Assembly (NCBI GenBank): GCA_041665365.1
Contig: JBAYIY010000001.1
Location: 29,041-93,040 of the forward strand
Source: Patescibacteria group bacterium
GTDB taxonomy: Bacteria; Patescibacteriota; Patescibacteriia; UBA9570
Direction of reading: 5' to 3'
Length of the DNA stretch: 64,000 nucleotides
In this document: one piece after another, positions 1 through 64,000 of the stretch
How the letters are laid out: each line of letters starts with the position of its first letter
Numbering within the stretch: the stretch's first letter is position 1
Position numbers and translations under genes: made by a program
The notes under the pieces: generated by a model
The model's input: the letters and a program-made list of their open reading frames with translations, nothing else
Told to the model about the DNA's origin: nothing
The model's database searches: none

Positions 1-4
1 AGGA

Positions 5-1054
5 GTGTTTGGATTACCTTATGCGTTTGCTCAAGCCGGAGTTTTTGTCGGAATTGTTTATGTGCTTGTGATTGGTTGTGTTCTCTTGTTTGTAAATTTG
101 GCGTATGGTGAAATTGTCAGTAGTATACCTGGACACCATCAATATACTGCCTATGTTGAGAGGTATTTAGGAAAGCGCTGGAAAATACTGGCAGTTTGCT
201 CAATGTGCTTAGGATTTTATGGAGCTTTGAGTGCCTACTTAGTTGAAGTAAATAAGCTTTTATTTGCCCTGTTTGGCCAATCGTGGATTGGACTGGTATA
301 TTTTTCTTTATTGGCGCTCGCTTTATTAGTTGGCATTCGAGCTGTCGGCGTTTTGGAAAAAATACTGATGATTGTGATGCTGTCTTTGATTACTATTTTT
401 ACTGTCTATGCGCTACCACACATCAACATCAGTAACTATACCACTGCGAGTGGTGCAAATATATTTTTGCCATACGGCGTGGTGTTATTTGCGCTGGCCG
501 CTGCCTCGGCCATACCGGAAATGAAAGAAGTGCTGGGAAATAACCGGTCAAAACTGTACTTGGCAATTATTATTGGATCTATTATTCCACTAGTAATATA
601 TTTAGTCTTTCCGATTGTCACAGTGGGCATTACCGGCAGTAATACAACTGAAAGTGCTGTGCTTGGTTTAGGAAAAGCGCTCGGACCACAAGTTTTGTGG
701 TTAGGTAGTATTTTTGGTTGTATCACAATGACCACATCTTTTCTGGTGCTCGGTTTGGCACTCCGAGAGATGTTTCAGTATGATCTGCATATCAAGCCAA
801 CCTTAGCCTGGTTTATCACATTACTCCCCCCGCTGGTGATCTTAGCCCTAAACAATCTGAGTTTTATTGAAATTCTTGGCATCTCCGGTACATTTATTGG
901 GGGGATTGATGGTATAATTATCATGCACATGCATCGTCAATTGCGTAACATAAACCATGCCAAATCATCTTTTATTTTACATGGTTTAGCTTATTTAGTT
1001 TTTATTGGTGGTATTGCCTATGAAATTTGGATCGTGGCTCAACGATTATCGTAA
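5..1054 (+). CDS. amino acid permease (AAAP/Aa_trans-like), 5'-truncated at window edge
   Basis: N-terminal 'GLPYAFAQAG' motif and ~10 hydrophobic helices typical of the Aa_trans/aromatic amino-acid permease family. The ORF is open at position 1. Confidence 0.55.
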   Translation: MFGLPYAFAQAGVFVGIVYVLVIGCVLLFVNLAYGEIVSSIPGHHQYTAYVERYLGKRWKILAVCSMCLGFYGALSAYLVEVNKLLFALFGQSWIGLVYFSLLALALLVGIRAVGVLEKILMIVMLSLITIFTVYALPHINISNYTTASGANIFLPYGVVLFALAAASAIPEMKEVLGNNRSKLYLAIIIGSIIPLVIYLVFPIVTVGITGSNTTESAVLGLGKALGPQVLWLGSIFGCITMTTSFLVLGLALREMFQYDLHIKPTLAWFITLLPPLVILALNNLSFIEILGISGTFIGGIDGIIIMHMHRQLRNINHAKSSFILHGLAYLVFIGGIAYEIWIVAQRLS

Positions 1055-2516
1055 GTATAGATTATTGGAAATGATTCCCGGTTTGTTGTCTTGGGGTACT
1101 TTAATTGGTGCTGTTTTATTAACGATAATTACGCCTATCACCATGGTTTATGTTGTTATTGTGTACGATTTTTACTGGATGGTAAAAGTGGCATACATTA
1201 ACACTTTTCTCGTTATTTCCTTTTTTACTTACAAAAAAACCATGCGCATCAATTGGCCAGATAAACTAAAGACCTTGAACAATACTGAAATCTATCATAT
1301 AATTTTTATCCCTAACGCATCAGAAAATATTAATGTAGTTGAATCCACATTTGCGGCTTTAGCTAAAACCAACTATGACCCAGACCGGCTTTGGATCGTG
1401 TTTGCCGCTGAAGCTCGTTTTCCTGGCAGTATTGCCAATGGTCTAGCGATGCAACAACGCTACGCCGATCGTTTTGGAAAAATTATTGTCACCACCCATC
1501 CTGATAATATTCCAGGTGAAATTGCTGCCAAAGGAGCCAATCTAACCTTTGCCGGAAAATATATTAAGCCACTAATTGACCAAGCCGGTTTGCCTTATAA
1601 AAATATTTTGGTGACTATTTTAGATGTTGATTCATGTGTTGAACCGCAATATTTTGATTATTTAACCTACACTTTTTTACAGCATCCTGATCGACTTCAT
1701 ACGAGCTACCAGCCCATTCCAATGTTTAACAATAATATCTGGGATTCACCGGCTATTATGCGAGTAGCCTCAATGGGAACAACGTTTTGGTCGATGTCTG
1801 AACAAGTGCGGCCAGAGCGTCTGTTAACCTTCGCGTCACATAGTATGCCCTGGCAAGCTTTGGTTGATGTTGGTTTTTGGCAAACGGATGTAGTATCGGA
1901 TGATTCACGAATTTTTGTACAATGTTTTTTGGAATATGATGGCCATTATAGTGTGACACCATTACATATGCCTATTTATATGGATACAGTTTTATCGGAT
2001 AATTTATGGAAGAGTCTAAAAAATCTTTATAAGCAGCAACAACGCTGGGGGTGGGGGAGTGAAAACATACCGTTTATGCTCTGGCAATTTCGTCAGGCTA
2101 AACAAATTCCCATACGAAAAAGAATTTTAGCAGTCATAAATCAATTAGAGGGTCATTGGTCTTGGGCAACTGCTTCGATTATTATATTTTTTTTAGGCTA
2201 CGTACCACTCCGTTTGGTTGAGTGGCAGCAGGCGACTGATCAAATTGCCACCATTGCGCCACAATTACTAAATGTCATGCTTAGTGTGGCCGATATTGGT
2301 TTAATCTTATCGGTTATTTTAGGAACGCTGATTCTACCGCGCCGACCAGTTAATTATTCACCCAGTCGATATATAATGATGATAGTACAATGGCTGTTAT
2401 TACCGATTTCTATGATCGTGTTTGGTTCATTCCCGTCACTAAGCGCTCAAACAAGATTATTGTTTGGTAAATATCTAGGTTTTTATGTCACTGAAAAATC
2501 CAGACGAACACATTAA
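1005..2516 (+). CDS. membrane-embedded processive family-2 glycosyltransferase (cellulose/chitin-synthase-like)
   Basis: N-terminal TM helices, D-x-D-like 'LDVDS', and the Q-x-x-R-W signature 'YKQQQRWGWG' of processive GT2 enzymes, followed by C-terminal TM helices. Confidence 0.6.
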   Translation: MVVLPMKFGSWLNDYRKYRLLEMIPGLLSWGTLIGAVLLTIITPITMVYVVIVYDFYWMVKVAYINTFLVISFFTYKKTMRINWPDKLKTLNNTEIYHIIFIPNASENINVVESTFAALAKTNYDPDRLWIVFAAEARFPGSIANGLAMQQRYADRFGKIIVTTHPDNIPGEIAAKGANLTFAGKYIKPLIDQAGLPYKNILVTILDVDSCVEPQYFDYLTYTFLQHPDRLHTSYQPIPMFNNNIWDSPAIMRVASMGTTFWSMSEQVRPERLLTFASHSMPWQALVDVGFWQTDVVSDDSRIFVQCFLEYDGHYSVTPLHMPIYMDTVLSDNLWKSLKNLYKQQQRWGWGSENIPFMLWQFRQAKQIPIRKRILAVINQLEGHWSWATASIIIFFLGYVPLRLVEWQQATDQIATIAPQLLNVMLSVADIGLILSVILGTLILPRRPVNYSPSRYIMMIVQWLLLPISMIVFGSFPSLSAQTRLLFGKYLGFYVTEKSRRTH

Positions 2517-3228
2517 AATATCAATTGTCATACCAGCCTATAATGAAGAACTGACCATAGCGCGGTGTTTACGTAGTGTTACTGAACAAAGTTTGCCACG
2601 TGATGAATATGAAATCATTTTAGTTGATAATAATTGTACAGATAACACTGTCAAAATCGCCAATACTTTTGACAATATCATTATTGTACAGGAAACCAAT
2701 CCAGGAGTTGGGGCGGCTCGGGCGGCGGGCTGGGCTCGAGCGCGTGGTGAAATTATTGCCTCGACCGACGCTGATTGTCAGGTACCAAAACATTGGCTAC
2801 GTAAAATTTTACATCGCTTTACTGTAGAACCACATTTAGTTGCAATATCTGGTGGTTATTTATTCTACGATCGAAATTTCTTAATAAACATACTGGTGCG
2901 GATTGTTGAGCGTTGTTTAGTGGCTCTATCTTGGTTTTTAGCCGGTGGTGTTATGGCGATGACGGCTAACAACATGGCCGTGCGCCAATCAGTTTATGCT
3001 CAAACCAGTGGCATTGACCCGAACCTGCAATACGGTGAAGATCTTAATTTAGCCAAAAAACTCCATGCCTATGGCTCAATACGTTGGGTCTTTAATAATC
3101 GCATTAAAACTACAGCCAGACGTTTTCAGGGTCTAAATTTATCCGTCGTACCATATGCCCTAAATTTTGTTTCTATGTCGGCGCGCAATAAAGCGTTCAA
3201 GAATCACTTAAAAACTATTCGTAAATAG
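2485..3228 (+). CDS. GT2 family glycosyltransferase
   Basis: 'ISIVIPAYNEE...IILVDNNCTDNT' GT-A fold N-terminus and 'STDADC' DxD-type motif. Confidence 0.75.
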   Translation: MSLKNPDEHIKISIVIPAYNEELTIARCLRSVTEQSLPRDEYEIILVDNNCTDNTVKIANTFDNIIIVQETNPGVGAARAAGWARARGEIIASTDADCQVPKHWLRKILHRFTVEPHLVAISGGYLFYDRNFLINILVRIVERCLVALSWFLAGGVMAMTANNMAVRQSVYAQTSGIDPNLQYGEDLNLAKKLHAYGSIRWVFNNRIKTTARRFQGLNLSVVPYALNFVSMSARNKAFKNHLKTIRK

Positions 3229-4026
3229 TACTTGTTTATATCCGTGCTCAAAGTCAGCCAATGACATGGCTGGTTTACCGGCCGGTTGAATCATATCACA
3301 AATAAATTTGCCCTCTTGCCAATGCGCCTGAGTAATTTTATAGCGCTGCTCATTTTCTACAAAATAAACACCTGGCCAAGGTTGCAAAGCGCGATACCGA
3401 TTCCACATCTTCCGAGCCGACATATCTGGCCGTAATTCACCATCAGATTTTCTTAACATTTTTGCGATTGTTACACCTAAGGTCGATTGTGCTTGCGGTC
3501 TGATGGTTTGGTTTAAATATTTATGTATTGTTTCAGTTAACAGATCTGCCCCAATTTGACTTAAAGTTTTTTCTAAAGTAATGGCTGTATCATGTATAGA
3601 AATCGGATAATTCTGTTGTGACAAAATGGGGCCGGTATCTAATCCGGTATCGATTAACATTATGGTCACACCAGTTTCTGCATCGTCTGATAACAAGGCA
3701 GATTGAATGGGGGATGAACCGCGCCAGCGTGGTAGTAAAGAGGGATGAAGGTTAATAATCCCAAATGGAAAATGATCAATGATCGCTTGTGGGATTTTAA
3801 CACCATAATCAATGACTATGCCTAAATCGGCTTCGGGTAAATCATTTAAACTATGCTGCAATGGAAGCCCGAATGTTTTTGTCAGCTCACTAACTGGGGT
3901 AGGAGTTAACCTATGTTGTCGACCACTAGGTCGATCTGGCTGACTAACAACCAACTGAATACTATCTTTTAGTAAAGTCAAACTTGGTAAAGCCACTAAA
4001 CCACTGCCAAAAAAAATTAGCTTCAT
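3208..4026 (-). CDS. fmt: methionyl-tRNA formyltransferase
   Basis: 'IINLHPSLLPRWRGSSPIQ' formyltransferase core. Directly downstream of def (def-fmt operon). Confidence 0.85.
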   Translation of the reverse strand: MKLIFFGSGLVALPSLTLLKDSIQLVVSQPDRPSGRQHRLTPTPVSELTKTFGLPLQHSLNDLPEADLGIVIDYGVKIPQAIIDHFPFGIINLHPSLLPRWRGSSPIQSALLSDDAETGVTIMLIDTGLDTGPILSQQNYPISIHDTAITLEKTLSQIGADLLTETIHKYLNQTIRPQAQSTLGVTIAKMLRKSDGELRPDMSARKMWNRYRALQPWPGVYFVENEQRYKITQAHWQEGKFICDMIQPAGKPAMSLADFEHGYKQVLFTNSF

Positions 4027-4481
4027 GCTTCAAATTTATCGATAATAAGCACGCCTGTGAGATGATCAATTTCGTGTTGAAACACTTTAGCCAATAAACC
4101 CTTGGCTTTAAACAGATGCTTTTTGCCGTCAAGAGTATAGGCTTTAACGCGCACTTTTTCCGGCCGACGCACATCGCCAAATAGGGTTGGACACGATAAA
4201 CAACCTTCTTCCATAACATTCATGGTTTTAGAAGAAAATACAATTTTCGGGTTAGCGAGCACTAAATGATCCGGTGTTCCAGCCACATCTTTATTAATAA
4301 CAAATAAATTGATATTTTTTGCAACCTGCGGGGCAGCCAAACCAATACCGGTATTTTTTATCATGACCACAATCATTTGTTGACCTAATTCAACATAATT
4401 TGGTAATTCTGCAATGGGCAAATTATGCGATTTTGCCCGTAATATCTTATTGGGTTGTAGGGTAAGAGGTAATACTTCCAT
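4023..4481 (-). CDS. def: peptide deformylase
   Basis: Motifs 'GIGLAAPQV', 'EGCLS' and 'HEIDHL' (metal ligands). Confidence 0.9.
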   Translation of the reverse strand: MEVLPLTLQPNKILRAKSHNLPIAELPNYVELGQQMIVVMIKNTGIGLAAPQVAKNINLFVINKDVAGTPDHLVLANPKIVFSSKTMNVMEEGCLSCPTLFGDVRRPEKVRVKAYTLDGKKHLFKAKGLLAKVFQHEIDHLTGVLIIDKFEA

Positions 4482-4486
4482 AAACG

Positions 4487-5800
4487 CTAGATTAACACAT
4501 ATGGCGGATAATGAAAACGTTTACGCTCGCGCAATGTTTGTTTGTACCATTGCTCTGGATAGGGCTGATGAAGCGCTTGAATTACTGGGTGATCTGGAGC
4601 ATAAGTTTGTATATACAAACGGGCGACACGGTTACGAAGCCAGATTAATTGTTGGAGAGTGGTTTCATGACTGCGATAATCAGGCAGGGTTAATTGTGCA
4701 TCAAGGCTAGTAGCAATGACAGTATCAATTGTGCTCCAATCGAGTTTATTAAACAGTGCGGTTGTTCCAACAATGATGGTTTTATCCGGAAACATTTGTT
4801 TGATCGTTTTATCAATGACGTTAACCGTCCGATTATGCCACAACACCACATGCGTAGCTTCGGCCATGGCGGCCAAGACACCCGGTGCAAACAAAACACC
4901 TGGCGACGAAGCTATAGTGGTAATTTTGGGTAAATAATCTTCCGTTAAAAGCGCAGTAACAATCGGTTGATGCGCCACTTGCTCGGTGCGCGGTGCCATA
5001 CTCAGGTAAACAGCGTAAGTTTGTTTATCCACGACAGTTTGAACGTGATAACGTGGTTTCATATCCCACTGTTCATGAGCAGAATTTTCTGGATCAAGCA
5101 CGATTACTCGCGTTGCCTCGGTTAAAGGTAAAAGCGACAATCTTTTTGTACCAATGAGAACACCAGGCTGATGATTTACTAATACCTGCCATGCCGATTG
5201 AATGGTATCTTTATGTTTAGCTTCGACTACTAGTGGATGATATTGGGCCACAACGCCTGACCAATAGGCTATCTGAGTGTGATCAGGACAAATAATAACC
5301 ACCGGACCCTTTACGTGTTTAATCAAACCAAGCACAACCGCGGCGGCTTCATTACTTCGTTGATAAAGGATTGTACTTGAACTCTGCAATGAGACAACGG
5401 TATCGACAACTTGTTGAATGACCGCTTGGCGTTTTTTTTGAATAACCAAGGCACGCGGTAAGACTGGCTGTGGAGCGGTTTTTAATGCTTTTTTCTTATG
5501 AAACTGCGGGAGACAAGCCAGATAGGCGGATGATAAACTAATCTCATAATGATCGGCTAGCCAATGTAAAAAATTGTTGTATGGCTCTGGTAATTTATCG
5601 GGTAAGACAGTTTCGATCCATTTGGCGGTGGGATAAGGAGTAACATTATTGTCTTGCACAACACCAAGCACACTTGAATTACGCCAGGGAATCATTACCA
5701 ACTGACCTTTAACTAGAGCAGCGGTTGACCGATAGGTAAATTGATCCTTGCCACGAATCACCCGAATCACCGGACTGACCAGTACGTAACAGTCTGACAT
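4487..5800 (-). CDS. PriA-like primosomal protein N' homologue with degenerate helicase motifs
   Basis: N-terminal 3'-DNA-binding-domain-like region ('FTYRSTAALVKGQLVMIPWRNSSVLGVVQD'). Walker-B position reads 'VLDPENS' instead of DEEH. No GxGKT Walker A and no Cys-rich zinc region. Ends at the conserved 'YPP' motif. Conserved priA-def-fmt context. Confidence 0.5.
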   Translation of the reverse strand: MSDCYVLVSPVIRVIRGKDQFTYRSTAALVKGQLVMIPWRNSSVLGVVQDNNVTPYPTAKWIETVLPDKLPEPYNNFLHWLADHYEISLSSAYLACLPQFHKKKALKTAPQPVLPRALVIQKKRQAVIQQVVDTVVSLQSSSTILYQRSNEAAAVVLGLIKHVKGPVVIICPDHTQIAYWSGVVAQYHPLVVEAKHKDTIQSAWQVLVNHQPGVLIGTKRLSLLPLTEATRVIVLDPENSAHEQWDMKPRYHVQTVVDKQTYAVYLSMAPRTEQVAHQPIVTALLTEDYLPKITTIASSPGVLFAPGVLAAMAEATHVVLWHNRTVNVIDKTIKQMFPDKTIIVGTTALFNKLDWSTIDTVIATSLDAQLTLPDYRSHETTLQQLIWLRNRVARLYIQTYAPDHPVIQALHQPYPEQWYKQTLRERKRFHYPPYVLI

Positions 5801-5804
5801 TGAG

Positions 5805-6578
5805 TTAAATTAAATTGAATTGTGCCACCAATAATCCGGAATCATGCACCACTTCGTAGGATAATATATTCGCTCTAACTTTAGCTTCTGATAATGCTCC
5901 AGACAATAATACTAAAGTGCGGAACTCATTGACCGCCTGAGCTGATTCAGCTAAATCAAGATTAAGTGATTGGAGTTGGGTTAAGTCACCCGATTGAATA
6001 GTTTTCATGATGCGATCGGCAAAGGCTTTTCCCGCCGGATCGGTCATGGCATGGCCTAATTCGACTGAGGCAATACAGGCGATTCGTTTATTACTTTGCA
6101 AAGCCACTGAGCGTAACAACTGGCCAAAAGCGTAATGTTGTTCCACACCCAAATGTGCCAAACTTACCGGCACAATTTTCACTGATGGAAGATGTTGTGT
6201 TAAGTGGTAGAGCGCCACGGCGGCACCGTAATCCAATTCTGGTTGCGTAATACTATGTACTGGTTGACGATGGGCATCGGCATACTCACGAATTTTTGAG
6301 ACTAACTCAATATCACCATGCAGTTTAATTGAAGTCTGCGCATCACCGAAATCTTCATAGGTGCAAATAAAATCGGGTGATAGGTTAACCGCAAAAGACG
6401 CTTCACTCATTGGCGCATGTGGTGATAAAACAAATATAGTATCAGGCTGCATTACATAAAATTCACCTTCCAGTTCTTTCAAGGCAGTTCGAGTATTCGT
6501 TAGCCCAGCTTGATCTCCGTTCATACCTGGCAAAGTACTAGGGGAGTGGGGCACGATGGCAGCAAAAACCAAGGACAT
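5805..6578 (-). CDS. class III extradiol dioxygenase / MEMO1-LigB superfamily protein
   Basis: 'AAIVPHSPS' and 'VLSPHAP' motifs resembling MEMO1/AmmeMemoRadiSam protein B and LigB-type folds. Confidence 0.4.
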   Translation of the reverse strand: MSLVFAAIVPHSPSTLPGMNGDQAGLTNTRTALKELEGEFYVMQPDTIFVLSPHAPMSEASFAVNLSPDFICTYEDFGDAQTSIKLHGDIELVSKIREYADAHRQPVHSITQPELDYGAAVALYHLTQHLPSVKIVPVSLAHLGVEQHYAFGQLLRSVALQSNKRIACIASVELGHAMTDPAGKAFADRIMKTIQSGDLTQLQSLNLDLAESAQAVNEFRTLVLLSGALSEAKVRANILSYEVVHDSGLLVAQFNLI

Positions 6579-6582
6579 ATAT

Positions 6583-8016
6583 TTATTTAGTAGTTGACTT
6601 AGTTAGACGTAATGGTTTACCTGTCTTATGCAATTTTAAATCGTCTTTTTTCACTTGAATAATTTGGTCGCGACCACCTAAGCGTTTTAAAATACCGGTC
6701 GAGGCAATGGGTCGCTTCTTGCCACCATCGATCACATAAATTGTATCGCGTTCTGGAATTTTTAGTAAAGTGCCATCCGCATACTTGATGGCTGGCCGTT
6801 GCGGAAACTGTTGTAATACTGCAGGGCTCTCAGCTTCTATCGCATATCCTTTGAATCTATTTTCTAAAATAGTTTTTGATCTAATATCATGTATGTAACC
6901 AGATTCATCCAAATAGACGACGGCTCCGCTAGTTTTATTTTGCAGCACGGCACCTAACGGATACTTATTGTTTTCCGTAATGGGCACACCATCTGGAATA
7001 ATGTTCAGTTCGGCTTGCGTCATAGGGATCACTTCTTCAGGATTATACCCTAAATTGTGAAAAACAGAGGCTGAGGTGATAGCTCGTTTGTTATGATCAC
7101 CATCAATGAGATAAATGCCACCAGTGGGACCTTGTACTAGGATGAATTTTGGCACAGCAATCGGGGTCCCAAAATTATAACGATCAATGACAGAACTATC
7201 GACTGTGACAATTTGGTTTGGATTATAATTGGCCAGTAAAGCCGTGGTTGAAGTAATTGGCCGCAACTGATTGCGCTCTAATTTGTACACGGCACCGGAA
7301 ATAGAATCTTGCAACAAAGTTAGATTAGGATAACGTAAATAAACTGACGCTCGATTCGGAAAGAACCCCTCCATGATGTCGTAAAATAATGAGTTGCCAC
7401 CCACATAACTAGCCCCACCGTAATAACCCAGCCATGGTGTGTAGGTGTAAAGTACGGCCGTCGCTTTGTTTTGCGGAGTAATGGCGATGCCATCTAGAGT
7501 AGTTTTGGTAATGCCAACCCCCCAACCAGAAATAGTACTGTTATGATCTTCCAGGTCTGCTAAATAACCATTGCGAATTTGGTTGCCAGCGGCATCAAGC
7601 TGCTTGGCAAAGCCTTTGTACTTGATCACGAGAGGATCGTCTTTAGAACAACTATCACACACGCCATAACCTAAAGCCCAATCTAGTAAATTTGTGTTGT
7701 GCCCAGTTACTAAACTTGATTCTTTCTGTACCGTGGCAATAATAAATTGCGCATTGAGTTGATAACGCTGAGCAGTGTTGTAAATAATTTCCGCCGCTGA
7801 GCGTTGTGTGCCATCTACATCAGTTGTTGTATAATCGCTTAACGCCCCACCCCGATTGCTCAAAAAAGTTTGAATACTGGTTAATGACATTCGGCTATAA
7901 TCGGTCATGTCCTCATTACTGATGATATCATGCGGATTAAATGGTGCGGCAAAACTAGCCAGTGGCACCACTAGCGGGACAAAAATAGCTAATGTTAGCA
8001 TCATTCTATTAAACAT
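6583..8016 (-). CDS. secreted protein with lysozyme-like N-terminal region and four tandem ~55-aa repeats
   Basis: Signal peptide 'MFNRMMLTLAIFVPLVVPLASFA'. Four C-terminal repeats share 'G-x-[IV]Y-[LV]-[ILD]-x-x-x-x-R-x-I-x-S'. Confidence 0.5.
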   Translation of the reverse strand: MFNRMMLTLAIFVPLVVPLASFAAPFNPHDIISNEDMTDYSRMSLTSIQTFLSNRGGALSDYTTTDVDGTQRSAAEIIYNTAQRYQLNAQFIIATVQKESSLVTGHNTNLLDWALGYGVCDSCSKDDPLVIKYKGFAKQLDAAGNQIRNGYLADLEDHNSTISGWGVGITKTTLDGIAITPQNKATAVLYTYTPWLGYYGGASYVGGNSLFYDIMEGFFPNRASVYLRYPNLTLLQDSISGAVYKLERNQLRPITSTTALLANYNPNQIVTVDSSVIDRYNFGTPIAVPKFILVQGPTGGIYLIDGDHNKRAITSASVFHNLGYNPEEVIPMTQAELNIIPDGVPITENNKYPLGAVLQNKTSGAVVYLDESGYIHDIRSKTILENRFKGYAIEAESPAVLQQFPQRPAIKYADGTLLKIPERDTIYVIDGGKKRPIASTGILKRLGGRDQIIQVKKDDLKLHKTGKPLRLTKSTTK

Positions 8017-8059
8017 ATTGCTTTGAGTATATCTTATTCTGTGCTAAAGTTCAAGGGCT

Positions 8060-8722
8060 ATGAGTGTCCGGATAGATCCATTAACTAAACAGGCAGTGCA
8101 TAACTTACTCGATCAGTGGCTCCAACAAACTGAGCGTAAAGTTATCTATACACCCAATCCAGAAATTCTGGTCTATGCTTATTACCATAAAGATTATACA
8201 GCCTGTCTTAATCGCAGTGCTTTAAATTTACCAGATGGGATTGGCATTGTGCACTGCAGTAAAGGTAAAGTGCCAGAACGGGTCACTGGTACTGATACTA
8301 TGAATTATATATTAAACCAATCTAAAAAAAATAATCTTACGGTTGGAATTGTAAAAAAAACCACCGGCTTATCTTCTGTTGCAGAAATAAAACAACATCT
8401 ACCAGATAGCGAAGTGATTACTGAGAGCGGTTCGTTTACAAAAATTCCAGACGTGGTTTTGGTTAGTTTAGGTTTTCCGGAACAAGAATATTGGATTGAG
8501 CAACATTATCACCAACTCAAAGGTAGCCGCATTATCATGGCAGTAGGGGGGAGTATCGATCATATTACTGGTCAACAAAAACGTGCCCCATTGCTTTTTC
8601 AGCGTCTTGGGTTAGAATGGCTGTGGCGTGTCTTGTGGCAGCCACACCGTCTGAACAGAATTATCACGGCGGTGCTCGTTTTTCCTTATTTACATTATAC
8701 TAAACAACTCTTTCATGTCTGA
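8060..8722 (+). CDS. WecB/TagA/CpsF (GT26) family glycosyltransferase
   Basis: 'LNLPDGIGIV', 'GFPEQEYWI' and the C-terminal 'LEWLWRV' motif typical of TagA/WecG. Confidence 0.75.
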   Translation: MSVRIDPLTKQAVHNLLDQWLQQTERKVIYTPNPEILVYAYYHKDYTACLNRSALNLPDGIGIVHCSKGKVPERVTGTDTMNYILNQSKKNNLTVGIVKKTTGLSSVAEIKQHLPDSEVITESGSFTKIPDVVLVSLGFPEQEYWIEQHYHQLKGSRIIMAVGGSIDHITGQQKRAPLLFQRLGLEWLWRVLWQPHRLNRIITAVLVFPYLHYTKQLFHV

Positions 8723-10115
8723 AGTTCGCACTCGGTTTGCCCCTTCACCTACCGGTAATCTCCACATTGGCGGCGCGCGCACGGCTTTGTATTCTTATTT
8801 ATGGGCGAAGAAAAACCATGGTAAATTTTTCTTAAGAATTGAAGATACTGATCAGACTAGATATCAAGCTGGCGCCGAGCAATCAATTTTGGCTGGTTTA
8901 CAATGGCTGGGTTTGGCATGGGATGGAGAGATAGTTAAACAATCTACCCGTACAGCCATCTATCGAGAGTATGCTGAACAACTGTTACAAGACCATAAAG
9001 CCTACCGTTGTTTTTGCAGTGCTGAACGGTTAGATCTAATGCGTGAATTGCAAAAGAAAAAAGGGCGCGCCCCTAAATATGATAAAACCTGTTTACACTT
9101 ATCGGCTGAAGAACTGTCGGCCAAGTTAGCCAATCATGAACCGTACGTCATTCGGTTAAATATTGAACCGACCGGTGTTGTTCGAATCACCGATTTAGTA
9201 CGCGGACCAATTGAATTTGCGTGCGCTGAGCTGGATGATCAGATTTTGTTAAAATCCGATGGTTTTCCGACGTATCATTTAGCCAATGTCATTGACGATC
9301 ATGCTGCCGGTATAACAGATGTCATTCGCGGTGAAGAATGGATTCCATCGACGCCTAAACATGTCTTGTTATATCAAGCCTTTGGTTGGCAACCACCCAC
9401 CTTTGCTCATTTGTCATTGTTCATCAATAAAGGGGGAGGGAAGTTATCCAAACGTGAAGGCGCTGCCGCATTACTAGAATATAAACAACAAGGCTATCTA
9501 CCTGAAGCGGTGATTAATTTTATTGCGCTGTTGGGTTGGAATCCTAAAACCACCCAAGAGTTTTTTAGCCTAACCGAACTAGTACAAGCGTTTGACCTGA
9601 AGCAAGTAAATACAGCGAATCCCATTTTTGATACAGACAAACTTGATTGGTATAATGGCCAATATATTCGTAAATTAACCCCGGCACAATTACTGGAACA
9701 ATGTCGACCATATTTGCCAGAGGCCGACATGGATTATCAACAAAAAGTTGTTTTGCTTGAACAGGAACGTCTAAAAAAATTATCTGACATTACTGCTTTA
9801 ACTGACTTTTTCTTTACTGATAAATTAGTTTATGAACCAACTTTGCTTGTCTGGAAAAAATCTGATGCCGCCAGTACGAAAAAATACCTACAAGATTTAT
9901 TTAATTTATTGAGTACATCTTTTTCTGAAAATTTAGAACCAGACATCCTCACTTGGATCAAGCAAAACAATTACCAAAATGGTGATGTGTTATGGCCACT
10001 GCGAGTAGCTTTATCCGGTAAAAAAGCTTCACCACCGCCTTTTGCCGTGGCGACAGTCTTAGGTAAAGAAAAAACCCTCAACCGTATCCAAAACGCCATA
10101 AACTTGCTAAAATAG
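8715..10115 (+). CDS. gltX: glutamyl-tRNA synthetase
   Basis: 'VRTRFAPSPTGNLHIGGARTALYSY' HIGH region and 'KLSKR' KMSKS-type motif. Confidence 0.9.
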   Translation: MSEVRTRFAPSPTGNLHIGGARTALYSYLWAKKNHGKFFLRIEDTDQTRYQAGAEQSILAGLQWLGLAWDGEIVKQSTRTAIYREYAEQLLQDHKAYRCFCSAERLDLMRELQKKKGRAPKYDKTCLHLSAEELSAKLANHEPYVIRLNIEPTGVVRITDLVRGPIEFACAELDDQILLKSDGFPTYHLANVIDDHAAGITDVIRGEEWIPSTPKHVLLYQAFGWQPPTFAHLSLFINKGGGKLSKREGAAALLEYKQQGYLPEAVINFIALLGWNPKTTQEFFSLTELVQAFDLKQVNTANPIFDTDKLDWYNGQYIRKLTPAQLLEQCRPYLPEADMDYQQKVVLLEQERLKKLSDITALTDFFFTDKLVYEPTLLVWKKSDAASTKKYLQDLFNLLSTSFSENLEPDILTWIKQNNYQNGDVLWPLRVALSGKKASPPPFAVATVLGKEKTLNRIQNAINLLK

Positions 10116-10122
10116 ACGTAGC

Positions 10123-11331
10123 ATGAAAAAAATTATCCTATTAGCCAGTATTTTACTGTGTTTTAGCCCATTTGTTGTATTGGCCAATGGTAATTTGGTT
10201 GAAATTCAAGCCAAATTAAAAGAAAAGCAGCAAGCTTATGATGATTTACAATCCAAAATTGATATTTATGAAGAAAACATAAAATCAAAACAAAATGAAG
10301 CCGCCACCTTGAATAGCCAGTTGGAGGTGATTGATCAAAATACCGAGCTAACTAAATCCGAGATCGAGCAAACCACTGTGGAGATTGATAGTTTGGGCTT
10401 GGAGATAGATAGTTTACAAATAAACATCAATGATACTGAGGATAAATTGGTGAGCAACAAAGAGTACATGAATAAAATGATTCGTGATTTATATGATTAC
10501 GATCAACAAACCTATCTCGAAATTTCTTTATCTCATGCCACCTTATCGGATTTTTCGACGCAAGTTGAATATACCGAAACTATCAATACTCAATTTAAAG
10601 ATGCGACGGAACAACTGCGTCAGCTAAAAGACCAACTCAAACAAACTAAGCAAGATAAATCTGAAAAACAAGCCGCCGAACAGCAAAAAAAACAAGATTT
10701 AGTAGCTCAACAAGAAACCTTAGTGGGGGAGGCCATGTACAAAGAAGGGCTACTGTCTACAGTACAAAATGACGAAAGTAAATTTCAACAGCTCATTAAA
10801 GATGTGCGTGCTGAACAAGATGGCTATAATGCTGAAATTTCTCGCTTAGAAAAGTCGGCGCGCGAGACCTACAGTCAACATAGTGGCCCCAATAATACTA
10901 GTACCACCGATACCTTGCCAAGTGAGTTTGATCCGATGTGGCCAGTATCTGGAACTATCACGGCGACATTTCATGACCCGAGTTATCCATTTAGAGCATA
11001 CTTTCAACACGATGCCGTAGACATTGGTGTTCCTCAAGGTACGCCAATCAAAGCCGCTGATAGTGGGGTAGTGTCTGTTGTACGGTTTGATGGGTCAACT
11101 AATTTTGCTTATGTGTTAATCGTGCACGCTGATAATTTTGCTACGCTGTATGGCCATGTCAGTGCTGTTTATGTGCAGCCAGAAGAGATTGTCCAAAAAG
11201 GTCAAACCATTGCCTTAAGTGGAGCCATGCCTGGCACCCCTGGAGCAGGGCCATACACAACGGGTCCACATCTTCATTTCAGTGTCCGCCTCAACGGTAT
11301 CCCAGTTGATCCGTTGTTGTATTTACCGTAA
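10123..11331 (+). CDS. coiled-coil M23 family peptidase (EnvC-like murein hydrolase activator)
   Basis: Signal peptide, long coiled-coil region, and a C-terminal M23 domain with 'HDAVDIG' and 'GPHLHFSV' zinc-binding motifs. Confidence 0.8.
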   Translation: MKKIILLASILLCFSPFVVLANGNLVEIQAKLKEKQQAYDDLQSKIDIYEENIKSKQNEAATLNSQLEVIDQNTELTKSEIEQTTVEIDSLGLEIDSLQININDTEDKLVSNKEYMNKMIRDLYDYDQQTYLEISLSHATLSDFSTQVEYTETINTQFKDATEQLRQLKDQLKQTKQDKSEKQAAEQQKKQDLVAQQETLVGEAMYKEGLLSTVQNDESKFQQLIKDVRAEQDGYNAEISRLEKSARETYSQHSGPNNTSTTDTLPSEFDPMWPVSGTITATFHDPSYPFRAYFQHDAVDIGVPQGTPIKAADSGVVSVVRFDGSTNFAYVLIVHADNFATLYGHVSAVYVQPEEIVQKGQTIALSGAMPGTPGAGPYTTGPHLHFSVRLNGIPVDPLLYLP

Positions 11332-11399
11332 TGATGGGGAATTGTCGATGTGTCGGACAATAAACCTTATACGACGCATGGCTACTATTTACTGCTTCA

Positions 11400-12464
11400 T
11401 TACTTGTAATATACTCGATCTGGGAACCGGACATCGATATAATCAACACTAGCAGGGTTTTTAATCTCGTCACTGATTACAGTGTTTAAATTATTTAACT
11501 GTGTAGCAAGATCCAACTTACTATCTAAATACACCTCAACGTTGTCTTGTGTCACTACAATTATGTCTTGAATCACTGTTGGATAGTCACACGGTGTTTT
11601 TTTGTATTCAGCGGCTAGTTTAATAAAAGCCTCATTAGAATTTTTATCACCCTCAGTCTTCTTGATCTCTTCTAATAAATCCAAACTTTGATCAACGGTA
11701 ATTGTATCGCTTCTCAGTTGATCTAAGATGTCACGCTTTTTTTGTTTAGCCGATTCAGTGGTTGATCCGGCAATTTCATCAGCAAAGATTTTTTCAGTCA
11801 CAAATTGTTTAGCTTGACACGTCACTGGCATTATGGCGTATTCAGAAATATCAAGATTGCTCTCTAGTGTAAACTTGTCGTTTACTTCACTAATAAACTC
11901 CATCACACCCGGCGATAAAATTGATTCGCCAACAGTTATTTCCCGTTGTTTATTGCGTTCACGAATATGGGGAAAATGGGGATCAACTTCAGTAGCAGTG
12001 GTAGTTTGAGTAATAGTTCCTTCCACATCAAGATAATAATAACTATTATCATTTATATAAACATAGCCCGGTACACGTTCAGACACCGTGACAATAACGG
12101 TTTTGGGCCATTGTACTTCTACTAGAATCGATCGTAGTTGTATTTTATGACTGAGTTGCTCAGCGATGCTATCGGACAATTGTTGTTTATCTAAAAAGGG
12201 TAAAAACTTTTGTTTAAATATCAACCATTGCCGTTGTTGCAAACCCTCTGCGGTAGCCGAACTAATATCTTCTTCAGTTAAATATTGCTGACCTTTCACA
12301 ATAATGGTCTGAACCGACAAAAAGTGCCAATAAAAAAACACAAACCAAACTATTATACTCAACAAAATTAGTGATCCTATAATAGCAAATAAATCACGTT
12401 TCCGGTGCTGTTTCTTTTCAACATCACGTGCAAAATACGGATTATGGAACCGACCTTTCAGCAT
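11400..12464 (-). CDS. FtsQ/DivIB-like cell division protein
   Basis: Short cytoplasmic tail, a single TM helix and a POTRA-like segment ('VQTIIVKGQQYLTEEDI'). Assignment is weak. Confidence 0.35.
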   Translation of the reverse strand: MLKGRFHNPYFARDVEKKQHRKRDLFAIIGSLILLSIIVWFVFFYWHFLSVQTIIVKGQQYLTEEDISSATAEGLQQRQWLIFKQKFLPFLDKQQLSDSIAEQLSHKIQLRSILVEVQWPKTVIVTVSERVPGYVYINDNSYYYLDVEGTITQTTTATEVDPHFPHIRERNKQREITVGESILSPGVMEFISEVNDKFTLESNLDISEYAIMPVTCQAKQFVTEKIFADEIAGSTTESAKQKKRDILDQLRSDTITVDQSLDLLEEIKKTEGDKNSNEAFIKLAAEYKKTPCDYPTVIQDIIVVTQDNVEVYLDSKLDLATQLNNLNTVISDEIKNPASVDYIDVRFPDRVYYK

Positions 12465-12511
12465 GCCTGTGAGTATAGACGAAATCGCTAAAATCAGCCA
12501 TACTTCAGGCT

Positions 12512-13378
12512 ATGTTTGAGCGTTATCGCAGCCATTATCCACAAAGTTTTCACGTAAATATAACCGTGGCATTGTTCCCAAATGATAAAGTCATTGCTAT
12601 CCCCTATCCGATCAACCACCCACAGCAAACTGTCATGGATGTTAACTTTTCTAGTGATGGGAACATAACTGATCATGGTGCGGTGATTATTATTGAACAC
12701 GGAAAAACAGCCCGCATTGAAGCTACAATATCTGTTAAACCATTCAAGCCAATTTTTCCACAAGCCGATTTGGCTTTTCAATCGGCCGGTGGAGCTGACC
12801 ACATGTATCTCGAACCAGACCAATTTATCCACTCCAAGCATCCGGCTATTCTGGCTGAAGTTAAAAAAATAAATCTTAAACAACGACCTTTGCAAATTCT
12901 AGAACATATCTATAATCATTGTTTAGATCAACTGCAATATGGCAACCCAGTTCCTGGGCTCTATACCACCACTGAGGCCTTAGCGTTAGATTCAGTTGAT
13001 TGTGGAGGCTTTAGTACATATTTAGCGGCCATGGTTCAAGCTTGTGGTATTCCAGTTCGACTAGTATCTGGGTTTTGGGCCGGCTATAAACATAATGACA
13101 TGCATGCCTGGATAGAGGCCTTACTACCAGATGGCACTTGGTGGCCAATGGATCCATCCGTTGAATGGCTGCGGTTGAGACGACGGTCAGCTAAACATGG
13201 CGGATTTGGACAGTTAGGCAGTGATCGGATTGTGATCAATATTGGCACTAATCATGTTATAAAATATCAATCTAAAGACTATCCCGTAGGGATGTTGCAA
13301 CTACCAATGATTCTAACTACCACGGGTGATACTCAATATTTACAAGTCGAAACAACCATAACCTGCACACGTTTATGA
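12512..13378 (+). CDS. transglutaminase-like cysteine protease family protein
   Basis: Cys-His-Asp core 'DCGGFSTYLAAMVQACGIP...MHAWIEALLPDGTWWPMDPS'. Confidence 0.7.
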   Translation: MFERYRSHYPQSFHVNITVALFPNDKVIAIPYPINHPQQTVMDVNFSSDGNITDHGAVIIIEHGKTARIEATISVKPFKPIFPQADLAFQSAGGADHMYLEPDQFIHSKHPAILAEVKKINLKQRPLQILEHIYNHCLDQLQYGNPVPGLYTTTEALALDSVDCGGFSTYLAAMVQACGIPVRLVSGFWAGYKHNDMHAWIEALLPDGTWWPMDPSVEWLRLRRRSAKHGGFGQLGSDRIVINIGTNHVIKYQSKDYPVGMLQLPMILTTTGDTQYLQVETTITCTRL

Positions 13379-14535
13379 TTACCACAGCGCTGTCTCCAAA
13401 TGTTGAACGAGACGATGTGATACAAGCTTTAAAGTTGATCGTGCAACCTTGGAAATGGTTAAACGGATCGGCGACTGAACAATTACGCAATAAACTGTCA
13501 ATTTATTTTAATAATCATGAAGTTATATTAACCAATTCCGGTCGAACAGCTTTGCTAACAATTTTACAAGCCTTACAGTTGCATGATACAGATGAAGTTT
13601 TATTGCAAGCCTTTACCTGTAATGCCGTATCAAACCCAATTCGCTGGGCCGGAGCCAAACCCGTGTTTGTTGATATCACTTCTGAAACATACACCATGAA
13701 TCCGGTTGATTTAGAGAAAAAAATTACTCCACATAGTAAGGTTTTAATTATCCAACACACTTTTGGTCAGCCAGCTAATTTAGAAATTTTACTAGACCTC
13801 GCCAAAAAAAATAATTTATATGTGATTGAGGATTGTGCGCACGCACTAGGAGCTAGCTATCATCATCATCAATTATTAGGTACCTTTGGTGACGCGGCAA
13901 TCTTTAGTTTTGGACGCGATAAAGTTATCTCTTCAGTTTATGGTGGTTTTTTATTGCTTAACAAAGAGCAAAAAAATATATCCCAACTCCCCTATCCCAG
14001 CCTACTCTGGACACTACAACAATTAATTCATCCCATCGTGACAAAATCCCGCTATTCATTTAAGGTTTTTCAAACGTTAGGTTTATTATCTTTAGCCGTT
14101 AGTCAACTCGAAAGATTCGGCAAGAAACCTAAATATTTTCCAGCGCGTTTACCTAATGCTTTAGCCGCTCTCGCTTTAGTACAGTTCGATAAATTAGAGC
14201 GTTTCAATAAACATCGTCAACTCATGGCTAAAATGTATCATGATAATTTACAGCCCAATAGCCCGTGGCAAGAAGATTCAATTTGGTTACGCTATAGTGT
14301 GAATGTAACCGATCAACCTGGAGTATTTAATAAACTCAAACAACAAGGTGTTATACTAGGTGACTGGTACTGGGCGCCGGTAGTACCAACGTTATTAGAC
14401 TATGTGAGTACTTCATGTCCTGTGGCTGAAACGGTCTGTAAAAATATTATTAACTTGCCAACTCATATTAATATCTCACCAAGAGCTGCTGAAAAAATTA
14501 TTACTCTAATGAAACCTTATGTCACTAACCATTAA
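13375..14535 (+). CDS. DegT/DnrJ/EryC1/StrS family PLP-dependent sugar aminotransferase
   Basis: 'LYVIEDCAHALGASY...FSFGRDKVIS' with the PLP lysine in the 'GRDK' context. Confidence 0.8.
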   Translation: MITTALSPNVERDDVIQALKLIVQPWKWLNGSATEQLRNKLSIYFNNHEVILTNSGRTALLTILQALQLHDTDEVLLQAFTCNAVSNPIRWAGAKPVFVDITSETYTMNPVDLEKKITPHSKVLIIQHTFGQPANLEILLDLAKKNNLYVIEDCAHALGASYHHHQLLGTFGDAAIFSFGRDKVISSVYGGFLLLNKEQKNISQLPYPSLLWTLQQLIHPIVTKSRYSFKVFQTLGLLSLAVSQLERFGKKPKYFPARLPNALAALALVQFDKLERFNKHRQLMAKMYHDNLQPNSPWQEDSIWLRYSVNVTDQPGVFNKLKQQGVILGDWYWAPVVPTLLDYVSTSCPVAETVCKNIINLPTHINISPRAAEKIITLMKPYVTNH

Positions 14536-15532
14536 ACCGATTACAGATCAAACCGTTTGGGATCAATTTATTGTGGTAGAAAAACCCGACACGTTTTTAC
14601 AGAGCTATACTTGGGGTGAATTTCAGGCAGACAAGATTGAACGCATCGGGGTATGGTCAGAGAATGATCTAGTCGGTGTGGCCTTATTGATTATCACGGA
14701 GGCCAAACGCGGTAAGTTTATTTTATGTCCCCACGGACCTATAATTAAAGCCCATAATAATCTCGTGCTAGATAAGTTATTAGAGTACATGGTTGAGTTA
14801 GGTAAAAAAGTCAAAGCCGATTTTATCAGGGTGGCACCTTTATTTCCAGATCAGCCGGATGTTAAAGACTGTTTTATTAAAGAAGGGTTTAGACGAGCGC
14901 CAATTCACGTTCATCCGGAATTAAGTTGGATTTTAGATATTACGCCAGACGATGAAATACTCATGAAGAATATGCGTAAAACCACTCGTTACAGTATTCG
15001 CAAAGCCGAAAAAGATGGTGTGACTGTTAGAATCAGTACAAACCAAGCTGACATTGCCGTATTTCACAAGTTATACCTTACTACTGTGGCGCGGCAAGGT
15101 TTCCAACCATTCAGTTTGGAATATTTAGAGCGTGAGTTTACTACCTTCAACCAGACTGACATGGTCAGAATTGGCATTGCCGAGGAACAAGGTGTGGCCG
15201 TGGCTGGTGCGATTATTATTCTGACACCTTATGAAGCCTTTTATCATCAAGGTGCTTCATCACATATCAACCCAAAATCAACCGCGGCTTATCTGTTACA
15301 ATGGCGTATGATCCAGGAAGCCAAGCAGCATGGTTGCACAAAATATAACTTCTGGGGTATTAGCCCCGACGATAAGCCGAATCACCCTTGGGCTGGTTTG
15401 AGTCTGTTTAAGAAAGGTTTTGGTGGGCAGGCTTACCAGTATCTACCAACGCAAGATAGACCGCTGACTTTAAAATATTGGCTCAATTGGTTACTGGAAA
15501 CTACGCGGCGAAAGCGACGCGGGTATGATTAA
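14519..15532 (+). CDS. FemAB-family peptidoglycan aminoacyl-transferase (tRNA-dependent)
   Basis: Methicillin-resistance (FemAB)-like N-terminus 'QSYTWGEFQ' and GNAT-fold duplication. Located next to cell-wall genes. Confidence 0.6.
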   Translation: MSLTIKPITDQTVWDQFIVVEKPDTFLQSYTWGEFQADKIERIGVWSENDLVGVALLIITEAKRGKFILCPHGPIIKAHNNLVLDKLLEYMVELGKKVKADFIRVAPLFPDQPDVKDCFIKEGFRRAPIHVHPELSWILDITPDDEILMKNMRKTTRYSIRKAEKDGVTVRISTNQADIAVFHKLYLTTVARQGFQPFSLEYLEREFTTFNQTDMVRIGIAEEQGVAVAGAIIILTPYEAFYHQGASSHINPKSTAAYLLQWRMIQEAKQHGCTKYNFWGISPDDKPNHPWAGLSLFKKGFGGQAYQYLPTQDRPLTLKYWLNWLLETTRRKRRGYD

Positions 15533-16760
15533 ACATCCAGGGGTGTAGCACCTCTGGAATAATAATTGTGCCATCAGCTTGCTGATAATTTTCCATGATA
15601 GCGGCAATAATCCGGCCAATCGCTAGGGCGGTGGCATCGTTCATGTGGACAAAATTAGTACTACCATCCGCTTGGCGGTACCGTGTATTTAACCGTCTCG
15701 CTTGATAATCTGTCATGTAGTCAGCGGTATGCGTTTCACGATACACGCCTTGACCAGGCATCCAGGTATTTATATCCATCCCGCGCGCATTTGGATCACC
15801 GATATCACCGGTGCATTTTAGTAAGACCTGATACGGTAAGTTTAATTTTTGTAATAATGTTTCTTCAATACTCACTAACAAGTTGTGTTCTGCCATACCT
15901 TGCTCTGGCGTACTAAATACTTCCATTTCTATTTTATGAAATTGATGTAACCGCAAAATACCGCGCGTATCTTTACTGGCCGCACCAGCCTCACGCCGCA
16001 AGGCTGGTGAAAAAGCAATATACCGTAAAGGCAATTTAGCTTCCGGAATAATTTCACCCAAATGAATCGAGCCTAATGTATGCTCAGCACTACCAATTAA
16101 ATACAGATCATCCGATGGAATGTAATACCGTTCAGCAGCGGGATGTAATCGACCCATCTTTTCAAACACATCAGGTTTAATAAAAATGGGCGGAATAACC
16201 GGTATGAACCCCTGCTCTAGGGTGACGGAAAATGCTAACTGCACTAAAGCATATTCCATTAAGGCTAATTCTTTTTTAAGATATGTAAACCTGGCACCCG
16301 AGACGCGGGCAGCCGCCTCATTATCAATCACATCTAACGCTTTGCCTAATTCCCAGTGCGGTTTTGGAGTAAAATCAAACTGAGGTTGTGTCCCCCACTC
16401 ACGCACCATCACATTGCCAGATTCATCCGCACCAACTGGCGTATCCTGTGTGGGAACATTTGGTACTTGATACATTAATACTTGATAATCATGCTCAACC
16501 TTACGTAATTCCTCTTCAATCTTACTGGCTTGTTGTTTTAGGTTTTTACCAAGTTCAATCTGATCTGGAGTTGGTTTATTCTTCTTACCTTGATTAGCAA
16601 AGGCATTACGTTGTTGATTAAGATCATCTAAGTTTTTTTGTAACTCTCTTTTGGCATCATATTTCTTTAGAACTTCTTCAATATTAACCGTACTATTTTT
16701 ATTTTTTATAGCCTGTTTTACTTCATTAAGATGGTCGCGAATATATTTGATATCAAGCAT
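15501..16760 (-). CDS. serS: seryl-tRNA synthetase
   Basis: N-terminal coiled-coil arm and class II aaRS core ('FSPALRREAGAAS...GILRLHQF'). Confidence 0.9.
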   Translation of the reverse strand: MLDIKYIRDHLNEVKQAIKNKNSTVNIEEVLKKYDAKRELQKNLDDLNQQRNAFANQGKKNKPTPDQIELGKNLKQQASKIEEELRKVEHDYQVLMYQVPNVPTQDTPVGADESGNVMVREWGTQPQFDFTPKPHWELGKALDVIDNEAAARVSGARFTYLKKELALMEYALVQLAFSVTLEQGFIPVIPPIFIKPDVFEKMGRLHPAAERYYIPSDDLYLIGSAEHTLGSIHLGEIIPEAKLPLRYIAFSPALRREAGAASKDTRGILRLHQFHKIEMEVFSTPEQGMAEHNLLVSIEETLLQKLNLPYQVLLKCTGDIGDPNARGMDINTWMPGQGVYRETHTADYMTDYQARRLNTRYRQADGSTNFVHMNDATALAIGRIIAAIMENYQQADGTIIIPEVLHPWMFNHTRVAFAA

Positions 16761-16769
16761 AGTTTTGGG

Positions 16770-18209
16770 TTATTGTTTTGGTCTTAACAGTGGAAACATT
16801 ACGCACTCACGAATCGGTTTATCCATTAAAAATGAAAACAATCTTTCACTCACGCCAAAACCGGAAGTGGGTGGCATGCCATATTCTAAGGCATCAATAA
16901 AATCTTGATCATGCCTTTGCGCTTCCTCATCACCGGCCGCGCGCAGTTTGGCTTGATTGGCAAAACGTTCGGCCTGATCAATTGGATCATTCAACTCAGT
17001 ATAACCGTTGCCCAGTTCACTACCGGCAATAATTACTTGATAGCGTTCGACTAATTCAGGATTGTCGGTTTTTCTTTTAGCTAAGGGTGAGACAGCTACA
17101 GGATGATTCACTAAAAACACGGGTCCGGCTATTTGTTTACGACAATGTTTCCATAATAGATCCATCAGTCTCCCTTTCCCCATCTCACCAGCTATTTTAA
17201 TATTAAGTTCAGTACACTTTTTTTTAAGATCCGTGGCTGAACTGGTTAATATATTAATATTAAGTTGATCTTGAATGGCCGTGACATAATCTAATCTCGG
17301 CCACGGTTGATCGAAATCAACTTTAAAACCTTTGATGTCGAATTGTAATTTACCGAAAGTAGCTTGAATAACATGTTTGTAGAGTCGTTCTACTAAGTGC
17401 ATGGTATTTTCATAATTAGCATAAGCCCAATAAAATTCCATTTGGGTGTAATCTTGTAAATGTTCCGGGCTAATGCCTTCATTGCGAAATTGTCGACCAA
17501 TTTCAAAGGTTTTTTCAAAGCCCGCCACCATGAGACGTTTTTGCCATAATTCCCCCATCGAGATACGCAAATACAGATCAATGTCTAAAGCATTATGGTG
17601 CGTTGTGAACGGTTTAGCGTCGGCTCCACCGGGCGTGGTTTCCAGCACGGGTGTTTCTACTTCCAGGAAATTTTCCGTTTGTAAAAACTCGCGCAGGCTC
17701 CGCCAGAACATGGCTTTCTTTTGAAACATATCACGCAACTCCGGACGCAGCTGCATATCCACATAACGCCGCCGGTAACGTTGTTCTTCATCTTGTAAAC
17801 CAAACCATTCATCCGGTAATGGCTGGATGGCTTTGCTTAACATGATAATCTTTTCAACCAGAATAGATTGTTGGCCCTTATGTGTCACAAAAGGTTTGCC
17901 GCTTACCTCGACAATATCACTGACATCAAATAAATTTAGCTCGCTGTAATCTGGTTGTTTTAGTTCGGTTTTAGATAAGGCAATTTGAATTCTGCCTGAC
18001 GCATCTTCCAGTTGAGCAAAAGTTAATTTGCCGTGTTCCCGCCATTGCCTTATTCTACCAGTTATTATTACAGTAACATCCGATAAACTAGCAAAGTCAG
18101 TTAGGACTTGAGCCACCGTATGGGTACGATGACTAACCGACGGAAACACCTGACCCAACTTTTCCAAGTAGGCTTTGGCTTTATCTATCCGAACAGACCG
18201 TTCTTCCAT
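16770..18209 (-). CDS. lysS: lysyl-tRNA synthetase class II
   Basis: OB-fold anticodon-binding N-terminus and class II motifs ('FEIGRQFRNEG', 'GGADAKPF'). Confidence 0.9.
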   Translation of the reverse strand: MEERSVRIDKAKAYLEKLGQVFPSVSHRTHTVAQVLTDFASLSDVTVIITGRIRQWREHGKLTFAQLEDASGRIQIALSKTELKQPDYSELNLFDVSDIVEVSGKPFVTHKGQQSILVEKIIMLSKAIQPLPDEWFGLQDEEQRYRRRYVDMQLRPELRDMFQKKAMFWRSLREFLQTENFLEVETPVLETTPGGADAKPFTTHHNALDIDLYLRISMGELWQKRLMVAGFEKTFEIGRQFRNEGISPEHLQDYTQMEFYWAYANYENTMHLVERLYKHVIQATFGKLQFDIKGFKVDFDQPWPRLDYVTAIQDQLNINILTSSATDLKKKCTELNIKIAGEMGKGRLMDLLWKHCRKQIAGPVFLVNHPVAVSPLAKRKTDNPELVERYQVIIAGSELGNGYTELNDPIDQAERFANQAKLRAAGDEEAQRHDQDFIDALEYGMPPTSGFGVSERLFSFLMDKPIRECVMFPLLRPKQ

Positions 18210-18718
18210 TAGGACACTTTCGTTAGCGTGTAGATGATATTACCTTTCGGTACAGCCACCGTCACTTTATCTCCGACTTTATGACCTAAAAATGCTTTCC
18301 CCATGGGCGATTCATTAGAAATCTTTCCATTGGCTGGGTCGGCCTCATTTGAGCCTACCACATCATATTTCAATTCTTTGCCAGCTGGATTAGTGACAGT
18401 AATACTTGAACCAATCACCACTGTTTTCGAACCTTTCGCTTTGGTAATCAGTTTGGCATTACGGATGGCTTCTTCCAACTCTAATATCTTAGTTTCAACC
18501 AAGACTTGTTCTTCTTTAGCATCACTATACTCCGCATTTTCTGATAAATCACCCAGCTCTTTAGCACTGGCAATTCGGCTGGAAATATCCTTACGTTTGG
18601 TCGTTTTAAAGTACTCCAAATCACTCTTTAATTTCTCTAAACCTTCTGGTGTTACAAATGTTTCTTTATTTGTCATGCCGAGTATTGTACTGTGGCTAGT
18701 ATTGAGTGTCAATACCAT
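18209..18718 (-). CDS. greA: transcription elongation factor GreA
   Basis: 'GDLSENAEYSDAKEEQ' acidic finger and FKBP-like C-terminus. Confidence 0.9.
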   Translation of the reverse strand: MVLTLNTSHSTILGMTNKETFVTPEGLEKLKSDLEYFKTTKRKDISSRIASAKELGDLSENAEYSDAKEEQVLVETKILELEEAIRNAKLITKAKGSKTVVIGSSITVTNPAGKELKYDVVGSNEADPANGKISNESPMGKAFLGHKVGDKVTVAVPKGNIIYTLTKVS

Positions 18719-20558
18719 ATTTACTCAACACCGCTTTGGCTACTGGCACGGCGGCTTCGGTGCTTTCGCCACCTTCCTCAACCAACACGGTTAAGACTAA
18801 TTTTGGATTTTCGTATGGTAAAAAAGTGGTATACCAGGAATGGGTTTTGTCTGTGCCACCCATTTGGGCGGTACCGGTTTTACCGGCCGACGTCATTGGC
18901 AAGCTGCTCATGGTTCGGGCGCTACCGCCGGTAACCGCTTGACGCATACCGGCGCGTACTACAGCTAAATATTGATCATCGACAAACTGCTGCCGCCGAA
19001 TAATGGGCTCAACTGTTTGTGTGGTGACACCGGCTTGATCGGTGATATGGTCGACCAATTGTGGCTGATACAAGGTGCCACCATTAGCCACGACTGATGT
19101 GTACATAGCTACTTGTAGGGGTGTGACTAATAAATCACCTTGGCCAATTGAGACATGGTAAGTATCTCCTAAATACCACGGCTCACCTTTTGCCTCTTCT
19201 TTCCATTCCCGGGTTGGTACAAAACCATCAGCTTCACCGGGTAAAGGAATGCCGCTTTCTTCGCCCAAGCCAAATTCTTTAGCATAAGCGGCGATACGAT
19301 CAATGCCCAATCCACCGGTAATTTCACGAGTGTCTTTATCATAGGTGCCACCGCCAGCAATATAAAAATAGGTATTCACTGACTCAGCTAAAGCTTTATA
19401 GATATTTGTAATACCATGCCCGCCGGCTTTCCAATCTGGAAATAAACTATCAACCATGATACCGCCGACACTATTCACGGTGGTGGCCGGTGTTACTACT
19501 CCTTCTTGTAAAGCAGCTGATGCTACAATCAGTTTAAAAGTTGAACCAGATGGATACTCTCCGGAAATGACGCGATTAAACAAAGGTTTACGGGAATCGT
19601 TTATTAAATCAGCGTAGGTGTTAGCCGTGATGCCTTTAATAAATAGATTCGGATCATAGCTGGGATAGCTGACTAAAGCCCGAATGGCGCCAGTGTTAGG
19701 ATCAAGGGCTACGGCTGAGGCACCTGGCAAGCCTTTACTATCTACCATATTTTTTAGTTCATCGTACAATAATTGTTGTAGATTTGTATCGATGGTTAAT
19801 ACTAAATTTTCTCCGGGAATAGCTGGTTCTTCAGCAATATCATTCATGGCTTGACCGGCGGCGGTAGTTTCTTTAGTAATGGTACCTTTTTTACCATGCA
19901 AGACAGCTTCATAGGTAGATTCCAAACCAGTCTTCCCAATTTGATCGGATAATTCATAGTCATCAGCTAAACCATCAGCCAGATCAGCGTTACTAATTCT
20001 GCCAATATAACCCAAAATGTGTGCATATAAATCTGGTTGAGTATAATGCCGGGCGGTTTGCGCCTCAACATATACACTGGTTGAATCATGAAACTGTGCC
20101 ATGAGCGCTATGGCTTTATCATGAGCAACGAATTCTTGAACGATGTGTGGTTGTGTATTATTTTTGTTGGTATTTTTTTCCAGCACGACAAAATTTGGTT
20201 CATTCTTCACTAAGGGCAGACCGGTCACATCATAAATCAAACCACGCGCCGCCGGAATGGTAATTATTTGACTACGATTAGCATCGGCTTGCGCACGATA
20301 ATCAGACCCGTGTAGCACTTGTAACCAAACTAATCTACCAAGTAATACAATACACAAGCCGACCATGACTGTGCCTAACCAACTGACGCGACTACCTGGT
20401 AAAGCACTGGCAATATAGCTCGTGGGCACGCTCGGATCGATGGGAGCTTTATCCACCACATGAGCCCGATAATAGGTTCCTAATTTTGTATCACGAATTG
20501 ACCCATCCCGAATGGAATTAAACAAGTCTTTCATAACGTGATGGAATAATCCAAACAA
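18696..20558 (-). CDS. mrdA: penicillin-binding protein 2 (transpeptidase)
   Basis: 'STFK' SxxK, 'SVN' and 'KTGTA' motifs. Sits downstream of mreBCD. Confidence 0.85.
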   Translation of the reverse strand: MFGLFHHVMKDLFNSIRDGSIRDTKLGTYYRAHVVDKAPIDPSVPTSYIASALPGSRVSWLGTVMVGLCIVLLGRLVWLQVLHGSDYRAQADANRSQIITIPAARGLIYDVTGLPLVKNEPNFVVLEKNTNKNNTQPHIVQEFVAHDKAIALMAQFHDSTSVYVEAQTARHYTQPDLYAHILGYIGRISNADLADGLADDYELSDQIGKTGLESTYEAVLHGKKGTITKETTAAGQAMNDIAEEPAIPGENLVLTIDTNLQQLLYDELKNMVDSKGLPGASAVALDPNTGAIRALVSYPSYDPNLFIKGITANTYADLINDSRKPLFNRVISGEYPSGSTFKLIVASAALQEGVVTPATTVNSVGGIMVDSLFPDWKAGGHGITNIYKALAESVNTYFYIAGGGTYDKDTREITGGLGIDRIAAYAKEFGLGEESGIPLPGEADGFVPTREWKEEAKGEPWYLGDTYHVSIGQGDLLVTPLQVAMYTSVVANGGTLYQPQLVDHITDQAGVTTQTVEPIIRRQQFVDDQYLAVVRAGMRQAVTGGSARTMSSLPMTSAGKTGTAQMGGTDKTHSWYTTFLPYENPKLVLTVLVEEGGESTEAAVPVAKAVLSKYGIDTQY

Positions 20559-21000
20559 TCAAGGCAGTTAGACTACTAGTTACTAGCCAAGCCACCGGCC
20601 AATGCCACCATGTAATATTGGTTACAGTTGATAAAGTCAGCTGCCAGAGCCAGGGCAAAATGCTCACTGCCACACTGGCACAAAACGTTGTGACAAAAAC
20701 AGACAAAGCTGAAGCTTGTTTTACCCAGGTAGTATGTATTAACTGAATAATGATAGTGATGGATAAAAGCATTATCATCCACATACCAAATGGAGTTGGT
20801 GCATAAATATCAATTACCAGACCTAACACGACTGCCACATAACCGATCCGAGACCAAGGCAAAACATGTGTCAACACAGCTATCACAACCCAACTTGGAA
20901 AGAAACAAAATGCCAGCGCTGGCCAAGCCCAACTGCTTAGTTCCGCCAAAACCGTTACACCTAGCAGAGTGACTAAAGCCACCCACCGCACTATGGTCAT
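20518..21000 (-). CDS. mreD: rod shape-determining protein MreD
   Basis: Small polytopic membrane protein immediately after mreC. Confidence 0.6.
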   Translation of the reverse strand: MTIVRWVALVTLLGVTVLAELSSWAWPALAFCFFPSWVVIAVLTHVLPWSRIGYVAVVLGLVIDIYAPTPFGMWMIMLLSITIIIQLIHTTWVKQASALSVFVTTFCASVAVSILPWLWQLTLSTVTNITWWHWPVAWLVTSSLTALIVWIIPSRYERLV

Positions 21001-21806
21001 AAATTTTTTGGAATGACAACCGAGACAATCGCATTATTGCCGTAACGCACCATCGATGTGACTGTGGCGGACTTGAACAATTCACTGCTGGCATCAACAA
21101 CTTGTTCAACGGTACCAATAATTAAACCGGCCGGAATATATTGATCTTGCCCATTGGTGACAATCATGTCTCCAGCCTGCAAGGGGTAGTCTTTTAAAAT
21201 ATATTGTAACAACAGACTAGTACCGAATTGGCCAACGACTAACCCACTGGTAGCATCTTCCGCCTGCGTTTTGGCTTGAATAGCACTATCATCATTAGTA
21301 ATTAGACGAACCTCACTGTAGGATTCATGTACCGCTGTAATCACACCCAACATCAAACCTGGCCCATATATAATTGGATAACCCACCTGAACATTGTCAG
21401 CATTACCAATGTTGATATACAGCCATTGTCCGACCGTACTATCACCCACCCTGGTTAATACTTTAGCCGGCTGTAAGGTATAATCGCGCTCTTGGGCAAA
21501 CGCTAACTCAGCGCTGTATTCTTCATATTGTTTTTGCTGTTGTTGCAAATCGTGATTTTGTTGCACTAAACTAGCCAGTTGATCTTTCATGGTTCGGTTT
21601 TCTGCTAAGAGTGTGCTATCGGTTGTACTGTATAAAGGGCTGTAAGAATCAATCGCCGCATAGGTTAAACTCATGGTGGGTTGTACGATTAAACTTAACC
21701 AGTGCTCGATTGGACGCAACCAACCCGCATAATAAACCACCACGGCTACACCGATCACGGCGAGCAGAGCTAACCATTGCCGCGCCTGATCTTGAATAAA
21801 TTTCAT
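20997..21806 (-). CDS. mreC: rod shape-determining protein MreC
   Basis: N-terminal TM helix, coiled coil and beta-rich C-terminal domains. Sits between mreB and mreD. Confidence 0.75.
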   Translation of the reverse strand: MKFIQDQARQWLALLAVIGVAVVVYYAGWLRPIEHWLSLIVQPTMSLTYAAIDSYSPLYSTTDSTLLAENRTMKDQLASLVQQNHDLQQQQKQYEEYSAELAFAQERDYTLQPAKVLTRVGDSTVGQWLYINIGNADNVQVGYPIIYGPGLMLGVITAVHESYSEVRLITNDDSAIQAKTQAEDATSGLVVGQFGTSLLLQYILKDYPLQAGDMIVTNGQDQYIPAGLIIGTVEQVVDASSELFKSATVTSMVRYGNNAIVSVVIPKNL

Positions 21807-22846
21807 GTCTGACTAGTGAAGATGATGGTTTGTTTCATCGCCTCAAGATCTTCTAGTACTAATCCGGTACCACGCGCCACAGCTGTTAATGGATCATCCA
21901 CCACGTGCACGGGAATTTTTGTTTCGGCAGCGATACGATCATCCAGCCGTTTTAATAGTGCCCCGCCACCGGTTAACATGATACCGCGATCATAAATATC
22001 TGCGACCAACTCGGGTGGAGTTGTTTCAATGGTATTACGAATACTCTCAATGATATTACTAATGGCTCGTTCCAAGGCAGCGCGCACATGCCGACTGGTT
22101 AAAGTTAATTCACGTGGTAAACCGGTGATCAAATCACGGCCGCGCACTGGCATGTCTAATTCCTCATCTAATGGCAGGGCTGAACCCAATTGTATTTTTG
22201 CCTGTTCGGCTGTCCGCTCACCAATTAATAAATTAAATTCATCACGCACAAAATTAACAATATCTTGGGTAAGATCATCTCCGGCCGTGCGTAAAGAACG
22301 CCAATTCACCACGCCACCTAACGCAATCACCGCCATTTCTGTAGTACCGCCACCAATATCTACAATCATCGTACCAATCGATTCCCCCACCGGTAGACGT
22401 GCGCCGATAGCTGCCGCCATTGGTTCTTCAATTAAAATTACTTCCTTGGCACCGGCATTACGCGCCGCATCTTCCACTGCTTTACGTTCCACTTCAGTCA
22501 CACCGAGTGGTATCGCTATCACCACGCGCGGGCGCGGTAAAATAGAAAATGATTCGCGATGGACTTTATCAATAAAATGTTTCAACATTTTTTCCGTGAC
22601 TTCGAAATCAGACACAACTCCTTTTACTAAGGGACGAGTCGCAATAATATGAGCTGGTGTTTTTCCGACCATCGCTTTAGCGTCTTGACCAACGGCTAGA
22701 ATTTGATCGGTTTGTGTGTTTACAGCCACAACAGATGGCTCATTGATAATGATGCCACGATCGCGCACATACACTAAAGTGTTGGCCGTACCGAGGTCAA
22801 TGCCAATATCTTTGGATACGCTACTAAAGAGATTTTTGAAATTCAT
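21803..22846 (-). CDS. mreB: rod shape-determining protein MreB
   Basis: Actin-fold 'IGIDLGTANTLVYV' phosphate-1 motif. Operon mreBCD-mrdA. Confidence 0.9.
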   Translation of the reverse strand: MNFKNLFSSVSKDIGIDLGTANTLVYVRDRGIIINEPSVVAVNTQTDQILAVGQDAKAMVGKTPAHIIATRPLVKGVVSDFEVTEKMLKHFIDKVHRESFSILPRPRVVIAIPLGVTEVERKAVEDAARNAGAKEVILIEEPMAAAIGARLPVGESIGTMIVDIGGGTTEMAVIALGGVVNWRSLRTAGDDLTQDIVNFVRDEFNLLIGERTAEQAKIQLGSALPLDEELDMPVRGRDLITGLPRELTLTSRHVRAALERAISNIIESIRNTIETTPPELVADIYDRGIMLTGGGALLKRLDDRIAAETKIPVHVVDDPLTAVARGTGLVLEDLEAMKQTIIFTSQT

Positions 22847-24068
22847 GATAGTTATTTATGTACTGTTCAGGGGTGACTAATTGTGTGGCTTCAGCTTGCC
22901 GTTGTTTCCATTCCAATTTCCCGGATGTTTTTTGACCAATAATTAATCGATCCGGCAAACCGAGCAAATCAGCATCAGCTAATTTATTCCCCACTGAAGT
23001 AATACGGTCGTCATAGAGTACCGAAATTTGCGCTTTTTGTAAAGCCGCATAGATCGTATTAGCCTGAGTACTATCTTTATTCAAGTTGATTAAGTGCGCC
23101 TGATATGGTGCCACACTCACTGGCCAAATAATACCTTTGTCATCATGATAGATTTCAACAATTGTGCCCAATAACCGCGTTAAGCCGATACCGTAACAGC
23201 CCATCACCACTGGCTGTTTCTGGCCGGTCTCGGCGGTAAACTCGAGCTTAAATGGTTCAGAAAACTTCGTCATTAACTTAAAGATGTTACCCACCTCAAT
23301 AGATTTTTTGGTATCAAATTGATCGTTGTCACAACTTGGACAAGTAGGAGTTTCTGACTTTATTTCTTTATTGATAGCCAAATGACATTGGGTGCAGATA
23401 AAAATAATATCTTCCCCTGCCTCAGTCACAGTTTGAAATTCGTGCGAATATTTTGCAAACGCCCCACCCGAGGCAAATGTCAAATAAGTAGTGTCGGCTA
23501 AACCCATCCGCTTAAAAATATTTTTGTAGGCTTGAGTGACTGCATCATAATATTTATCCAAATCTGACACTGAGCTATGAAAAGAATACATGTCTTTCAT
23601 CAAAAACTCTCGTCCGCGCAGAATGCCAGATTTAGGACGCAATTCTTTTCTAAATTTATGTTGAAACTGATACACCGCACACGGTAAATCTTTATAAGAT
23701 TGCACATATTGTTTTACTAGCGGCACAACAATTTCTTCATGAGTGGGACCTAGAGTATATTCATGACCAGCTTCATCTTGTAATTTATAGAGAATGTCAT
23801 GCATCGTATCCCACCGTCCGGTTTTTTGCCAATTCGCTTTCGGTTGCAAAGCCGGCATAGAAACTTCTTGCCCACCAACTAGGTTCATTTCCTCTCGAAT
23901 AATACCAGCAATACGATTAACCACTAAATTTCCCAAGGGCAATAATGTATAAACCCCGGCCATTAGTTTACTGATATAACCAGCGCGCAACAATAATTGT
24001 GCGTTAATACTAGTTTCCTCTTGATTGATCGATTTACTGGTTTTGGTAAACAACTGAGATTGACGCAT
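22824..24068 (-). CDS. proS: prolyl-tRNA synthetase (compact, no large editing insertion)
   Basis: Class II motifs and the 'YAIGLTRLLG' tail. 414 aa indicates no INS editing domain. Confidence 0.8.
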   Translation of the reverse strand: MRQSQLFTKTSKSINQEETSINAQLLLRAGYISKLMAGVYTLLPLGNLVVNRIAGIIREEMNLVGGQEVSMPALQPKANWQKTGRWDTMHDILYKLQDEAGHEYTLGPTHEEIVVPLVKQYVQSYKDLPCAVYQFQHKFRKELRPKSGILRGREFLMKDMYSFHSSVSDLDKYYDAVTQAYKNIFKRMGLADTTYLTFASGGAFAKYSHEFQTVTEAGEDIIFICTQCHLAINKEIKSETPTCPSCDNDQFDTKKSIEVGNIFKLMTKFSEPFKLEFTAETGQKQPVVMGCYGIGLTRLLGTIVEIYHDDKGIIWPVSVAPYQAHLINLNKDSTQANTIYAALQKAQISVLYDDRITSVGNKLADADLLGLPDRLIIGQKTSGKLEWKQRQAEATQLVTPEQYINNYHEFQKSL

Positions 24069-24072
24069 AAAT

Positions 24073-25164
24073 TTATCGCACTAGCCCCACGACATCTTTG
24101 ATCGTAACGGCCATAATGAATAATAAGAAAATAACAAACCCAATATTATGCACAATAATTTGCCATTTAGTTGGCACCGGTCGCCGAATAATGGCTTCCA
24201 CGACTACAAAAATAAGTTTTCCGCCATCCAGTGGTGGAAACGGTAATAAATTGAAGATGGCTAAATTGATTGACAGCATCCCAGCTAATTGTAAGAGATA
24301 AATGAAACCGAGTTGGGTCGCTTGATAGGTAATGCGCGCAATACCAACCGGTCCTGATACACTGCTCGAGACATCAACACCATGGAAAGCCCCAAGAATT
24401 AATCCACCCAGGGCTTGTAAGATTGCCACGGCGAATTTGTTGGTATAACGCGTCGCCTCAATGATAGCTCTATACCAGGGTAGGCGGACCGTACCAGATT
24501 CAACGAAATATGCCCCAATCCCTGCCGAGCCATCGGCTAACTGAATAGTGCTTGTATTCAATTCAAGGATTGTCTGGTCACGTTTAATGGCTAGTTTAAT
24601 CGGTGAATTTGGTAATACCGTTTTGAGTATGTCCTTGACTGCCACCACCGAACTGACTGTTTTACCATCTACAGCCACAACACTGTCAGAAATTTTTAAC
24701 CCAGCTTGAGCGGCGGGAGTATCAGCCGAAATGTCTGCCACTAAGATGGTCGGATTCGATACAGTGGCACCGGGTGGTAACTGATCAATATTTGATGGCA
24801 TACCGATCATATAGCCAACTGCAAATAAGCCAATGGTCAAAAGGTAATTCATGACAATACCAGCAATTAAAATCGCAAAGCGTCGCCACAAACTCTTAGC
24901 CATAAAATCATCTGATTGCTGATGATGTGGCTCATCATTCTCTTCAATCACACCTTTAATTTTGACGAAACCACCTAAGGGAATAGCATTAACGGAATAT
25001 AAAGTTTTACCAAATTTTTTTCCAAACAAGCGCGGTGGAAAGCCGAACCCAAACTCATCTACTTGTACTCCATTTAACCTGGCCACAATAAAGTGGCCAA
25101 ATTCATGGACTAATACCAACAGACCAAGGATGCAGATAAAACTAACCACTGACAATATCATCAT
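24073..25164 (-). CDS. rseP: RIP zinc metalloprotease RseP (M50, with PDZ)
   Basis: 'HEFGHF' motif in TM1, a PDZ-like middle domain, and an LDG motif near the C-terminus. Confidence 0.85.
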   Translation of the reverse strand: MMILSVVSFICILGLLVLVHEFGHFIVARLNGVQVDEFGFGFPPRLFGKKFGKTLYSVNAIPLGGFVKIKGVIEENDEPHHQQSDDFMAKSLWRRFAILIAGIVMNYLLTIGLFAVGYMIGMPSNIDQLPPGATVSNPTILVADISADTPAAQAGLKISDSVVAVDGKTVSSVVAVKDILKTVLPNSPIKLAIKRDQTILELNTSTIQLADGSAGIGAYFVESGTVRLPWYRAIIEATRYTNKFAVAILQALGGLILGAFHGVDVSSSVSGPVGIARITYQATQLGFIYLLQLAGMLSINLAIFNLLPFPPLDGGKLIFVVVEAIIRRPVPTKWQIIVHNIGFVIFLLFIMAVTIKDVVGLVR

Positions 25165-25694
25165 AATGTCATGACATCAGCCGCTTTCTTATCAGCTAAC
25201 GTAGTTACCTCCTTATTATATTGATCGACTAATTTTTGAATGTTTTTTTGTTCAGCAAAAGCTTGATCTTCAGACATGGCTTTATCGACTTTCTTAGTTT
25301 TAATGTCATTCATACATTCTTCACGCAGTAATTTAATATGAACTTTAGCCGCTTCGGCTCGATCTGACACTAATTTCACAATTTCTTTACGTTTTTCTTC
25401 AGTTAAAGGTGGAAAAGGCAAACGAACGACGGCGCCATCGACAGTTGGATTATAATCACGTCCACACATCCGTAACGCCCGCTCGACATCTTTGAGAATA
25501 CTTTTATCCCAGGGTTGAATCACTAACTGCGTCGCTCCTTGACTGGTAATAGTGGATAATTGTGATAGCGCTGTTTTTGTGCCGTAGGCTTCGACCAGAA
25601 CATCATCCAACACGGCTGGCGTCACTCGCCCAACTTGTAATCCAAGTAATTCTTTTTGAAAATGGGCAATGATATTAGCAAATTTTTCTGTCAT
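25161..25694 (-). CDS. frr: ribosome recycling factor
   Basis: Full-length alignment-like similarity ('VRLPFPPLTEEKRKE'). Confidence 0.9.
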   Translation of the reverse strand: MTEKFANIIAHFQKELLGLQVGRVTPAVLDDVLVEAYGTKTALSQLSTITSQGATQLVIQPWDKSILKDVERALRMCGRDYNPTVDGAVVRLPFPPLTEEKRKEIVKLVSDRAEAAKVHIKLLREECMNDIKTKKVDKAMSEDQAFAEQKNIQKLVDQYNKEVTTLADKKAADVMTL

Positions 25695-25703
25695 ATAAAT
25701 TTA

Positions 25704-26813
25704 TTATTTAGGTTGCTTAAGCAAGCCACTTTGTTCTTCAACTTTAAACATCCCAGCATACATGACATTAGGCGTTTGGGGATCAATTAAATAGCGATAA
25801 ATTTTTCGCACGGACGGAAAATTCTCAATCACTTTCCAGGTGACACCCGCATCAACCGATTTATGCACAACATTATTTAATGTGAAAAATATTTCATTGG
25901 AATTACCTGGTGTTGTCCAGACATTTCTAATGTCATCATTTTGTTTATCATCAGCACCAATTAACGTTACAATGTCACTCCATGTCGTACCATTATCGGT
26001 ACCGCGCATAATGCCGCGCCGGGTGACAATAAATACAATGGTCGAATCATTACTATCCAACGCCATATCATCGACTTTATCGGCTCCCGGAAATTGTTGT
26101 TTAAAATCTTTATCTAATAACAACGTCCAACCAGAATTAATGGTGTCGGCTGTTTCATCCGGAATTGGTTCCCCACCATTGTCAGTTTTATAAACATAAC
26201 CATCAGTGTTTAACACATAAATAATTCTGGTATCATGTTTGGCGATAAATATCCGTTTAATCCCATCCCCTTTTTGCATACGTAAATCCCAATTAACTCC
26301 GTAATCAACACTCTTTAAGAGAGTCCCGGCTGACGTACCAGCATAAACCCGATTATGTTCATAGTTATCCACCACTACTGTAGTAATAGATGCACCTTGC
26401 ACATCACTATAAACTGTTTCCCAGCTCACACCTTGGTCAGATGATTTTAATACTTTAGTATCTTGTGCGACATAAACATTGTTTGGATCAACCGGGTCAA
26501 CTGCAATCGCATTAATCGTGCCCGTATTAACCTGTTGTGATTGAATCCAACTCTCGCCACCAGTTAAGGTAATATATAATCCCTGCCCGGCTGTACCGAT
26601 ATAAATAATATTTGGATCAGTTGGGTGGAAGGTCATCGCCAGAATATTTAGATCACTAATAGTAACGGCGGTTTTACCATTCATTTTTACAAAATTCACT
26701 TGTTCCCAATTTTCTCCTGAATCAAGCGAGCGAAACACACCGCCGTCAACGCGTTGATTACAACTAGCACCTAACAATAATACTGGTAGAAGAAAAAGGG
26801 CGAGTTGTTTCAT
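25704..26813 (-). CDS. secreted BNR/Asp-box repeat beta-propeller protein
   Basis: Signal peptide and at least six S-x-D-x-G-x-T-W Asp-box repeats ('SSDQGVSWETV', 'SVDYGVNWDL', 'GTDNGTTWSDI', 'SVDAGVTWKVI'). Confidence 0.65.
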   Translation of the reverse strand: MKQLALFLLPVLLLGASCNQRVDGGVFRSLDSGENWEQVNFVKMNGKTAVTISDLNILAMTFHPTDPNIIYIGTAGQGLYITLTGGESWIQSQQVNTGTINAIAVDPVDPNNVYVAQDTKVLKSSDQGVSWETVYSDVQGASITTVVVDNYEHNRVYAGTSAGTLLKSVDYGVNWDLRMQKGDGIKRIFIAKHDTRIIYVLNTDGYVYKTDNGGEPIPDETADTINSGWTLLLDKDFKQQFPGADKVDDMALDSNDSTIVFIVTRRGIMRGTDNGTTWSDIVTLIGADDKQNDDIRNVWTTPGNSNEIFFTLNNVVHKSVDAGVTWKVIENFPSVRKIYRYLIDPQTPNVMYAGMFKVEEQSGLLKQPK

Positions 26814-27586
26814 AAGATGGGATTAATATTCAAAAGTAAGTTAGTATAAATAAATTTGGCTTGCACCGCCTGAGCTGACTGTCGTCTAGCCTGAGCCACC
26901 AGGGTTAAACCGTGCAGGGCTGCTGCCGTCGGCAAGGCTTGATACAGGACAAGTTCAATTTGATCCAACACTTCAGATAATTGATCAGCTTTGATGATAT
27001 CACCAAGGCGCTCAGCACTGGGACGTTGTAATAACACGCGATAACGTTCCAAGCTCGGCTGCAGTTTTTTGAGCTGTTTCACCTTGCCTGGCAACCCTTG
27101 CGCCAATGGCAGCATATTAGCCTGAGCGGGAAAGGCCGCTATCATAGCCGCATCACTGACGCGCTCAAACCAGAGCACCTGGCAGCGTGATTGCACTGTA
27201 CTAGGGATATTGTCTAGGGCGGTCACTAACAAATATATCGTCACACGACTACGTGGCTCTTCGAGCACCTTTAGTAGGGCGTTCCAAACTTGGTAGCTTA
27301 GCTCCTGTGCTTGATTGATAACGATAGCCCGCTGCCCTGACCACAAACTTGTTTCCATAGTCGTGGCTATCATGGCTCGAGCTGTTGTCAGATCAAAATC
27401 GGCTCCGGAAAACCAAGCTACATTGGCCTCAGCTAAATTGGCAAGATGCTGGCTCAGAAAAGTGGTTTTACCGATATGTTCTGGTCCAACCCATAATTGA
27501 GCTGGCGGGACTATACCACTTTTTTGCAGATTTTGCAAATACTGTTGGATCATTTTGTTTCCAACTAACTCGATCTTCTTAGGCAT
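26810..27586 (-). CDS. holB: DNA polymerase III delta' subunit
   Basis: AAA+ fold with degenerate Walker A 'GPEHIGKTTF'. Confidence 0.7.
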   Translation of the reverse strand: MPKKIELVGNKMIQQYLQNLQKSGIVPPAQLWVGPEHIGKTTFLSQHLANLAEANVAWFSGADFDLTTARAMIATTMETSLWSGQRAIVINQAQELSYQVWNALLKVLEEPRSRVTIYLLVTALDNIPSTVQSRCQVLWFERVSDAAMIAAFPAQANMLPLAQGLPGKVKQLKKLQPSLERYRVLLQRPSAERLGDIIKADQLSEVLDQIELVLYQALPTAAALHGLTLVAQARRQSAQAVQAKFIYTNLLLNINPIL

Positions 27587-27590
27587 GATT

Positions 27591-28757
27591 CTAGTCTACT
27601 TGGGATAACAAAACTTGCCAAGTTTGTTCAGCGCAACGTTCCCAAGAAAACTGCTTAACTTGAGTTAAACTTTTCTGACGAGCCACACTCTGATCAGCTT
27701 GCAAACAAGTTAAAATGGTTTGAGCCATATGGTGAGGATCGGTCTGGTTAAAAAACCAACACGCCTCACCGCCCACTTCCCGCAAGGCTCCAATATCTGA
27801 ACAAGCTACTTTTGTTCCCACGGCTAGCGCTTCAAGCACCGGGATACCAAAGCCCTCATAGTGTGACGGAAAAATAAAGGCACTCGCTTGGCGCATGAGA
27901 TCGGGTAAAGCACTAGCTTCGGTATAACCCAAGAATTTAACATCCCGCTCTAGTTTTTGATCTTTCACCAACTGGGTTATTTGTTCATAACCAAAACCAG
28001 GTTGCCCAGCTAACCAGAGTTGCTCGGGAATGTGTCTAGTGTGTTTTAATTCAGCAAAAGCTAAAATTAAATTATTGATGTTTTTCTTTAACTCAATACG
28101 GCCAACAAAAAACAGATACGATTGTGTCATGGTTACTTTATTCGGTGTCTCATAGTATGATGTTCGATCATAACCATTGTGCACTACGGCTATTTTATGA
28201 TCAGACACTGTATAACAATTTTGTAATTCATGTTTAGTGAATTCAGAAATAGTGATTATTTTTTTGGCATGACGCACTGCAAAGCGCATGGAGTAACGGT
28301 GATAATCCAACTCAGTCGTGCCATATTTACCGAGTGTTAAAATTTTTATTAACCAGTGTAAAATTTTTCCACCAATATAAGTATTGGCATACAAGGCGGC
28401 ATTGCGTTCAAACCCTAAATCATGGGCGACATAGACAGTGTTTCTGACATGAATTAATGGAATGGTATGAGCCGGAATGAAGAGCACATCCGGCCTAAGC
28501 CATGGTACCAGCATGGTGAGAGATAAACGTAATTGCGTCCATAATAATTTGGGTGGCCAGCGCAATATTCGTATTTCCCAATCGGCTGGTAAATCTTTCA
28601 GATCAGCTACTAATGGTTCTTTGAGATACAACACAATGTGGTGTTGAGTTGGATCGTAAATGCGGGCAAAGTTTTTTAATAAATAATAACAATACCACTC
28701 TGTACCAGTGCGCTGTCGAACATTCGCCCGAGAGGCATCGATACCGATCGTAATCAT
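27591..28757 (-). CDS. GT4 family glycosyltransferase
   Basis: 'FPSHYEGFGIPVLEALAVG' GT-B signature. Confidence 0.8.
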   Translation of the reverse strand: MITIGIDASRANVRQRTGTEWYCYYLLKNFARIYDPTQHHIVLYLKEPLVADLKDLPADWEIRILRWPPKLLWTQLRLSLTMLVPWLRPDVLFIPAHTIPLIHVRNTVYVAHDLGFERNAALYANTYIGGKILHWLIKILTLGKYGTTELDYHRYSMRFAVRHAKKIITISEFTKHELQNCYTVSDHKIAVVHNGYDRTSYYETPNKVTMTQSYLFFVGRIELKKNINNLILAFAELKHTRHIPEQLWLAGQPGFGYEQITQLVKDQKLERDVKFLGYTEASALPDLMRQASAFIFPSHYEGFGIPVLEALAVGTKVACSDIGALREVGGEACWFFNQTDPHHMAQTILTCLQADQSVARQKSLTQVKQFSWERCAEQTWQVLLSQVD

Positions 28758-29761
28758 CGGGTCGACAAAATAGATCGTTTGTAGGATTCCAAATTTTCTA
28801 GAGCAATACCCGTACCTTTCACCACATTTTGTAACGGATCATCCGCTAAATAAGCCGGTACATTGATCGCGCGCGCCAATAATTCATCCAAATTTCGCAG
28901 CATCCCGGAACCACCCGATACAACCATGCCTTTATCAATTACATCAGCCGACAACTCGGGCGGCGTGTCTTGCAAAACAGATTTTACAGCTTGCACAATA
29001 CCCTGCAGTTCATCCTGAATGGCTTCAGTGATATCATCTGATGTAACTGTAGCCGTGCGCGGTAAACCGGTGACCATGTCACGCCCACGCACATCCATCG
29101 ATAATCGATCGGTCATCGGTAAAGCCGAACCAATTTTGATTTTTAATTCTTCTGCACTCCGTTCCCCAATGGCTAAATTAAACTGTTTGCGCACATACTC
29201 TTGAATAGCCGCATCAAACTTGGTGCCGCCAATGCGCACAGATGTATTGGCCACAATTCCGCCCAAGGAAATAACCGCAATTTCACTAGTGCCACCACCA
29301 ATCTCAATAATCATATGCCCCGAGGCTGAACCAATCGGAATCCCCGCACCAATCGCTGACGCCACCGGTTGCTTGATAATAAAAGCCGCTTTCGCTCCGG
29401 CTTGTAACGTAGCATCAATTACCGCCCGACGTTCTGTGGAAGTAATACCAGCCGGTACCGCGATCATCACTTCCGGACTAATAAACCGGACACCACCTAA
29501 TGCCTTATTAATAAAATAACGCAACATACTTTCCGTAGTTTTATAATCCGCAATCACCCCTTCTTTTAGTGGACGTTTGGCCACGATGGTATCCGGTGTA
29601 CGGCCTAACATTTCACGCGCTTCACTGCCCACAGCTAACACCTTGCCGTCATGTTGACTAACGGCCACAACGGACGGTTCATTTATAGCAATACCGCGCT
29701 TAGGTACGTAAACCAATGTGTTTACAGTCCCAAGGTCGATTCCAATTTTTTTAACAAACAT
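28754..29761 (-). CDS. MreB/Mbl-type actin-like protein (second paralogue)
   Basis: 'IGIDLGTVNTLVYV'. ~55-60% identical by eye to the mreB at 21803-22846. Its ATGA stop/start overlaps the downstream GT4 gene. Confidence 0.85.
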   Translation of the reverse strand: MFVKKIGIDLGTVNTLVYVPKRGIAINEPSVVAVSQHDGKVLAVGSEAREMLGRTPDTIVAKRPLKEGVIADYKTTESMLRYFINKALGGVRFISPEVMIAVPAGITSTERRAVIDATLQAGAKAAFIIKQPVASAIGAGIPIGSASGHMIIEIGGGTSEIAVISLGGIVANTSVRIGGTKFDAAIQEYVRKQFNLAIGERSAEELKIKIGSALPMTDRLSMDVRGRDMVTGLPRTATVTSDDITEAIQDELQGIVQAVKSVLQDTPPELSADVIDKGMVVSGGSGMLRNLDELLARAINVPAYLADDPLQNVVKGTGIALENLESYKRSILSTR

Positions 29762-29766
29762 AAGGT

Positions 29767-31740
29767 TTACTTATAGTCGACTGTCATGACCACATCACGC
29801 CATAAAGGCATTGTCAAATGCACCTTAGTATTATCAATTGTAACGGTTTCGTCAAGAGCCTGAGCGGCTAAGACTTTTCGCCCGGCATCAATGTTCATAG
29901 TGGCTGTGACATTGTTTGTCCCTGGCTGTTTTTGCCAGGTTAACTGATATGTACCAGCCATAATTTGCTCACCAATGCGCTCGGGCAACCGATAACTCAA
30001 CTTGATGGTATCCTCAGTTTTAGGCTCAACCGAAATGAACCCGCCAAACACAGTTTTATGCACAGCCTCATCTTCACTACTAGTGGCTGCTACGGGGTCT
30101 CCACCTAAATAGCGATCGTTTGTTAAAAATCCTTCACTACTAAGTAACTCACTACCAATCGGCGCATAGATTCTGGTATAACTGCGATAGCGTGTGGTGA
30201 AATCATCAAACACACCATCGTTTTTATAGTGCATAACGATATCCGCCTGCCAGTGATCACCGACTTTGGTGACAGTATAATCAATTGTCTTAGTCATGAC
30301 TCGATCGGTTTTTTTGGCGGCCAAATTGGCATCGATCACCATTAAATAATCGTTATCTGTTACCGTGACAGAACCATCCCACCCAATCTGATGCATTAAA
30401 TTCTGCACGGCAGCATCATTGGAATACACCAAGAGATGTTTTTCTTCAAAGTTAGTAATGGCTAGATCACCCAATTTACCCCAATCAGACTGCGGCAAAT
30501 TCATCACGCGATTCATAATCTCAGCGGCTAGCTTACCAATGACGGCTTTACGCGCTGCGTCGGACACCCCTTCCTTATAATAGGCAATTTCCACTTGATA
30601 TTGTAGTTTTTCAGTGAGATTATCAGCATTATATTCATCACCATCAATCACAATCGGGCCGGTAATCACAAGTAAATCATGAATCACTTCCGGCGTTACG
30701 GCAATCACACCATCGATGTGGGTGGTGGATTGTGATTCACGAGTATAAAAATCTTCGGCGCGGGCGGCTGAGGTAGGAAAATCAGGATCCCAATTAGAAT
30801 CGCGCAGATACCAACGTGAGGCATCGAGATATTTTTGTAATGGTTCCGGTGGAGTTTCCGACCAAGTATATTTTACTTTGTTATCAATATTATAAATATT
30901 ATCGGTTTTAAATTCTTCAATGTTACCGCTTTTCAATTGCAAAATACCGTAGGTGCCAATAAAACCCCCGGTTGGTCTTAATTCGGTATTGTTTTGTAAA
31001 AGAAACAGATAAGTTTTACTGTCTGGATAACCAGCAATGGTTGGTGCCACTGTTAAAAATGGTAAACCCTTATTAACCGCTGCCTCAATATTAGGCAGAT
31101 TGGTTTTAATAGTACTGACAATGATAGCTAATGGTCCAATCACGCCTTTATCCGGCAAGTCTTGCAGGGCGGTGACAGAGGCTTGTAAATCAGACTGAGC
31201 CGCCGTTAATGTATCTGGCGATTCACTAATAGTTTTTAAAAAGGCCTCGCGCTCCGCTTTACCAATTTTATTAGCGGTCGTACTTTTGTCACCCACTAAT
31301 TTATCGACTTCTTGAATGATTTTCACGAGTGGTTTACCGGCTTGTATGCCCTTATCACTGGCCAACAAAAGCTGATCCACTACCTGAAATTGTGTATGCA
31401 CATACGGCAACCATTTGATGGGCCATAAGCCATCTGATGCCGCCCGGGCTAAAGTAATATGTTCCGACGCTTGATTTAAATTGTCATTTATTGCCGTATA
31501 TTTCTTATCGGCAATATTCTGTTGTATCTTAGTAGCATCATTTTTCAGCGCCATACCAGCCTGGTATAAGCGCCGGGCTTGATAAGTTGAATACCCTCCG
31601 ACTATCAGTAGAATCACAATGACGACAAATAAACCTATATATAAAGGTTTACGATTGCGACGCCGTTTTGGTCCAATCACTTTAGCTGGTGTATCAACCG
31701 AACGAATCTCAGGAATTTTTTCCATAACCTTGTTTAGCAA
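29767..31740 (-). CDS. DUF4012-like single-pass membrane protein with large extracytoplasmic domain
   Basis: Basic cytoplasmic tail 'KRRRNRK', one TM helix, and a ~600-aa exterior domain. Architecture and context resemble DUF4012 proteins of cell-envelope polysaccharide loci. Confidence 0.45.
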   Translation of the reverse strand: MLNKVMEKIPEIRSVDTPAKVIGPKRRRNRKPLYIGLFVVIVILLIVGGYSTYQARRLYQAGMALKNDATKIQQNIADKKYTAINDNLNQASEHITLARAASDGLWPIKWLPYVHTQFQVVDQLLLASDKGIQAGKPLVKIIQEVDKLVGDKSTTANKIGKAEREAFLKTISESPDTLTAAQSDLQASVTALQDLPDKGVIGPLAIIVSTIKTNLPNIEAAVNKGLPFLTVAPTIAGYPDSKTYLFLLQNNTELRPTGGFIGTYGILQLKSGNIEEFKTDNIYNIDNKVKYTWSETPPEPLQKYLDASRWYLRDSNWDPDFPTSAARAEDFYTRESQSTTHIDGVIAVTPEVIHDLLVITGPIVIDGDEYNADNLTEKLQYQVEIAYYKEGVSDAARKAVIGKLAAEIMNRVMNLPQSDWGKLGDLAITNFEEKHLLVYSNDAAVQNLMHQIGWDGSVTVTDNDYLMVIDANLAAKKTDRVMTKTIDYTVTKVGDHWQADIVMHYKNDGVFDDFTTRYRSYTRIYAPIGSELLSSEGFLTNDRYLGGDPVAATSSEDEAVHKTVFGGFISVEPKTEDTIKLSYRLPERIGEQIMAGTYQLTWQKQPGTNNVTATMNIDAGRKVLAAQALDETVTIDNTKVHLTMPLWRDVVMTVDYK

Positions 31741-32533
31741 GTTTTAAATAGGTTAACCAATCTTTAATATGAATGCGTGTTGTGTAATTTAGCAAACTCC
31801 CAAACCCACCCCAGAATGAATGTTGGGCTGATTCGCGTCGATGATAATGCACAATAGACACGTCGGGATAGTATATCACTTTATAGCCATGTGCACGAAT
31901 GCGATCGCATAATTCAAAATCAGCAAAATAAAGGAAAAAATCTTCCTGTAATGCACCTACTGTATCTAAAACAGATTTACGCGCGACTAACACGGCACCT
32001 AATAACCAATCCACTTCCCGCACCGACTGGTGATCAAAATCTACCATTAAATGATTGGCTAAATCTTGTTTGGCAAAAGCTAATTTACCTAACGGTGTGC
32101 GCCGATAAAGCGGAGTTAGTTTTGAATATGGCCGAAAACAAGATGATTGAATCGAACCGTCGCCGTTAGTTAATTTTGGTCCTAACAAAGCAATATCGGG
32201 ATGATCATCTAAATACTGACACAGTTTAGATAAATCAGCCGGGTTTAAAAATATCACATCACTATTCATGATCACGATATAGTCTCCTTTAGCTTCCTTA
32301 ATACCAAGATTATTGCCTTTGGCATGACCGGTATTAGTCGGGCTAGCAATTAGTTTAATCTTAGGATAATATTTTTGCATCATCGCCACACTGCCGTCAC
32401 CGGAGGCGTTATCAACCACGATAATCTCAGACGGCACAGTTAAGTTTAAACTAAGCAAATTTTTCACCGCCAAACGTAATAAATGTTTGGTTTTATAGTT
32501 TAAAATAATGAAAGATAATTTTATGTCGGTCAT
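31709..32533 (-). CDS. GT2 family glycosyltransferase
   Basis: 'LSFIILNYKT...IIVVDNASGDGS' and 'MNSD' DxD. Confidence 0.8.
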   Translation of the reverse strand: MTDIKLSFIILNYKTKHLLRLAVKNLLSLNLTVPSEIIVVDNASGDGSVAMMQKYYPKIKLIASPTNTGHAKGNNLGIKEAKGDYIVIMNSDVIFLNPADLSKLCQYLDDHPDIALLGPKLTNGDGSIQSSCFRPYSKLTPLYRRTPLGKLAFAKQDLANHLMVDFDHQSVREVDWLLGAVLVARKSVLDTVGALQEDFFLYFADFELCDRIRAHGYKVIYYPDVSIVHYHRRESAQHSFWGGFGSLLNYTTRIHIKDWLTYLKLAKQGYGKNS

Positions 32534-33450
32534 AAAGCTAACTGTCTTTTTTTAATCATTTTAGGAAGCAGTCGAAACATGGTTGGAAACATGCGTAAAG
32601 TGGACCATTCGAAAATCAAGACATAGCCGAGTTTAACACATTCGTACGGTAACAACCAGGGCAGGCGTTTTAACCAATCAAATAATGACAGATTCTTAAA
32701 TAACAGCCAAATATGGTTACGGTAGGACATAGCCCGAATTAAAGCCGATTTTTGGCCACGTCCAGCCAAAGTAGTCTGTTGAATGGAGCGGGCATGATAG
32801 ATGACGGCCGTTGGTTCATACCACACCGTATAACCGGTGCGATGTAAACGCCAGCTTAAATCAACATCCTCTTTATAGGCGACAAAATCACTGTCAAAAC
32901 ATTCACTTGTGATAGCCGACCGACGCAATAACATACCGGCTCCGGTAATACCAAAAACTTCCTCAGCTGAATCATATTGACCCGTATCGGCCACTTGCTC
33001 TCCCCGATTAACCGCTCGCCCACTTCTTTTTAAAATCAGACCAGCACTATCAAAAATTTTACTAGGTTGACCATCGATCAATTTCAACATTTTGCCTCCA
33101 ACCATGGCACAGTGCGTGTCTTGCTGCATTCGCTCAACGAGACGTGTGATACTAGTGGGAGTTAAAATAATATCATCGTTACAGATATAAATATATTCTC
33201 CAGTGGCAACCTTAATGCCTTGATTATTGCCTTGCGCAAACCACACGTTAGTTTTATTGACAATTAATTGATCAACTGGACGAACGGTTTGATGTTGTAG
33301 CCAATCGACCGTACCGTCGGTTGAAGCATTATCAACTACGATTACTTCCACATCTGGATAAATTAATTTAGCTAACGATGCAAACAAGGCTGGCATGTGC
33401 CGCTGACTATTATAAGTAAGAATAATAATACTAACTCTGGCTTTGGTCAT
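32530..33450 (-). CDS. GT2 family glycosyltransferase
   Basis: 'VSIIILTYNS...VIVVDNASTDGT' and 'CNDD'. Confidence 0.8.
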   Translation of the reverse strand: MTKARVSIIILTYNSQRHMPALFASLAKLIYPDVEVIVVDNASTDGTVDWLQHQTVRPVDQLIVNKTNVWFAQGNNQGIKVATGEYIYICNDDIILTPTSITRLVERMQQDTHCAMVGGKMLKLIDGQPSKIFDSAGLILKRSGRAVNRGEQVADTGQYDSAEEVFGITGAGMLLRRSAITSECFDSDFVAYKEDVDLSWRLHRTGYTVWYEPTAVIYHARSIQQTTLAGRGQKSALIRAMSYRNHIWLLFKNLSLFDWLKRLPWLLPYECVKLGYVLIFEWSTLRMFPTMFRLLPKMIKKRQLAL

Positions 33451-34828
33451 AAACAGTACTAATTGATAAAGCTAATGCTATCCAACCTAAGCCGAGCGGA
33501 TGATTCAGATATGGTGTCAACATATGTACAAAAGCCAGAGCCACTACACCTAAACCGGCGGTTAGACTGTAAAGATTATTTTGAGAAAACAATCTGATAG
33601 ATAAAGCAGTTATAATACTAACATATAGTAATACTCCTACCAAACCAAGTTTTAACCATAGATCAAGGTAACCCCACTCAAACGCAAAAGTGGTAAACCA
33701 ACCAGATTGATTATTAGTCAAAGCGCGCGGATCTTTGGTTTGATAAGTCACCGTAGTGCCAAAACCCGAACCAAGCAAGGGATGTTGTAAAGCAGCTAGA
33801 GCCAAGGGTTTTAATAGAGCTAATCTTGAGCCACTAGCCGCTTCGGTTGTGACATCACTGGTACGATCAGACAATAAACTAGCGGCATCAACCCCTGAGC
33901 CACTACTAAACAGTGGCACGTTAATAATGGCCAAAATAAACATGTATCCAATAATTGCACTACTACCAACAATTAAGAGATAATATAATCGTTGCTTAAA
34001 AAATATTAAAAATATAATTATTATCAATCCGGTTGCTACCCAAAAACTTCTGGAATAACTGAGCACTAGTAAACTTACTGTTACAACCGATAACACATAG
34101 AAATATTTGGCACGGTGTTTTAATAATAGAGCGGTGCTCGTAAAAATAAACGCTAACAACACATAAATGTGGCTCTGAAAAAAAACTCTGGTGAAATGAT
34201 TAGCTTGGACGGTGACTTCCGCTAAACGAAAATCACGCACCCAGCGATATAGTTCAGGTAGATAATACCCAAAGGCACCCGGGTGTGAATATAAAAATAA
34301 TATGAACACTGATTGGATCGCCAAAACAGTCACACCGGCTAACAATACTGTGAAGAGATTTTTAATATCTTGTTCAGTTTTAACCGCTTGCACAAATGGT
34401 ATCACCATGGCAATAAATAAATATCCATTCATGTCTAAAAATATTTTAGCCGGATCATTGTGATAGATTAAGGCTGTCAACACTGCGAGACCAAACACCC
34501 CAACTAACCCAACCCACCATTTCCAATAATTGGTTTTAAAAAACCGAATTTGTTTATCTCGAATAATCCATACAATCGTCGCTAACATAATAACCAAAAA
34601 TATCCCTAAGCGTAACTGCCCAATTAAATGACCCTGCGAACCGATAACCAATTCGGCCAACACGCCAGCTATGCCATAGTGCAAGCGATATAAACTAGCC
34701 AGTAAGACGAGTAATAAAATTATACCCAAGACAATATTTTTCCAACTCGGGTAACTGTAAACCAACCAAGATAATCCCTCTACGGCTAGCAAAATTGCTA
34801 ACCAACTAGCGTACCACTTGATTCGCAT
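33431..34828 (-). CDS. O-antigen ligase/polymerase (Wzy/WaaL family) membrane protein
   Basis: About 11 TM helices with a large periplasmic loop. Set in a polysaccharide locus. Confidence 0.6.
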   Translation of the reverse strand: MRIKWYASWLAILLAVEGLSWLVYSYPSWKNIVLGIILLLVLLASLYRLHYGIAGVLAELVIGSQGHLIGQLRLGIFLVIMLATIVWIIRDKQIRFFKTNYWKWWVGLVGVFGLAVLTALIYHNDPAKIFLDMNGYLFIAMVIPFVQAVKTEQDIKNLFTVLLAGVTVLAIQSVFILFLYSHPGAFGYYLPELYRWVRDFRLAEVTVQANHFTRVFFQSHIYVLLAFIFTSTALLLKHRAKYFYVLSVVTVSLLVLSYSRSFWVATGLIIIIFLIFFKQRLYYLLIVGSSAIIGYMFILAIINVPLFSSGSGVDAASLLSDRTSDVTTEAASGSRLALLKPLALAALQHPLLGSGFGTTVTYQTKDPRALTNNQSGWFTTFAFEWGYLDLWLKLGLVGVLLYVSIITALSIRLFSQNNLYSLTAGLGVVALAFVHMLTPYLNHPLGLGWIALALSISTVYDQSQS

Positions 34829-35657
34829 AAGCTAAAAACATACTAACCGGATGTAATGTAATAAACCACAGATAAGCCAACACCCCGTTATGCTTACGCA
34901 TGTAGGTTTGTAAGCTATGGTTAAAAATGCGCTGCGCCGTAGGCCGAGCCAATTGTTTAAAACTTTGTCCTTTAGCATGAATACAGGTCAAACTTGGCTC
35001 ATAGCGCACCACATAACCATCGAGTTGTAATTTACGTTGCAAATCAACTTCTTCAAACCAGGCGAAATAATCTTTATCAAAACCGCCATAGTGTTTAGCT
35101 AAAACCGTTGGCATAAACATAAAGGCGCCCATCACCTGGGGAACACAAGCCGGTTTGGTATAATCAAAATCAATCATGAGATATTTATCAACTAAATGCG
35201 GAAATAAATGATGTAACTTTAATTGAATCACAGTTTGATCAGATACCCTGGGCCAAGCGCGCACGGTTGGTTGAATTGAACCATCACGATTCAATAATTT
35301 CACTCCGACCATACCCAATTTGGCTTGACTAGTTTTAAATAGTTTTAGCAAATCTGGAAAAATATTACTAACCAACTCACAATCATCATTTAAAAAAAGC
35401 ACATACTCCCCTTGCGCTTGAATGAGGGCTTGATTATTAGCCGCCCCAAACCCTTTATTATCTGGGTTGCGCAGCAAGTGAACCTGAGGAAAGTCTTGTG
35501 CCACCATGTCCGCTGAACCATCAGCGGAGTTATTATCAACCACAAAAATTTCATAGTTACAGTCGGTCGTATATTGCGCAATAGAGTGTAAACACGAGCG
35601 TAACTGTGCACGCACATTCCAGGACACAATGATGATAGAAATGTCAATCATGGGCAT
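34806..35657 (-). CDS. GT2 family glycosyltransferase
   Basis: 'ISIIIVSWNV...IFVVDNNSADGS' and 'LNDD'. Confidence 0.8.
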   Translation of the reverse strand: MPMIDISIIIVSWNVRAQLRSCLHSIAQYTTDCNYEIFVVDNNSADGSADMVAQDFPQVHLLRNPDNKGFGAANNQALIQAQGEYVLFLNDDCELVSNIFPDLLKLFKTSQAKLGMVGVKLLNRDGSIQPTVRAWPRVSDQTVIQLKLHHLFPHLVDKYLMIDFDYTKPACVPQVMGAFMFMPTVLAKHYGGFDKDYFAWFEEVDLQRKLQLDGYVVRYEPSLTCIHAKGQSFKQLARPTAQRIFNHSLQTYMRKHNGVLAYLWFITLHPVSMFLAYANQVVR

Positions 35658-36658
35658 TACTTTAGCATGTCATTAAATTGTTGCCTACGGTGCTCCCAAG
35701 TTTGGTTTAGTACCCAGTGCTGTGCGGCAGATTCTAGTTCAGCATAGTTTTTTCGTTGCAAAGCCTTAATCAGATCAGCTGGATTAGTGGGATCAACTAA
35801 GATACCGGTAATACCATCTTGAATTGCTTCACTCATGCCACCAGAGCGCCCACCGATACAGATTTTACCGAAACTATTCGCCTCTAAAGCCACTATTCCA
35901 AAACCTTCGACATCGCCATTAGATAATTGCCGAGCCGGCATAACCAAACATGTACAATGTTGGTAGAGATAAGCAATTTCTTGATCTGATAAATTTTTTA
36001 AAATATGCACTCTTTTTTCTAATTTATATTCTTTTATTAACTCGTTTAATCTTGGTTCATCTTGACCTGAGCCCGCTATTACATAATGTATTTCGGGTAT
36101 TTTATTTAGTGCCTCAATTACCCGATCAAACCCTTTTCTTTCAACCAAACGACCCACTGATAGAATAAATTTTTCCGGTATCGGCTCGGCTGGTTTTACA
36201 ACACCGGTGGTTGGAGTGATATGAGCCGCTGGATGAATCACTGTAATATTTTGTAAAGTTCGATCAAAAGTGAACAGCAGGTTTTTGGTATAGTCTGACG
36301 CCGCCACAATATGTTGCGCATGTCGTAAGATTCGTTTCAGTAACCAGCGTTTACGCCAATATGTTTGCGGTACCAAAACATCCATACCGTGCGTAAAAAC
36401 AATATATGGTTTTTGAGTTAATAATTTAACAACCAACGCTACGGTGCCTAAGGGTAAAACCTGTCCCACTAAAACATGAGAATAATTATACAAACGAACT
36501 TGACCAATTAACCACGGAATCATCAGCCACCAAGGCTTGGGCATATCTAATCTGGTGGCTACTTTGCAGCGTAACAAATTATGGTAATAATTAGCCACGC
36601 CGCCTACATCCGGCGGATACTCTAGGGTTATTAAGAGCGGGTACGCATTTGTTGCCAT
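35657..36658 (-). CDS. GT4 family glycosyltransferase
   Basis: 'MPARQLSNGDVEGFGIVALEANSFG' GT-B C-terminal domain. Confidence 0.75.
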   Translation of the reverse strand: MATNAYPLLITLEYPPDVGGVANYYHNLLRCKVATRLDMPKPWWLMIPWLIGQVRLYNYSHVLVGQVLPLGTVALVVKLLTQKPYIVFTHGMDVLVPQTYWRKRWLLKRILRHAQHIVAASDYTKNLLFTFDRTLQNITVIHPAAHITPTTGVVKPAEPIPEKFILSVGRLVERKGFDRVIEALNKIPEIHYVIAGSGQDEPRLNELIKEYKLEKRVHILKNLSDQEIAYLYQHCTCLVMPARQLSNGDVEGFGIVALEANSFGKICIGGRSGGMSEAIQDGITGILVDPTNPADLIKALQRKNYAELESAAQHWVLNQTWEHRRQQFNDMLK

Positions 36659-38109
36659 AACACCTTTATTTCACTAAATTTTACACCACCAAAGACGAAC
36701 AATAAACCGACATAAATAATAATGCAGACACTTAATATCAATAAGAATATCATACTGGTATGATCCAGACTTTGCTGTAACCACCAGGCTAACACAGCCA
36801 TGATACTGGCAGACAACAAACTAATGCCGGCTTTTTTTAGAATAACCAAACTGCGAAATTCCGTCAGTTGATACACATACGGTAAACCCAGTAAGACTAA
36901 AACGATGGCACTGAGAGTGGCCGCCAGAGCTGCCCCCATGTAGGTATATTGCGGAATCAAAATGATGTTTAAGACAACGTTAACACCTAAAGCTATGCCC
37001 ATGTTTAACGTATTGGTTAATTGTTTATTGGCGGCATTCAAAGCATTGCCAATGGGATAATTCGCAAATAAAAACACTACCCCAGCCATAAACAATTGTA
37101 AGGCCGGAATTGTGGCCGGAAAATCTTTAAAAGCTAACTGAATAATATCTGGTGCCAACACATAAGTACCCAAAGCGATTGGTATGCTTAAAAATAATAA
37201 CAATATACTAGTTTGTTCAAAAATGTTACGAAAAGATTCTTTTGATTGCAATAGCGCTTGACTCATCGCCGGGAAAAAAGCGGTCGCAAAAGCGCCTGGT
37301 AAAACGGTTAAGGTAATAGTTAATTTTAGCGCGATACTGTACCAGGCCACATAGCGATCCCCAGCTAAATAATTTAACATCACTGTATCAATTGAACCGT
37401 TCAATTTAAAAAATATATCAGCCAGGGCAAACGGTGCGGCCATAATAAATAGCTGACGCATAGTTGGCCAATGCCACTGCCAGCCTAACCGAATGTCGGT
37501 TTTACGATACAATATATAAACAGCATAGAGTAAATACAAAACACTGGCACAGTTAATGGCAATAATTAAACCGCCCGCTTTATAACCGAAGAAAAAAAAT
37601 GTTCCGCCAATAACCACTACAGCGATCTGGTAAAAAACTTGACCAATCGCCTCATACTGCATGAGTTGCTGCGCGCGTAAGACGGCAAAGATAACCGATC
37701 GAAAGGTATCGAACACAATAATACCGATAGCCAAATAAACCAGCATGACTGTATACGCTGGCATTGGTTTGTATAAATTTAAAATATGAAACAGACCAAT
37801 CAAAACCACAACGCTGACAATCGTTAGAATAATTTTTAACGATAAAGCCTGCTTAAAATATTCCTGTAATCGTTCTGGATTCTTGGCACCCTGCCGCGTT
37901 AAAACCGGAATCAAACCAAAATTCATCAAGATTACAAAAATACTTGTGTACGTAACCGCAAAGGTGTATTTCCCTAATAACTCATCCCCCGCTGGTATAG
38001 CCAGTTGATGGGCAATGTAGGCGAACCACCAAAACGCCAGAGCTTTTTGAGCCATGGACGATAAGGTGAGATAAGTAGCATTCTTTGCTAAGACGCCAGA
38101 TAGCGTCAT
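36631..38109 (-). CDS. Wzx-type polysaccharide flippase (MOP superfamily)
   Basis: About 14 TM helices and the 'polysaccharide biosynthesis protein' topology. First gene of the locus. Confidence 0.65.
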   Translation of the reverse strand: MTLSGVLAKNATYLTLSSMAQKALAFWWFAYIAHQLAIPAGDELLGKYTFAVTYTSIFVILMNFGLIPVLTRQGAKNPERLQEYFKQALSLKIILTIVSVVVLIGLFHILNLYKPMPAYTVMLVYLAIGIIVFDTFRSVIFAVLRAQQLMQYEAIGQVFYQIAVVVIGGTFFFFGYKAGGLIIAINCASVLYLLYAVYILYRKTDIRLGWQWHWPTMRQLFIMAAPFALADIFFKLNGSIDTVMLNYLAGDRYVAWYSIALKLTITLTVLPGAFATAFFPAMSQALLQSKESFRNIFEQTSILLLFLSIPIALGTYVLAPDIIQLAFKDFPATIPALQLFMAGVVFLFANYPIGNALNAANKQLTNTLNMGIALGVNVVLNIILIPQYTYMGAALAATLSAIVLVLLGLPYVYQLTEFRSLVILKKAGISLLSASIMAVLAWWLQQSLDHTSMIFLLILSVCIIIYVGLLFVFGGVKFSEIKVLWQQMRTRS

Positions 38110-38120
38110 GGGGATAAAAG

Positions 38121-38528
38121 CTAACGTTTAGACCACTGTGGTGCGCGGCGAGCCCGTTTCAGACCGGGCTTCTTGCGTTCTTTCTTACGTGAGTCACGGG
38201 TTAAAAAGCCAGCTGTTCTAAGATTTTTGCGCAAACTTTCATCAATGGTCAACAATAAACGGGCAATGCCCAAACGCATGGCAATGGCTTGCGCCGCTTT
38301 ACCGCCGCCTTGTACTTTAGCGCTAATTGAAATTGTTTTGGCATCTCCATAATGACTCAGCGGAGATTTAATGTCTTTCAGTAAAGTGGCCGGAAAATAA
38401 TCAGCCACTGGCTTATCATTCACTGTAATTTCGCCATCGCCTTTTTTTAACAAACGCACCCGCGCGACAGCCGTTTTACGTCGACCAACGGCATAAAGAT
38501 AAGTTCGTTTTGTCTTGGTATCTGCCAT
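38121..38528 (-). CDS. rpsI: 30S ribosomal protein S9
   Basis: 'GRRKTAVARV...GGGKAAQA' and a basic C-terminus ending in ...SKR. Confidence 0.9.
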   Translation of the reverse strand: MADTKTKRTYLYAVGRRKTAVARVRLLKKGDGEITVNDKPVADYFPATLLKDIKSPLSHYGDAKTISISAKVQGGGKAAQAIAMRLGIARLLLTIDESLRKNLRTAGFLTRDSRKKERKKPGLKRARRAPQWSKR

Positions 38529-38530
38529 AA

Positions 38531-38869
38531 CTATTCAATCGTTAAACGCTTAAGCATCTGATCCCGTAATTTGTTTTTTGGTAACATATTGTTAACCGCG
38601 CGCCGGAGCAACTGAGCCGGAGTAAAATCTTTCGCCAATTTCATCTTTAAACCACCGGGATGAAAAGTGTGATGTTTATGCTCAATCGTCGCCAATCTTT
38701 TAGCATCAAATTTTAGTGCCGAAATATTTTTAACTTCTACCATATCGCCACAATTAGAGTAGGGCTGATAATCTGGTTTGTGTTTACCCATCAGCAAGCC
38801 CGCTACTTTCGTAGCCAAACGACCGAGGGTAATATTGGTTGCATCAACACTGTGTGTTTTTCGAATCAT
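38531..38869 (-). CDS. rplM: 50S ribosomal protein L13
   Basis: 'GRLATKVAGLLMGKHKP...HPGG' L13 core. Shorter than typical L13, so the start may be imprecise. Confidence 0.85.
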   Translation of the reverse strand: MIRKTHSVDATNITLGRLATKVAGLLMGKHKPDYQPYSNCGDMVEVKNISALKFDAKRLATIEHKHHTFHPGGLKMKLAKDFTPAQLLRRAVNNMLPKNKLRDQMLKRLTIE

Positions 38870-39264
38870 ACATTTACTTTGTCAGTTGGTTTATCAGTTG
38901 ACTTGGCCGGCTGCTCAACAAACTCTAATTGCACTAATTCAGCGCCATCACCTTTACGGACACCAAGTTTGGTGACACGGGTGTAGCCACCTGCGCGCTG
39001 ATCGAACATAGGTGCAATGGTTTTGATCAACTTATTGACCGCTGTAACATTACCTAAGCACGCTAAAAGATAACGGCGGGAGGATTCTGTATTGCGTCTG
39101 GCGCGCGTTATTAACCGCTCTACAAAAGCTTGCGTCACTTTAGCTTTGACTTTAGTGGTACGTAACCGACTGTTCGTTATCAAACCAATGGCCTGACTTT
39201 TCAACAAAGCCTTCCGTCCGGCGTGATTACGATCAATTTTTTTGACAGACTTCTGGTGGCGCAT
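38866..39264 (-). CDS. rplQ: 50S ribosomal protein L17
   Basis: 'MRHQKSVKKIDRNHAGRKALL' L17 N-terminus. Confidence 0.9.
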   Translation of the reverse strand: MRHQKSVKKIDRNHAGRKALLKSQAIGLITNSRLRTTKVKAKVTQAFVERLITRARRNTESSRRYLLACLGNVTAVNKLIKTIAPMFDQRAGGYTRVTKLGVRKGDGAELVQLEFVEQPAKSTDKPTDKVNV

Positions 39265-39270
39265 ACAATA

Positions 39271-39969
39271 TTATTCAGTCACCTCAGTAAACGAATTACC
39301 AATCACCGACAAATGATCAACTAACATGGCACAAGCTTGGTGCATGGCTTGCTCCGGAGTGAGCGTACCATCAGTAGTGACATCCATGAGTAATTTATCA
39401 AAGTTAGTCATTTGTTCCACCCGCACATGTTCAGTTTTGAAATTAACATTACGTACCGGTGTATAAACAGCATCTAAAGCCATAAAACCAACGTCGAGTT
39501 TTTCATCCTCACGGGCTTCCACTGGCACATAACCACGACCTTTTTGCGCCAAAATAGTAATTTCCAGTTTGGCAGAAGCATCGGTTAAGGTGGCAATATG
39601 CACATCTGGGCTCATCACTTCAATATCTGAATTTTTTTCAATATCTTTGGCGGTGACTTTTTTCTTACCAGATACTTTTAAAGTTACTTGCACGGCTTCA
39701 TCTGAAAAAACTTTTAGACGGACTTGTTTCAAGTTTAATAAAATATCAACCACATCTTCTTTGACGTGTTCCATGGTAGAAAACTCATGATCGACCCCTT
39801 TAATTTTGACGGCTGTGATCGCACCACCTGGTAACGAAGATAACAATACTCGGCGCAACGCATTACCCAAGGTTGTACCATAACCCGGATAACATGGTGA
39901 GATAGTAAACAAAGCGTGATTGGTATCAATCGTTTGCGCTTGGATTTGGCTAGGAAGTTGAATATCCAT
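39271..39969 (-). CDS. rpoA: DNA-directed RNA polymerase alpha subunit, N-terminal (dimerisation/assembly) domain only
   Basis: alpha-NTD motifs 'GYGTTLGNALRRVLLSSLPG'. At 232 aa it ends where the NTD ends. rplQ starts 7 bp later, leaving no room for an alpha-CTD. Confidence 0.85.
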   Translation of the reverse strand: MDIQLPSQIQAQTIDTNHALFTISPCYPGYGTTLGNALRRVLLSSLPGGAITAVKIKGVDHEFSTMEHVKEDVVDILLNLKQVRLKVFSDEAVQVTLKVSGKKKVTAKDIEKNSDIEVMSPDVHIATLTDASAKLEITILAQKGRGYVPVEAREDEKLDVGFMALDAVYTPVRNVNFKTEHVRVEQMTNFDKLLMDVTTDGTLTPEQAMHQACAMLVDHLSVIGNSFTEVTE

Positions 39970-39987
39970 ATGGCGTAAGTTTGATTA

Positions 39988-40599
39988 TTAACGAGAATAA
40001 AATTCCACGATCATATTAACTGCAATGCTGCCTTCAGCATCTTTGGCCGTGGGCAAAGTTAACACCTGCGCAGAATAACGAGTTTTATCTAGCTGCAACC
40101 AGTGCGGTGCATCATACGTTTTTAAATGATTGACGACTTGTTCAGTATACTTCGATGCTTGCGTACTGGTTTTTAGAATAATCACATCACCAACTTTTAC
40201 TTGGCGTGATGGCACATTACATTTCTTGTCATTCACTAAAATATGACCATGCGTCACTAATTGGCGCGCTTGCCGCCGCGTTGTTGCTAAACCCATTCGG
40301 TACACGACATTATCCAAACGACCTTCTAAAAATTGCATGAGCTGTTCGGCGGTGTTACCAACTTTACGGCTAGCGGCCGCATAATAATTGGAAAATTGGC
40401 GTTCTAAAATACCATATAAGGCTTTGGCTTTTTGTTTCTCACGTAATTGTAAACCAAATTGGCTCAAACGCGGTTTTCGCTTCATACCGTGCTGGCCTGG
40501 AGCATAATTGCGTTTGGTTAAAGCACATTTGACTGAGCCACAAACGCTCTCTCCGAAACGGCGACAGGCTTTACATTTTGCTTTGAGATTTCGTGCCAT
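39988..40599 (-). CDS. rpsD: 30S ribosomal protein S4
   Basis: Zn-ribbon-like N-terminus 'CKACRRFG' and an S4 RNA-binding domain. Confidence 0.9.
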   Translation of the reverse strand: MARNLKAKCKACRRFGESVCGSVKCALTKRNYAPGQHGMKRKPRLSQFGLQLREKQKAKALYGILERQFSNYYAAASRKVGNTAEQLMQFLEGRLDNVVYRMGLATTRRQARQLVTHGHILVNDKKCNVPSRQVKVGDVIILKTSTQASKYTEQVVNHLKTYDAPHWLQLDKTRYSAQVLTLPTAKDAEGSIAVNMIVEFYSR

Positions 40600-40613
40600 A
40601 GGTAATACAATAA

Positions 40614-41003
40614 TTAAACGCGACGTGGTTTTTTAGGGCGACAGCCGTTGTGTGGCATCGGAGTAATATCCTTGATATCGGAAATGGTTAAACCGGCCGC
40701 TGTAATGGCGCGCAAGGCTCCATCGCGACCACTGCCAATACCCTTAACAAATACTTGCACTTCTTTTAAGCCAGTTTCTTTAACTTTCTCTAAAGTTTCT
40801 TTCAGTACCACACCCGCAGCATAAGGCGTTGATTTCTTTGGTCCTTTAAAGCCGTATTGTCCAGCACTACCTTGAGCCACAGTATTTCCAGCCGAATCAG
40901 TAATATTAATAATTGTGTTATTGTACGTCGATAACACGTGAATCGCCCCTTTGGCAAGGGATCGCTTCTTTTTTTTCTTCTTTTTTAGAACAGCTTCGGC
41001 CAT
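40614..41003 (-). CDS. rpsK: 30S ribosomal protein S11
   Basis: 'GIAHVLSTYNNTIINITD' S11 core. Confidence 0.9.
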   Translation of the reverse strand: MAEAVLKKKKKKKRSLAKGAIHVLSTYNNTIINITDSAGNTVAQGSAGQYGFKGPKKSTPYAAGVVLKETLEKVKETGLKEVQVFVKGIGSGRDGALRAITAAGLTISDIKDITPMPHNGCRPKKPRRV

Positions 41004-41050
41004 AATATGAGATAATTTGTAGTAGATTTATTGAACTTAATTGTTGTTAA

Positions 41051-41446
41051 TTATGTTTTTTGAGCCGCAATCTTACGACCGGATCCCATAGTGTGGCGTT
41101 TGTTACCACGCACAGTGCGGTTATTAGTTTTGGTCGATTGCCCGCGCACCGGTAAATGCCGAATGTGACGACTACCCCGATAACTGCCAATTTCCTTCAA
41201 GCGTTTAATATTAGCAAAAATCTCGCGACGTAAATCACCTTCCACAGCGATGCCCATCTTATCAATCATGGTTTTAATGGCATTCACGTCAGCTTCGGTT
41301 AAATCTTTGGCGCGCGTATCAGGATTGATCTTCGCTTCCTTAAGAATTTTTTTGGATAATGGAATACCTACTCCGTATAAGTATGATAACGCCACTTCAA
41401 TGCGTTTTTCATTTGGGAGGGTAACACCGGTAATACGTACTGCCAT
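41051..41446 (-). CDS. rpsM: 30S ribosomal protein S13
   Basis: '[11 protein letters not shown]...[15 protein letters not shown]'. Confidence 0.9.
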
Positions 41447-41450
41447 AAGA

Positions 41451-41564
41451 TTAGCCTTGACGTTGTTTATGTTTAGCTGTTTTACAAATCACATGAACTC
41501 GACCTTGACGGCGGATCACTTTACAAGATGTGCAGATGGCTTTGACTGAGGATCTAACTTTCAT
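41451..41564 (-). CDS. rpmJ: 50S ribosomal protein L36
   Basis: Not in the ORF track. My own translation of the minus strand gives [37 protein letters not shown], which matches the L36 zinc-ribbon consensus. Confidence 0.9.
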
Positions 41565-41580
41565 GCTAATAAGGAAATCT

Positions 41581-41865
41581 TTAGTGTCGATAAATTACTC
41601 TACCTTTAGTTAAATCATACGGGGTCATCTCGAGCGTCACGCGATCACCGGGCAAAACTTTGATCCGATGCATACGCATTTTCCCCGACAGAATACCTAA
41701 TATCTCATGCCCGCTGTCCAGTATTACCCGGAACATGGCATTCGGAAGCATTTCAGTCACCTCACCTTGCATCTCAATAAACCCTTTTTTGGTAGAGCGC
41801 GGTGCGCCACTGCCTGGTTGAGGTTGTACTGGTGCTGGGCGTGAAGTGTTTGAATGATTTGGCAT
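41581..41865 (-). CDS. infA: translation initiation factor IF-1
   Basis: '[31 protein letters not shown]' S1-like IF-1 core. The annotated ORF has a ~20-aa N-terminal extension, so the true start may be internal. Confidence 0.85.
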
Positions 41866-41958
41866 TAAAAAAATACTGCTAAAAAACGAGCTTGGTCGAA
41901 CTTTTGATAGATATTGTCAATTTCTTGGCAAATTCGAGTATTTCGACAAGCAGACAAT

Positions 41959-41987
41959 AGTATACGTAGGCTGAATTGACCTGTCAA
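41959..41987 (-). promoter_or_regulatory. sigma70-like promoter for the infA-rpmJ-rpsM-rpsK-rpsD-rpoA-rplQ operon
   Basis: Minus strand reads TTGACA, a 17-nt spacer, then TATACT. The -10 ends about 95 nt upstream of the infA ORF start. Confidence 0.35.
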
Positions 41988-42059
41988 CTTAACTTTTGTC
42001 AAGCCTGTGGATAACCGGCTTACCTATCAGCTTATTAAGTGATTTGGCATTTTTTTTGG

Positions 42060-42581
42060 TTAGCACTCGTTGGCCAGTTTTGGTTTCGATATCTTTGCGA
42101 GCGTTGCCCAGGCTTTGCGGATTTCAATACTCTTCAGCCGTTGGTTCACCCAATCCGGGCTATAGCCTTTTTTTAAATAGGTTTTTAAAGCTCGACTGAT
42201 AGCTAATTCTGGATCAGCCGTTTCTTCTAAACGTTCATACCCTACCTGTGCCAACCAAAGTTTAAACGGCTCAGCATTTGGTGAGGGAATGGATTGAATT
42301 AGTCGGAGCATAGTTTCGGTATCAGCTGCGTCAGTTATGTAATACTTACCGTCTGATGACTGCAATTTCAGTTGGTGACATTTTGTCACCAACTCACTTC
42401 CCTCTTTACGGAGTCGTTCTGCCAGCTTATTCCAGTACTTCCTAGCATCAACACTGTCAGTTAGGACACGAACCACGTCAATAACCGAAAAGTACCACAA
42501 TTCTTTGTCTGCGTCCCAATGGCGTCTGATCTGGCTACCTTGAAATAAGGCAATGGCTTCTTTTTTAGATTTCATAACCAA
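42060..42581 (-). CDS. Bro-N domain protein (DinD / phage-antirepressor-like)
   Basis: 'IRRHWDADKELWYFSVIDVVRVLTDSVDARKYWNKLAERL' resembles Bro-N/DinD family N-termini. Locally higher GC (~47% by eye). Confidence 0.5.
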   Translation of the reverse strand: MVMKSKKEAIALFQGSQIRRHWDADKELWYFSVIDVVRVLTDSVDARKYWNKLAERLRKEGSELVTKCHQLKLQSSDGKYYITDAADTETMLRLIQSIPSPNAEPFKLWLAQVGYERLEETADPELAISRALKTYLKKGYSPDWVNQRLKSIEIRKAWATLAKISKPKLANEC

Positions 42582-42658
42582 ATCTTACCCCAAAAAAAGG
42601 CTATTGTAAAGGCCGTTTTAAGCCAAAATTGGCTTATTAGTTAGCATGGGTTAAATCC

Positions 42659-43072
42659 CTACCAATTTAAATACGTAATCGTGAGTTGCAATATGGTCGC
42701 GAATGTCACCCACAACAAATAGGGTATCTGAACATACGCCACCCATCGTATCCGGGGATAAATGACTACCATACACCAAATGAGGGTGCTGAGCACTAGG
42801 AGAATATCCACGGCTGCCAGCCAGTTGCTTCTTAGGCCAAACTGAATTGGAGTGAAGACAGCATTAAAGATCAGGTTCAACACAAATGGTACGGCCATCA
42901 TCCGCGGTAATTGTTTCTTCCAGACCATCCAAAATACTGTACCAAACGAAATGGCAATCAATCCGTACAGCACCGTCCACGCTGGGCCAAATAACCAGGT
43001 TGGCGGCGCCCAGGTGGGTTTAATCAATTGTGCATACCAGCTAGGGATGTCCATTAGGTGTAGTATAGTCAA
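42659..43072 (-). CDS. TspO/MBR (tryptophan-rich sensory protein) family membrane protein
   Basis: 'PSWYAQLIKPTWAPPTWLFGPAWTVLYGLIAISF' signature N-terminus and Trp-rich TM helices. Confidence 0.7.
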   Translation of the reverse strand: MTILHLMDIPSWYAQLIKPTWAPPTWLFGPAWTVLYGLIAISFGTVFWMVWKKQLPRMMAVPFVLNLIFNAVFTPIQFGLRSNWLAAVDILLVLSTLIWCMVVIYPRIRWVAYVQIPYLLWVTFATILQLTITYLNW

Positions 43073-43147
43073 TCGCGGATTTCTTGCATAGATTAAAGGG
43101 TTTTATTACACTGAAGCTGGTTGGGGTGGGATGGATGGTGTGGGGGT

Positions 43148-43429
43148 TTATTTTTTGAACTTTGGCCATCGATTATAACCCACCGACGGATCATTGGATT
43201 TTAACTTTTTTATATAATCAACCTCAATTTTATTTACTTCCTCATCAGGTGCATCTTCAGATTGCCAAAGAATTTCTCGCCGAATAGTAAAATCTTTTTT
43301 ATCAGTGTCTGAAAAATCTTGCTCAAGTATTTTACTATCAGGGCTACCGAAGTATCTAAAAGTCCCGGTCAAATCTTTACCAACATAGATTTTCCCGTTT
43401 GGATATGTGATTTTATATATCCACTTCAT
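43148..43429 (-). CDS. small GIY-YIG nuclease superfamily protein (YhbQ/UPF0213-like)
   Basis: 'WIYKITYPNGKIYVGKDLTG' matches the GIY-(x10)-YIG spacing. No additional domain. AT-rich. Confidence 0.45.
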   Translation of the reverse strand: MKWIYKITYPNGKIYVGKDLTGTFRYFGSPDSKILEQDFSDTDKKDFTIRREILWQSEDAPDEEVNKIEVDYIKKLKSNDPSVGYNRWPKFKK

Positions 43430-43501
43430 ACAGTGTTACTAAGTAAAAAGTTATTGAATAGTTATTTCCGTTAAATTGGTGGGAATGGGGTGAGTGGTTT
43501 C

Positions 43502-43984
43502 CTATCTATTAACTACCGGCAAATATGTGCATCTGCAAAATGGTTTGCCATTTTGATTCATATCATAAGTGCAACGTGGATTTGGTATTGGCATATTTTC
43601 AAAAGCCTCTTTCAAATCAAATATTTTACCGCTATTAATATTACAGTGAATGCAACCTGAATTACATAAAATCTCCACTTTTTCACAGCCCAGTTCCTTA
43701 AGTATTTGCAATTCCAATTTTGCGGCAGCAGCATTTTCTTTAAAACTGTCTTTTCCTTCCTCATTCAGATACAGAGCCATTGTGAAATAAATCATTTTTT
43801 GATCTTGCAGGTCAGTGGTTTTAAGAATTACTAAATTAAACAATGACCATAATGTGTCACCATCAGATGCAGGTTGACCAAATTTCTTTGTTAGCTTTTC
43901 CTTCTGATTCTCAAAATCCTTCCCAGATACACCATAAGCTGATAGAGAATTAAGATATTTTTTTATATAGGCCATAAAACTCAT
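43502..43984 (-). CDS. hypothetical protein with Cys-rich C-terminus (putative metal-binding)
   Basis: C-terminal 'CEKVEILCNSGCIHCN...PRCTYD...FCRCTY' cluster of nine Cys. I recognise no family. Confidence 0.4.
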   Translation of the reverse strand: MSFMAYIKKYLNSLSAYGVSGKDFENQKEKLTKKFGQPASDGDTLWSLFNLVILKTTDLQDQKMIYFTMALYLNEEGKDSFKENAAAAKLELQILKELGCEKVEILCNSGCIHCNINSGKIFDLKEAFENMPIPNPRCTYDMNQNGKPFCRCTYLPVVNR

Positions 43985-44042
43985 TTTAGAATAACATCAC
44001 CACCTTTGGCTATATGATCCAAATTGGAAAATGTTACATTTT

Positions 44043-44780
44043 CTAATAGTGAAAACGTGGGTCAGTTGATAATTCATCCTTCAGCTTCTGATTCTGCTGT
44101 CCTAATTCTTTGAGCCTAGGAATAAAACTATCTATAAATTGCATTTCTTGAGAGTTATTGTTTATGTCATCAAATAAATCCATTAAGCCCATCGCGATAT
44201 TTCCCACCAACCACAAATCAGATTTGACATGTAACTCATCCTCTAAATCAAAATAGGGTGTATCAAATTGCCCTGCAACTCTATTGAAACTGAATGTTTT
44301 CATAGCATAGATAATATTTGAATGTGAAGTGGTCGAATTAATATGATCCTTAATTTTCTGTATGTGGTTAGAACCGTCACGATGATACGTTGTGATCCAT
44401 TTGTACCTTTTATTCTTTAGTGCGTCTGATGCTTTCAGTATTCCTTGTTCATCGTAATCAGCAAAACCATCAACCGACGGATTGGCAATTGCATAAGCAG
44501 CACATGTACCGGCTTCCAAAACCTGACGTAAGTCCATCATGGCTTGCGTGTGATGCAACCTAAGTGCGGAGAATAGGGCAAGTGTGTGATGTTTTCTAAT
44601 CTGTGACAGAAAAATTACAAAAACTCCTAGTTTGGGGCTAACTGACTTCAAAAAAGTATTTAGGAGAGTATTTAAGTTTGATGCATTTAGAAAATGCTCG
44701 TCATATCGTACTTTCCCTTCGAGAACCAGTTTTGTCTCAGTCTCAATAATCTCACCGATAGTTCCCTGCTTGATTCCCAT
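44043..44780 (-). CDS. hypothetical protein
   Basis: Unrecognised 245-aa ORF. Starts 5 bp after the alaS stop. AT-rich (~33% GC by eye). Confidence 0.4.
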   Translation of the reverse strand: MGIKQGTIGEIIETETKLVLEGKVRYDEHFLNASNLNTLLNTFLKSVSPKLGVFVIFLSQIRKHHTLALFSALRLHHTQAMMDLRQVLEAGTCAAYAIANPSVDGFADYDEQGILKASDALKNKRYKWITTYHRDGSNHIQKIKDHINSTTSHSNIIYAMKTFSFNRVAGQFDTPYFDLEDELHVKSDLWLVGNIAMGLMDLFDDINNNSQEMQFIDSFIPRLKELGQQNQKLKDELSTDPRFHY

Positions 44781-44785
44781 AAATA

Positions 44786-46552
44786 TTAACTCTCCTCCAC
44801 CACCGCCTTAATCCGCCTCACGCCAGCGGAACAAGCTTCTTCCTTCAGGATCTTAAAGTGACCAACCTCTTGAGTATTGTTCACATGCGGGCCACCGCAG
44901 AATTCTTTGGAGAAATCACCAACGATGTAGACTTTCACTTTGACGTCGTACTTGCTATCGAATAAACCAATGGCTCCCAGCTTATGGGCTTCTTCCACAC
45001 TCATGATTTCATAATGCACCGGCAAAGCACGTTTAACTTGTTCGTTGACCATGTCTTCAACTTGTTTAAGTTGTTCAGTGGTCATTTTTTCGGGGTGGGA
45101 AAAATCGAAACGGAGACGCTCCGGGGTGATGTTGGAACCTTTTTGGTAGACATGCGGACCGAGGATGCGGCGGAGGGATTCTTGCAATAAGTGTGTGGCG
45201 GTGTGACCGCGGATGGTTTCCCAGGAGGCATCGGCTAGACCACCTTTGAACCGTTTTTGGGCACCAGCGCGGGATTGCTCTTGGTGTTGTTTATAAAAAT
45301 CATTGAAGCCATCTTCATCTATCGTCAGGTTTTTTTCTTTGGCCATTTCTTGAGTAAATTCTAAGGGGAAACCATACGTATCAAAGAGATGAAAAGCATG
45401 CTCCCCCAACATAACTCCACCACGAGGAATGTTTACAGTGAGCCTATCGAACTGTTTTTCCCCTTTTTCTAAAGTCTTGGCAAATTTTTCTTCTTCATTA
45501 ACTAACTCTAGTTTGATTTCGGAACGTAAATCATTAAATTTCGGATAATATTGTTTGAACATATCAATAACGATGTCGGCTAGGTCTTGTAAAAAATAAC
45601 CTTTGATACCTAATTTACGTCCATGACGAATAGCGCGGCGAATTAAACGACGCAATACATAACCTTGATCGATATTTGAAGGTGAGGCACCATCGCAAAT
45701 CATAAATGTAGCAGCGCGAACGTGATCGCAGATTATTTCCTTTGAAGTATCCCCGTGGGTGGTGGCCAGTTGATTGATTTTATCCATGATTGGGACAAAC
45801 AAATCGGTTTTATACACCTCGTCTAAACCATTGAGCACAGCGGTGACGCGTTCTAAGCCCATGCCGGTATCAACATTTTTTTGTTTAAGCGGTTCAAATT
45901 TTCCATCGGCCGTTTTTGAATACTGCATGAACACATCATTCCAAATTTCCACATACTTACCACACGAACAACTTGGGTCACACTCGGGTTTACATTTTTC
46001 TATGCCGACATCATAAAACATTTCGGTGTCTGGTCCACATGGGCCGGTCACACCAGCTGGACCCCACCAATTTTGCGCTTTGGGAAAAAAATAAATGCGT
46101 TCATCGGGAATACCTAGGTTGCGCCATAAAATAGCTGATTCATCATCACGCGGGGCATCGGCGTCACCGGCAAACACACTAACCGATAACCGCTCCACTG
46201 GGATGCCGAGCCAGTCTTTGCTGGTTAAAAATTCAAAACTCCAAGTGATGGCTTCTTTTTTAAAATAATCGCCTAACGACCAATTGCCTAACATTTCAAA
46301 AAAAGTTAGATGCCAGCGATCACCGACTTCTTCAATATCACCAGTGCGCACACATTTTTGCACATCAGTTAAACGCACCCCTGCCGGATGTGGTTCCCCC
46401 ATTAAATACGGTACCAATGGGTGCATACCGGCCGTGGTAAACAACACCGTTGGATCATTGTCCGGAATCAACGAGGCCGAACCAATAATGGCGTGATTCT
46501 TACTCGAAAAAAAATCTAAATACTTCTGCCTTATTTCATGTGAAGTAATCAT
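44786..46552 (-). CDS. alaS: alanyl-tRNA synthetase (catalytic + editing domains, lacks C-Ala domain)
   Basis: Class II catalytic core ('FTTAGMHPLVPYL', 'FEMLGNWSLGDYFK') and editing-domain 'HTATHLL' / 'CGGPHV' motifs. Only 588 aa. Confidence 0.85.
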   Translation of the reverse strand: MITSHEIRQKYLDFFSSKNHAIIGSASLIPDNDPTVLFTTAGMHPLVPYLMGEPHPAGVRLTDVQKCVRTGDIEEVGDRWHLTFFEMLGNWSLGDYFKKEAITWSFEFLTSKDWLGIPVERLSVSVFAGDADAPRDDESAILWRNLGIPDERIYFFPKAQNWWGPAGVTGPCGPDTEMFYDVGIEKCKPECDPSCSCGKYVEIWNDVFMQYSKTADGKFEPLKQKNVDTGMGLERVTAVLNGLDEVYKTDLFVPIMDKINQLATTHGDTSKEIICDHVRAATFMICDGASPSNIDQGYVLRRLIRRAIRHGRKLGIKGYFLQDLADIVIDMFKQYYPKFNDLRSEIKLELVNEEEKFAKTLEKGEKQFDRLTVNIPRGGVMLGEHAFHLFDTYGFPLEFTQEMAKEKNLTIDEDGFNDFYKQHQEQSRAGAQKRFKGGLADASWETIRGHTATHLLQESLRRILGPHVYQKGSNITPERLRFDFSHPEKMTTEQLKQVEDMVNEQVKRALPVHYEIMSVEEAHKLGAIGLFDSKYDVKVKVYIVGDFSKEFCGGPHVNNTQEVGHFKILKEEACSAGVRRIKAVVEES

Positions 46553-46588
46553 GGCGATAGTTTAGTGAATTATAAGGGTTTCGTCTAG
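46545..46588. repeat. 44-bp direct repeat copy A (alaS promoter/start region plus the mnmA-type TAG stop)
   Basis: 'gtaatcatggcgatagtttagtgaattataagggtttcgtctag' is 43/44 identical to 48743-48786. On the minus strand it carries TATAAT 16 nt before the alaS ATG. Confidence 0.85.
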
Positions 46589-46590
46589 CT

Positions 46591-48750
46591 TTATTGTCTT
46601 TTTGTTCTTAATGCACTGTGCAATTCATCAAATCGTTTTATAATGGTGTAGTCATCTAGTGCAGCCGTCATGGCTTCATAATTATCTGCGTTTAATTTAC
46701 GCAAAATTTCGCGGGCTTTTTCAATGATCGTCGAGGACTTACCGGGACGAATCATTCGTTCGAGGTGGCGTAATCCACTGGATCGTTGCACTAGATATCG
46801 CAATTCGGCAGCATCTTCTGGCTTGATATCAGGAGAAAAATCAATCAATAATGCTGGTAGAACTTCACGTAAACGTGTCCGAAATTTAGGGCTGTCTTTT
46901 AAGAGGCGATCAAACTCTGAGCGTCCTTTCAATTCTTCATACACTTGTTTTTGTAAGGTGTTGTCTTTAAAAATAAATTTATCAACATGATAATCACTGA
47001 GTGATGCGCTTCTAAGATAGGATCGAATAATTTTTTGAAAATTTATAATAGGATCACGTTGGGCAATTTGGTACACGATTTCTATTTCTGTATGATCCGC
47101 CTTATCGGCGATGGTTTGATATTGTTCATTAATCGCCGCTGCTAGTCCGTCAGGCAATTCTGCTGGAACACCGTGTTGTCGCATTAATTCAACAACCTTC
47201 GATGTAAAAAACACGCGTTCTTTGGCACGGGTTTGTTCGTGAATAATGTTCGCAGAAAACTGTTGTCCGATGGCTATGATACGATTATCTTCTACCTGAC
47301 TTAAATCATAGGTGGTTCCAAACTGCTGAATGGCTAAACTTCGATAATAATCTTGTTCTGCAACGCTCAAAGAAGTAACTGGAGGAAGTTCAGCTGGTGC
47401 TTCGTTGCTGCCATCAATTTTCACCATATAATATTCAAGAATATCTTTTAATTGCTCGGAATGATGCGGAGCAGTCAGAGGCATATCAAGGGCAACGGCT
47501 CTAACGACAGGCTCCATACGTAATAGAGTATGATCTAAACCGATAATTTTTTTTGTATCCAGATCTCGTTTTGCCCACGTAGCATCCGTTATAACGGAGT
47601 TAGCTGATCCATCGCGTGTCACGGTCACAAATGAATTCCAGGCGTGCCCAACTTTATTTAAATTATGTGATAAATAATCATCTCGTTCTGGAGCAAAAGA
47701 GTCATCACCCTGCTCAAAAAGAGCGTAAGTATTACGTAATCGATTATATTGAGTTTGATTGGCTTTAAGTGCCTCAAACACACCTTTAACAGCACTGGCA
47801 AAATTCCGACACACTCCATTACCTTCCCAAGTAGGGTCGGTTCGTCTTTGTAAACCTTCTTGCAATAACTGTAACACTGTACTTTGATCAGCTACAGTAT
47901 CTTGACCGACTACTAAATCACCCCGCTCAGCTTTAGTATCACTCCATTTATATTTCGTTAAATCAACTACCAAACTAGTAGCTAATTCTACGGCTTGACT
48001 AGGCGACAATGCATCTAATTCTTTTATCCCCAATCCTTTAGCAATTTCAGCTCCTTCCCCTTTTATATATTTTATAATAAAATTATATAGTTTCTTTTCC
48101 CAACCTCTTTCTTTAATTGTTTCTTGATAAGTTTTAGCGCTTGGTGCAGTTCCATCTAGACGACCGTCGCTCATTAAATATTTTTCGACTGAAGCAGGGA
48201 TAGGATGAGCCTGTTCCGCTGCAGCTACCTGGGGATGAAAAGACTTTAATTCTGAAAAAGCGATCGTATTATCTGGTGAAGGTTGTAGTCTGAGTAATGG
48301 ATGATCAATGACACGTTCTTCGGCTTCAACTGTTGTTAAAAAATAGGCTTTGGCTTCATCCCAAGTATCAAAAATAAAAGAGGTTGTAGCTAAATAATAT
48401 CTGCCAGTTTCATCTATTCCGCCCGGTACGGTCACTTTATAACGGCCATCCGCTTCTAACTTAATGTTGAAAAAATGATCGCCGGCATAGGTTTTATCTA
48501 ATGAAGCACGCTCGGTTGCAATGCGCACATCATTTTTTGATATTTCAACGCGCGCTCTGGCTGTCGCTTCATCTTCAAATCGTTCTTGACATGTTCCAAC
48601 TATTGAACCATTTGAGCTATCAATCAAGCCAGGTAACGACACTTCGAATTTTCCATCGACCGCAACTATACTATATAGCTCTCGCCCATTTGGATTTATA
48701 AATAAGTCCCTCTTTCTTTCACTAGCTCTAATTGATTCAGAGGTAATCAT
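46591..48750 (-). CDS. large cytoplasmic protein with central transglutaminase-like Cys-His-Asp (papain-fold) core
   Basis: 'GNGVCRNFASAVKGVF' (Cys), 'VGHAWNSFVTV' (His) and 'ITDATW' (Asp) have transglutaminase-like spacing. There are ~300 aa of unrecognised N-terminus and ~320 aa of unrecognised C-terminus. The N-terminus 'MITSE' copies the alaS 'MITSH'. Confidence 0.55.
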   Translation of the reverse strand: MITSESIRASERKRDLFINPNGRELYSIVAVDGKFEVSLPGLIDSSNGSIVGTCQERFEDEATARARVEISKNDVRIATERASLDKTYAGDHFFNIKLEADGRYKVTVPGGIDETGRYYLATTSFIFDTWDEAKAYFLTTVEAEERVIDHPLLRLQPSPDNTIAFSELKSFHPQVAAAEQAHPIPASVEKYLMSDGRLDGTAPSAKTYQETIKERGWEKKLYNFIIKYIKGEGAEIAKGLGIKELDALSPSQAVELATSLVVDLTKYKWSDTKAERGDLVVGQDTVADQSTVLQLLQEGLQRRTDPTWEGNGVCRNFASAVKGVFEALKANQTQYNRLRNTYALFEQGDDSFAPERDDYLSHNLNKVGHAWNSFVTVTRDGSANSVITDATWAKRDLDTKKIIGLDHTLLRMEPVVRAVALDMPLTAPHHSEQLKDILEYYMVKIDGSNEAPAELPPVTSLSVAEQDYYRSLAIQQFGTTYDLSQVEDNRIIAIGQQFSANIIHEQTRAKERVFFTSKVVELMRQHGVPAELPDGLAAAINEQYQTIADKADHTEIEIVYQIAQRDPIINFQKIIRSYLRSASLSDYHVDKFIFKDNTLQKQVYEELKGRSEFDRLLKDSPKFRTRLREVLPALLIDFSPDIKPEDAAELRYLVQRSSGLRHLERMIRPGKSSTIIEKAREILRKLNADNYEAMTAALDDYTIIKRFDELHSALRTKRQ

Positions 48751-48786
48751 GGCGGTAGTTTAGTGAATTATAAGGGTTTCGTCTAG
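48743..48786. repeat. 44-bp direct repeat copy B
   Basis: 43/44 identical to 46545-46588. Contains the mnmA TAG stop (48783-48785), TATAAT, and the ATG plus first codons of the 719-aa gene. Confidence 0.85.
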
Positions 48787-49871
48787 TTAATCTCTCTTTC
48801 AATTATCACTCCACCGCCTAATACTACATCCCCATCATAAAACACAGCAAACTGGCCGGGTGTTACGGCTCGAACGGGTTCGGCAAAGTCTATTTTATTT
48901 CCACTGACACTACATTTAACATCTGGAGTGCGATAACGTACTTTTACGGAACACGTAAATGTGTCGGTTGGTCTGAGGCCGGATACCCAATGCTCATCGC
49001 TAAACGTACACCAGTTGGAAAATAAACTGGGATGATCTTTACCCTGACAGATTACTAAAGTGTTATCAGACAGACGTTTGTCCACCACATAATATGGGCC
49101 AGTACCACCAATTTCAATGCCCTGGCGCTGACCAATGGTGTAATAGGCTAAACCTTTATGCTCCCCCACTATTTTACCGTCTGTTAAAACCATTGGTCCA
49201 GGTGCAGCTTTAACATATTGTTTTAAGAAAGTTTGAAAATCAATATCACCAATAAAACATAAACCTTGACTGTCAGGTTTGGTCGCCACTGGTAATTTAA
49301 ACTGTTCCGCTAGTTTACGCACTTCTGGTTTTAATAAACCCCCAATCGGAAATAATATTCTGGATAATTGAGTTTGATCTAAATGGTAAATAAAATATGA
49401 TTGATCTTTATTCGGATCGGTTCCCTTTAACAATTGATTTTTTATGATTCGTGAATAATGCCCCGTCGCGATTTTATCAAAACCCAGCGTCATCATTTTA
49501 TCTAAAAACGATAAAAATTTTATTTGGGTGTTACACATTACATCAGGGTTAGGTGTGCGTCCGGCTTTGGTTTCTTCTAAGAAATATTGAAACACTTTAT
49601 CACGGTACTCTTTTTCAAAATTGATACTTTGAAACGGAATCTTTAAGTGAGCACAAATAGCGGTAACATCTTTCACATCATCTTCCCACGGGCAATGATC
49701 GTACTTACCACGATACGCTGCATCGGCTTCATCGGACCAATTCTTCATGTAAAAGGCTTCTACTTGGTAGCCCTGCTGCAATAATAACGCCGCCGACACA
49801 GCTGAATCGACCCCGCCACTCATGGCGACGGCAATTTTGTTGTTTTTCTGAATTGACTGTGGTATAGTCAT
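48783..49871 (-). CDS. mnmA: tRNA-specific 2-thiouridylase MnmA
   Basis: PP-loop '[14 protein letters not shown]' and catalytic Cys motifs. Start placed at the internal Met 'MTIPQS' (363 aa, matching the expected MnmA length). The longer ORF to 49985 would overlap pdxS. Confidence 0.8.
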
Positions 49872-49880
49872 GCCCAGACT

Positions 49881-50756
49881 ATGGCAAAAAATACATTTAA
49901 ACTCAAGTCCGGTCTGGCCCAAATGCTTAAAGGTGGGGTGATTATGGATGTGGTCACAGCCGACCAAGCCAAGATTGCCGAACAAGCCGGTGCGGCTGCC
50001 GTGATGGCTTTAGAACGCGTTCCGGCTGATATCCGCGCGGCTGGCGGTGTAGCTAGAATGAGTGACCCAAAGTTAATTAAAGCCATAATGAAAGCCGTGA
50101 CAATTCCGGTCATGGCCAAAGTTAGAATCGGTCATTTTGTTGAAGCCCAAATTATTGAAGCCTTGGGAGTAGACTATATTGATGAATCTGAAGTGCTCAC
50201 CCCGGCCGACCCATTTTCTCATATTGATAAAACTACTTTTAAAATACCGTTTGTGTGTGGTGCCAGAGATTTAGGTGAGGCTGTACGCCGAATCAACGAA
50301 GGTGCGGCCATGATTAGAACCAAAGGTGAGGCGGGTACCGGTAATATTGTTGAAGCGGTGCGGCATATTAAAAGGATCGCTGAAGATCTGAAGGTACTGA
50401 AGACGCTGAAAAAATCACAGCTAAAAAAACTAGCCAAAGATTATCGGGTACCGTTAGAATTATTAGAGCAAATACAAAAATTGGGGAAATTACCAGTCGT
50501 GAATTTTGCGGCCGGTGGCATTGCTACCCCAGCCGACGCTGCCTTGTGTATGCAGTTAGGTGTAGACGGTGTGTTTGTGGGTAGCGGGATATATAAATCC
50601 AATAATCCAGCCAAACGCGCCAAGGCCATTGTAGAAGCTACTACTCATTATAATGATCCCGATTGGTTAGCACGGGTATCTGAAGATTTAGGTGAACCGA
50701 TGCCCGGATTAGAAATAACTGAATCTTTAACTAAGTTATCATCCCGTGGCATTTAG
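49881..50756 (+). CDS. pdxS: pyridoxal 5'-phosphate synthase lyase subunit PdxS
   Basis: '[15 protein letters not shown]' and (beta/alpha)8 barrel motifs. Confidence 0.9.
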
Positions 50757-51360
50757 AATAGGTGTATTGGCACTACAAGGTGATTTTTATGAACACTTAG
50801 TGGCCTTAAAAAAACTCAAGGTTGATGGTGTGCCAGTTCGAACAGTGTCTGATATAGAAAAAACTTCCAGTTTAATTATACCAGGCGGTGAAAGTACTAC
50901 GATTAGTAAATTATTAATCACGAGTGGTTTAAAAAACTGGATAATAAAACATGCCAAAACAGGTTATCCTATTTATGGCACCTGTGCTGGTTGTATTATT
51001 CTTGCCTCTCTTGGACTGATAGACATTTCGGTGAAACGAAATGCTTATGGCCGACAACAAGATTCTTTTGCTGAACTAATTCAATCTAAAATGTTTCCCA
51101 ACTTATCCGGTGTATTTATTCGGGCGCCGATTATCACTCGGATTGGTGCTGGTGTTAACGTGTTGGCGACACACAACGATATGCCTGTGCTCGTACAACA
51201 AAATAATATTCTCGCCGGAACATTTCATCCGGAATTAACCGATAAGGTAGATGTGCACCGCTATTTTGTCACACTGAGCGCCCAATCGGCTAAACGCTCC
51301 GCTTCACTGAAGCGTGTCCAAGAGGTCGACGCCCCCATCACTACTACAATGATATTGTGA
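50746..51360 (+). CDS. pdxT: pyridoxal 5'-phosphate synthase glutaminase subunit PdxT
   Basis: '[10 protein letters not shown]', catalytic 'GTCAG' and 'FHPE'. A ~14-aa C-terminal extension overlaps the convergent gene. Confidence 0.85.
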
Positions 51361-52502
51361 TCTCCATCGTGCACACGCATCGCTAAACAATACAATGCTT
51401 CATAAATAAAACCAGTTTTGCTACCGGTAATATCCAAGTTACTAGTCAACATTAAACTGTTGGTATTATTAAAATCGTGAAAATTACCGTAATTGATGGT
51501 AGTAAATTGGTAATATGGTGTGGCTGTGATGGCGGCAATGTCATCATTTTGTAAGGCCAGATTCATAAATCTGGCATAGTCACTGGCGGTAGTGATATTG
51601 CCCACATCTAAGCCAGATGGGTCGGTAAACACTGTAGCAGTTAAACCAAGTTCCTCAGCAGTATCATTCATCTTATTAACAAAATCAGATACTGAATAAC
51701 CGGCATTACCCACTAAACCATAAGCGGCATTGTTCGCTGAACCAACTAGCATCGCATTCATTAAATTATCCATGGTCATAGTTTCACCCTCAGTCACGCG
51801 TAAGAAAGCCCCTTCTTTATCATAACTACTATGATAGGTCGCCACCTTATCCAAATCGACACCGTCATTAAACAACACATAACCGGTCATTAATTTTGTC
51901 ATCGACGCCATTGAACGTTGGGTGTCGGCATTATGGTTATATAACACCGTACCAGTATCAGCATCGATGGCAATCGCCGCCGCCGCGTCAATAGCGCCAA
52001 ACTCATTAAACGGATCCGTCGTGTCAGCTGCCACTACCACTAAAGAATTTAAGGCACCCCATTGGGCTGTGACCGTCTGATCAGCTTGGCTAACTTGAGA
52101 ATCCAATTTAACCCAAGTTTGACTGCCGGTATTATAATAATAAAAGAAGCGATCATACTGATATTTTTTACCCTTGAGATGATACTGAAATTGTAAGGGT
52201 TCATTTATCCAATTAGATTCGTCTTGAATGGTGTAACTATAAACCGGTGAAATTTGTTTTAAGGTGTCAGGTAAAACCGGGAAATTTTTCACGCGCCGCA
52301 CCCACGCTTTAGTGGCGGTTTGCAAACTATTGGCTTGAATACCTAAATCTAATCGACCGCGCTCTAAAGTATAGCCAGAAGTTCTGCTACCTTGATCAAG
52401 TGTTATCTTAGTGACTGGCTGTTGTGCAAAAACAACCAATGGTAGAAAAAATAAACCAAGGCTATTTAACCAAACGACCCGGACCATTCGGATTGTAGCC
52501 AT
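51261..52502 (-). CDS. D-alanyl-D-alanine carboxypeptidase (S11, PBP5-like) with extra N-terminal domain
   Basis: Signal peptide. Motifs 'SMTK' (SxxK), 'SANN' (SxN) and 'KTGF' (KTG). ~150 aa of unassigned N-terminal sequence. Confidence 0.75.
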   Translation of the reverse strand: MATIRMVRVVWLNSLGLFFLPLVVFAQQPVTKITLDQGSRTSGYTLERGRLDLGIQANSLQTATKAWVRRVKNFPVLPDTLKQISPVYSYTIQDESNWINEPLQFQYHLKGKKYQYDRFFYYYNTGSQTWVKLDSQVSQADQTVTAQWGALNSLVVVAADTTDPFNEFGAIDAAAAIAIDADTGTVLYNHNADTQRSMASMTKLMTGYVLFNDGVDLDKVATYHSSYDKEGAFLRVTEGETMTMDNLMNAMLVGSANNAAYGLVGNAGYSVSDFVNKMNDTAEELGLTATVFTDPSGLDVGNITTASDYARFMNLALQNDDIAAITATPYYQFTTINYGNFHDFNNTNSLMLTSNLDITGSKTGFIYEALYCLAMRVHDGDHNIIVVVMGASTSWTRFSEAERLADWALSVTK

Positions 52503-52881
52503 TATCTATTTCTTCTTTGTCAGTAAAACCATCACCATCCGTATCCGCCTTGAGTGGATCGGTGCCATAACGCTTTTCATCGATGTCTCGCAAACCATCT
52601 TTATCCGTATCAAGCTCCTGTAATGGAATAGAGGAATTACTATTATTGGTATTATTTGTGTTATTCACTGGCGTGACTGACGGGATCTCTTGAAATGGAT
52701 CAAGTTCAATGTACAACCAAATACCACCGCCAATTAAACTACCCAACACCAAAACAGATATCACAACAATAATAATTTTCTGACTGGTTGTTAAACCGGT
52801 GCGTCTAAACGATTCCATGGCCGCTTGATCCGCTAACGGTACACCCGGTTTAGTTAGCGGAGCTGATTCATTAGCAAACAT
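52462..52881 (-). CDS. small single-pass membrane protein with thrombospondin-type-3-like Ca-binding repeats
   Basis: One TM helix, an Asn/Thr-rich linker 'NNTNNTNNSNSS', then 'DTDKDGLRDIDE' and 'DTDGDGFTDKEEIDNG' (DxDxDG) repeats. Confidence 0.5.
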   Translation of the reverse strand: MFANESAPLTKPGVPLADQAAMESFRRTGLTTSQKIIIVVISVLVLGSLIGGGIWLYIELDPFQEIPSVTPVNNTNNTNNSNSSIPLQELDTDKDGLRDIDEKRYGTDPLKADTDGDGFTDKEEIDNGYNPNGPGRLVK

Positions 52882-52928
52882 AGATTACAGTGTAGCATAT
52901 TAGATATATTTACGGTATACTTTATCAC

Positions 52929-54443
52929 ATGTTTCGAGACATTAAGGTAACCACAAAGATTTTAGCTATATTTGTTGTTTTAGTCATACTGATTGTTAAC
53001 TCCTGGGCGTTTACTTTTACTACCGTCTTAGATTTTAGAAATACCTTTACCACCATTCAGGATTATTCCTTCCCTAGTGTGGTAACTACAGCCGAACTAA
53101 AAGATGATGTCCACGTGGGTATGCTAGCGGTGTATACCTATATCACCACGGGTGATCCAACAAGTAAAACTCTGTATCAGGAACATTTTAATCAAGCCAT
53201 TCAAACCGAATATCGCCTCTTTCAATTATCTCAAACTAGTGCCGATTTTGAGTTTACGCAAAAATTCAACGATAAACTGCTGGATATATATAATCAAGCC
53301 GATAGTTTAGTCACTTTATATGAAAGTGAGGCACCGTCTGAGGATATCAGTAAACAATTAGCCAAACTAAATACCTCACGCGCTGAGTTTAATAATTTTG
53401 TCGAAACGACGATTACCGATCAAACCACCGCTCAAGTGACTGAAACTGGTGATACCATTTCCAAAACTGTTAACCAAACGCAATATTATCTGTTTGGGGT
53501 GTTAGTTTTTGTGGTGATCGTAATAATATTTGTCTGGTTGTTTGTTTCTAACAATATTACTAAGCCGATTCGAAAATTAACAGCCGCGGTGCAATCCTTT
53601 GGTAAGGGTGAATTTCACCGTGTTACTATCACTCATAATGACGAACTAGGATTATTTGCCAAAACGTTTAATACCATGGCTGAGAATATTCAAAAGAGCC
53701 AGGCGGCCCTCGAAGAAGAATTGGAAAAAACCAAACAACTGGATCGCCAAAAATCTGAATTTCTCTCGATTGCGGCGCACCAATTACGCACCCCGATGTC
53801 TGGCATCCGTTGGGTGAGTCAAATGTTGTATGACGGCGATATGGGTGATTTATCCGAGCAACAAAAACACCACATGGGTAATGCTCTGGAAAATATTAAT
53901 CGTATGATCTTGTTGATTAATGATTTGTTGGATGTTACTAAAATTGAAGAACAACGTTTTACTTATAAATTTGTCCATACCGACCTGGTAAAAATTTGTC
54001 AGGATCAAATTACCGCTTTAGCCCAATTAGCCAAAAATCAAACGGTCACTGTTAATTTAATTCATGAACCAGCCGGTGCCTTACTAACAGAAGTTGATGT
54101 TGAAAAAATTAGTATGGCCATAAACAATCTCATTGATAATGCCATTAAATATTCAAAAACAGGTGGCAGTGTTGAGGTTTCTTTAAGCAAACATGGTAAC
54201 ACAATTCATGGCTCAATTCGTGATCATGGCATTGGTATTCCGAAAAAATCACAAGCGGAAGTATTTACTAAATTCTTTCGCGCGCCCAACGTGTTAAAGA
54301 TTATTACTGAAGGCAGCGGTTTAGGTTTATTTTTAGCCAAAGATATTGTTGCCAAACACAACGGCAAAATTTGGTTTGAATCTGAAGAAAATATCGGGAC
54401 TACGTTTTTCTTCGATTTACCTGTGACACAATCACCTTCGTAA
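52929..54443 (+). CDS. sensor histidine kinase (HAMP-HisKA-HATPase_c)
   Basis: Two TM helices flanking a ~150-aa sensor domain, an H-box 'LSIAAHQLRTPMSGI', and N-, G1- and G2-boxes ('DNAIKYS', 'DHGIGI', 'GSGLGL'). Confidence 0.85.
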   Translation: MFRDIKVTTKILAIFVVLVILIVNSWAFTFTTVLDFRNTFTTIQDYSFPSVVTTAELKDDVHVGMLAVYTYITTGDPTSKTLYQEHFNQAIQTEYRLFQLSQTSADFEFTQKFNDKLLDIYNQADSLVTLYESEAPSEDISKQLAKLNTSRAEFNNFVETTITDQTTAQVTETGDTISKTVNQTQYYLFGVLVFVVIVIIFVWLFVSNNITKPIRKLTAAVQSFGKGEFHRVTITHNDELGLFAKTFNTMAENIQKSQAALEEELEKTKQLDRQKSEFLSIAAHQLRTPMSGIRWVSQMLYDGDMGDLSEQQKHHMGNALENINRMILLINDLLDVTKIEEQRFTYKFVHTDLVKICQDQITALAQLAKNQTVTVNLIHEPAGALLTEVDVEKISMAINNLIDNAIKYSKTGGSVEVSLSKHGNTIHGSIRDHGIGIPKKSQAEVFTKFFRAPNVLKIITEGSGLGLFLAKDIVAKHNGKIWFESEENIGTTFFFDLPVTQSPS

Positions 54444-54975
54444 TATAATCCAGTTCGATATTACACAGTTCCTCCACTAACCGTCTACTTAGGGTGGTAG
54501 TTTTTTTTGTATGAGGTATTAAACTAACTGACACTCGATCATCATTGATTGATGATATTGTTAAATTTACACCATCTATTGTCAGACTTCCTTTGAGTAT
54601 AATATATTCCATGAACTCTTTCGGTAATTGTAGTGTTAAGTTCGCATTATTTGCTAATACATTTCCAACACCATCAATATGTCCATAAACCAAATTACCA
54701 GATAAAGGCGTAGTTAAAGTTAAAGCCGGTTCAGCATTAATTTTATCTCCAACGCGCCAACTAGATACTGTAGTTAATTTCATAGTTTCGGCCATATATT
54801 CTACTGTGAAAGAACTATCTGTAATTAACGTTATAGTAGAACATATCCCATTTAATAAAATACTTTCTCCAACCGTAACTTCACCCCAGTTCGGTTTAGT
54901 CAATGTCACTGTCAAAACATCACCGTGTTGAATAGATTTAATGCTGAGCAGTTCTTTTACTATGCCTGTAAACAT
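54400..54975 (-). CDS. ribE: riboflavin synthase (alpha subunit)
   Basis: 'MFTGIV' start and the duplicated lumazine-binding half-domains. Confidence 0.8.
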   Translation of the reverse strand: MFTGIVKELLSIKSIQHGDVLTVTLTKPNWGEVTVGESILLNGICSTITLITDSSFTVEYMAETMKLTTVSSWRVGDKINAEPALTLTTPLSGNLVYGHIDGVGNVLANNANLTLQLPKEFMEYIILKGSLTIDGVNLTISSINDDRVSVSLIPHTKKTTTLSRRLVEELCNIELDYITKVIVSQVNRRKT

Positions 54976-55355
54976 AATTTTATAGCTTTAATATCAAGCT
55001 GCATTTGGTTCTGCAAACTCTCACCATCAGAAAAAGCTTGATTGGCTCTAATAAAATTTGTTAAACGAAATTCAACTCGACCAGTAATATCAACACTACC
55101 ATCAAGAATGTGCGCCTCAGCTTGACGCTCGGTTTCATTAAAAGTAATGGCCGCACCAATAAAAATGGCGGCCGAAAATTTATGTGTCTCTTTCAAAACA
55201 AAGCCGGCATAAACACCGTCTGGAATAGATGCCGTTACGGGTATATTCAAAGTCGGTACACCTAAAAGACGTCCTCGCCCACGATGCGGCTGGACGTCTC
55301 CGGTTATAGTGTACTGAACTACTTGCGCTTCAGTTCGCGCTGCACTAGTTTCCAA
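54960..55355 (-). CDS. stand-alone riboflavin kinase domain protein
   Basis: 'GRGRLLGVPTLN' RFK flavin-binding motif. At 131 aa it lacks an FAD-synthetase module. Confidence 0.65.
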   Translation of the reverse strand: METSAARTEAQVVQYTITGDVQPHRGRGRLLGVPTLNIPVTASIPDGVYAGFVLKETHKFSAAIFIGAAITFNETERQAEAHILDGSVDITGRVEFRLTNFIRANQAFSDGESLQNQMQLDIKAIKLCLQA

Positions 55356-55651
55356 TGGGTTTTAAGATCACGTTTTAGAGATTTTACCGTACCGGTACCA
55401 ACTTTCTTTTGTGCCGCATATTCATCGACAACTTGCTCCACAATTTCATCATACTTTTTTTGACTAATCTTTTTTATAACATGCACGCGTTTACTAATAT
55501 CTTTCGATAAATCAATCGCAGTATCTTTAATTTTTTTGGCAGTCAATTTACCAGATTTGGTCTGTCCAAAAAAATACGCTGCTACTCCAGCGGCTAAAAC
55601 TGCACCGACTCCTAATGTTGTACCTAATACGAGAGAACCTTTGTTGGCCAT
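55319..55651 (-). CDS. YtxH/DUF948-like small membrane-anchored Lys-rich protein
   Basis: Start moved to the internal 'MANKGS'. N-terminal TM helix 'LVLGTTLGVGAVLAAGVAAYFF' and a Lys-rich helical tail. The upstream region is AT-rich. Confidence 0.4.
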   Translation of the reverse strand: MANKGSLVLGTTLGVGAVLAAGVAAYFFGQTKSGKLTAKKIKDTAIDLSKDISKRVHVIKKISQKKYDEIVEQVVDEYAAQKKVGTGTVKSLKRDLKTHWKLVQRELKRK

Positions 55652-55688
55652 AATTTGATTTTTAATACTAATTATATAGATAGTATAT

Positions 55689-57032
55689 CTAAAGTTCAAC
55701 ACTTTGTCCAATTTCTGGCAGGCTGACGGTTTGACCGCGGCGGCGGAGAACACCGGCGAGAATTTCGGCATTTTCTGGTTCGCCGTGAGTTAACCAAATG
55801 TGTTGCGGTTTGTTAGGCATAGTATGCACCCAATTTACTAACTTGGGTTGATCGGCGTGGGCGGAATAGGCTCCGATGGCGCGTACTTTGGCATGCACGG
55901 GTACGCGATCACCATCGATGGTAACTTCTCTGGCTTTGTCTAATAATTGTCGACCCAAAGAACCTTTCACTTGATAACCAACAATTAATAATTGATTATT
56001 GGCATCGGGTAAATAATTTTTAGCATGAAAGCGTACGCGACCGCCTTGCATCATGCCGGAACCAGCCAGAATAACTTTGGGCGCCTTCACATGTAAAATC
56101 GCACGAGATTCCTCGCTGGTTGTAGTAAACTTTAACCCATTAAATTTAAACACATCGTCCCCTTTCTCTAGCAAATACTGTGTCTCTTGATTAAACCAAT
56201 CGTTATATTTAGGATAAATTCTCGTGGCTTTGATGGCTAGTGGGCTATCAATGAAAATTGGCACTGGTGGAATTTCTTTATTTTCTACCAAACCATTAAG
56301 TTCATACAAAATTTCTTGGGTGCGCTCTAGCGCAAAAGCTGGAATCAATAATGTCCCTTTCATGGTGATAGTTTCGTAGATGGCTGAAGACAGTAATAAT
56401 TTACGTTCGCGGCCGGGTTCATGGGCGCGTTGACCATAAGTTGATTCCATTACCATATAATCAGCCTGGGGTAGGGGTTCAGTTGGTTTTAGTAACGGCA
56501 CCGGTGGATTACCAACATCGCCAGAAAAGATTATGCTTTTACCACCAGCAGTTATTTTAATAAAGGCTGAACCCAACACGTGCCCAGCATCAAAAAATTC
56601 TATATTAAATGGCCCCACGGTGACTGGCTCATGATACTTTACACCATTAAACAAAGCGGTGGTCGCTAAAACATCTTCGGCCGTATAGAGTGGTGGGTAA
56701 CCAGCTTGTTCGGCGTCTAATTGAATTACATGCGCGCTATCTTCCAACATGAGAGCAGCTAAATCTAACGTCGGTAAGGTGGCGATCACTTTTCCTTGGA
56801 AGCCTTCGCGCACCAAACGCGGGATGCGTCCACAATGATCAATATGCGCGTGTGTCACACAAATGGCTGCCACGCCACTGGGATCAAAGGCAAATTTGTC
56901 ATAGTTCTTATCATCCGTAAATTGTTCTCCTTGAATCATGCCACAATCGACGAGCAATTTGGTGTTATCTTGTTCCAGTAAATACTGCGAGCCTGTCACC
57001 ATGTGGCAAGCGCCGAGAAAAGTTATTTTCAT
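55689..57032 (-). CDS. beta-CASP family MBL-fold ribonuclease (RNase J / CPSF-like)
   Basis: 'HAHIDHCG' (HxHxDH) with downstream beta-CASP motifs. 447 aa. Confidence 0.6.
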   Translation of the reverse strand: MKITFLGACHMVTGSQYLLEQDNTKLLVDCGMIQGEQFTDDKNYDKFAFDPSGVAAICVTHAHIDHCGRIPRLVREGFQGKVIATLPTLDLAALMLEDSAHVIQLDAEQAGYPPLYTAEDVLATTALFNGVKYHEPVTVGPFNIEFFDAGHVLGSAFIKITAGGKSIIFSGDVGNPPVPLLKPTEPLPQADYMVMESTYGQRAHEPGRERKLLLSSAIYETITMKGTLLIPAFALERTQEILYELNGLVENKEIPPVPIFIDSPLAIKATRIYPKYNDWFNQETQYLLEKGDDVFKFNGLKFTTTSEESRAILHVKAPKVILAGSGMMQGGRVRFHAKNYLPDANNQLLIVGYQVKGSLGRQLLDKAREVTIDGDRVPVHAKVRAIGAYSAHADQPKLVNWVHTMPNKPQHIWLTHGEPENAEILAGVLRRRGQTVSLPEIGQSVEL

Positions 57033-57589
57033 AAATAGTGTTGTTGATAATATTTGGCAAATAAACGCACGGCTTTGGCGCGATGATCGTACTTTTGTTT
57101 ATCCGTTACCCCCATTTCAGCAAACGTCCTGCTATCCCCAGTGGGAATAAATATATTATCATACGGCATGGTTATTTTTCGTGGTCCACGAATCGTTCGC
57201 ACTAATCGACCTCGACAAACTCCCCTGAACACCACCGGCTTAGCTCGAGCTGAGGCTTTAAAAGCGATGTAACTACAAAAATAGGCGTGCTGGCCAGACT
57301 TTATTAGTTTAAACAAACCCTTAAACCCTAAACTCATCGCTACATAGCGCGATAACACACCGGGAAACTGTTTATAACCAGTAAAAAAAATACCAGTATC
57401 ATCGACTAACACTGGTGCCTTTATTAGATTATAGGCTTGTTCAACTTTATGCCGCACTACTGCTTCAATCGATAAACTTTGGATTTCATCTATTTCTATG
57501 GCTTCAGGTTTAAGGCCAATGCCATACGGTTTCAAGGCCTGACTAATTTCTAGTGCCTTGAGCGGATTACTGGTAACCAACCTAATCAT
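57029..57589 (-). CDS. non-canonical purine NTP pyrophosphatase (RdgB/HAM1 family)
   Basis: 'VTSNPLKALE' N-terminus, 'VDDTG', and a C-terminal 'DHRAKA' motif. Confidence 0.7.
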   Translation of the reverse strand: MIRLVTSNPLKALEISQALKPYGIGLKPEAIEIDEIQSLSIEAVVRHKVEQAYNLIKAPVLVDDTGIFFTGYKQFPGVLSRYVAMSLGFKGLFKLIKSGQHAYFCSYIAFKASARAKPVVFRGVCRGRLVRTIRGPRKITMPYDNIFIPTGDSRTFAEMGVTDKQKYDHRAKAVRLFAKYYQQHYL

Positions 57590-58362
57590 GGCTTAATCAG
57601 CTTACCGCACATTTGACAAACACACAGTGGTACACGATTTTCTCCAATCCCGATATTATAACGTTTATTAGCTTTGCCTGAAAAAAATACCAGTAAAGTT
57701 GACCGATGCGATTGACGAATCGTGACAGTATCCCGATCTGGCACGGTGATAATTCTGTCATCGTTATCACTCACCAATAAAGCTGGCCCACGATCCACGC
57801 GAATTTTTATTATTGAATCTACCGGTAGTATCGAATGACTTAATGGAGCAATTGAGTTATTGAAGGCTACACCCATGCCTTGTTTAAAGGTGCTATGCGT
57901 AATACTTTGAAAATATCCGGCACTACCTAGTGGAGTAGATACCACTACACCATCACCTAACATCTCATCACCAAATGGTTCGTGATCTATCCAAACATGA
58001 TAGCGCAAACCACTATTTGCGGAAGCATGTGCGACCACAATATCATTTAAACCATAAATGGTTTGTTGATTATACTTGGCTTCCAGTAAGGTTTGTTCTT
58101 GTAAACTATATTGCCCTCGTACCAGTAAACGCAAAATAACTTCAGGAGCAGTGCGGGCACACGCTTGACACACGCGACTATGCCGAATCATCACCTTCGG
58201 TACCATGGGATAATGGCGCTCGGCATATAGTAAAGTACCATCACCACCATAACACAACACAAAATCCGGCTTGGATTTAACTATTTGTATATCTTTAGGA
58301 TAATGCTGCTTGATATACCGAGCCAGCTCGAGTTTTTGTAGGCCGCTGATGACTACTTTCAT
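57586..58362 (-). CDS. nadK: NAD+ kinase
   Basis: 'GGDGTLL' motif and the NADK fold. Confidence 0.8.
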   Translation of the reverse strand: MKVVISGLQKLELARYIKQHYPKDIQIVKSKPDFVLCYGGDGTLLYAERHYPMVPKVMIRHSRVCQACARTAPEVILRLLVRGQYSLQEQTLLEAKYNQQTIYGLNDIVVAHASANSGLRYHVWIDHEPFGDEMLGDGVVVSTPLGSAGYFQSITHSTFKQGMGVAFNNSIAPLSHSILPVDSIIKIRVDRGPALLVSDNDDRIITVPDRDTVTIRQSHRSTLLVFFSGKANKRYNIGIGENRVPLCVCQMCGKLIKP

Positions 58363-58383
58363 AGGTATCAGTATAGCACAACT

Positions 58384-59991
58384 TTAATCGTAAATCTCTT
58401 CGCGCTTCTCGCGCATGTAGGCAAACCAATCTTCAAACACATCGACGATCAATTTAAATGGGGCTTCAATGATGACATCTAAGATAAAGACAAAGATATT
58501 TATTTTCGAAAAATTAACTGAGAGCATGCGCCCGGAGCGCACAATTGGAATGGAAAAGAAATCGATAATGGCACTGAGCAAGCTATCGCGTTTATCTAAC
58601 ACCACTAAATCTTTGGCCATTTGGCGGACCCGTAAACCAAAGAAACTAATCAAAGTTAAGAACACCAGGAATAAAGCGATCCCGAGCCAGTTGAAATGCA
58701 CCGCCATTAACGCCAAGATTAAACCACCAAACGTAATTAAGAAAGCTAACCAATAAAATAGAGTATATAAACCATTGGCAAACCAATTGCGTGCCGTGGC
58801 CGGCCGAATGCGATAAACAATATCTTTTCCTTGATAACTATAAACGAGATCTTTTATACCCTCGATAATCTTTAAGGTATTCTCTTTGGCCGGAATGTGC
58901 ACTGCCAAAGCAATCACAAATAATAATAAGGGATGAAAAACAATGTTGACCCCCAGCGGCATATAATTTAGATGACCGTAAACTAGTAAATCGTAAGGTA
59001 ATTCAACAATTAAGGCCAAAAACATTTTAGTGACAAAAATGTAAATAATACTGCGCAAACTGGTTCGTCTTAATTTTGTTTTTACTTCTTTATACCGTTG
59101 ATTAGTCGCCTCTTCAATTACTTCAGTAAGTTTGTCTGGATTTTGTAAAATCACCATGGGATCTTCGGTTTTCAGTAACCAATCAGACAATACCACAAAG
59201 ATGATATTGATTTTACGCATCTGCCGGATCAATTTTTCTTCCAACGGATGGGCAATTTGTTTAGCAATCGTCGCTTGCACATTCAATACATTTCGGGCTA
59301 CCCGTTTAACCGTGTCTGGATTCCCCTCTTTCCAATCCGGATAAAAAAACCGTAATAAATTATAGGATGTTAAATCAACATCGTACTGCGGATAGGCTTT
59401 TAAAACAGCGGTGTAGATTAATACTTTACGTTCATCTTCGGTAATTCGTTTGGATAAAATATCAATCCGTTCCAACATGGTGGTATAAAAAAACTCAATC
59501 ATGCCATCTTTGTGCGGCGATGGCAGTAACACTTCTTCAATTTCACAAGCCAACATGGTAATACACCAATCAAAAGTCTCCTCGCGTTGCCGACCTTCTA
59601 AGGCAGGTATGGCTTGACCTAAAAAATTGGCATACTTCACCAAAACTTTCTCGACATCTCCGATGACAATTTCCGGCAGTGTATTGTTCCTAATATAACC
59701 ACCCCGGATCAGTTCAACAATGAGGGGCTTCGCAATTGAGGTTGGCTCTACTCCGGGAACAAACCGGCGTTTTAAAATCCGAACAATAGTAGATTTAATC
59801 AACAAATGTTCCTCTTTGTAATCTAGGGCATTACGCACTTTTTCATACACAAAAGCCAACCGGCTGATGGCTTCAGTAATTTTGAATTTGGGTAATACCT
59901 CGATATCTTTTCGGTGTGCCGTTTCGCGCTTGGCCGCTTTGACCAAACGTTGCACACTGAGCGGTATTGTATATGACGACGCCTCAGGCAT
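58384..59991 (-). CDS. hypothetical membrane protein (soluble N-terminal ~300 aa + C-terminal TM bundle)
   Basis: I recognise no family. There are at least four hydrophobic helices in the C-terminal half. Confidence 0.4.
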   Translation of the reverse strand: MPEASSYTIPLSVQRLVKAAKRETAHRKDIEVLPKFKITEAISRLAFVYEKVRNALDYKEEHLLIKSTIVRILKRRFVPGVEPTSIAKPLIVELIRGGYIRNNTLPEIVIGDVEKVLVKYANFLGQAIPALEGRQREETFDWCITMLACEIEEVLLPSPHKDGMIEFFYTTMLERIDILSKRITEDERKVLIYTAVLKAYPQYDVDLTSYNLLRFFYPDWKEGNPDTVKRVARNVLNVQATIAKQIAHPLEEKLIRQMRKINIIFVVLSDWLLKTEDPMVILQNPDKLTEVIEEATNQRYKEVKTKLRRTSLRSIIYIFVTKMFLALIVELPYDLLVYGHLNYMPLGVNIVFHPLLLFVIALAVHIPAKENTLKIIEGIKDLVYSYQGKDIVYRIRPATARNWFANGLYTLFYWLAFLITFGGLILALMAVHFNWLGIALFLVFLTLISFFGLRVRQMAKDLVVLDKRDSLLSAIIDFFSIPIVRSGRMLSVNFSKINIFVFILDVIIEAPFKLIVDVFEDWFAYMREKREEIYD

Positions 59992-60013
59992 ATGGGCGTC
60001 AAAGTAACATTAT

Positions 60014-60478
60014 TTAATCGGTTTGTCTAGTTTCATTATCTTTCCCTAAACGATATTCCCAAATAATCTCTAAATGATCGAAGGCCATATCGGCTTTATC
60101 TGGTAATTTATCCAGATCAAACCATTGCACAGCGGTCACTTCATCATCTGGTTCATGAATTTTTTCAATGGGTTTAACAATAAACACAAAGCTAACATTT
60201 TGTCGATCATCACCGGCACGGTTTGGCGTATCGAGCACGGTGAGTAATTCGGCTATTTCACTGGTGTAGCCAGTTTCTTCCAATACTTCACGCATAATCG
60301 CTTCTAAAGTGGTTTCGTCACGCTCTACATAACCACCCGGGATGGCCCATTTACCGCCAGCCCGCAGATGGTCAGCGCGCTTCACCAGTAGAATCTTACT
60401 TTCCTTAATCATGAGGGCATCAACTACGACATGCCTCAAATTGGCTGTGTTATTATTTTCGAAGGTACACGCAATCAT
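60014..60478 (-). CDS. NUDIX hydrolase
   Basis: Nudix box 'GGYVERDETTLEAIMREVLEETGY'. Confidence 0.85.
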   Translation of the reverse strand: MIACTFENNNTANLRHVVVDALMIKESKILLVKRADHLRAGGKWAIPGGYVERDETTLEAIMREVLEETGYTSEIAELLTVLDTPNRAGDDRQNVSFVFIVKPIEKIHEPDDEVTAVQWFDLDKLPDKADMAFDHLEIIWEYRLGKDNETRQTD

Positions 60479-63400
60479 TAGTTGGTATTGAGATATAATC
60501 TGGTATTAGCATCAAGTTTACCGCTGATGCTTAAGGTGTTGTCCGTTTGATAATGCAGTAAGGCTTCCTCAGTTTTTCCGTCGAAGGTTTTGTCTGGCTG
60601 ACCGGTAAAATAATTGGCCTTTTTCAAACGTTTTTCTAAAGCGGTAATTTCTTTATCAACATCATTGAGATTGAGATCTTTGGTAAAACCAACCCGCACG
60701 ATAAAATGTTTTTTACTAGCCACTGTCCCAGCGGGATTCTTTACCTTAACAGTATACGAACCTGACTTAAATGCCACCGGAACCTTCGCAGTTAGAGAGG
60801 TGGAATCATTCCAGGTCACATTACTCAACTGAGTTTTACCAATCCAGACGGTGGCATTATGCTTGAAGTGTTGTCCGGTTAGGGTAATGTCACGTTCAAC
60901 GTTATTAGACACAAAATTGGTCGAGAGACTGCCCACATACAGACCACCACTGGTGATGCGTACTGCATTGGCACGCGTTACTTTTCGACCATCCGGATTA
61001 ACAACCTTTACGCTATACCGGCGCGCCCCCATGCCAGCTGGTACAGTAGCGGTGATTTTAGTTCTACTTTCTACTACTACATCATTTAATAATTTCTGAC
61101 GTAATTTAACTTTAGTGGTGCCAACTTTTTGAAAATTAGTACCATGAATCGTAATGGTGCGATCTTTACTGTTGGTGAATTTGTTACTTCGGACTGAACT
61201 AATCGTTGGTTTAGTACCGCGCAACCAAGACATGGCTCCACTGAGAAAATTATCCAAGGTGGCTGTACCGGAATCATTAATACCTTCGATGCCAAAACTG
61301 AGATACATTAACCGATAAGTATCATTATCCACCTGTACGCCGGCTGATTTATCAACCCCTTTACCTAACGTGTAGTTAAAGATACTCTCAGCATCATCAG
61401 CCGTGTTCACGGTTAATTCATCCACGGAATAATTGGCGTGCGTGCCAGAACTGGAAATAACATATGGATCAATCGAATAGGTTGTTGTGCCAACCACGGT
61501 AGCTGGTTCATAAATTGTCGAAACATACTGGGCATGCAAATAATTCCAACCAAAGTCACTCGGCGCACCTAACGAACTGGCTAATGATTCCGATGATATC
61601 AGCATATTTCCGCCGGCATCTAAATAAGACTGCATAGCGGTAGTATCACCCGGTGAAAAAGTGGCATCTAACCAAATCACTACTGGATATTGTGACATGA
61701 CATCAGCCGCCGGGGTGCCCAATTTCGTCACATTCCACACCATTGCGTTATAATCTAAGTTGTCTAACGCCGTCACTATTCTATCGGCTGCCCCAACACA
61801 ATGTGTTGCACCGCCGTAGGATAAACCTTCAATTGGTGCATCATAACAATAACCGTCATTATCCACTACTAGTACTTTCGGCCCCTCACCTACCCAAAAT
61901 TTGCCTGTGTGCGTACTGCTTTCACTGGTGTCATCCTCGGTGGCTGTGATGGAAATAGTATACTCTCCGCTGACAGCTTCAGCTGGAATGGTTAATGGAA
62001 TAGATGTCCAGGAAGTTTGTGGAAGATAGAACATGCCATAATAATCCAATCCCACAGCTAGTTGTGCTGAGGTTCCGGATAAATCTGCTACAGCTGTGCC
62101 GTCAGGATCAGTTACACTATAGGTGAGAGTAACATCATGGGCTTCTATATCATGTTCGGTAACATACGCCCACATGGTAACATCATCACCGGCCGCAAAT
62201 TGATTGGTAAAAGAAGCAATATCACTAGTGGTATCACCATTACTGTCACCCCCAGTTGGTTTGTCATTAGTGGCTGGCAATAAAACGTCACCACTGTCTG
62301 AAGTAGTAATTGGTTGTAATCCAACTGTCGTGACCGTCGGCACATCGCTTAATAAGGCCAATTGCAGGCTAGCCACTGCCGTGGTGGCTGGATCGGCTGT
62401 TATGGTGACTAAACCGGTTACATCGTCTGCTGTTAAGGTAATGGTGGCTAAACCATTCGCATCGGTGGTTGAACTACTAGTTGAAAGTGTACCGGCGGAA
62501 GTTGACCAACTAATTGTATCTCCCACTACGGCTGCATTAGAGGCATCACGTACTGAGACTGTTAAATTAGCAATAGCGCTACCATCTGTTACCAATGTAC
62601 CGGTGTCAGCATATAATATAGCCGAAGCCGTCTGTGTACCAGTTGCATCTAACGCATTCACTGCACCGTAACCGGATAAATAATCAACCCCAGAAATTGA
62701 ACCAAAATCATCGGCGGTATTTTGCAAAATTTGCCGCACAGCGCGTGGGTTGGTGGTACTAAACTTTTGCATAATTAAAGCCGCTACCCCGGCCACATGT
62801 GGTGACGCCATCGAAGTACCGGAATATTTTTCGTATTTATTACCAGGAATGGAAGATGATATACTTTCACCTGGAGCGATAACGTTGACTTTACCCCAAT
62901 TCGAGAAATCTGATTTATAACCATCTTCATTCGTTGAACCAACCGATACTACTGAAGCATAGGCCGCTGGATAAGACGGTATGGTGTAACTGTAACTATT
63001 ACCAGCCGCCGCCACTACTAATACACCATTGGTTTCAGCATAATCAATGGCGGCTTTCATGGTATTGGAAGCCATGGCAGTACCCAAACTTAAGTTTATA
63101 ATATTGGCTCCGTTATCTACTGCGTAATGAATGCCATCAGCAATGGTACTGTCATAGCCATAACCACTAGAATCTAATACCTTTACCGGCATAATCGTAG
63201 CGGACGAGGCCACTCCACGCACCCCAACGGTGTTATTTTCGGCGGCAATAATTCCGGACACATGTGTACCATGACCATACTCATCTTCTGGATCATTATC
63301 TGGAGTCACCGCTGTGTACAAACTACCAATGAAATCATAGCCATAATAATCATCAATATAACCATTACCATCATCATCCACACCATTACCGGCTGTTTCA

Positions 63401-63816
63401 CCAACATTCACCCACCGGTTGGCATCTAAATCTTCATGCAAATAATCAACTCCGGTATCAACCACAGCCACAATGATGCCGGCACCAGTGGCACCATTGG
63501 TGGTGGCAGCGGCAGCGGCTTGCACTTGATCGTAACCCCAGGAGGTTGTCTGCCCGAGCGCCCGTACTAAACCATCCGGTTCAACAAAAGCCACATTAGA
63601 TTGTTTGGACCAATGTTTAATAGTATCCAATACACTACTACCGGCCGCTACTGGTACCCGCTCAGTGGTACCATTTTTGTATTTTACCACCACATGATCC
63701 GACGCAAAACTAGCCTGATTACTTGGCGTGGTAGCGCTGTCTTGCCATGGACCAGCTTGGACACTGATTGGAATAATCACACTGAATAATGCTACCAGCC
63801 ATAAACGTTTTGACAT
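60478..63816 (-). CDS. secreted S8 subtilisin-like serine protease with Big/IPT-TIG domains and C-terminal peptidoglycan-binding domain
   Basis: Signal peptide. Catalytic triad 'VVDTGVD', 'HGTHVSG' and 'GTSMASPHVAG'. Ig-like and TIG repeats. The C-terminal segment 'LEKRLKKANYFTGQPDKTFDGKTEEALLHYQ' looks like a PG_binding_1 domain. Confidence 0.85.
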   Translation of the reverse strand: MSKRLWLVALFSVIIPISVQAGPWQDSATTPSNQASFASDHVVVKYKNGTTERVPVAAGSSVLDTIKHWSKQSNVAFVEPDGLVRALGQTTSWGYDQVQAAAAATTNGATGAGIIVAVVDTGVDYLHEDLDANRWVNVGETAGNGVDDDGNGYIDDYYGYDFIGSLYTAVTPDNDPEDEYGHGTHVSGIIAAENNTVGVRGVASSATIMPVKVLDSSGYGYDSTIADGIHYAVDNGANIINLSLGTAMASNTMKAAIDYAETNGVLVVAAAGNSYSYTIPSYPAAYASVVSVGSTNEDGYKSDFSNWGKVNVIAPGESISSSIPGNKYEKYSGTSMASPHVAGVAALIMQKFSTTNPRAVRQILQNTADDFGSISGVDYLSGYGAVNALDATGTQTASAILYADTGTLVTDGSAIANLTVSVRDASNAAVVGDTISWSTSAGTLSTSSSTTDANGLATITLTADDVTGLVTITADPATTAVASLQLALLSDVPTVTTVGLQPITTSDSGDVLLPATNDKPTGGDSNGDTTSDIASFTNQFAAGDDVTMWAYVTEHDIEAHDVTLTYSVTDPDGTAVADLSGTSAQLAVGLDYYGMFYLPQTSWTSIPLTIPAEAVSGEYTISITATEDDTSESSTHTGKFWVGEGPKVLVVDNDGYCYDAPIEGLSYGGATHCVGAADRIVTALDNLDYNAMVWNVTKLGTPAADVMSQYPVVIWLDATFSPGDTTAMQSYLDAGGNMLISSESLASSLGAPSDFGWNYLHAQYVSTIYEPATVVGTTTYSIDPYVISSSGTHANYSVDELTVNTADDAESIFNYTLGKGVDKSAGVQVDNDTYRLMYLSFGIEGINDSGTATLDNFLSGAMSWLRGTKPTISSVRSNKFTNSKDRTITIHGTNFQKVGTTKVKLRQKLLNDVVVESRTKITATVPAGMGARRYSVKVVNPDGRKVTRANAVRITSGGLYVGSLSTNFVSNNVERDITLTGQHFKHNATVWIGKTQLSNVTWNDSTSLTAKVPVAFKSGSYTVKVKNPAGTVASKKHFIVRVGFTKDLNLNDVDKEITALEKRLKKANYFTGQPDKTFDGKTEEALLHYQTDNTLSISGKLDANTRLYLNTN

Positions 63817-63857
63817 ATGGGTTTTTGTTTAAAATAAAAATTACGAATAATGAATCA

Positions 63858-63886
63858 ATTATACTAAAAATTTAACAGACTGTCTA
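63858..63886 (-). promoter_or_regulatory. putative sigma70-like promoter of the S8 protease gene
   Basis: Minus strand reads TAGACA, a 17-nt spacer, then TATAAT, about 40 nt upstream of the ATG at 63816. Confidence 0.3.
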
Positions 63887-63889
63887 TTT

Positions 63890-63931
63890 AAATCATGTAG
63901 AGACGCGATTAATCGCGTCTCTACATGATTT
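63890..63931. repeat. perfect 42-bp palindrome (21-bp arms, no spacer)
   Basis: 'aaatcatgtagagacgcgatt|aatcgcgtctctacatgattt' is exactly self-complementary. It abuts the -35 of the protease promoter. Confidence 0.8.
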
Positions 63932-64000
63932 TATCCAATACAATCAACCCTTCAATGTGAGGCGTTCTGGGGAAAAAATTAAACAGTTTCGCGTCAATAA

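Follow-up and report, generated by a model that had tools for sequence, protein, structure and literature searches.

The window, a stretch of 64,000 nucleotides from a Patescibacteria group bacterium, harbours two MreB-type actins. MreB1 is genetically linked to mreC, mreD and PBP2, whereas MreB2 is flanked by genes for a DUF4012 protein and a family 4 glycosyltransferase (GT4) at the end of a Wzx/Wzy-type glycan cluster, about 6 kb from mreB1-mreC-mreD-PBP2. A sequence-only reading of this DNA had proposed that MreB2 forms a filament dedicated to surface-polysaccharide synthesis or export rather than peptidoglycan elongation. The question raised by the locus is whether the glycan neighbourhood of MreB2 reveals its function.

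Organisation of the locus

The genes in this and the following paragraph are encoded on the minus strand. MreB2 (28754-29761, 335 aa), a CPR-specific second MreB isoform, matches PF06723 MreB_Mbl with an E value of 2e-130. Upstream of it lies the gene for a DUF4012 single-pass membrane protein (29767-31740; 657 aa from a TTG start; PF13196, E 1e-33), and downstream GT4a (27591-28757), a GT-B retaining-type family 4 glycosyltransferase of 388 aa with Pfam matches to Glycos_transf_1 (E 3e-29) and Glyco_transf_4. The full-length MreB paralogue that had been placed between a DUF4012 protein and a GT4 is therefore confirmed, both in its coordinates and by the PF06723, PF13196 and Pfam GT4 matches.

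The glycan-assembly cluster comprises six genes assigned by Pfam (31709-38109): GT2a (31709-32533), GT2b (32530-33450), a Wzy_C protein (33431-34828), GT2c (34806-35657), GT4b (35657-36658), and a MurJ-like Wzx/Polysacc_synt protein (36631-38109). Upstream of them, the ribosomal protein/RpoA operon (S13, S11, S4, RpoA, L17, L13, and S9; 38121-41446; Pfam) is the border of a variable slot. The backbone downstream of MreB2 and GT4a consists of five genes identified with Pfam and NCBIfam (22824-27586), encoding HolB-like (26810-27586), BNR/sortilin-like (25704-26813), RRF (25161-25694), RseP (24073-25164), and ProRS-type class II aaRS (22824-24068) proteins. Next to it is the canonical rod complex (18696-22846), in which Pfam recognised MreB1 (21803-22846), MreC (20997-21806), MreD (20518-21000), and PBP2 (18696-20558), in agreement with the mreBCD-mrdA set described earlier at 18.7-22.8 kb.

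Parts of a Wzx/Wzy locus present here are the Polysacc_synt/MurJ-like protein, three GT2, two GT4, and the Wzy_C protein, for which the Pfam model cannot tell apart polymerase, ligase and O-oligosaccharyltransferase. Neither an initiating phosphoglycosyl transferase nor Wzz/PCP was found among the genes at 15.5-41.4 kb. The window also encodes a WecG/TagA-type GT at 8060-8722, and the equivalent cluster of two relatives (L062 and L070) possesses Bac_transf genes. GT4a obtained generic GT4 matches only, in NCBIfam and PDB.

The MreB2 stop and the GT4a start overlap by 4 nt in an ATGA at 28754-28757, and the DUF4012 stop is separated from the MreB2 start by 5 nt only. The overlap, from which translational coupling had been proposed, is real. 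However, every junction of the 21 consecutive genes at 15.5-38.5 kb of the window is overlapping or no longer than 11 nt, and tight junctions also join genes that have nothing to do with each other, for example RRF/RseP, HolB/BNR, and ProRS/MreB1. Since such junctions are the rule across the array, the overlap is nonspecific and not distinctive for MreB2-GT4a. All genes of the 23-kb array point in one direction and follow each other almost without gaps, and adjacency and overlap are therefore of little informative value.

Family assignment and sequence features of MreB2

PF06723 matched MreB2 with 434.7 bits (cut-off 27) over model positions 2-326 of 327. The generic NCBIfam MreB model NF010539 scored 446 bits (cut-off 293) and TIGR00904 434 bits (cut-off 366). 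The MreBH model NF010540 reached 375 bits, below both its cut-off of 515 and the generic MreB score, and an MreBH identity was dropped. MreB1 and MreB2 of the window are 49% identical, and MreB2 scored 362, 326, and 309 bits against MreB of G. stearothermophilus, Thermotoga, and Caulobacter, respectively.

The phosphate-1 motif D9-L-G-T12 and the phosphate-2 motif G155-G-G-T158 are invariant across the MreB2 clade, in which the adenosine motif reads G283-G-S/T285. In Caulobacter MreB, E140 and T167 position the attacking water (PMC4051119). T158 of MreB2 aligns to T167 and is invariant, and position 131 corresponds to E140 and carries Gln in window MreB2 and 27 further orthologues. By alignment, the catalytic pair is thus incomplete in window MreB2, with Thr kept and Glu replaced by Gln, which makes its ATPase behaviour uncertain. 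Q131 is always paired with D153E: at the position of the phosphate-2 Asp, 153, 54 orthologues have D and 28, among them window MreB2, have E, and the 54 orthologues without Q131 keep E/D at 131.

The hydrophobic loop R92-F93-I94 of MreB2 aligns to L93/F94 of T. maritima, with R-[FLI]-F as clade consensus. An N-terminal extension is absent in MreB2 and present in MreB1, where it (MNFKNLFSSVSKD) resembles the amphipathic helix of E. coli. T109 of MreB2 aligns to Caulobacter V118 and E. coli V121, the mutation of which breaks double filaments (PMC4051119). At this inter-protofilament position, used here as a proxy for double filaments, 99% of the MreB2 sequences have Thr and 100% of the MreB1 sequences have Val.

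The 82 MreB2 orthologues (ABY1-type) form their own clade with an NJ bootstrap of 100, in trees whose deep nodes are weakly supported and which contain no B. subtilis Mbl or MreBH sequences. By this clade and the score below the MreBH cut-off, MreB2 appears not to be an ordinary Mbl or MreBH copy. With 33 Parcubacteria relatives and P0243 added, a joint MreB2-type clade was recovered (NJ bootstrap 60), including a Parcubacteria subclade (NJ bootstrap 98). All MreB1, 113 library representatives, and the MreBs of E. coli, Caulobacter, Thermotoga, and Geobacillus fell outside it. Signature residues common to window-type and Parcubacteria MreB2 are K5, E97, T109, K130, H149, S159, and N290; a 15-residue MreB2 signature is matched at 12-15 positions in ABY1-type sequences, 6-13 in Parcubacteria, and 0-3 in MreB1 and reference sequences.

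Both MreB types are found on one contig in the window and 53 further loci. Among 19 neighbouring genes, MreB2 shows the highest conservation (median identity 78% versus 28-62%), and it evolves at about 0.55 times the MreB1 rate. The distances of the two proteins are correlated (Pearson 0.71), which fits vertical descent. The window gene is a CPR-wide MreB2-type isoform; the actin-like protein that it encodes is old, has been inherited vertically, and is under very strong constraint.

Glycan linkage among close relatives

The linkage was surveyed in 80 species-level genomes of Kerfeld-, Komeili-, and Falkow-type, with 78 loci informative for the downstream gene. Immediately downstream of MreB2, a glycan gene was present in 65 of the 78 loci, of which 57 have a GT4, 6 a Wzy_C protein, and 2 a Bac_transf priming transferase. 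DUF4012 was the upstream neighbour in 49 cases of the 80-genome survey, and 41 of the 80 genomes possess the intact DUF4012-MreB2-GT4 triad, so that the linkage is conserved in relatives. Neither of the two outcomes named beforehand as refuting the sequence-only reading, a grouping with ordinary Mbl/MreBH and a glycosyltransferase linkage lost in relatives, was thus obtained. The median gap between MreB2 and GT4 in these genomes is 3 nt, and gaps at glycan-gene adjacencies have medians of 3-4 nt.

The gene order of the glycan cluster also occurs in relatives. The rearrangement from layout A to layout B parted MreB2 from holB and left the MreB2-GT4a junction intact; in layout B, DUF4012 is still part of the cluster, three genes after MreB2. 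Layouts B and C each correspond to a single clade and therefore represent few independent events. Uhrbacteria-type loci have ribosomal protein L21 downstream of MreB2.

Position of MreB2-type genes across CPR

Five distant CPR contigs, three of them labelled Nealsonbacteria, Minisyncoccales or Patescibacteria, have the order r-protein operon, variable slot, MreB2-type gene, HolB, RRF, RseP, (ProRS,) MreB1. MurA is directly upstream of the MreB2-type gene in four of the five, and neither DUF4012 nor GT4 was found near this gene in the five CPR/Parcubacteria contigs. In the Parcubacteria contigs L094 and L095, the MreB2-type gene likewise follows the ribosomal protein/RpoA operon. MreB2 and holB overlap by up to 10 nt or lie up to 14 nt apart in four of the five Parcubacteria-type contigs, and contig L092 carries a 195-aa gene between the two. 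The cargo of the slot between S9 and MreB2 differs by lineage, and includes a Cas4-like gene, a PEGA protein, hypotheticals, GT2, and MurA. Envelope genes recur beside related MreBs of other lineages, and encode MurA, a PEGA protein, GT2, a WecG/TagA-type GT, and a GT4a homologue (29% identity, E 6e-41).

The chromosomal place of MreB2 is ancestral, in the order S13 to S9 operon, variable slot, MreB2, holB, RRF, RseP, ProRS, MreB1. What fills the variable slot of the Kerfeld-/Komeili-/Falkow-type lineage is a Wzx/Wzy-type cluster with DUF4012 as its last member, and a GT4 occupies the junction of MreB2 and holB. The MreB2-type isoform is CPR-wide, and its Parcubacteria members adjoin MurA and holB in loci lacking DUF4012 and GT4; the isoform therefore predates the glycan cluster. 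The glycan association is a derived state, a lineage-specific cargo in a variable slot.

The DUF4012 protein

PF13196 matched the DUF4012 protein with 117.3 bits (gathering cut-off 28). From 8000 candidates scored, 1781 homologues were obtained at E <= 1e-5, and PF13196 was present in all 120 matches listed. The NCBI/JGI protein P0121 has 652 aa and is 100% identical to the window protein, which favours the ATG at 31725 as start codon. The earlier description as a 657-aa single-pass protein accordingly keeps its single helix and its DUF4012 domain, with a length of probably 652 aa. The AF2 model (pLDDT 89.9) has a basic tail, a single long helix from residue 26, and a large extracytoplasmic body, in which the TM helix runs into a helical bundle (residues 26-230) followed by alpha/beta and beta-sandwich domains. 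A search for a solved structural homologue of the model gave no informative match. The ectodomain has about 50 invariant residues. Cytoplasmic tails of 56 homologues are basic, 4-82 aa long, and without conserved columns, and subsets of them carry a weak short N-terminal NF[AL] or IP[ED]I motif. The topology fits a RodZ-like tether, yet no conserved cytoplasmic domain and no RodZ-like domain were found in the tails, and the proposal that this tail tethers MreB2 was not upheld.

Comparison with known systems

Takahashi et al. 2020 (bioRxiv 10.1101/2020.05.13.095042) described a split of CPR MreBs into two clades and placed them apart from Mbl and MreBH, and the existence of two CPR MreB clades is thus already published. 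MreB1 and MreB2 of the window and the Parcubacteria pairs fit this pattern in general outline. The available portion of that preprint presents a phylogeny only, and reports no gene context, synteny, rate difference, signature residues or glycan link.

Similar to the bacterium studied here, B. subtilis has several MreB isoforms (MreB, Mbl, and MreBH) in one monoderm-type cell. B. subtilis MreB used as bait identified LCP wall-glycopolymer ligases (Kawai et al., as summarised in PMC7831098), which links it to enzymes attaching non-peptidoglycan wall glycopolymers and is a precedent for a scaffold role of MreB2. In contrast to the B. subtilis isoforms, MreB2 fails the MreBH cut-off and belongs to a CPR-only clade, and its neighbours are the Wzx/Wzy cluster, DUF4012, and GT4 instead of tag or LCP genes. 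Its predicted membrane binding relies on the hydrophobic loop and not on an N-terminal helix, a mode shared with Gram-positives and Thermotoga (PMC4051119).

MreB2 shares fold and motifs with MreB of the MreB-MreC-MreD-PBP2 rod complex of E. coli, Caulobacter, and Thermotoga. However, the counterpart of that complex here is MreB1, with its N-terminal extension followed by mreCD and PBP2. Compared with canonical MreB, MreB2 has T109 for the interface Val, and the window copy has Q131 for the catalytic Glu and E153 for the phosphate-2 Asp.

BL105A_0406 of Bifidobacterium longum 105-A contains the same DUF4012 domain in the same kind of EPS/CPS locus. Its gene lies between a priming glycosyltransferase and wzz, and the family is enriched in CPR and Gram-positives (PMC6744442, PMC5412050). 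No MreB neighbour is reported for DUF4012 loci of Gram-positive EPS/CPS, whereas MreB2 adjoins DUF4012 here.

Possible functions of MreB2

A dedicated surface-polysaccharide synthesis or export filament, tethered by the DUF4012 tail and without role in peptidoglycan elongation, would agree with the distinct clade and with the conserved glycan linkage (triad in 41/80 genomes, DUF4012 upstream in 49, glycan gene downstream in 65/78), as well as with layout B keeping DUF4012 in the cluster, the short motifs of some DUF4012 tails, and mreCD adjoining MreB1 and not MreB2. Nevertheless, Parcubacteria MreB2-type genes sit by MurA and holB without DUF4012 or GT4, the tails are otherwise unconserved and lack a RodZ-like domain, the overlap is not peculiar to the MreB2-GT4a pair, and DUF4012 is widespread in Gram-positive EPS loci without reported MreB link (PMC6744442, PMC5412050). 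We consider this reading, which is supported in part, unlikely. An ancestral position independent of glycan genes, single-clade layouts reflecting few rearrangements, the array-wide ATGA junctions, and the unconserved tail leave the phrase "rather than peptidoglycan elongation" not established; with an ancient position and a glycan cluster added only in this lineage, a dedicated polysaccharide-export role is possible.

The neighbourhood may instead be incidental, with glycan genes having landed in a permissive slot beside a second elongation isoform of Mbl/MreBH-like function, partly redundant or co-polymerising with MreB1. Backbone synteny is kept across CPR whatever the cargo, the slot holds unrelated genes, MurA adjacency points to peptidoglycan, MreB2 keeps all nucleotide-binding motifs, and co-polymerising multiple MreB isoforms are known in B. 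subtilis (PMC7641798). This is somewhat improbable in our judgement: the invariant surface signature of the MreB2 clade, including the V-to-T change, and the missing MreB1-like N-terminal helix argue for separate filaments or partners, a rate about half that of MreB1 is unexpected for a redundant copy, the slot cargo is repeatedly envelope-related, and the MreB2-GT4a junction survived the split from holB in layout B. A non-envelope role tied to holB, in chromosome/replisome organisation, division, pili or host attachment, is very improbable. Outside the ABY1-type lineage, no adjacency is as widely conserved as that of MreB2 and holB; however, holB, RRF, RseP, and ProRS are housekeeping genes of mixed kind that share no function, MreB2 and holB are parted by a GT4 or Wzy_C gene in this lineage, and in none of the loci examined does MreB2 adjoin genes for segregation, pili or division.

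The best reading, for which we see an even chance, is that MreB2 is an envelope-precursor scaffold isoform, a claim that does not extend to exclusive dedication to polysaccharide export. It is favoured by the intact family motifs, the distinct clade with its signature residues, the ancestral synteny, the conserved adjacency to glycan genes, the MreB2-GT4a junction that outlasted the A-to-B rearrangement, the envelope genes beside related MreBs, and the slow, vertical evolution of MreB2. The tight spacing of the whole array, the derived and single-clade nature of the glycan layouts, L21 downstream in Uhrbacteria-type loci, the Parcubacteria loci lacking DUF4012 and GT4, the weak deep nodes of the trees, and Gln in place of the catalytic Glu weigh against it. 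As such a scaffold, MreB2 would bind the inner membrane face via the hydrophobic loop R-F-I/F, without an N-terminal amphipathic helix, and would form filaments distinct from those of MreB1, as suggested by the Thr replacing the conserved inter-protofilament Val. It may serve as a platform for enzymes making lipid-linked envelope precursors at the cytoplasmic face. The clients in this lineage would be GT4 and the Wzx/Wzy pathway, and the neighbour in Parcubacteria is MurA. Wall elongation would be the task of MreB1-MreCD-PBP2, working in parallel.

A more far-reaching and, taken as a whole, doubtful reading is that MreB2-type proteins are a CPR-wide actin uncoupled from MreCD-PBP2, which would organise lipid-linked envelope glycan synthesis at the cytoplasmic face of ultra-small cells. 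Within it, the Kerfeldbacteria lineage would use this actin for surface/S-layer glycan via GT4, Wzx/Wzy, and DUF4012, and Parcubacteria for MurA-dependent precursors; the altered inter-protofilament residue would keep MreB2 filaments apart from MreB1, and the paired E131Q/D153E swap in the active site may tune MreB2 filament turnover.

Organisation of the MreB2 locus

According to the ORF map, the genes from 15.5 to 41.4 kb all lie on the minus strand. This array includes a full-length MreB, MreB2 (28754-29761; PF06723, E 2e-130), located between the glycosyltransferase GT4a (27591-28757) and a DUF4012 protein (29767-31740; PF13196, E 1e-33). Upstream of the DUF4012 gene, Pfam identified two GT2 genes, Wzy_C, a further GT2, a GT4 and a Wzx-type flippase (31709-38109), followed by the S13 to S9 ribosomal-protein operon (38121-41446) and AlaRS (44786-46552). 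The canonical MreB1-MreC-MreD-PBP2 set is found separately at 18696-22846, also on the minus strand, and MreB1 shares 49% identity with MreB2. Pfam and the coordinates thus confirm the sequence-only reading of a second full-length MreB among glycan genes, with DUF4012 and GT4 as neighbours, in addition to a canonical set. The DUF4012 protein probably starts at ATG 31725 rather than at TTG 31740, as indicated by an identical 652-aa database protein. Proteins identical or nearly identical to those of the window carry the labels Patescibacteria or Candidatus Kerfeldbacteria, which the NCBI taxonomy assigns to the CPR's Parcubacteria group.

The MreB2 stop overlaps the GT4a start in an ATGA at 28754-28757, and five nucleotides separate the DUF4012 stop from the MreB2 start. 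The overlap, previously read as translational coupling, is present but not specific, since 21 consecutive genes overlap or lie 11 nt or less apart, unrelated ones included (RRF/RseP, HolB/BNR, ProRS/MreB1). It was therefore rejected as proof of specific coupling. Internal promoters and terminators around MreB2 were likewise discarded: terminator-like sites in the gene array were at chance level (16 against 16.8 expected), and promoter-like matches upstream of MreB2 were only weak (9 of 12).

The window also encodes a short holB-like protein (26810-27586, minus strand; 258 aa), which matches only the C-terminal part of DNA_pol3_delta2 (residues 65-142) and reaches 75 bits with the NCBIfam holB model (cut-off 181). 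Between holB and RRF lies a gene for a BNR/sortilin-Vps10-like protein (25704-26813, minus strand), whose best NCBIfam match, the F510_1955 family glycosylhydrolase model, is below cut-off; its position is kept in most ABY1-type loci, and it is missing from the Parcubacteria backbone. A second group of envelope genes is present on the plus strand (8060-15532), including a WecG/TagA-family glycosyltransferase (8060-8722), an M23 peptidase (10123-11331), a transglutaminase-like protein (12512-13378), a DegT-type sugar aminotransferase (13375-14535) and a FemAB-family protein (14519-15532). Three minus-strand ORFs, 46591-48750 (719 aa), 6583-8016 (477 aa) and 11400-12464 (354 aa), had no Pfam match at E <= 1e-5. 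Neither the 719-aa ORF nor a 729-aa protein following the GT4 in contig L089, both considered as divergent DUF4012 proteins, showed similarity to this family.

Linkage to glycan genes in related genomes

A scan of one genome per GTDB species yielded 80 loci with MreB2 orthologues (72-95% identity), with labels including Kerfeld-, Komeili-, Uhr-, Veblen- and Falkowbacteria. ORF and tblastn maps of these loci revealed three layouts. In layout A, Wzx, GT4, GT2, Wzy and two GT2 genes precede DUF4012-MreB2-GT4a, which is followed by HolB, BNR, RRF, RseP, ProRS, MreB1, MreC, MreD, PBP2 and GreA. In layout B, the block from HolB to PBP2 and GreA precedes MreB2-GT4a-GT4-GT4-DUF4012, in some cases with a Bac_transf priming enzyme; here MreB2 is separated from holB, yet still accompanied by GT4a. 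In layout C, a 430-aa Wzy_C protein replaces the GT4 after MreB2. Among the 78 informative loci, the downstream gene was GT4a in 57, Wzy_C in six and Bac_transf in two, and the upstream gene was DUF4012 in 49 and GreA in 18, with median flanking gaps of 3-4 nt. The result was the same in two independent look-ups. On these counts the linkage of MreB2 to glycosyltransferases is therefore kept in relatives rather than lost. On the MreB2 tree, all layout B loci fall into one clade (bootstrap 79), as do all layout C loci (bootstrap 95); each layout thus represents roughly one event, so that resistance of the linkage to rearrangement was downgraded as strong evidence.

Phylogeny of MreB2

Both MreB2 and MreB1 match generic MreB models of NCBIfam. 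With the MreBH model they reach 375 and 422 bits, respectively, both below the curated cut-off of 515. Against the solved MreBs of Geobacillus, Thermotoga and Caulobacter, MreB2 scores 362, 326 and 309 bits, and MreB1 370, 360 and 342 bits. Trees were built by neighbour-joining (100 bootstraps) from 82 MreB2 and 53 MreB1 sequences of the related loci, four reference MreBs and 113 full-length representatives drawn from a search of a 1.84-billion-protein library. In these trees, whose deep nodes are weak and whose input lacked Bacillus Mbl and MreBH sequences, MreB2 formed a clade with bootstrap 100 and MreB1 one with bootstrap 89. Its own clade and its low MreBH score set MreB2 apart from an ordinary MreBH copy.

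In a second tree we added 33 Parcubacteria MreBs of 335 aa, retrieved via the nearest outgroup. The combined MreB2-type clade (bootstrap 60, subclades 100 and 98) includes no MreB1 sequence, no reference MreB and none of the other representatives. The Parcubacteria members share 53-63% identity with MreB2 and 43-51% with MreB1, and have in common with MreB2 the signature K5, E97, T109, K130, H149, S159 and N290. A 2020 phylogeny had reported two CPR MreB clades, both present in some species (bioRxiv 10.1101/2020.05.13.095042). MreB2 of the window belongs to the second, CPR-specific clade and occupies its ancestral locus.

The top library match, P0241 (1010 aa), was examined as a possible DUF4012-MreB fusion and rejected; it is an unrelated protein, with an N-terminal Ser/Thr protein kinase domain followed by two tandem MreB domains. 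Parts of two MreB domains are also present in another library match, P0244.

Ancestral position of MreB2

Five CPR contigs (Nealsonbacteria, Minisyncoccales and three others) possess the order AlaRS ... S13, S11, S4, RpoA, L17, L13, S9, then a variable slot and the MreB2-type gene, followed by HolB, RRF, RseP, in some cases ProRS, and an MreB1-type gene. The slot contains a Cas4-like gene, a PEGA protein, hypothetical genes or GT2, and MurA lies directly upstream of the MreB2-type gene in four of these five. The same frame is present in the window, with AlaRS and S13 to S9 followed by the seven-gene glycan cluster, MreB2, GT4a and HolB. The position of MreB2 is therefore independent of the glycan genes. 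This is what weakens the linkage evidence decisively, and the glycan cluster is lineage-specific cargo of the variable slot between S9 and MreB2. Likewise, GT4a has been inserted between MreB2 and holB, whose junction is otherwise tight. The Wzx/Wzy-type cluster, DUF4012 and GT4 were placed around MreB2 in this lineage and retained.

A long gene order, from AlaRS to MreB1, is kept between Kerfeldbacteria (window 15.5-46.5 kb) and the distant Parcubacteria (contigs among L086-L095). Downstream of MreB1, however, the Parcubacteria contigs carry gatC/gatA in place of mreCD.

Conservation and sequence features of MreB2

Of 19 neighbouring genes, MreB2 is the most conserved, with a median identity of 78% against 28-62%, exceeding RRF, the aminoacyl-tRNA synthetases and the neighbouring MreB1. 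For the same genome pairs its rate of evolution is about 0.55 times that of MreB1, and the distances of the two proteins correlate (Pearson 0.71, slope 0.54). This speaks for a vertically inherited, strongly constrained gene and against both transfer and redundancy, and recent horizontal transfer was rejected as the source of the high identity.

In the alignment, MreB2 lacks the N-terminal extension common to MreB1 and E. coli MreB, and retains a hydrophobic loop at the position of T. maritima L93/F94. T109 is invariant in MreB2 and aligns to Caulobacter V118 and E. coli V121, an inter-protofilament residue whose mutation leads to single protofilaments and round cells (PMC4051119).

Residues 131 and 153 of MreB2 co-vary perfectly among the orthologue loci (L001-L084), being E/D in 54 sequences and Q/E in 28, with zero mixed states. 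Residue 131 is the catalytic Glu position (EEP motif, Caulobacter E140) and 153 the phosphate-2 Asp (DIGGGT). The window MreB2 is in the Q/E state (KQP and EIGGGTSE), which occurs in the Kerfeldbacteria core and in loci L059, L062, L065, L070 and L072. The MreB1 equivalents are Q/D in 10 of 53.

The DUF4012 protein

In an alignment-based AF2 model (pLDDT 89.9, pTM 0.85), the DUF4012 protein has a basic tail and a helix that starts at residue 26 and leads into a bundle of helices about 200 residues long, followed by alpha/beta and then beta-sandwich domains. Fold searches of the PDB with this model gave no informative match. The ectodomain has about 50 invariant residues among homologues, for example NNxExRxxGGF, RDSNW and DANxxxxKxD, a pattern suggestive of enzymatic activity or of a specific site for glycan binding. 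In the literature, DUF4012 is described only as a member of Gram-positive EPS loci and as a CPR-enriched family (PMC6744442, PMC5412050).

Among 56 homologues, the length of the cytoplasmic tail varies within 4-82 aa, and the tails are rich in lysine and arginine and not alignable; they thus have no conserved domain for binding MreB like that of RodZ, and the tail was rejected as a tether of this kind for MreB2. Near the initiator Met of predicted starts, many tails nevertheless carry a short motif, x-N-F-[AL] in about 15 of the 56, D-F in others, and I-P-[ED]-I in the Kerfeldbacteria core (window 31648-31725). Such a short N-terminal motif could be a candidate docking peptide.

Role of MreB2

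Envelope-related genes recur next to MreB2-type or nearby MreBs, namely MurA, a PEGA protein, GT2 and a WecG/TagA-type glycosyltransferase. On a distant Patescibacteria contig, the GT4 near MreB is a full-length homologue of GT4a (29% identity, E 6e-41); GT4a itself had only generic GT4 matches in NCBIfam and the PDB. In B. subtilis, the LCP wall-glycopolymer ligases were identified by looking for proteins that interact with MreB (PMC7831098). Together with layout B, the conservation, the membrane loop and T109, these neighbours and this precedent point to an envelope role distinct from that of MreB1. MreB2 would be a membrane-bound scaffold for envelope-precursor enzymes at the cytoplasmic face, working alongside the MreB1 rod complex and in parallel to it, a reading that we hold with about even confidence.

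The stricter proposal of the sequence-only reading, a filament dedicated to surface polysaccharide and tethered by DUF4012, appears unlikely, as MreB2 keeps its position independently of glycan genes across the five CPR contigs and the DUF4012 tails lack a RodZ-like MreB-binding domain. An incidental neighbourhood, with MreB2 in an ordinary elongation role, is only a little less unlikely; the strong constraint on MreB2 relative to MreB1 argues against redundancy. The functional link between MreB2 and the glycan genes is circumstantial.

That the CPR have two types of MreB is already published, and the gene-context, rate and signature findings for MreB2 appear to be absent from the searchable literature. 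The CPR/Patescibacteria represent a large, almost uncultured share of the bacteria, with a cell biology that has hardly been described. Of the two MreBs here, the copy detached from mreCD is the more strongly conserved, and it offers testable sequence features: the V-to-T change at the interface, the loss of the N-terminal helix and the perfectly co-varying active-site pair. If MreB2 does organise the synthesis of envelope glycans or precursors, and not wall elongation, this would be a clear division of labour between bacterial actins, and would give a handle on how tiny episymbionts build their surfaces.

Follow-up and report, generated by a model that had tools for sequence, protein, structure and literature searches.

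The window, as we call the 64-kb stretch of Patescibacteria (CPR) DNA analysed here, contains five tightly packed, co-directional ORFs on the minus strand in the interval between alaS and infA, which confirms the coordinates of the five co-directional genes that an earlier sequence-only reading had placed at 42060-44780. The left flank of the interval is alaS (44786..46552, minus strand), which encodes a 588-aa short AlaRS (Pfam tRNA-synt_2c, 3.5e-141), and it is followed along the minus strand by p245, p160, GIY93, a TspO/MBR gene, and a Bro-N gene. The right flank is formed by the conserved infA promoter region (41866..42016, minus strand) and by infA itself (41581..41865, minus strand; Pfam eIF-1a, 2.8e-26), the first gene of a ribosomal-protein cluster in the order infA-rpmJ-rpsM-rpsK-rpsD-rpoA-rplQ-rplM-rpsI. 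In our promoter scan the infA promoter, TTGACA-17-TATACT at 41959-41987, agreed at 11/12 positions, and its region also contains TTATCCACA at 42006-42014. The identical arrangement was found in three independent assemblies from ENA, JGI, and Logan (L081-L083; L231), which rules out an assembly artefact.

None of the five genes is present at the alaS-infA junction of the two closest reference genomes. In these, infA follows directly after alaS with spacers of 169 nt (L001, alaS 70% identical) and 178 nt (L003, alaS 62% identical), and window positions 41866-42016 align with both spacers and also with L091. The five genes are therefore a real lineage-specific insertion, as had been suspected when the set was first called accessory and a comparison of synteny was proposed. 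The left edge of the insertion is the alaS stop codon, and the alaS protein of the window ends in ...AVVEES, two residues beyond the ...AVLE of its relatives. The gene order mnmA-alaS-infA-rpsM... was shared by L001, L003, L055, L059, and L063; the conserved neighbour of infA in this lineage is alaS, and the earlier description of the five genes as occupying the position of secY-adk-map is misleading. Other relatives carry different material at the locus. In L091, a 4.9-kb Kerfeldbacteria contig that is the closest relative by infA and ends short of alaS, a distance of 3.8 kb, occupied by different genes, separates infA from the upstream TspO, while L092 and L224 show further differing arrangements, and all three have only TspO or Bro-N in common with the window. 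More distant CPR genomes hold other, unrelated genes between alaS and infA, namely an FtsA-like gene and a large membrane protein. Because empty junctions were recovered in two reference genomes only, both of them distant (alaS 62-70% identical), we infer the timing and the number of events.

Base composition was judged against 41.4% GC for the window and a gene mean of 41.5% (sd 3.1). GIY93 and p160 are the lowest-GC genes of the window (33.3% and z -2.66 each), p245 stands at 37.7% (z -1.2), Bro-N is normal (43.7%, z +0.7), and TspO, with 46.6% (z +1.7), stands out in GC3 only (57.2%, z +4.2). The previous estimates by eye, about 46-47% GC for Bro-N and TspO and about 33% for the three distal genes, were thus correct for TspO, GIY93, and p160 and wrong for Bro-N and p245. 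In a tetranucleotide scan with 1-kb windows (n=253), positions 43251-44500 ranked first and second by deviation (z 3.3) and were also lowest in GC, the stretch containing p245 had the lowest GC-normalised tetranucleotide correlation (z -4.2), and the Bro-N/TspO half was unremarkable (z <1). The compositional heterogeneity proposed for the locus was therefore observed by both measures, with 43251-44500 as the top outlier; atypical composition, as a mark of genomic islands, was found in the low-GC block and in the GC3 of TspO, with Bro-N being typical.

The Bro-N locus (42028..42581, minus strand) consists of an ORF of 173 aa (42060-42581) and an out-of-frame C-terminal remnant (42028-42108). 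The Bro-N domain (PF02498) was recognised at residues 18-112 with 34.5 bits (cut-off 25.6), and no NCBIfam model of DinD (DNA-damage-inducible protein D) matched at E<=0.1, so that of the original label, Bro-N/DinD-like, the first part stood and the second found no support. The protein also matched PADLOC PDC-S13 (1.9e-76, profile positions 3-155/286) and PHROG 15286 (phrog_15286; profile positions 3-154/274), and comparison with L224 and plasmid homologues revealed that the C-terminal half (~120 aa) of the PDC-S13/phrog_15286 protein is absent in frame. Residues 1-156 are native, after which a deletion of ~271 nt at 42108-42112 leads to a frameshift and to the end of the ORF at 42060. Positions 1232-1505 of L224 are missing from the window copy, which lacks ~90 internal residues relative to its full-length relatives, and the remnant GNARKDIETKTGQRVLTKKNAKSL aligns with residues 243-266 of a full-length homologue of 298 aa, or 299 with the stop codon counted. 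The window Bro-N is an internally deleted, frameshifted pseudogene. A literature search on PDC-S13, which is itself a candidate phage-defence entry in PADLOC-DB v2, returned nothing relevant, and the locus provides a worked example in which a PADLOC match to this entry can be a dead gene.

Upstream of Bro-N is a promoter-like region (42582..42630, minus strand) with TTTACA-17-TAAGAT, agreeing at 9/12 positions in the promoter scan and preceded by a small hairpin. The upstream region is 80% identical over 46 nt to a part of L224 that lies 5' of a second Bro-N at the right end of that contig. A 20-nt exact match of the promoter to the viral contigs L211 and L213 was dismissed as chance, the sequence there being unrelated. 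Bro-N directly precedes TspO in L092, L224, and L225, and the Bro-N/TspO module shares 82-91% nucleotide identity with related CPR contigs. Among the neighbours of full-length Bro-N relatives are cas genes, type I R-M genes, and a nucleotidyltransferase paired with DUF86.

The TspO gene (42659..43054, minus strand; mechanical ORF 42659-43072) is intact and encodes a short form of 131 aa that has four transmembrane helices, and a match to PF03073 of 106.5 bits against a cut-off of 24 (1.3e-30) agrees with its earlier assignment as a TspO/MBR membrane protein. The match covers profile positions 19-144/145, and by its start at position 19 the protein lacks TM1. We considered an N-terminally truncated pseudogene and rejected it, since, out of 7994 matches, the best 120 measure almost without exception 130-134 aa; the dominance of ~131-aa homologues among these 120 points to a short subfamily and not to truncation. 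Those named among the best 120 are mostly from Patescibacteria, and the best match among those listed, from Kerfeldbacteria, is 95% identical. A literature search on TspO in Patescibacteria found nothing relevant. Judged by its sequence relatives, TspO is a normal CPR-wide short form and not an import from outside the group. It was probably exchanged recently between lineages, with nucleotide identity to L091 at 91% versus ~70% for the infA region, identical codons at 76.6% of conserved residues versus 42.4% for infA, and GC3 at 53-62% in every host examined. Its conservation could partly come from strong constraint instead of transfer, as TspO is less diverged than its neighbours throughout, also when L091 is compared with L092.

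GIY93 (43148..43429, minus strand; 93 aa) resembles a GIY-YIG catalytic domain and has no DNA-binding domain. The protein itself has no match to PF01541, and 7/37 family members match below threshold; weak direct matches were obtained to a PHROG homing endonuclease (3.6e-4) and to TIGR01453 (0.004). The family comprises 1079 cluster representatives at E<=1e-3, mostly of 90-130 aa among the best 150 listed, and 42 relatives were found in IMG/VR. Transitive homology connects GIY93 to viral proteins with an above-threshold GIY-YIG domain, and its distant viral relatives are endonucleases in which GIY-YIG is joined to NUMOD or I-TevI DNA-binding domains. The N-terminal hairpin IYKIT...NGKIYVG, Glu69, and Asn86 are conserved, and a GYN motif is present, but family members do not consistently retain the canonical Arg that follows YIG. 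An hhalign comparison of the family with I-TevI gave a probability of 7.5% with only the hairpin aligned, and a search of the GIY93 profile against PDB sequences yielded nothing meaningful. The GIY-YIG label given at first sight thus falls short of the Pfam threshold and agrees with the viral transitive homology and the weak PHROG and TIGR matches, which lend indirect support to GIY93 as a putative catalytic-domain-only relative of phage GIY-YIG homing endonucleases. With these viral relatives and the PF02498 domain of Bro-N, domains of phage or mobile type are indeed present in the patch.

The neighbouring p160 (43502..43984, minus strand; 160 aa), whose true start is probably at 43975 (157 aa), has a helical N-terminal domain and a Cys-rich, weakly MuF/SPP1-gp7-like C-terminal region. 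The window protein has no Pfam match, 5/6 members of its family match PF04233 (Phage_Mu_F) below threshold (best E 0.0028), and TIGR01641 (SPP1 gp7) was reached at E 0.089; the C-terminal region is possibly MuF-like and Zn-binding. Homologues of p160 have unrelated neighbours and never lie beside other genes of the island, and the surroundings of the one viral match are R-M-like and not structural.

The gene next to alaS, p245 (44043..44780, minus strand; 245 aa), is an intact member of an unannotated, well conserved all-alpha family with >270 members of ~250 aa. Its ATG is 5 nt past the alaS stop codon, and its Shine-Dalgarno sequence, GGAGGAG, is within alaS. Elsewhere, homologues are embedded in type I R-M operons or adjoin serine recombinases, and 7 non-redundant groups of them lie between hsdM and hsdS. 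Scans of 33 homologues with Pfam and PADLOC gave no consistent family, and the p245 profile produced nothing meaningful against PDB sequences. The fold has a weak HEPN-like core, but we found no Rx4-6H motif, and in sequence p245 resembles neither PrrC nor any other HEPN family. The homologues never sit with other genes of the island, except in L097, where a full-length Bro-N lies 2.5 kb upstream, and viral contigs almost entirely lack p245, the one match being distant. Given its R-M and recombinase surroundings, the family is a sensible choice to include in defence screens, and a remote possibility is that it represents a new defence-effector family travelling in type I R-M operons and in serine-recombinase elements.

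Two junction motifs on the minus strand, the C-rich motif A (43113..43153) and motif B (44014..44048), lie immediately 3' of the stop codons of GIY93 and p245, respectively. Motif A is 81% identical over 43 nt to L224 208-250, where it is 3' of an unrelated ORF, and motif B is 86% identical over 35 nt to L224 637-671, where it is 3' of an unrelated DUF3147 gene. Junction motifs A, B, and P are common to the window and L224 but flank different genes in the latter, a comparison that rests on one other contig family (L224/L225), with A and B shared outside the window by L224 only. Motifs A and B are each single-copy in the window and dissimilar to one another. An IMG/VR scan returned no matches for motif B, and three for motif A that were discarded as being at chance level.

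Integrases were absent within 10 kb on either side of the patch, scans of the whole 64-kb window found no tRNA and no Rfam match, and no flanking direct or att repeats were above chance, so that the integrase or att remnants for which a search had been recommended were not seen. An integron-like cassette array was likewise not found, there being no integrase and motifs A and B being unique in the window. Two sets of repeats were examined and rejected: the 17-nt repeat D1 (41850-41866 versus 42035-42051), which resembled a target-site duplication of the infA start, belongs to the C-terminal remnant of Bro-N ('KKNAKSL'), and C-rich direct repeats around GIY93 aligned locally no better than shuffled sequence (p ~0.18). 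For p719, viral relatives were not found. In PADLOC-DB v2 only Bro-N had matches (PDC-S13, PDC-S04), covering half of the profile, the other four proteins had none, and no known anti-phage system is complete at full length in the patch. The original remark that the set matches no nameable defence or toxin system holds, as PADLOC gives only the half-length match of Bro-N to the candidate PDC-S13.

Based on these data, we think it probable that ~42017-44785 is a mosaic accessory patch, and not an operon-like system, which fills the spacer from the alaS stop codon to the conserved infA promoter and which would have been built by several horizontal acquisitions and rearrangements with decay afterwards. 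One piece would be the Bro-N/TspO module, with TspO intact and Bro-N decayed, and another the low-GC block of three unrelated genes (p245, p160, and GIY93), of which p245 is from a family linked to defence islands and mobile elements. The genes have independent distributions: the combination of p245, p160, and GIY93 occurred at no other locus among the ~230 fetched, and the only co-occurrences elsewhere were Bro-N with TspO and the p245 and full-length Bro-N of L097. What the sequence-only reading took for a single five-gene island consists of two or three pieces or more, each with its own derivation, and the locus is variable in L091, L092, and L224 too. The position of the p245 start codon and its Shine-Dalgarno sequence suggest that p245 may be co-transcribed with alaS, while the other patch genes would be driven by their own weak promoters and infA would retain its own, thereby leaving the ribosomal operon undisturbed. 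Since no integrase is present, we infer that turnover probably proceeds through recombination, either homologous or illegitimate, between short conserved junctions and between paralogous Bro-N genes.

Bro-N, the MuF/SPP1-gp7-like motif of p160, the viral relatives of GIY93, the single pseudogene, and the atypical composition would also suit a single prophage or integrative element that entered once on the downstream side of alaS and has since decayed. We regard this origin as unlikely, given that integrase, tRNA, att repeat, and structural phage genes are all absent, that viral contigs offer so little for p245 and only a non-structural context for p160, and that the TspO and Bro-N pieces are paired with different partners in relatives; moreover, GC values of 33% and 47% inside 2.8 kb speak against one common source. 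It is less probable still, and in our view very doubtful, that the clade inherited the region from its ancestor and that L001 and L003 deleted it. The TspO upstream of infA in L091 and the filled alaS-infA junction of distant CPR genomes are in line with vertical inheritance and loss, but the genes at that junction are unrelated to those of the window, no other part of the 64 kb deviates as strongly in composition as the low-GC block, the synonymous divergence of TspO is far below that of the adjacent infA, and L091, L092, and L224 share so little with the window.

A functional unit, in which all five genes or the three low-GC ones were acquired together as one defence or toxin-antitoxin-like system, would fit the co-directional, tight packing, the PDC-S13 match of Bro-N, the p245 homologues within type I R-M operons and near recombinases, the nuclease-like GIY93, and the pairing in L097. 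We find it the hardest reading to credit: the low-GC trio recurs nowhere else among the loci fetched, homologues of p160 and p245 have unrelated neighbours, the trend here is for no pairwise neighbour enrichment of the families, Bro-N is a frameshifted deletion remnant, the two halves differ sharply in composition, and PADLOC is silent on the other four proteins. On a bolder reading, the junction 5' of infA would be a cassette-exchange locus in this CPR clade, where single small genes are swapped precisely at short conserved sequences (the junction motifs A, B, and P, together with paralogous copies of Bro-N) with no integrase nearby; on a related one, p245 would represent a new defence-effector family. 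We hold either to be highly improbable. If true, cassette exchange would be an integron-like mode of shuffling specific to reduced genomes. The mosaic patch that we favour is a variable hotspot of the ordinary kind, marked by turnover and decay, rather than a novel system of several genes, and it leaves the current picture of genome organisation unchanged. What it adds is that a very reduced CPR genome retains a small, fast-turnover accessory locus beside essential translation genes with the infA promoter undisturbed, and that the short four-TM TspO of many CPR lineages carries evidence of movement between them.

Among known systems, the patch is most readily compared with the strain- or lineage-specific hotspots or genomic islets found at conserved gene junctions of bacterial chromosomes, which it resembles in lying between two core genes, in its atypical composition, in its mobile- and defence-type genes with a pseudogene, and in the differing content of the junction in relatives. 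It differs in its very small size (2.8 kb), in having no integrase, tRNA, or direct repeats, and in adjoining, within a reduced CPR genome, the 5' side of the promoter of a ribosomal-protein operon. With PDC-S13, a single-gene Bro-N family of ~286 aa, the window Bro-N shares the N-terminal 155 residues, but it is frameshifted and lacks the ~90 internal residues. TspO has the strong TspO_MBR match and the conserved W/P-rich motifs of canonical five-TM proteins such as Rhodobacter TspO, but at 131 aa it begins after TM1, which is the usual length in its closest relatives. GIY93 is like the free-standing phage GIY-YIG homing endonucleases (I-TevI, Seg-like) in its hairpin, Glu, GYN motif, and homology to viral GIY-YIG + NUMOD proteins, and unlike them in having no DNA-binding module and in belonging to a family that does not conserve the Arg after YIG. 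Finally, p245 recalls the PrrC-type accessory genes of type I R-M operons through its homologues between hsdM and hsdS and its weak HEPN-like core, but it differs from PrrC, the anticodon nuclease encoded at that position, in showing no similarity to it, and the window copy stands apart from any R-M partner.

The five genes lie in a Patescibacteria (CPR) genome fragment of 41.4% GC, whose proteins carry the NCBI name 'Patescibacteria group bacterium'. On the minus strand the order is mnmA, p719 (46591-48750, 719 aa), alaS (44786-46552, a short AlaRS of 588 aa), p245 (44043-44780, 245 aa), p160 (43502-43984, 160 aa), the GIY-YIG-like GIY93 (43148-43429, 93 aa), TspO (42659-43054/43072), Bro-N (42060-42581), and infA (41581-41865, 94 aa), followed by the ribosomal-protein cluster rpmJ-rpsM-rpsK-rpsD-rpoA-rplQ-rplM-rpsI. 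The ORFs agreed exactly with the island coordinates of the sequence-only reading, and because ENA, JGI, and Logan assemblies made independently show the same five-gene arrangement (L081-L083, L231), it is not a chimera.

CPR relatives were retrieved by an alaS scan of the genome collection. That reading had asked whether infA directly follows alaS elsewhere, and it does so in the two closest reference loci, L001 (alaS 70% identical) and L003 (62%), with spacers of 169 and 178 nt and a collinear ribosomal cluster past infA. Window positions 41866-42016, which hold a TTATCCACA box and a near-consensus promoter (TTGACA-17-TATACT), align to these spacers, and the ATG of p245 lies 5 nt past the alaS stop. 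Because the junction is short in both loci and 41866-42016 aligns to their spacers, the inserted DNA spans the alaS stop (44786) to about 42017. In more distant CPR genomes the alaS-infA gap contains unrelated genes, an FtsA-like gene and a 430-620-aa membrane protein. The conserved order of the lineage is mnmA-alaS-infA, and the island therefore does not take the place of secY-adk-map, as had been proposed.

Several features of this neighbourhood were observed in addition. The TTATCCACA box (42006-42014, minus strand), a putative site matching the DnaA-box consensus perfectly, precedes the -35 of the infA promoter by about 20 nt and is one of only two copies in the 64 kb. In four sub-clade genomes (the window, L001, L003, and the Kerfeldbacteria contig L091) it keeps a position of -149 to -168 relative to the infA ATG while the bases around it diverge; more distant CPR genomes lack it. 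On the other side of alaS, p719 is a second lineage-specific insertion, since mnmA and alaS are adjacent in L003, L027, L055, and L059; it has a low GC3 (0.27), no match in Pfam, NCBIfam, PADLOC, or PHROGs, and no viral relatives were found. The 232-aa product of rpoA (39271-39969) has the N-terminal domains RNA_pol_L and RNA_pol_A_bac, with no alpha C-terminal domain reported. In the infA protein, about 25 Pro/Gln-rich residues form an N-terminal extension ahead of the IF-1 domain (Pfam match 30-93), and extensions are present also in L001, L064, and L091. Across loci L004-L080, the AlaRS is about 58-61% identical to versions from Spirochaetota, Bacillota, Kiritimatiellia, and Lentisphaerae MAGs, a level similar to that seen with most other CPR genomes, which hints that this short alaS type may be widely shared or exchanged.

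Mean GC per gene in the window was 41.5% (sd 3.1), with the lowest values in GIY93 and p160 (33.3% each, z -2.66), followed by p245 at 37.7% (z -1.2), Bro-N at 43.7% (z +0.7), and TspO at 46.6% with a GC3 of 57% (z +4.2). The GC shift first described within the island was thus correct in direction, but not in its values for Bro-N and p245. In a 1-kb tetranucleotide scan, 43251-44500 took ranks 1 and 2 among 253 scan windows (z 3.3) and the GC-normalised correlation was lowest in the p245 stretch (z -4.2); the Bro-N/TspO half was unremarkable.

Bro-N matched PADLOC PDC-S13 (1.9e-76) and phrog_15286, each over the first half of the profile only. Full-length comparators are plasmid-encoded homologues (298 and 281 aa; 299 and 282 when the stop codon is counted) and a 286-aa gene (287 with the stop) on the 3.4-kb contig L224, with 82% nucleotide identity to the window. 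L224 positions 1232-1505 are missing from the window gene, the frame shifts afterwards, and the original C-terminus (GNARKDIETKTGQRVLTKKNAKSL...) persists out of frame at 42028-42108. The window Bro-N is a pseudogene; at most it would encode a truncated protein with the Bro-N domain. A full-length PDC-S13-type Bro-N protein is also encoded on the Arcobacter cloacae plasmid pACLO (L093, 1516-2412), where its gene separates cas4 from cas1 in the adaptation module of a type I-B CRISPR system.

For TspO, a profile match beginning at position 19 raised the suspicion of an N-terminal truncation, which was rejected because almost all of the best 120 among 7994 matches have 130-134 aa, those with names being mostly Patescibacteria; the window protein is an ordinary short form and has four TM helices. 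The best match of TspO (95% protein identity) is on L091, likewise upstream of infA with six other genes between. Nucleotide identity to this contig is 91% for TspO versus about 70% for the infA region, and identical codons among conserved residues make up 76.6% versus 42.4% for infA. GC3 of TspO is 53-62% in the window, L091, L092, L224, and L226, with a host local GC of 40-50%, and at synonymous positions TspO consistently diverges less than its neighbours do, the L091-L092 pair included. Unusual constraint would be one account of this low divergence, but the simplest reading is recent exchange of TspO among CPR lineages.

The remaining three genes differ in distribution. Homologues of p245 number more than 270 (about 250 aa, 42-60% identity), the named sources including several CPR classes, Schekmanbacteria, Binataceae, and a 'Pacearchaeota' bin; no domain model matched any homologue scanned, and the AlphaFold model is all-alpha and confident (pLDDT 91.7). 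Context was compared in 83 loci, which make up 65 groups once redundancy is removed; in 52 groups the flank reaches at least 1 kb. A serine recombinase lies near the homologue in 11 groups: in eight loci a large one is convergent and 20-39 bp downstream, and one soil lineage has a small resolvase 14 bp upstream. In 7 groups the homologue is between or beside hsdM and hsdS, and 34 groups have neither. Given these neighbours, p245 is a mobile- or defence-island-associated gene; the window copy has no recombinase or hsdM/hsdS partner. Only six homologues of p160 were found, with CPR names where sources name them; five weakly match Phage_Mu_F and the window protein weakly matches TIGR01641. In the p160 model the N-terminal domain is helical and the Cys-rich tail poorly resolved, and no structural neighbour was informative. 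Variable regions elsewhere hold the p160 homologues, either close to lspA and comM-like genes or, on a predicted viral contig, within an R-M-like stretch. The GIY93 family comprises 1079 cluster representatives, of which the 150 best listed are mostly 90-130 aa long. It conserves a GYN motif, a Glu, and a hairpin of the form IYKIT..NGKIYVG, but not the canonical Arg; direct profile matches were sub-threshold. Among its 42 IMG/VR relatives, those sampled at the distant end are GIY-YIG homing endonucleases with NUMOD or I-TevI DNA-binding regions, in several of which the GIY-YIG domain exceeds the Pfam threshold, and GIY93 is thus a putative nuclease, probably a catalytic-domain-only derivative of such enzymes.

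Among the five genes, Bro-N with TspO is the sole recurrent pairing, a full-length Bro-N gene standing directly before TspO in L092, L224, and L225, in the reverse of the window order; an R-M island (L097) combines a full-length Bro-N gene with a p245 homologue, the single such case. No other locus among those fetched contains p245, p160, and GIY93 together, and the neighbours of p160 and p245 relatives are unrelated. Since one of the five is a pseudogene and they fall into two compositional classes, they are unlikely to make up one coherent system. No tRNA was found around the patch, and the search for integrase or att remnants suggested at the outset revealed no integrase and no significant flanking repeats.

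Repeated recombination in a long-lived variable locus may have built the patch. Besides Bro-N and TspO, L224 shares with the window three short intergenic stretches, motif A after the GIY93 stop, motif B after the p245 stop, and motif P, the Bro-N promoter, each adjoining different genes in L224; they were not found beyond the window and the L224 contig family. A second Bro-N gene starts at the right end of L224 with a promoter 80% identical to that of the window, and a 33-nt piece of Bro-N coding sequence (window 42367-42399) containing the palindrome GTTGGTGACAnnnnTGTCACCAAC recurs at 94% identity in L224 (2202-2234) and L225 (1251-1283), about 140 nt downstream of TspO and outside any Bro-N gene. 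L091 and L092 have TspO, a 113-aa gene, and OTCase in common, with different inserts between them. Together these features fit repeated recombination, as far as the few contigs compared show.

The original observation was real, once its numbers were corrected. Most worth keeping are the p245 family, as a candidate for defence screens, the mobile TspO of the short type found in CPR lineages, and the conserved TTATCCACA that resembles a DnaA box and precedes the infA promoter. The term accessory island holds in a loose sense, but not as a novel system: the segment is an ordinary mosaic hotspot that includes a dead gene.

What the first reader, a model, noticed from the sequence alone, without database searches (positions are those of the whole stretch)
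43502..44780. AT-rich two-gene module tightly coupled to the alaS stop: 245-aa unknown plus 160-aa Cys-cluster protein
The 245-aa ORF begins 5 bp after the alaS stop. The 160-aa ORF follows after 58 bp. Neither resembles a known family to my eye. The smaller one ends in a dense Cys array (C-x7-C-x3-C-x2-C ... C-x...-C-x-C) suggesting a metal-binding or redox module. Their AT-richness is distinct from the flanking genes. Small unknown/Zn-binding pairs adjacent to nuclease-like genes (GIY-YIG at 43148-43429) are a recurrent theme in uncharacterised defence or toxin-antitoxin loci.
Basis: inference. Interest (0 to 1): 0.55.

Follow-up and report, generated by a model that had tools for sequence, protein, structure and literature searches.

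The report
Two unrelated accessory genes after alaS
The two small genes behind alaS are real but are not a conserved pair. One belongs to a widespread, mobile, unannotated family with a HEPN-like (RNase-toxin-like) fold that often sits inside restriction-modification operons. The other is a stand-alone zinc-cluster relative of the phage MuF/gp7 head protein.

Summary
On the minus strand, a 245-aa ORF (A) starts 5 bp after alaS. A 160-aa Cys-rich ORF (B) follows 58 bp later. Both lie in the most AT-rich 1.6 kb of the window. The "two-gene module" reading fails. With profile HMMs, none of 63 loci holding an A homologue has a B-family gene within 5 kb. None of the 13 B-family loci examined has A.

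ORF B (pLDDT 96) is a remote, non-phage relative of the MuF/SPP1 gp7 head-morphogenesis domain. Four Cys are invariant. Most family members carry an extra N-terminal zinc ribbon.

Best reading: two independently acquired accessory genes. A is probably a latent HEPN-like nuclease. B is a Zn-stabilised binding module. Interest is moderate to low.

The parts
44786..46552 (-). alaS (588 aa, short form). This is the upstream housekeeping gene that ORF A is tightly coupled to. It is not part of the accessory islet.
   Evidence: Pfam tRNA-synt_2c E 3.5e-141 and tRNA_SAD E 5e-17. GC 0.441.
44043..44780 (-). ORF A, 245 aa. It belongs to an unannotated, horizontally mobile family with a HEPN-like all-alpha fold. 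It is a putative latent nuclease or Abi-type effector.
44553..44561 (-). Codons for R74-L-H76 at the junction of helices 49-73 and 77-99. R74 is 99% and H76 is 98% conserved. This is candidate active-site element 1.
   Evidence: Conservation over 169 unique sequences. Secondary structure.
44322..44351 (-). Codons for K144...N148-x4-H153 at the end of helix 134-151. H153 is 100% conserved. This is candidate active-site element 2. It is a possible degenerate counterpart of the HEPN R-N-x3-4-H motif, with Ile147 in place of Arg.
   Evidence: The mapping onto the HEPN motif is inference; coordinates of the model were not available.
43502..43984 (-). ORF B, 160 aa (probably 157 aa starting at 43975). 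It is a stand-alone MuF/gp7-like domain: five helices plus a C-terminal Cys-cluster module.
   Evidence: AF2 pLDDT 96.4. 19 of 44 family members hit PF04233 below threshold. Foldseek BFVD top hits are MuF/minor capsid proteins. hhalign against the gp7 family gives E 3e-5.
43529..43654 (-). Codons C111 to C152: C-x2-C ... C138 ... C150-R-C152, a putative Zn(Cys)4 knuckle.
   Evidence: C111, C114, C138 and C150 are invariant and C152 is at least 90% conserved in 44 sequences. In the alignment, B C111 and C114 lie opposite the second Arg and the His of the gp7 stretch R-T-R-A-G-H, and F-C-R-C lies opposite C-N-C-R-C.
43148..43429 (-). 93-aa GIY-YIG-like mini-ORF with the same GC (0.333) as ORF B. 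It is possibly a homing-endonuclease catalytic-domain remnant acquired together with B.
   Evidence: TIGR01453 E 0.004; phrog_314 and phrog_7168 E 4-7e-4. GC. No homologue near any A or B locus.
43148..44400 (.). AT-rich core of the islet (GC about 0.33-0.35).
42659..43072 (-). TspO/MBR membrane protein at host-like GC. It recurs within 5 kb of ORF A homologues in three other genomes.
   Evidence: Pfam PF03073 E 1.3e-30. tblastn hits in L066, L017 and L037.
42060..42581 (-). Truncated Bro-N protein (173 aa, TTG start) that matches PADLOC defence candidate PDC-S13. It is the last gene before the infA-rpsM operon promoter.
   Evidence: PDLC04920 E 1.9e-76, covering 3-155 of 286. phrog_15286. An 11/12 sigma-70-like site at 41987-41959.

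Best explanation
The stretch between alaS and the infA-rpsM operon of this Patescibacteria genome is a small accessory islet. ORF A and ORF B are two unrelated genes that arrived and function independently. They are not a toxin-antitoxin or two-component defence pair.

ORF A belongs to a horizontally mobile family. The family rides at the end of serine-recombinase elements, nests between hsdM and hsdS of type I R-M operons, or lodges directly behind strongly expressed housekeeping genes. Here it sits behind alaS, with which it is probably co-transcribed and translationally coupled.

The ORF A fold is HEPN-like. I infer that it is a latent, self-contained nuclease, most likely an RNase. I infer that it uses a non-canonical His/Arg/Lys/Glu site (R74, H76, E89, K144, N148, H153). 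It would act as a second-line abortive-infection effector, in the manner of solo HEPN Abi proteins and R-M-linked anticodon nucleases.

ORF B is a stand-alone, non-phage relative of the MuF/SPP1 gp7 head-morphogenesis domain. A Cys4 zinc site probably stabilises it, and it most likely binds nucleic acid or protein rather than catalysing a reaction. The window copy is the short form, without the N-terminal Com-like zinc ribbon that most family members carry.

Shown: the gene anatomy, the composition, the family sizes, the lack of co-occurrence, the neighbour statistics, the fold similarities and the remote MuF homology. Inferred: nuclease activity, defence role, Zn binding and co-transcription with alaS.
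For: No pairing:
- 0 of 63 A loci have a B-family ORF within 5 kb, and 0 of 7 B loci have A (tblastn and HMM).
- Further B contexts also lack A.
- Neighbours of B share no similarity with each other.

ORF A:
- Homologues at 50-60% identity occur in CPR, DPANN archaea, Alpha- and Gammaproteobacteria, Lentisphaerae and Binataceae. There is also a distant copy on Caulobacter plasmid pCB4, beside an AbiEii TA system.
- AF2 pLDDT is 93.
- 16 polar residues are at least 93% conserved over 169 sequences, which is enzyme-like.
- Among 144 nearest neighbours in 58 loci, the commonest Pfam families are large serine recombinase (8-9), type I R-M S (5), M (4) and R (3-4), and polA (3).
- A lies between hsdM and hsdS in L009, L014, L016 and L043. 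It lies behind dnaK in L085.
- HEPN families embedded in R-M operons, and families lacking the canonical motif, are documented (PMC3710099). A solo HEPN Abi is documented (HepS, PMC13043305).

ORF B:
- AF2 pLDDT is 96.
- 19 of 44 family members hit PF04233 below threshold.
- Nearly all Foldseek BFVD top hits are MuF, minor capsid or head-morphogenesis proteins, with probability 0.9-1.0.
- hhalign against a 9-sequence gp7 alignment gives probability 73%, E 3e-5, over 119 columns.
- Four Cys are invariant.

Composition: the islet is the lowest-GC 1.6 kb of the window.
Against: ORF A:
- No HEPN Pfam model is matched. Only 1 of 56 members hits AbiU2, at E 0.017, which is noise level.
- The defining Rx4-6H motif is not conserved. 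The only R-x4-H in this sequence (R134...H139) is not shared by the family.
- PADLOC has no match.
- Many A loci show no defence genes nearby at all.

ORF B:
- MuF similarity is sub-threshold in Pfam. Foldseek E-values are only about 2e-3, with TM about 0.34.
- No context has portal or terminase genes.

General:
- A lineage-specific functional link between A and B in this one genome cannot be formally excluded.
Confidence: 0.6

Rival explanations
1. ORF A and ORF B form a two-gene toxin-antitoxin or defence module: an unknown effector plus a Zn-binding partner working together, possibly with the adjacent GIY-YIG nuclease.
For: The genes share a strand, are 58 bp apart and lie in one AT-rich block. 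Defence-flavoured neighbours are present: a GIY-YIG-like ORF and Bro-N/PDC-S13.
Against: The two families never co-occur. 0 of 63 A loci and 0 of 13 B loci carry the other gene. The GIY-YIG ORF has no homologue in any A or B locus. A (GC3 0.358) and B (GC3 0.280) differ in composition. There is no antitoxin-like RNA, repeat or Rfam hit.
Confidence: 0.05
2. ORF A is not a HEPN-type nuclease. It is a different helical-bundle enzyme, for example metal- or cofactor-dependent, using E15, H76, E89, H153 and D178 as ligands. Its role would be metabolic or stress-related, possibly connected with TspO and tetrapyrroles.
Against: The top-ranked structures are consistently HEPN, not ferritin-, DinB- or heme-oxygenase-like. 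There are no ExxH pairs. The patchy, HGT-type distribution does not look metabolic. Neither does the placement next to recombinases and inside R-M operons. Most loci have no TspO.
Confidence: 0.2
3. ORF B, the GIY-YIG mini-ORF and the truncated Bro-N are decaying leftovers of a phage or other mobile element, with no current function. ORF B would be a relic MuF head-protein fragment.
For: All three carry phage-typical domains. B and the GIY-YIG ORF share an identical, very low GC (0.333). Bro-N covers only half of its model. The GIY-YIG ORF has only the catalytic domain.
Against: ORF B is full length relative to its own family. That family has 1549 cluster representatives, invariant Cys and other residues, and intact ORFs in many non-phage contexts. 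No portal or terminase gene is seen in any B locus, including the single IMG/VR hit. There is no match in 50,697 phage genomes.
Confidence: 0.12
4. ORF A is an accessory or split-off domain of the short AlaRS, because it starts 5 bp after the alaS stop.
For: The coupling is tight. AlaRS is only 588 aa and lacks a C-terminal C-Ala/DHHA1 domain.
Against: A homologues follow hsdM, polA, dnaK or priA, or are next to recombinases. None of the 70 other loci has alaS nearby. The fold is all-alpha and HEPN-like, not C-Ala-like. The distribution is sporadic.
Confidence: 0.02

Closest known systems
Solo HEPN abortive-infection nucleases, e.g. HepS of the Gifsy-1 prophage (PDB 9oik; PMC13043305)
   Different: HepS has a canonical R100-x4-H105 motif and a demonstrated anticodon-nuclease activity triggered by a phage tail protein. 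The ORF A family lacks a conserved Rx4-6H. It has no sequence-profile match to any HEPN family, and no activity or trigger is known.
R-M-embedded HEPN genes and anticodon nucleases (PrrC/RloC type; AbiU2, AbiD/F and AbiJ families 'in R-M operons', PMC3710099)
   Same: It is inserted between hsdM and hsdS of type I R-M operons in at least four genomes (L009, L014, L016, L043). This is the classical position of restriction-linked second-line effectors.
   Different: Only a minority of A loci (about 5 of 58) are R-M-embedded, and the window copy has no R-M genes nearby. There is no ATPase or regulatory domain as in PrrC. Homology to these families was not detected by sequence.
HEPN families without the canonical motif (AF0298-like HEPN-T, Parep1/8; PMC3710099)
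   Same: The best structural match is AF0298 (2hsb). Like those families, A keeps an invariant His together with conserved basic residues elsewhere.
   Different: The positions of the conserved residues (R74-x-H76; K144/N148-x4-H153) could not be mapped onto those families' alternative sites. A is twice the size of a minimal HEPN domain and has extra helices and a small beta insertion.
Phage MuF / SPP1 gp7 head-morphogenesis domain (Pfam PF04233, PF06152; PMC5576092)
   Same: The ORF B family aligns with gp7 residues 134-275, including the G-K and C-R-C motifs (hhalign E 3e-5). Predicted structures of phage MuF proteins are its best matches in BFVD. gp7 is described as a DNA-binding, portal-binding protein.
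   Different: It is never next to portal or terminase genes, whereas 85-87% of muf genes are. It is absent from 50,697 phage genomes by tblastn. It is much shorter. The Arg and His of gp7 that align with B C111 and C114 are replaced by a C-x2-C pair, giving a full Cys4 site. Most family members add an N-terminal Com-like Zn ribbon or TM helices, and rarely DnaJ or TerB_N.

Membership tests
HEPN superfamily (ORF A) | Four-helix up-and-down bundle fold superposable on solved HEPN domains | tested here: met
HEPN superfamily (ORF A) | Conserved Rx4-6H catalytic motif at the helix-3/helix-4 junction | tested here: not met
   No R-x(4-6)-H is conserved in 169 sequences. The only instance in the window protein (R134-x4-H139) is not conserved. 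The invariants are R74-x-H76 and N148-x4-H153.
HEPN superfamily (ORF A) | Sequence-profile match to a curated HEPN family | tested here: not met
   There is no Pfam, NCBIfam, PADLOC or PHROG HEPN hit for the query. 1 of 56 members hits HEPN_AbiU2 at E 0.017, which is expected by chance. The PDB profile search found no HEPN chain.
HEPN superfamily (ORF A) | Metal-independent endoribonuclease activity; dimer with a composite active site | not testable with these tools
   This needs biochemistry or a multimer model.
HEPN superfamily (ORF A) | Genomic association with R-M, Abi or TA systems and mobile elements | tested here: met
   Neighbour census: serine recombinase 8-9, HsdS 5, HsdM 4, HsdR 3-4 among 144 neighbours in 58 loci. 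On plasmid pCB4 it lies beside AbiEii.
MuF / SPP1 gp7 head-morphogenesis domain, PF04233 (ORF B) | Pfam PF04233 or PF06152 match above the gathering threshold | tested here: not met
   The query has no hit. 19 of 44 family members hit PF04233, but the best is E 9e-4, below the cut-off. P0195 scores 21.5 bits against a cut-off of 29.6.
MuF / SPP1 gp7 head-morphogenesis domain, PF04233 (ORF B) | Profile-profile and structural similarity to bona fide MuF proteins, including the C-terminal G...C-R-C core | tested here: inconclusive
MuF / SPP1 gp7 head-morphogenesis domain, PF04233 (ORF B) | Encoded next to portal or terminase genes in a phage or prophage packaging module | tested here: not met
   None of the B-family loci has such neighbours. 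There is no tblastn match in INPHARED phages and only one IMG/VR contig, which shows no structural genes.
Two-gene toxin-antitoxin or defence module (A+B) | Co-conservation of the two genes as neighbours across genomes | tested here: not met
   0 of 63 and 0 of 13 loci.
Zn(Cys)4 knuckle or ribbon (ORF B C-terminus) | Four conserved Cys ligands brought together in space and binding Zn | tested here: inconclusive
   C111, C114, C138 and C150 are invariant and C152 is at least 90% conserved. A small beta module is predicted at 102-156 with pLDDT above 90. Geometry and metal content could not be checked.
GIY-YIG nuclease (93-aa ORF 43148-43429) | GIY-x9-11-YIG motifs plus the conserved Arg, Glu and Asn; profile match | tested here: inconclusive
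   It has IY(4-5)...YVG(15-17) spacing. Profile hits are sub-threshold only (TIGR01453 17 bits against 56; phrog_314 E 3.6e-4). There is no Pfam PF01541 hit.
AlaRS accessory domain (ORF A) | Homology to AlaRS editing or C-Ala domains, or conserved linkage to alaS | tested here: not met
   There is no such Pfam hit. alaS is absent from all other A loci.

The most novel reading that the evidence does not exclude
ORF A would found a new, widespread family of single-gene, R-M-linked abortive-infection nucleases. The family is found in CPR, DPANN and Proteobacteria. It would have a HEPN-like fold and a re-invented active site (R74/H76/E89/K144/N148/H153 instead of Rx4-6H), and it would spread by lodging behind essential genes.

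Independently, the ORF B family (more than 1500 clusters) would be a host-domesticated MuF head-protein domain. It would act on phage portals or DNA as a decoy or sensor, which would be a previously unrecognised class of phage-derived cellular proteins.
Probability: 0.2. Interest if true: 0.6.

Novelty: new variant of a known kind. Interest (0 to 1): 0.35.

Why it matters
The two-gene module is not real, so the main value is corrective. Two by-products may be useful.

1. ORF A defines a sizeable family that no curated library captures. It has an enzyme-like conservation pattern and a HEPN-like fold without the HEPN motif. It recurs inside type I R-M operons and beside serine recombinases. It also occurs in cultivable hosts (Bradyrhizobium sp. 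AT1, Caulobacter henricii pCB4), so it is a tractable candidate for a new solo defence effector.

2. ORF B shows that the MuF/gp7 head-morphogenesis domain has a large non-phage branch with a Cys4 site, usually fused to a Com-like zinc ribbon. The biochemical role of MuF itself is still poorly understood. A small soluble cellular homologue with a very confident model could help define what the domain binds.

Neither point overturns current understanding.

Tried and rejected
- **Library scans.** Pfam, NCBIfam, PADLOC and PHROGs gave nothing above threshold for A or B. The weak hits to Ribosomal_L27_C, SEFIR and GBR2_CC were dismissed as coiled-coil or compositional noise.
- **PDB sequence-profile search.** A gave only an aldehyde decarbonylase at E 0.035. 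B gave nothing.
- **Internal duplication in ORF A (tandem HEPN dyad).** hhalign of the N-half against the C-half gave probability 0.15%. Rejected.
- **afdb50 fold library.** Unavailable.
- **ORF A in IMG/VR and INPHARED.** No relatives.
- **ORF B in INPHARED.** None.
- **Flanking repeats, att-like sites, promoters and terminators around the islet.** Nothing above chance.
- **Type III-antitoxin-like RNA or repeats.** None.
- **A C-rich motif that seemed to follow the B and GIY-YIG stop codons.** Not significant.
- **Close relatives of the alaS locus in metagenomes, to date the insertion.** The scan errored and consumed the cap.
- **HEPN family alignments from the supplement of PMC3710099.** Not held as text.
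- **A conserved partner for either gene.** Clustering of 220 A neighbours and 13 B neighbours found none.
Full report
**1. The observation**

All genes lie on the minus strand.
- alaS is 44786-46552, 588 aa. Pfam tRNA-synt_2c scores E 3.5e-141.
- A 245-aa ORF (ORF A, 44043-44780) follows after 5 bp. A GGAGGAG lies inside the alaS 3' end.
- A 160-aa ORF (ORF B, 43502-43984) follows 58 bp later. Its homologues and the NCBI gene call start at Met4, giving 157 aa.
- Cys residues of B are at 100, 107, 111, 114, 138, 150 and 152.
- GC is 0.377 for A, 0.333 for B and 0.333 for the next 93-aa ORF, against 0.414 for the window. The stretch 43148-44780 is the lowest-GC 1.6 kb of the whole 64 kb, about 3 sd below the mean.
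- Neither ORF matches Pfam, NCBIfam, PADLOC or PHROGs.

A source name on the identical database protein places the contig in a Patescibacteria (CPR) MAG.

**2. Are the two genes a module? No.**

ORF A has more than 273 homologues at about 50-60% identity. ORF B has six close homologues. A profile of those finds 1549 50%-identity cluster representatives.

I collected 63 loci with an A homologue and 7 with a B homologue, each with up to 5-6 kb of flank where the contig allowed. tblastn and family HMMs over all ORFs find no locus with both. Six more B contexts also lack A.

The genes flanking B differ in every case. They include a Pro/Glu-rich 285-aa protein, a HATPase/DUF4325 protein, unknowns, and PD-(D/E)XK and NucS-like nucleases. 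They share no similarity with each other.

The 93-aa GIY-YIG-like ORF has no homologue near any A or B locus either.

**3. ORF A**

*Distribution.* The family occurs in 56 species-representative genomes. These cover many Patescibacteria, the DPANN archaea Pace- and Woesearchaeota, Alpha- and Gammaproteobacteria including Bradyrhizobium sp. AT1, Lentisphaerae, Binataceae and Prolixibacteraceae. A 26%-identical copy lies on Caulobacter henricii plasmid pCB4, next to an AbiEii/AbiGii toxin-antitoxin pair. There are none in IMG/VR or in 50,697 phage genomes. High identity across such distant hosts implies horizontal transfer.

*Neighbours.* I took 144 nearest neighbours (plus or minus 1 or 2 genes) in 58 non-redundant loci. 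The commonest Pfam families are:
- large serine recombinases (Resolvase 9; Recombinase and Zn_ribbon_recom 8), mostly convergent and abutting the 3' end of A;
- type I R-M subunits (Methylase_S 5, HsdM 4, HsdR 3-4);
- DNA polymerase I (3).

In L009, L014, L016 and L043 the gene sits between hsdM and hsdS. Elsewhere it directly follows polA, dnaK (L085) or priA/typA (L007), as it follows alaS here. In a crude ORF-based count, 10 of 37 same-strand upstream gaps are 15 bp or less.

*Conserved residues.* Over 169 unique sequences, E15, K63, S71, R74, H76, Q79, R85, Q86, E89, K144, N148, H153 (100%), N155, D178, K186 and N230 are at least 93% conserved. That is an enzyme-like pattern. The defining HEPN motif Rx4-6H is not conserved, and the single R134-x4-H139 of this sequence is private.

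Two candidate sites remain:
- R74-x-H76, at the junction of helices 49-73 and 77-99;
- I147-N148-x4-H153, at the end of helix 134-151. This looks like a canonical R-N-x3-4-H with Arg replaced, and has invariant K144 nearby and E89 on the preceding long helix.

There is no internal duplication.

*What the literature allows.* HEPN families that lack the canonical motif but keep alternative His or basic residues are described (AF0298-like, Parep1/8). So are HEPN genes embedded in R-M operons as a suicidal second line of defence (PMC3710099). A solo HEPN Abi, HepS, is an anticodon nuclease kept latent until a phage protein binds (PMC13043305).

*Mechanistic commitment.* ORF A is most likely a latent, self-contained nuclease of HEPN-like architecture acting as an Abi-type effector. 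I give about 0.5 to the nuclease and defence part and about 0.9 to "mobile accessory gene unrelated to ORF B and to AlaRS".

**4. ORF B**

*Three weak, independent lines point to the phage MuF/SPP1 gp7 head-morphogenesis domain.*
- 19 of 44 family members give sub-threshold PF04233 hits. P0195 and P0132 hit Phage_Mu_F and Phage_min_cap2. The query itself grazes TIGR01641 and phrog_595.
- Nearly all of the roughly 45 best Foldseek hits in BFVD are annotated as minor capsid, MuF-like, head morphogenesis or GpF-like proteins. Probability is 0.9-1.0, but E is about 2e-3 and TM about 0.34.
- hhalign of the family against nine gp7-family proteins fetched from phage genomes gives probability 73%, E 3e-5, over 119 columns. 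B residues 39-160 align with gp7 134-275. In that alignment, C111 and C114 of B lie opposite the second Arg and the His of the gp7 stretch R-T-R-A-G-H, and F-C-R-C lies opposite C-N-C-R-C.

*How it differs from bona fide muf genes.* Of those, 85-87% lie beside portal or terminase genes (PMC5576092). No B locus has phage structural genes.

*Family architecture.* The typical form is an optional TM helix, then an N-terminal Zn ribbon (CPYC...RKxKCPxC...YVRT; JGI names include "phage FluMu protein Com"), then this domain. Fusions to DnaJ or TerB_N are rare. The window copy is the short form.

*Mechanistic commitment.* gp7 is described as a DNA-binding, portal-binding protein (titles cited in PMC5576092). 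ORF B is therefore most likely a Zn-stabilised nucleic-acid- or protein-binding module of phage ancestry, now cellular, with about 0.5 confidence. A catalytic or redox role is less likely, because only the four or five Cys and a few Pro, Gly and Arg residues are invariant in the module.

**5. The islet as a whole**

Downstream of B come the following.
- The GIY-YIG-like mini-ORF, with the same GC as B, so possibly co-acquired with it.
- TspO (PF03073, host-like GC).
- A truncated Bro-N protein matching PADLOC candidate PDC-S13 (E 1.9e-76, half of the model).
- The best sigma-70-like site of the region, in front of infA-rpsM.

No flanking repeats, terminators above chance, Rfam hits or tandem repeats were found.

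In a Moranbacteria genome (L066), a 131-aa remnant of A lies about 0.7 kb upstream of a TspO that is 64% identical to the window's. A different 188-aa gene lies between them. TspO is also within 5 kb of A in L017 and L037. A 60%-identical Bro-N lies 2.5 kb from A in L009. This suggests that A and TspO were neighbours before B and the GIY-YIG ORF were inserted, but I could not test it. The metagenome scan for close alaS relatives failed.

**6. Verdict**

- Observation: confirmed.
- Interpretation: partly supported. The genes are foreign, the setting has a defence flavour and the Cys site is metal-type. They are not a pair.
- Each gene is a new variant of a known kind: a HEPN-like fold without the HEPN motif, and a MuF-like domain outside phages.
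- Interest is moderate to low (0.35). The most novel reading still open is a new solo R-M-linked nuclease family together with a domesticated MuF branch. I give it about 0.2.

Noticed in passing
window 42659-43072; L066 6103-6507; L017 164-535; L037 9617-10003: TspO/MBR genes lie within 5 kb of ORF A homologues in the window and three other genomes, about 4 of 59 loci. In L066 (Moranbacteria) TspO is 64% identical to the window's. There it lies about 0.7 kb downstream of a truncated 131-aa ORF A remnant, with a different 188-aa gene in between. This may be old A-TspO synteny or a shared variable hotspot. It is unexplained.
   Followed up: partly
window 42060-42581 (-); L009 2033-2908: The 173-aa TTG-start ORF matches PADLOC defence candidate PDC-S13 (E 1.9e-76) and phrog_15286, but covers only the N-terminal half (Bro-N) of those models. 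A full-length 291-aa homologue (60% identity) sits in the same type I R-M island as an ORF A homologue in L009.
   Followed up: partly
window 44786-46552 (-): AlaRS is only 588 aa. It has the catalytic domain and a short editing region ending in tRNA_SAD, with no C-Ala/DHHA1 domain. I did not determine whether this is typical of the lineage or a consequence of the downstream insertion.
   Followed up: no
window 46591-48750 (-): The 719-aa ORF immediately upstream of alaS has no hit in Pfam, NCBIfam, PADLOC or PHROGs.
   Followed up: no
window 41581-41865 (-): The infA ORF as listed is 94 aa, with a Pro/Gly-rich extension of about 30 residues before the IF1 core. The true start may be the internal Met. 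The only strong sigma-70-like site of the region (TTGACA-17-TATACT, 41987-41959) lies upstream of it.
   Followed up: no
L085 5001-5771; L038, L046 and L062 (match about 5001-5717, 1950-2660 and 5001-5719); L007 5001-5738: ORF A homologues repeatedly sit directly behind conserved housekeeping genes. Examples are dnaK (in hrcA-grpE-dnaK), polA in three Alphaproteobacteria, the priA/typA interval, and alaS here. This suggests insertion at operon ends so as to borrow their expression.
   Followed up: partly
L072 785-1330; L084 1-576; L070 2328-3788; L071 9712-12525: PD-(D/E)XK (Cas4/AddB-like, DUF2779) nuclease genes lie next to or near ORF B-family genes in four of about 13 contexts. In the window the adjacent gene is a GIY-YIG-like nuclease. 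The nucleases are not similar to each other by blastp, so this may be coincidence within variable islands.
   Followed up: partly
proteins P0127-P0274 (ORF B family representatives): Most family members carry an N-terminal zinc ribbon (CPYCxxxLxKxPxRKxKCPxCxxxIYVRT) and a 'LVTEEEA' linker. Some have one or two N-terminal TM helices. Rare giants fuse DnaJ plus a double zinc ribbon (P0142, P0209) or TerB_N (P0236).
   Followed up: partly
L066 3144-4703: The 519-aa protein upstream of the ORF A remnant in L066 looks like a MORC/HATPase-type ATPase by eye. It ends with an R-x4-H (RCDLIH) stretch, which could be a canonical HEPN tail. This was not checked against any library.
   Followed up: no
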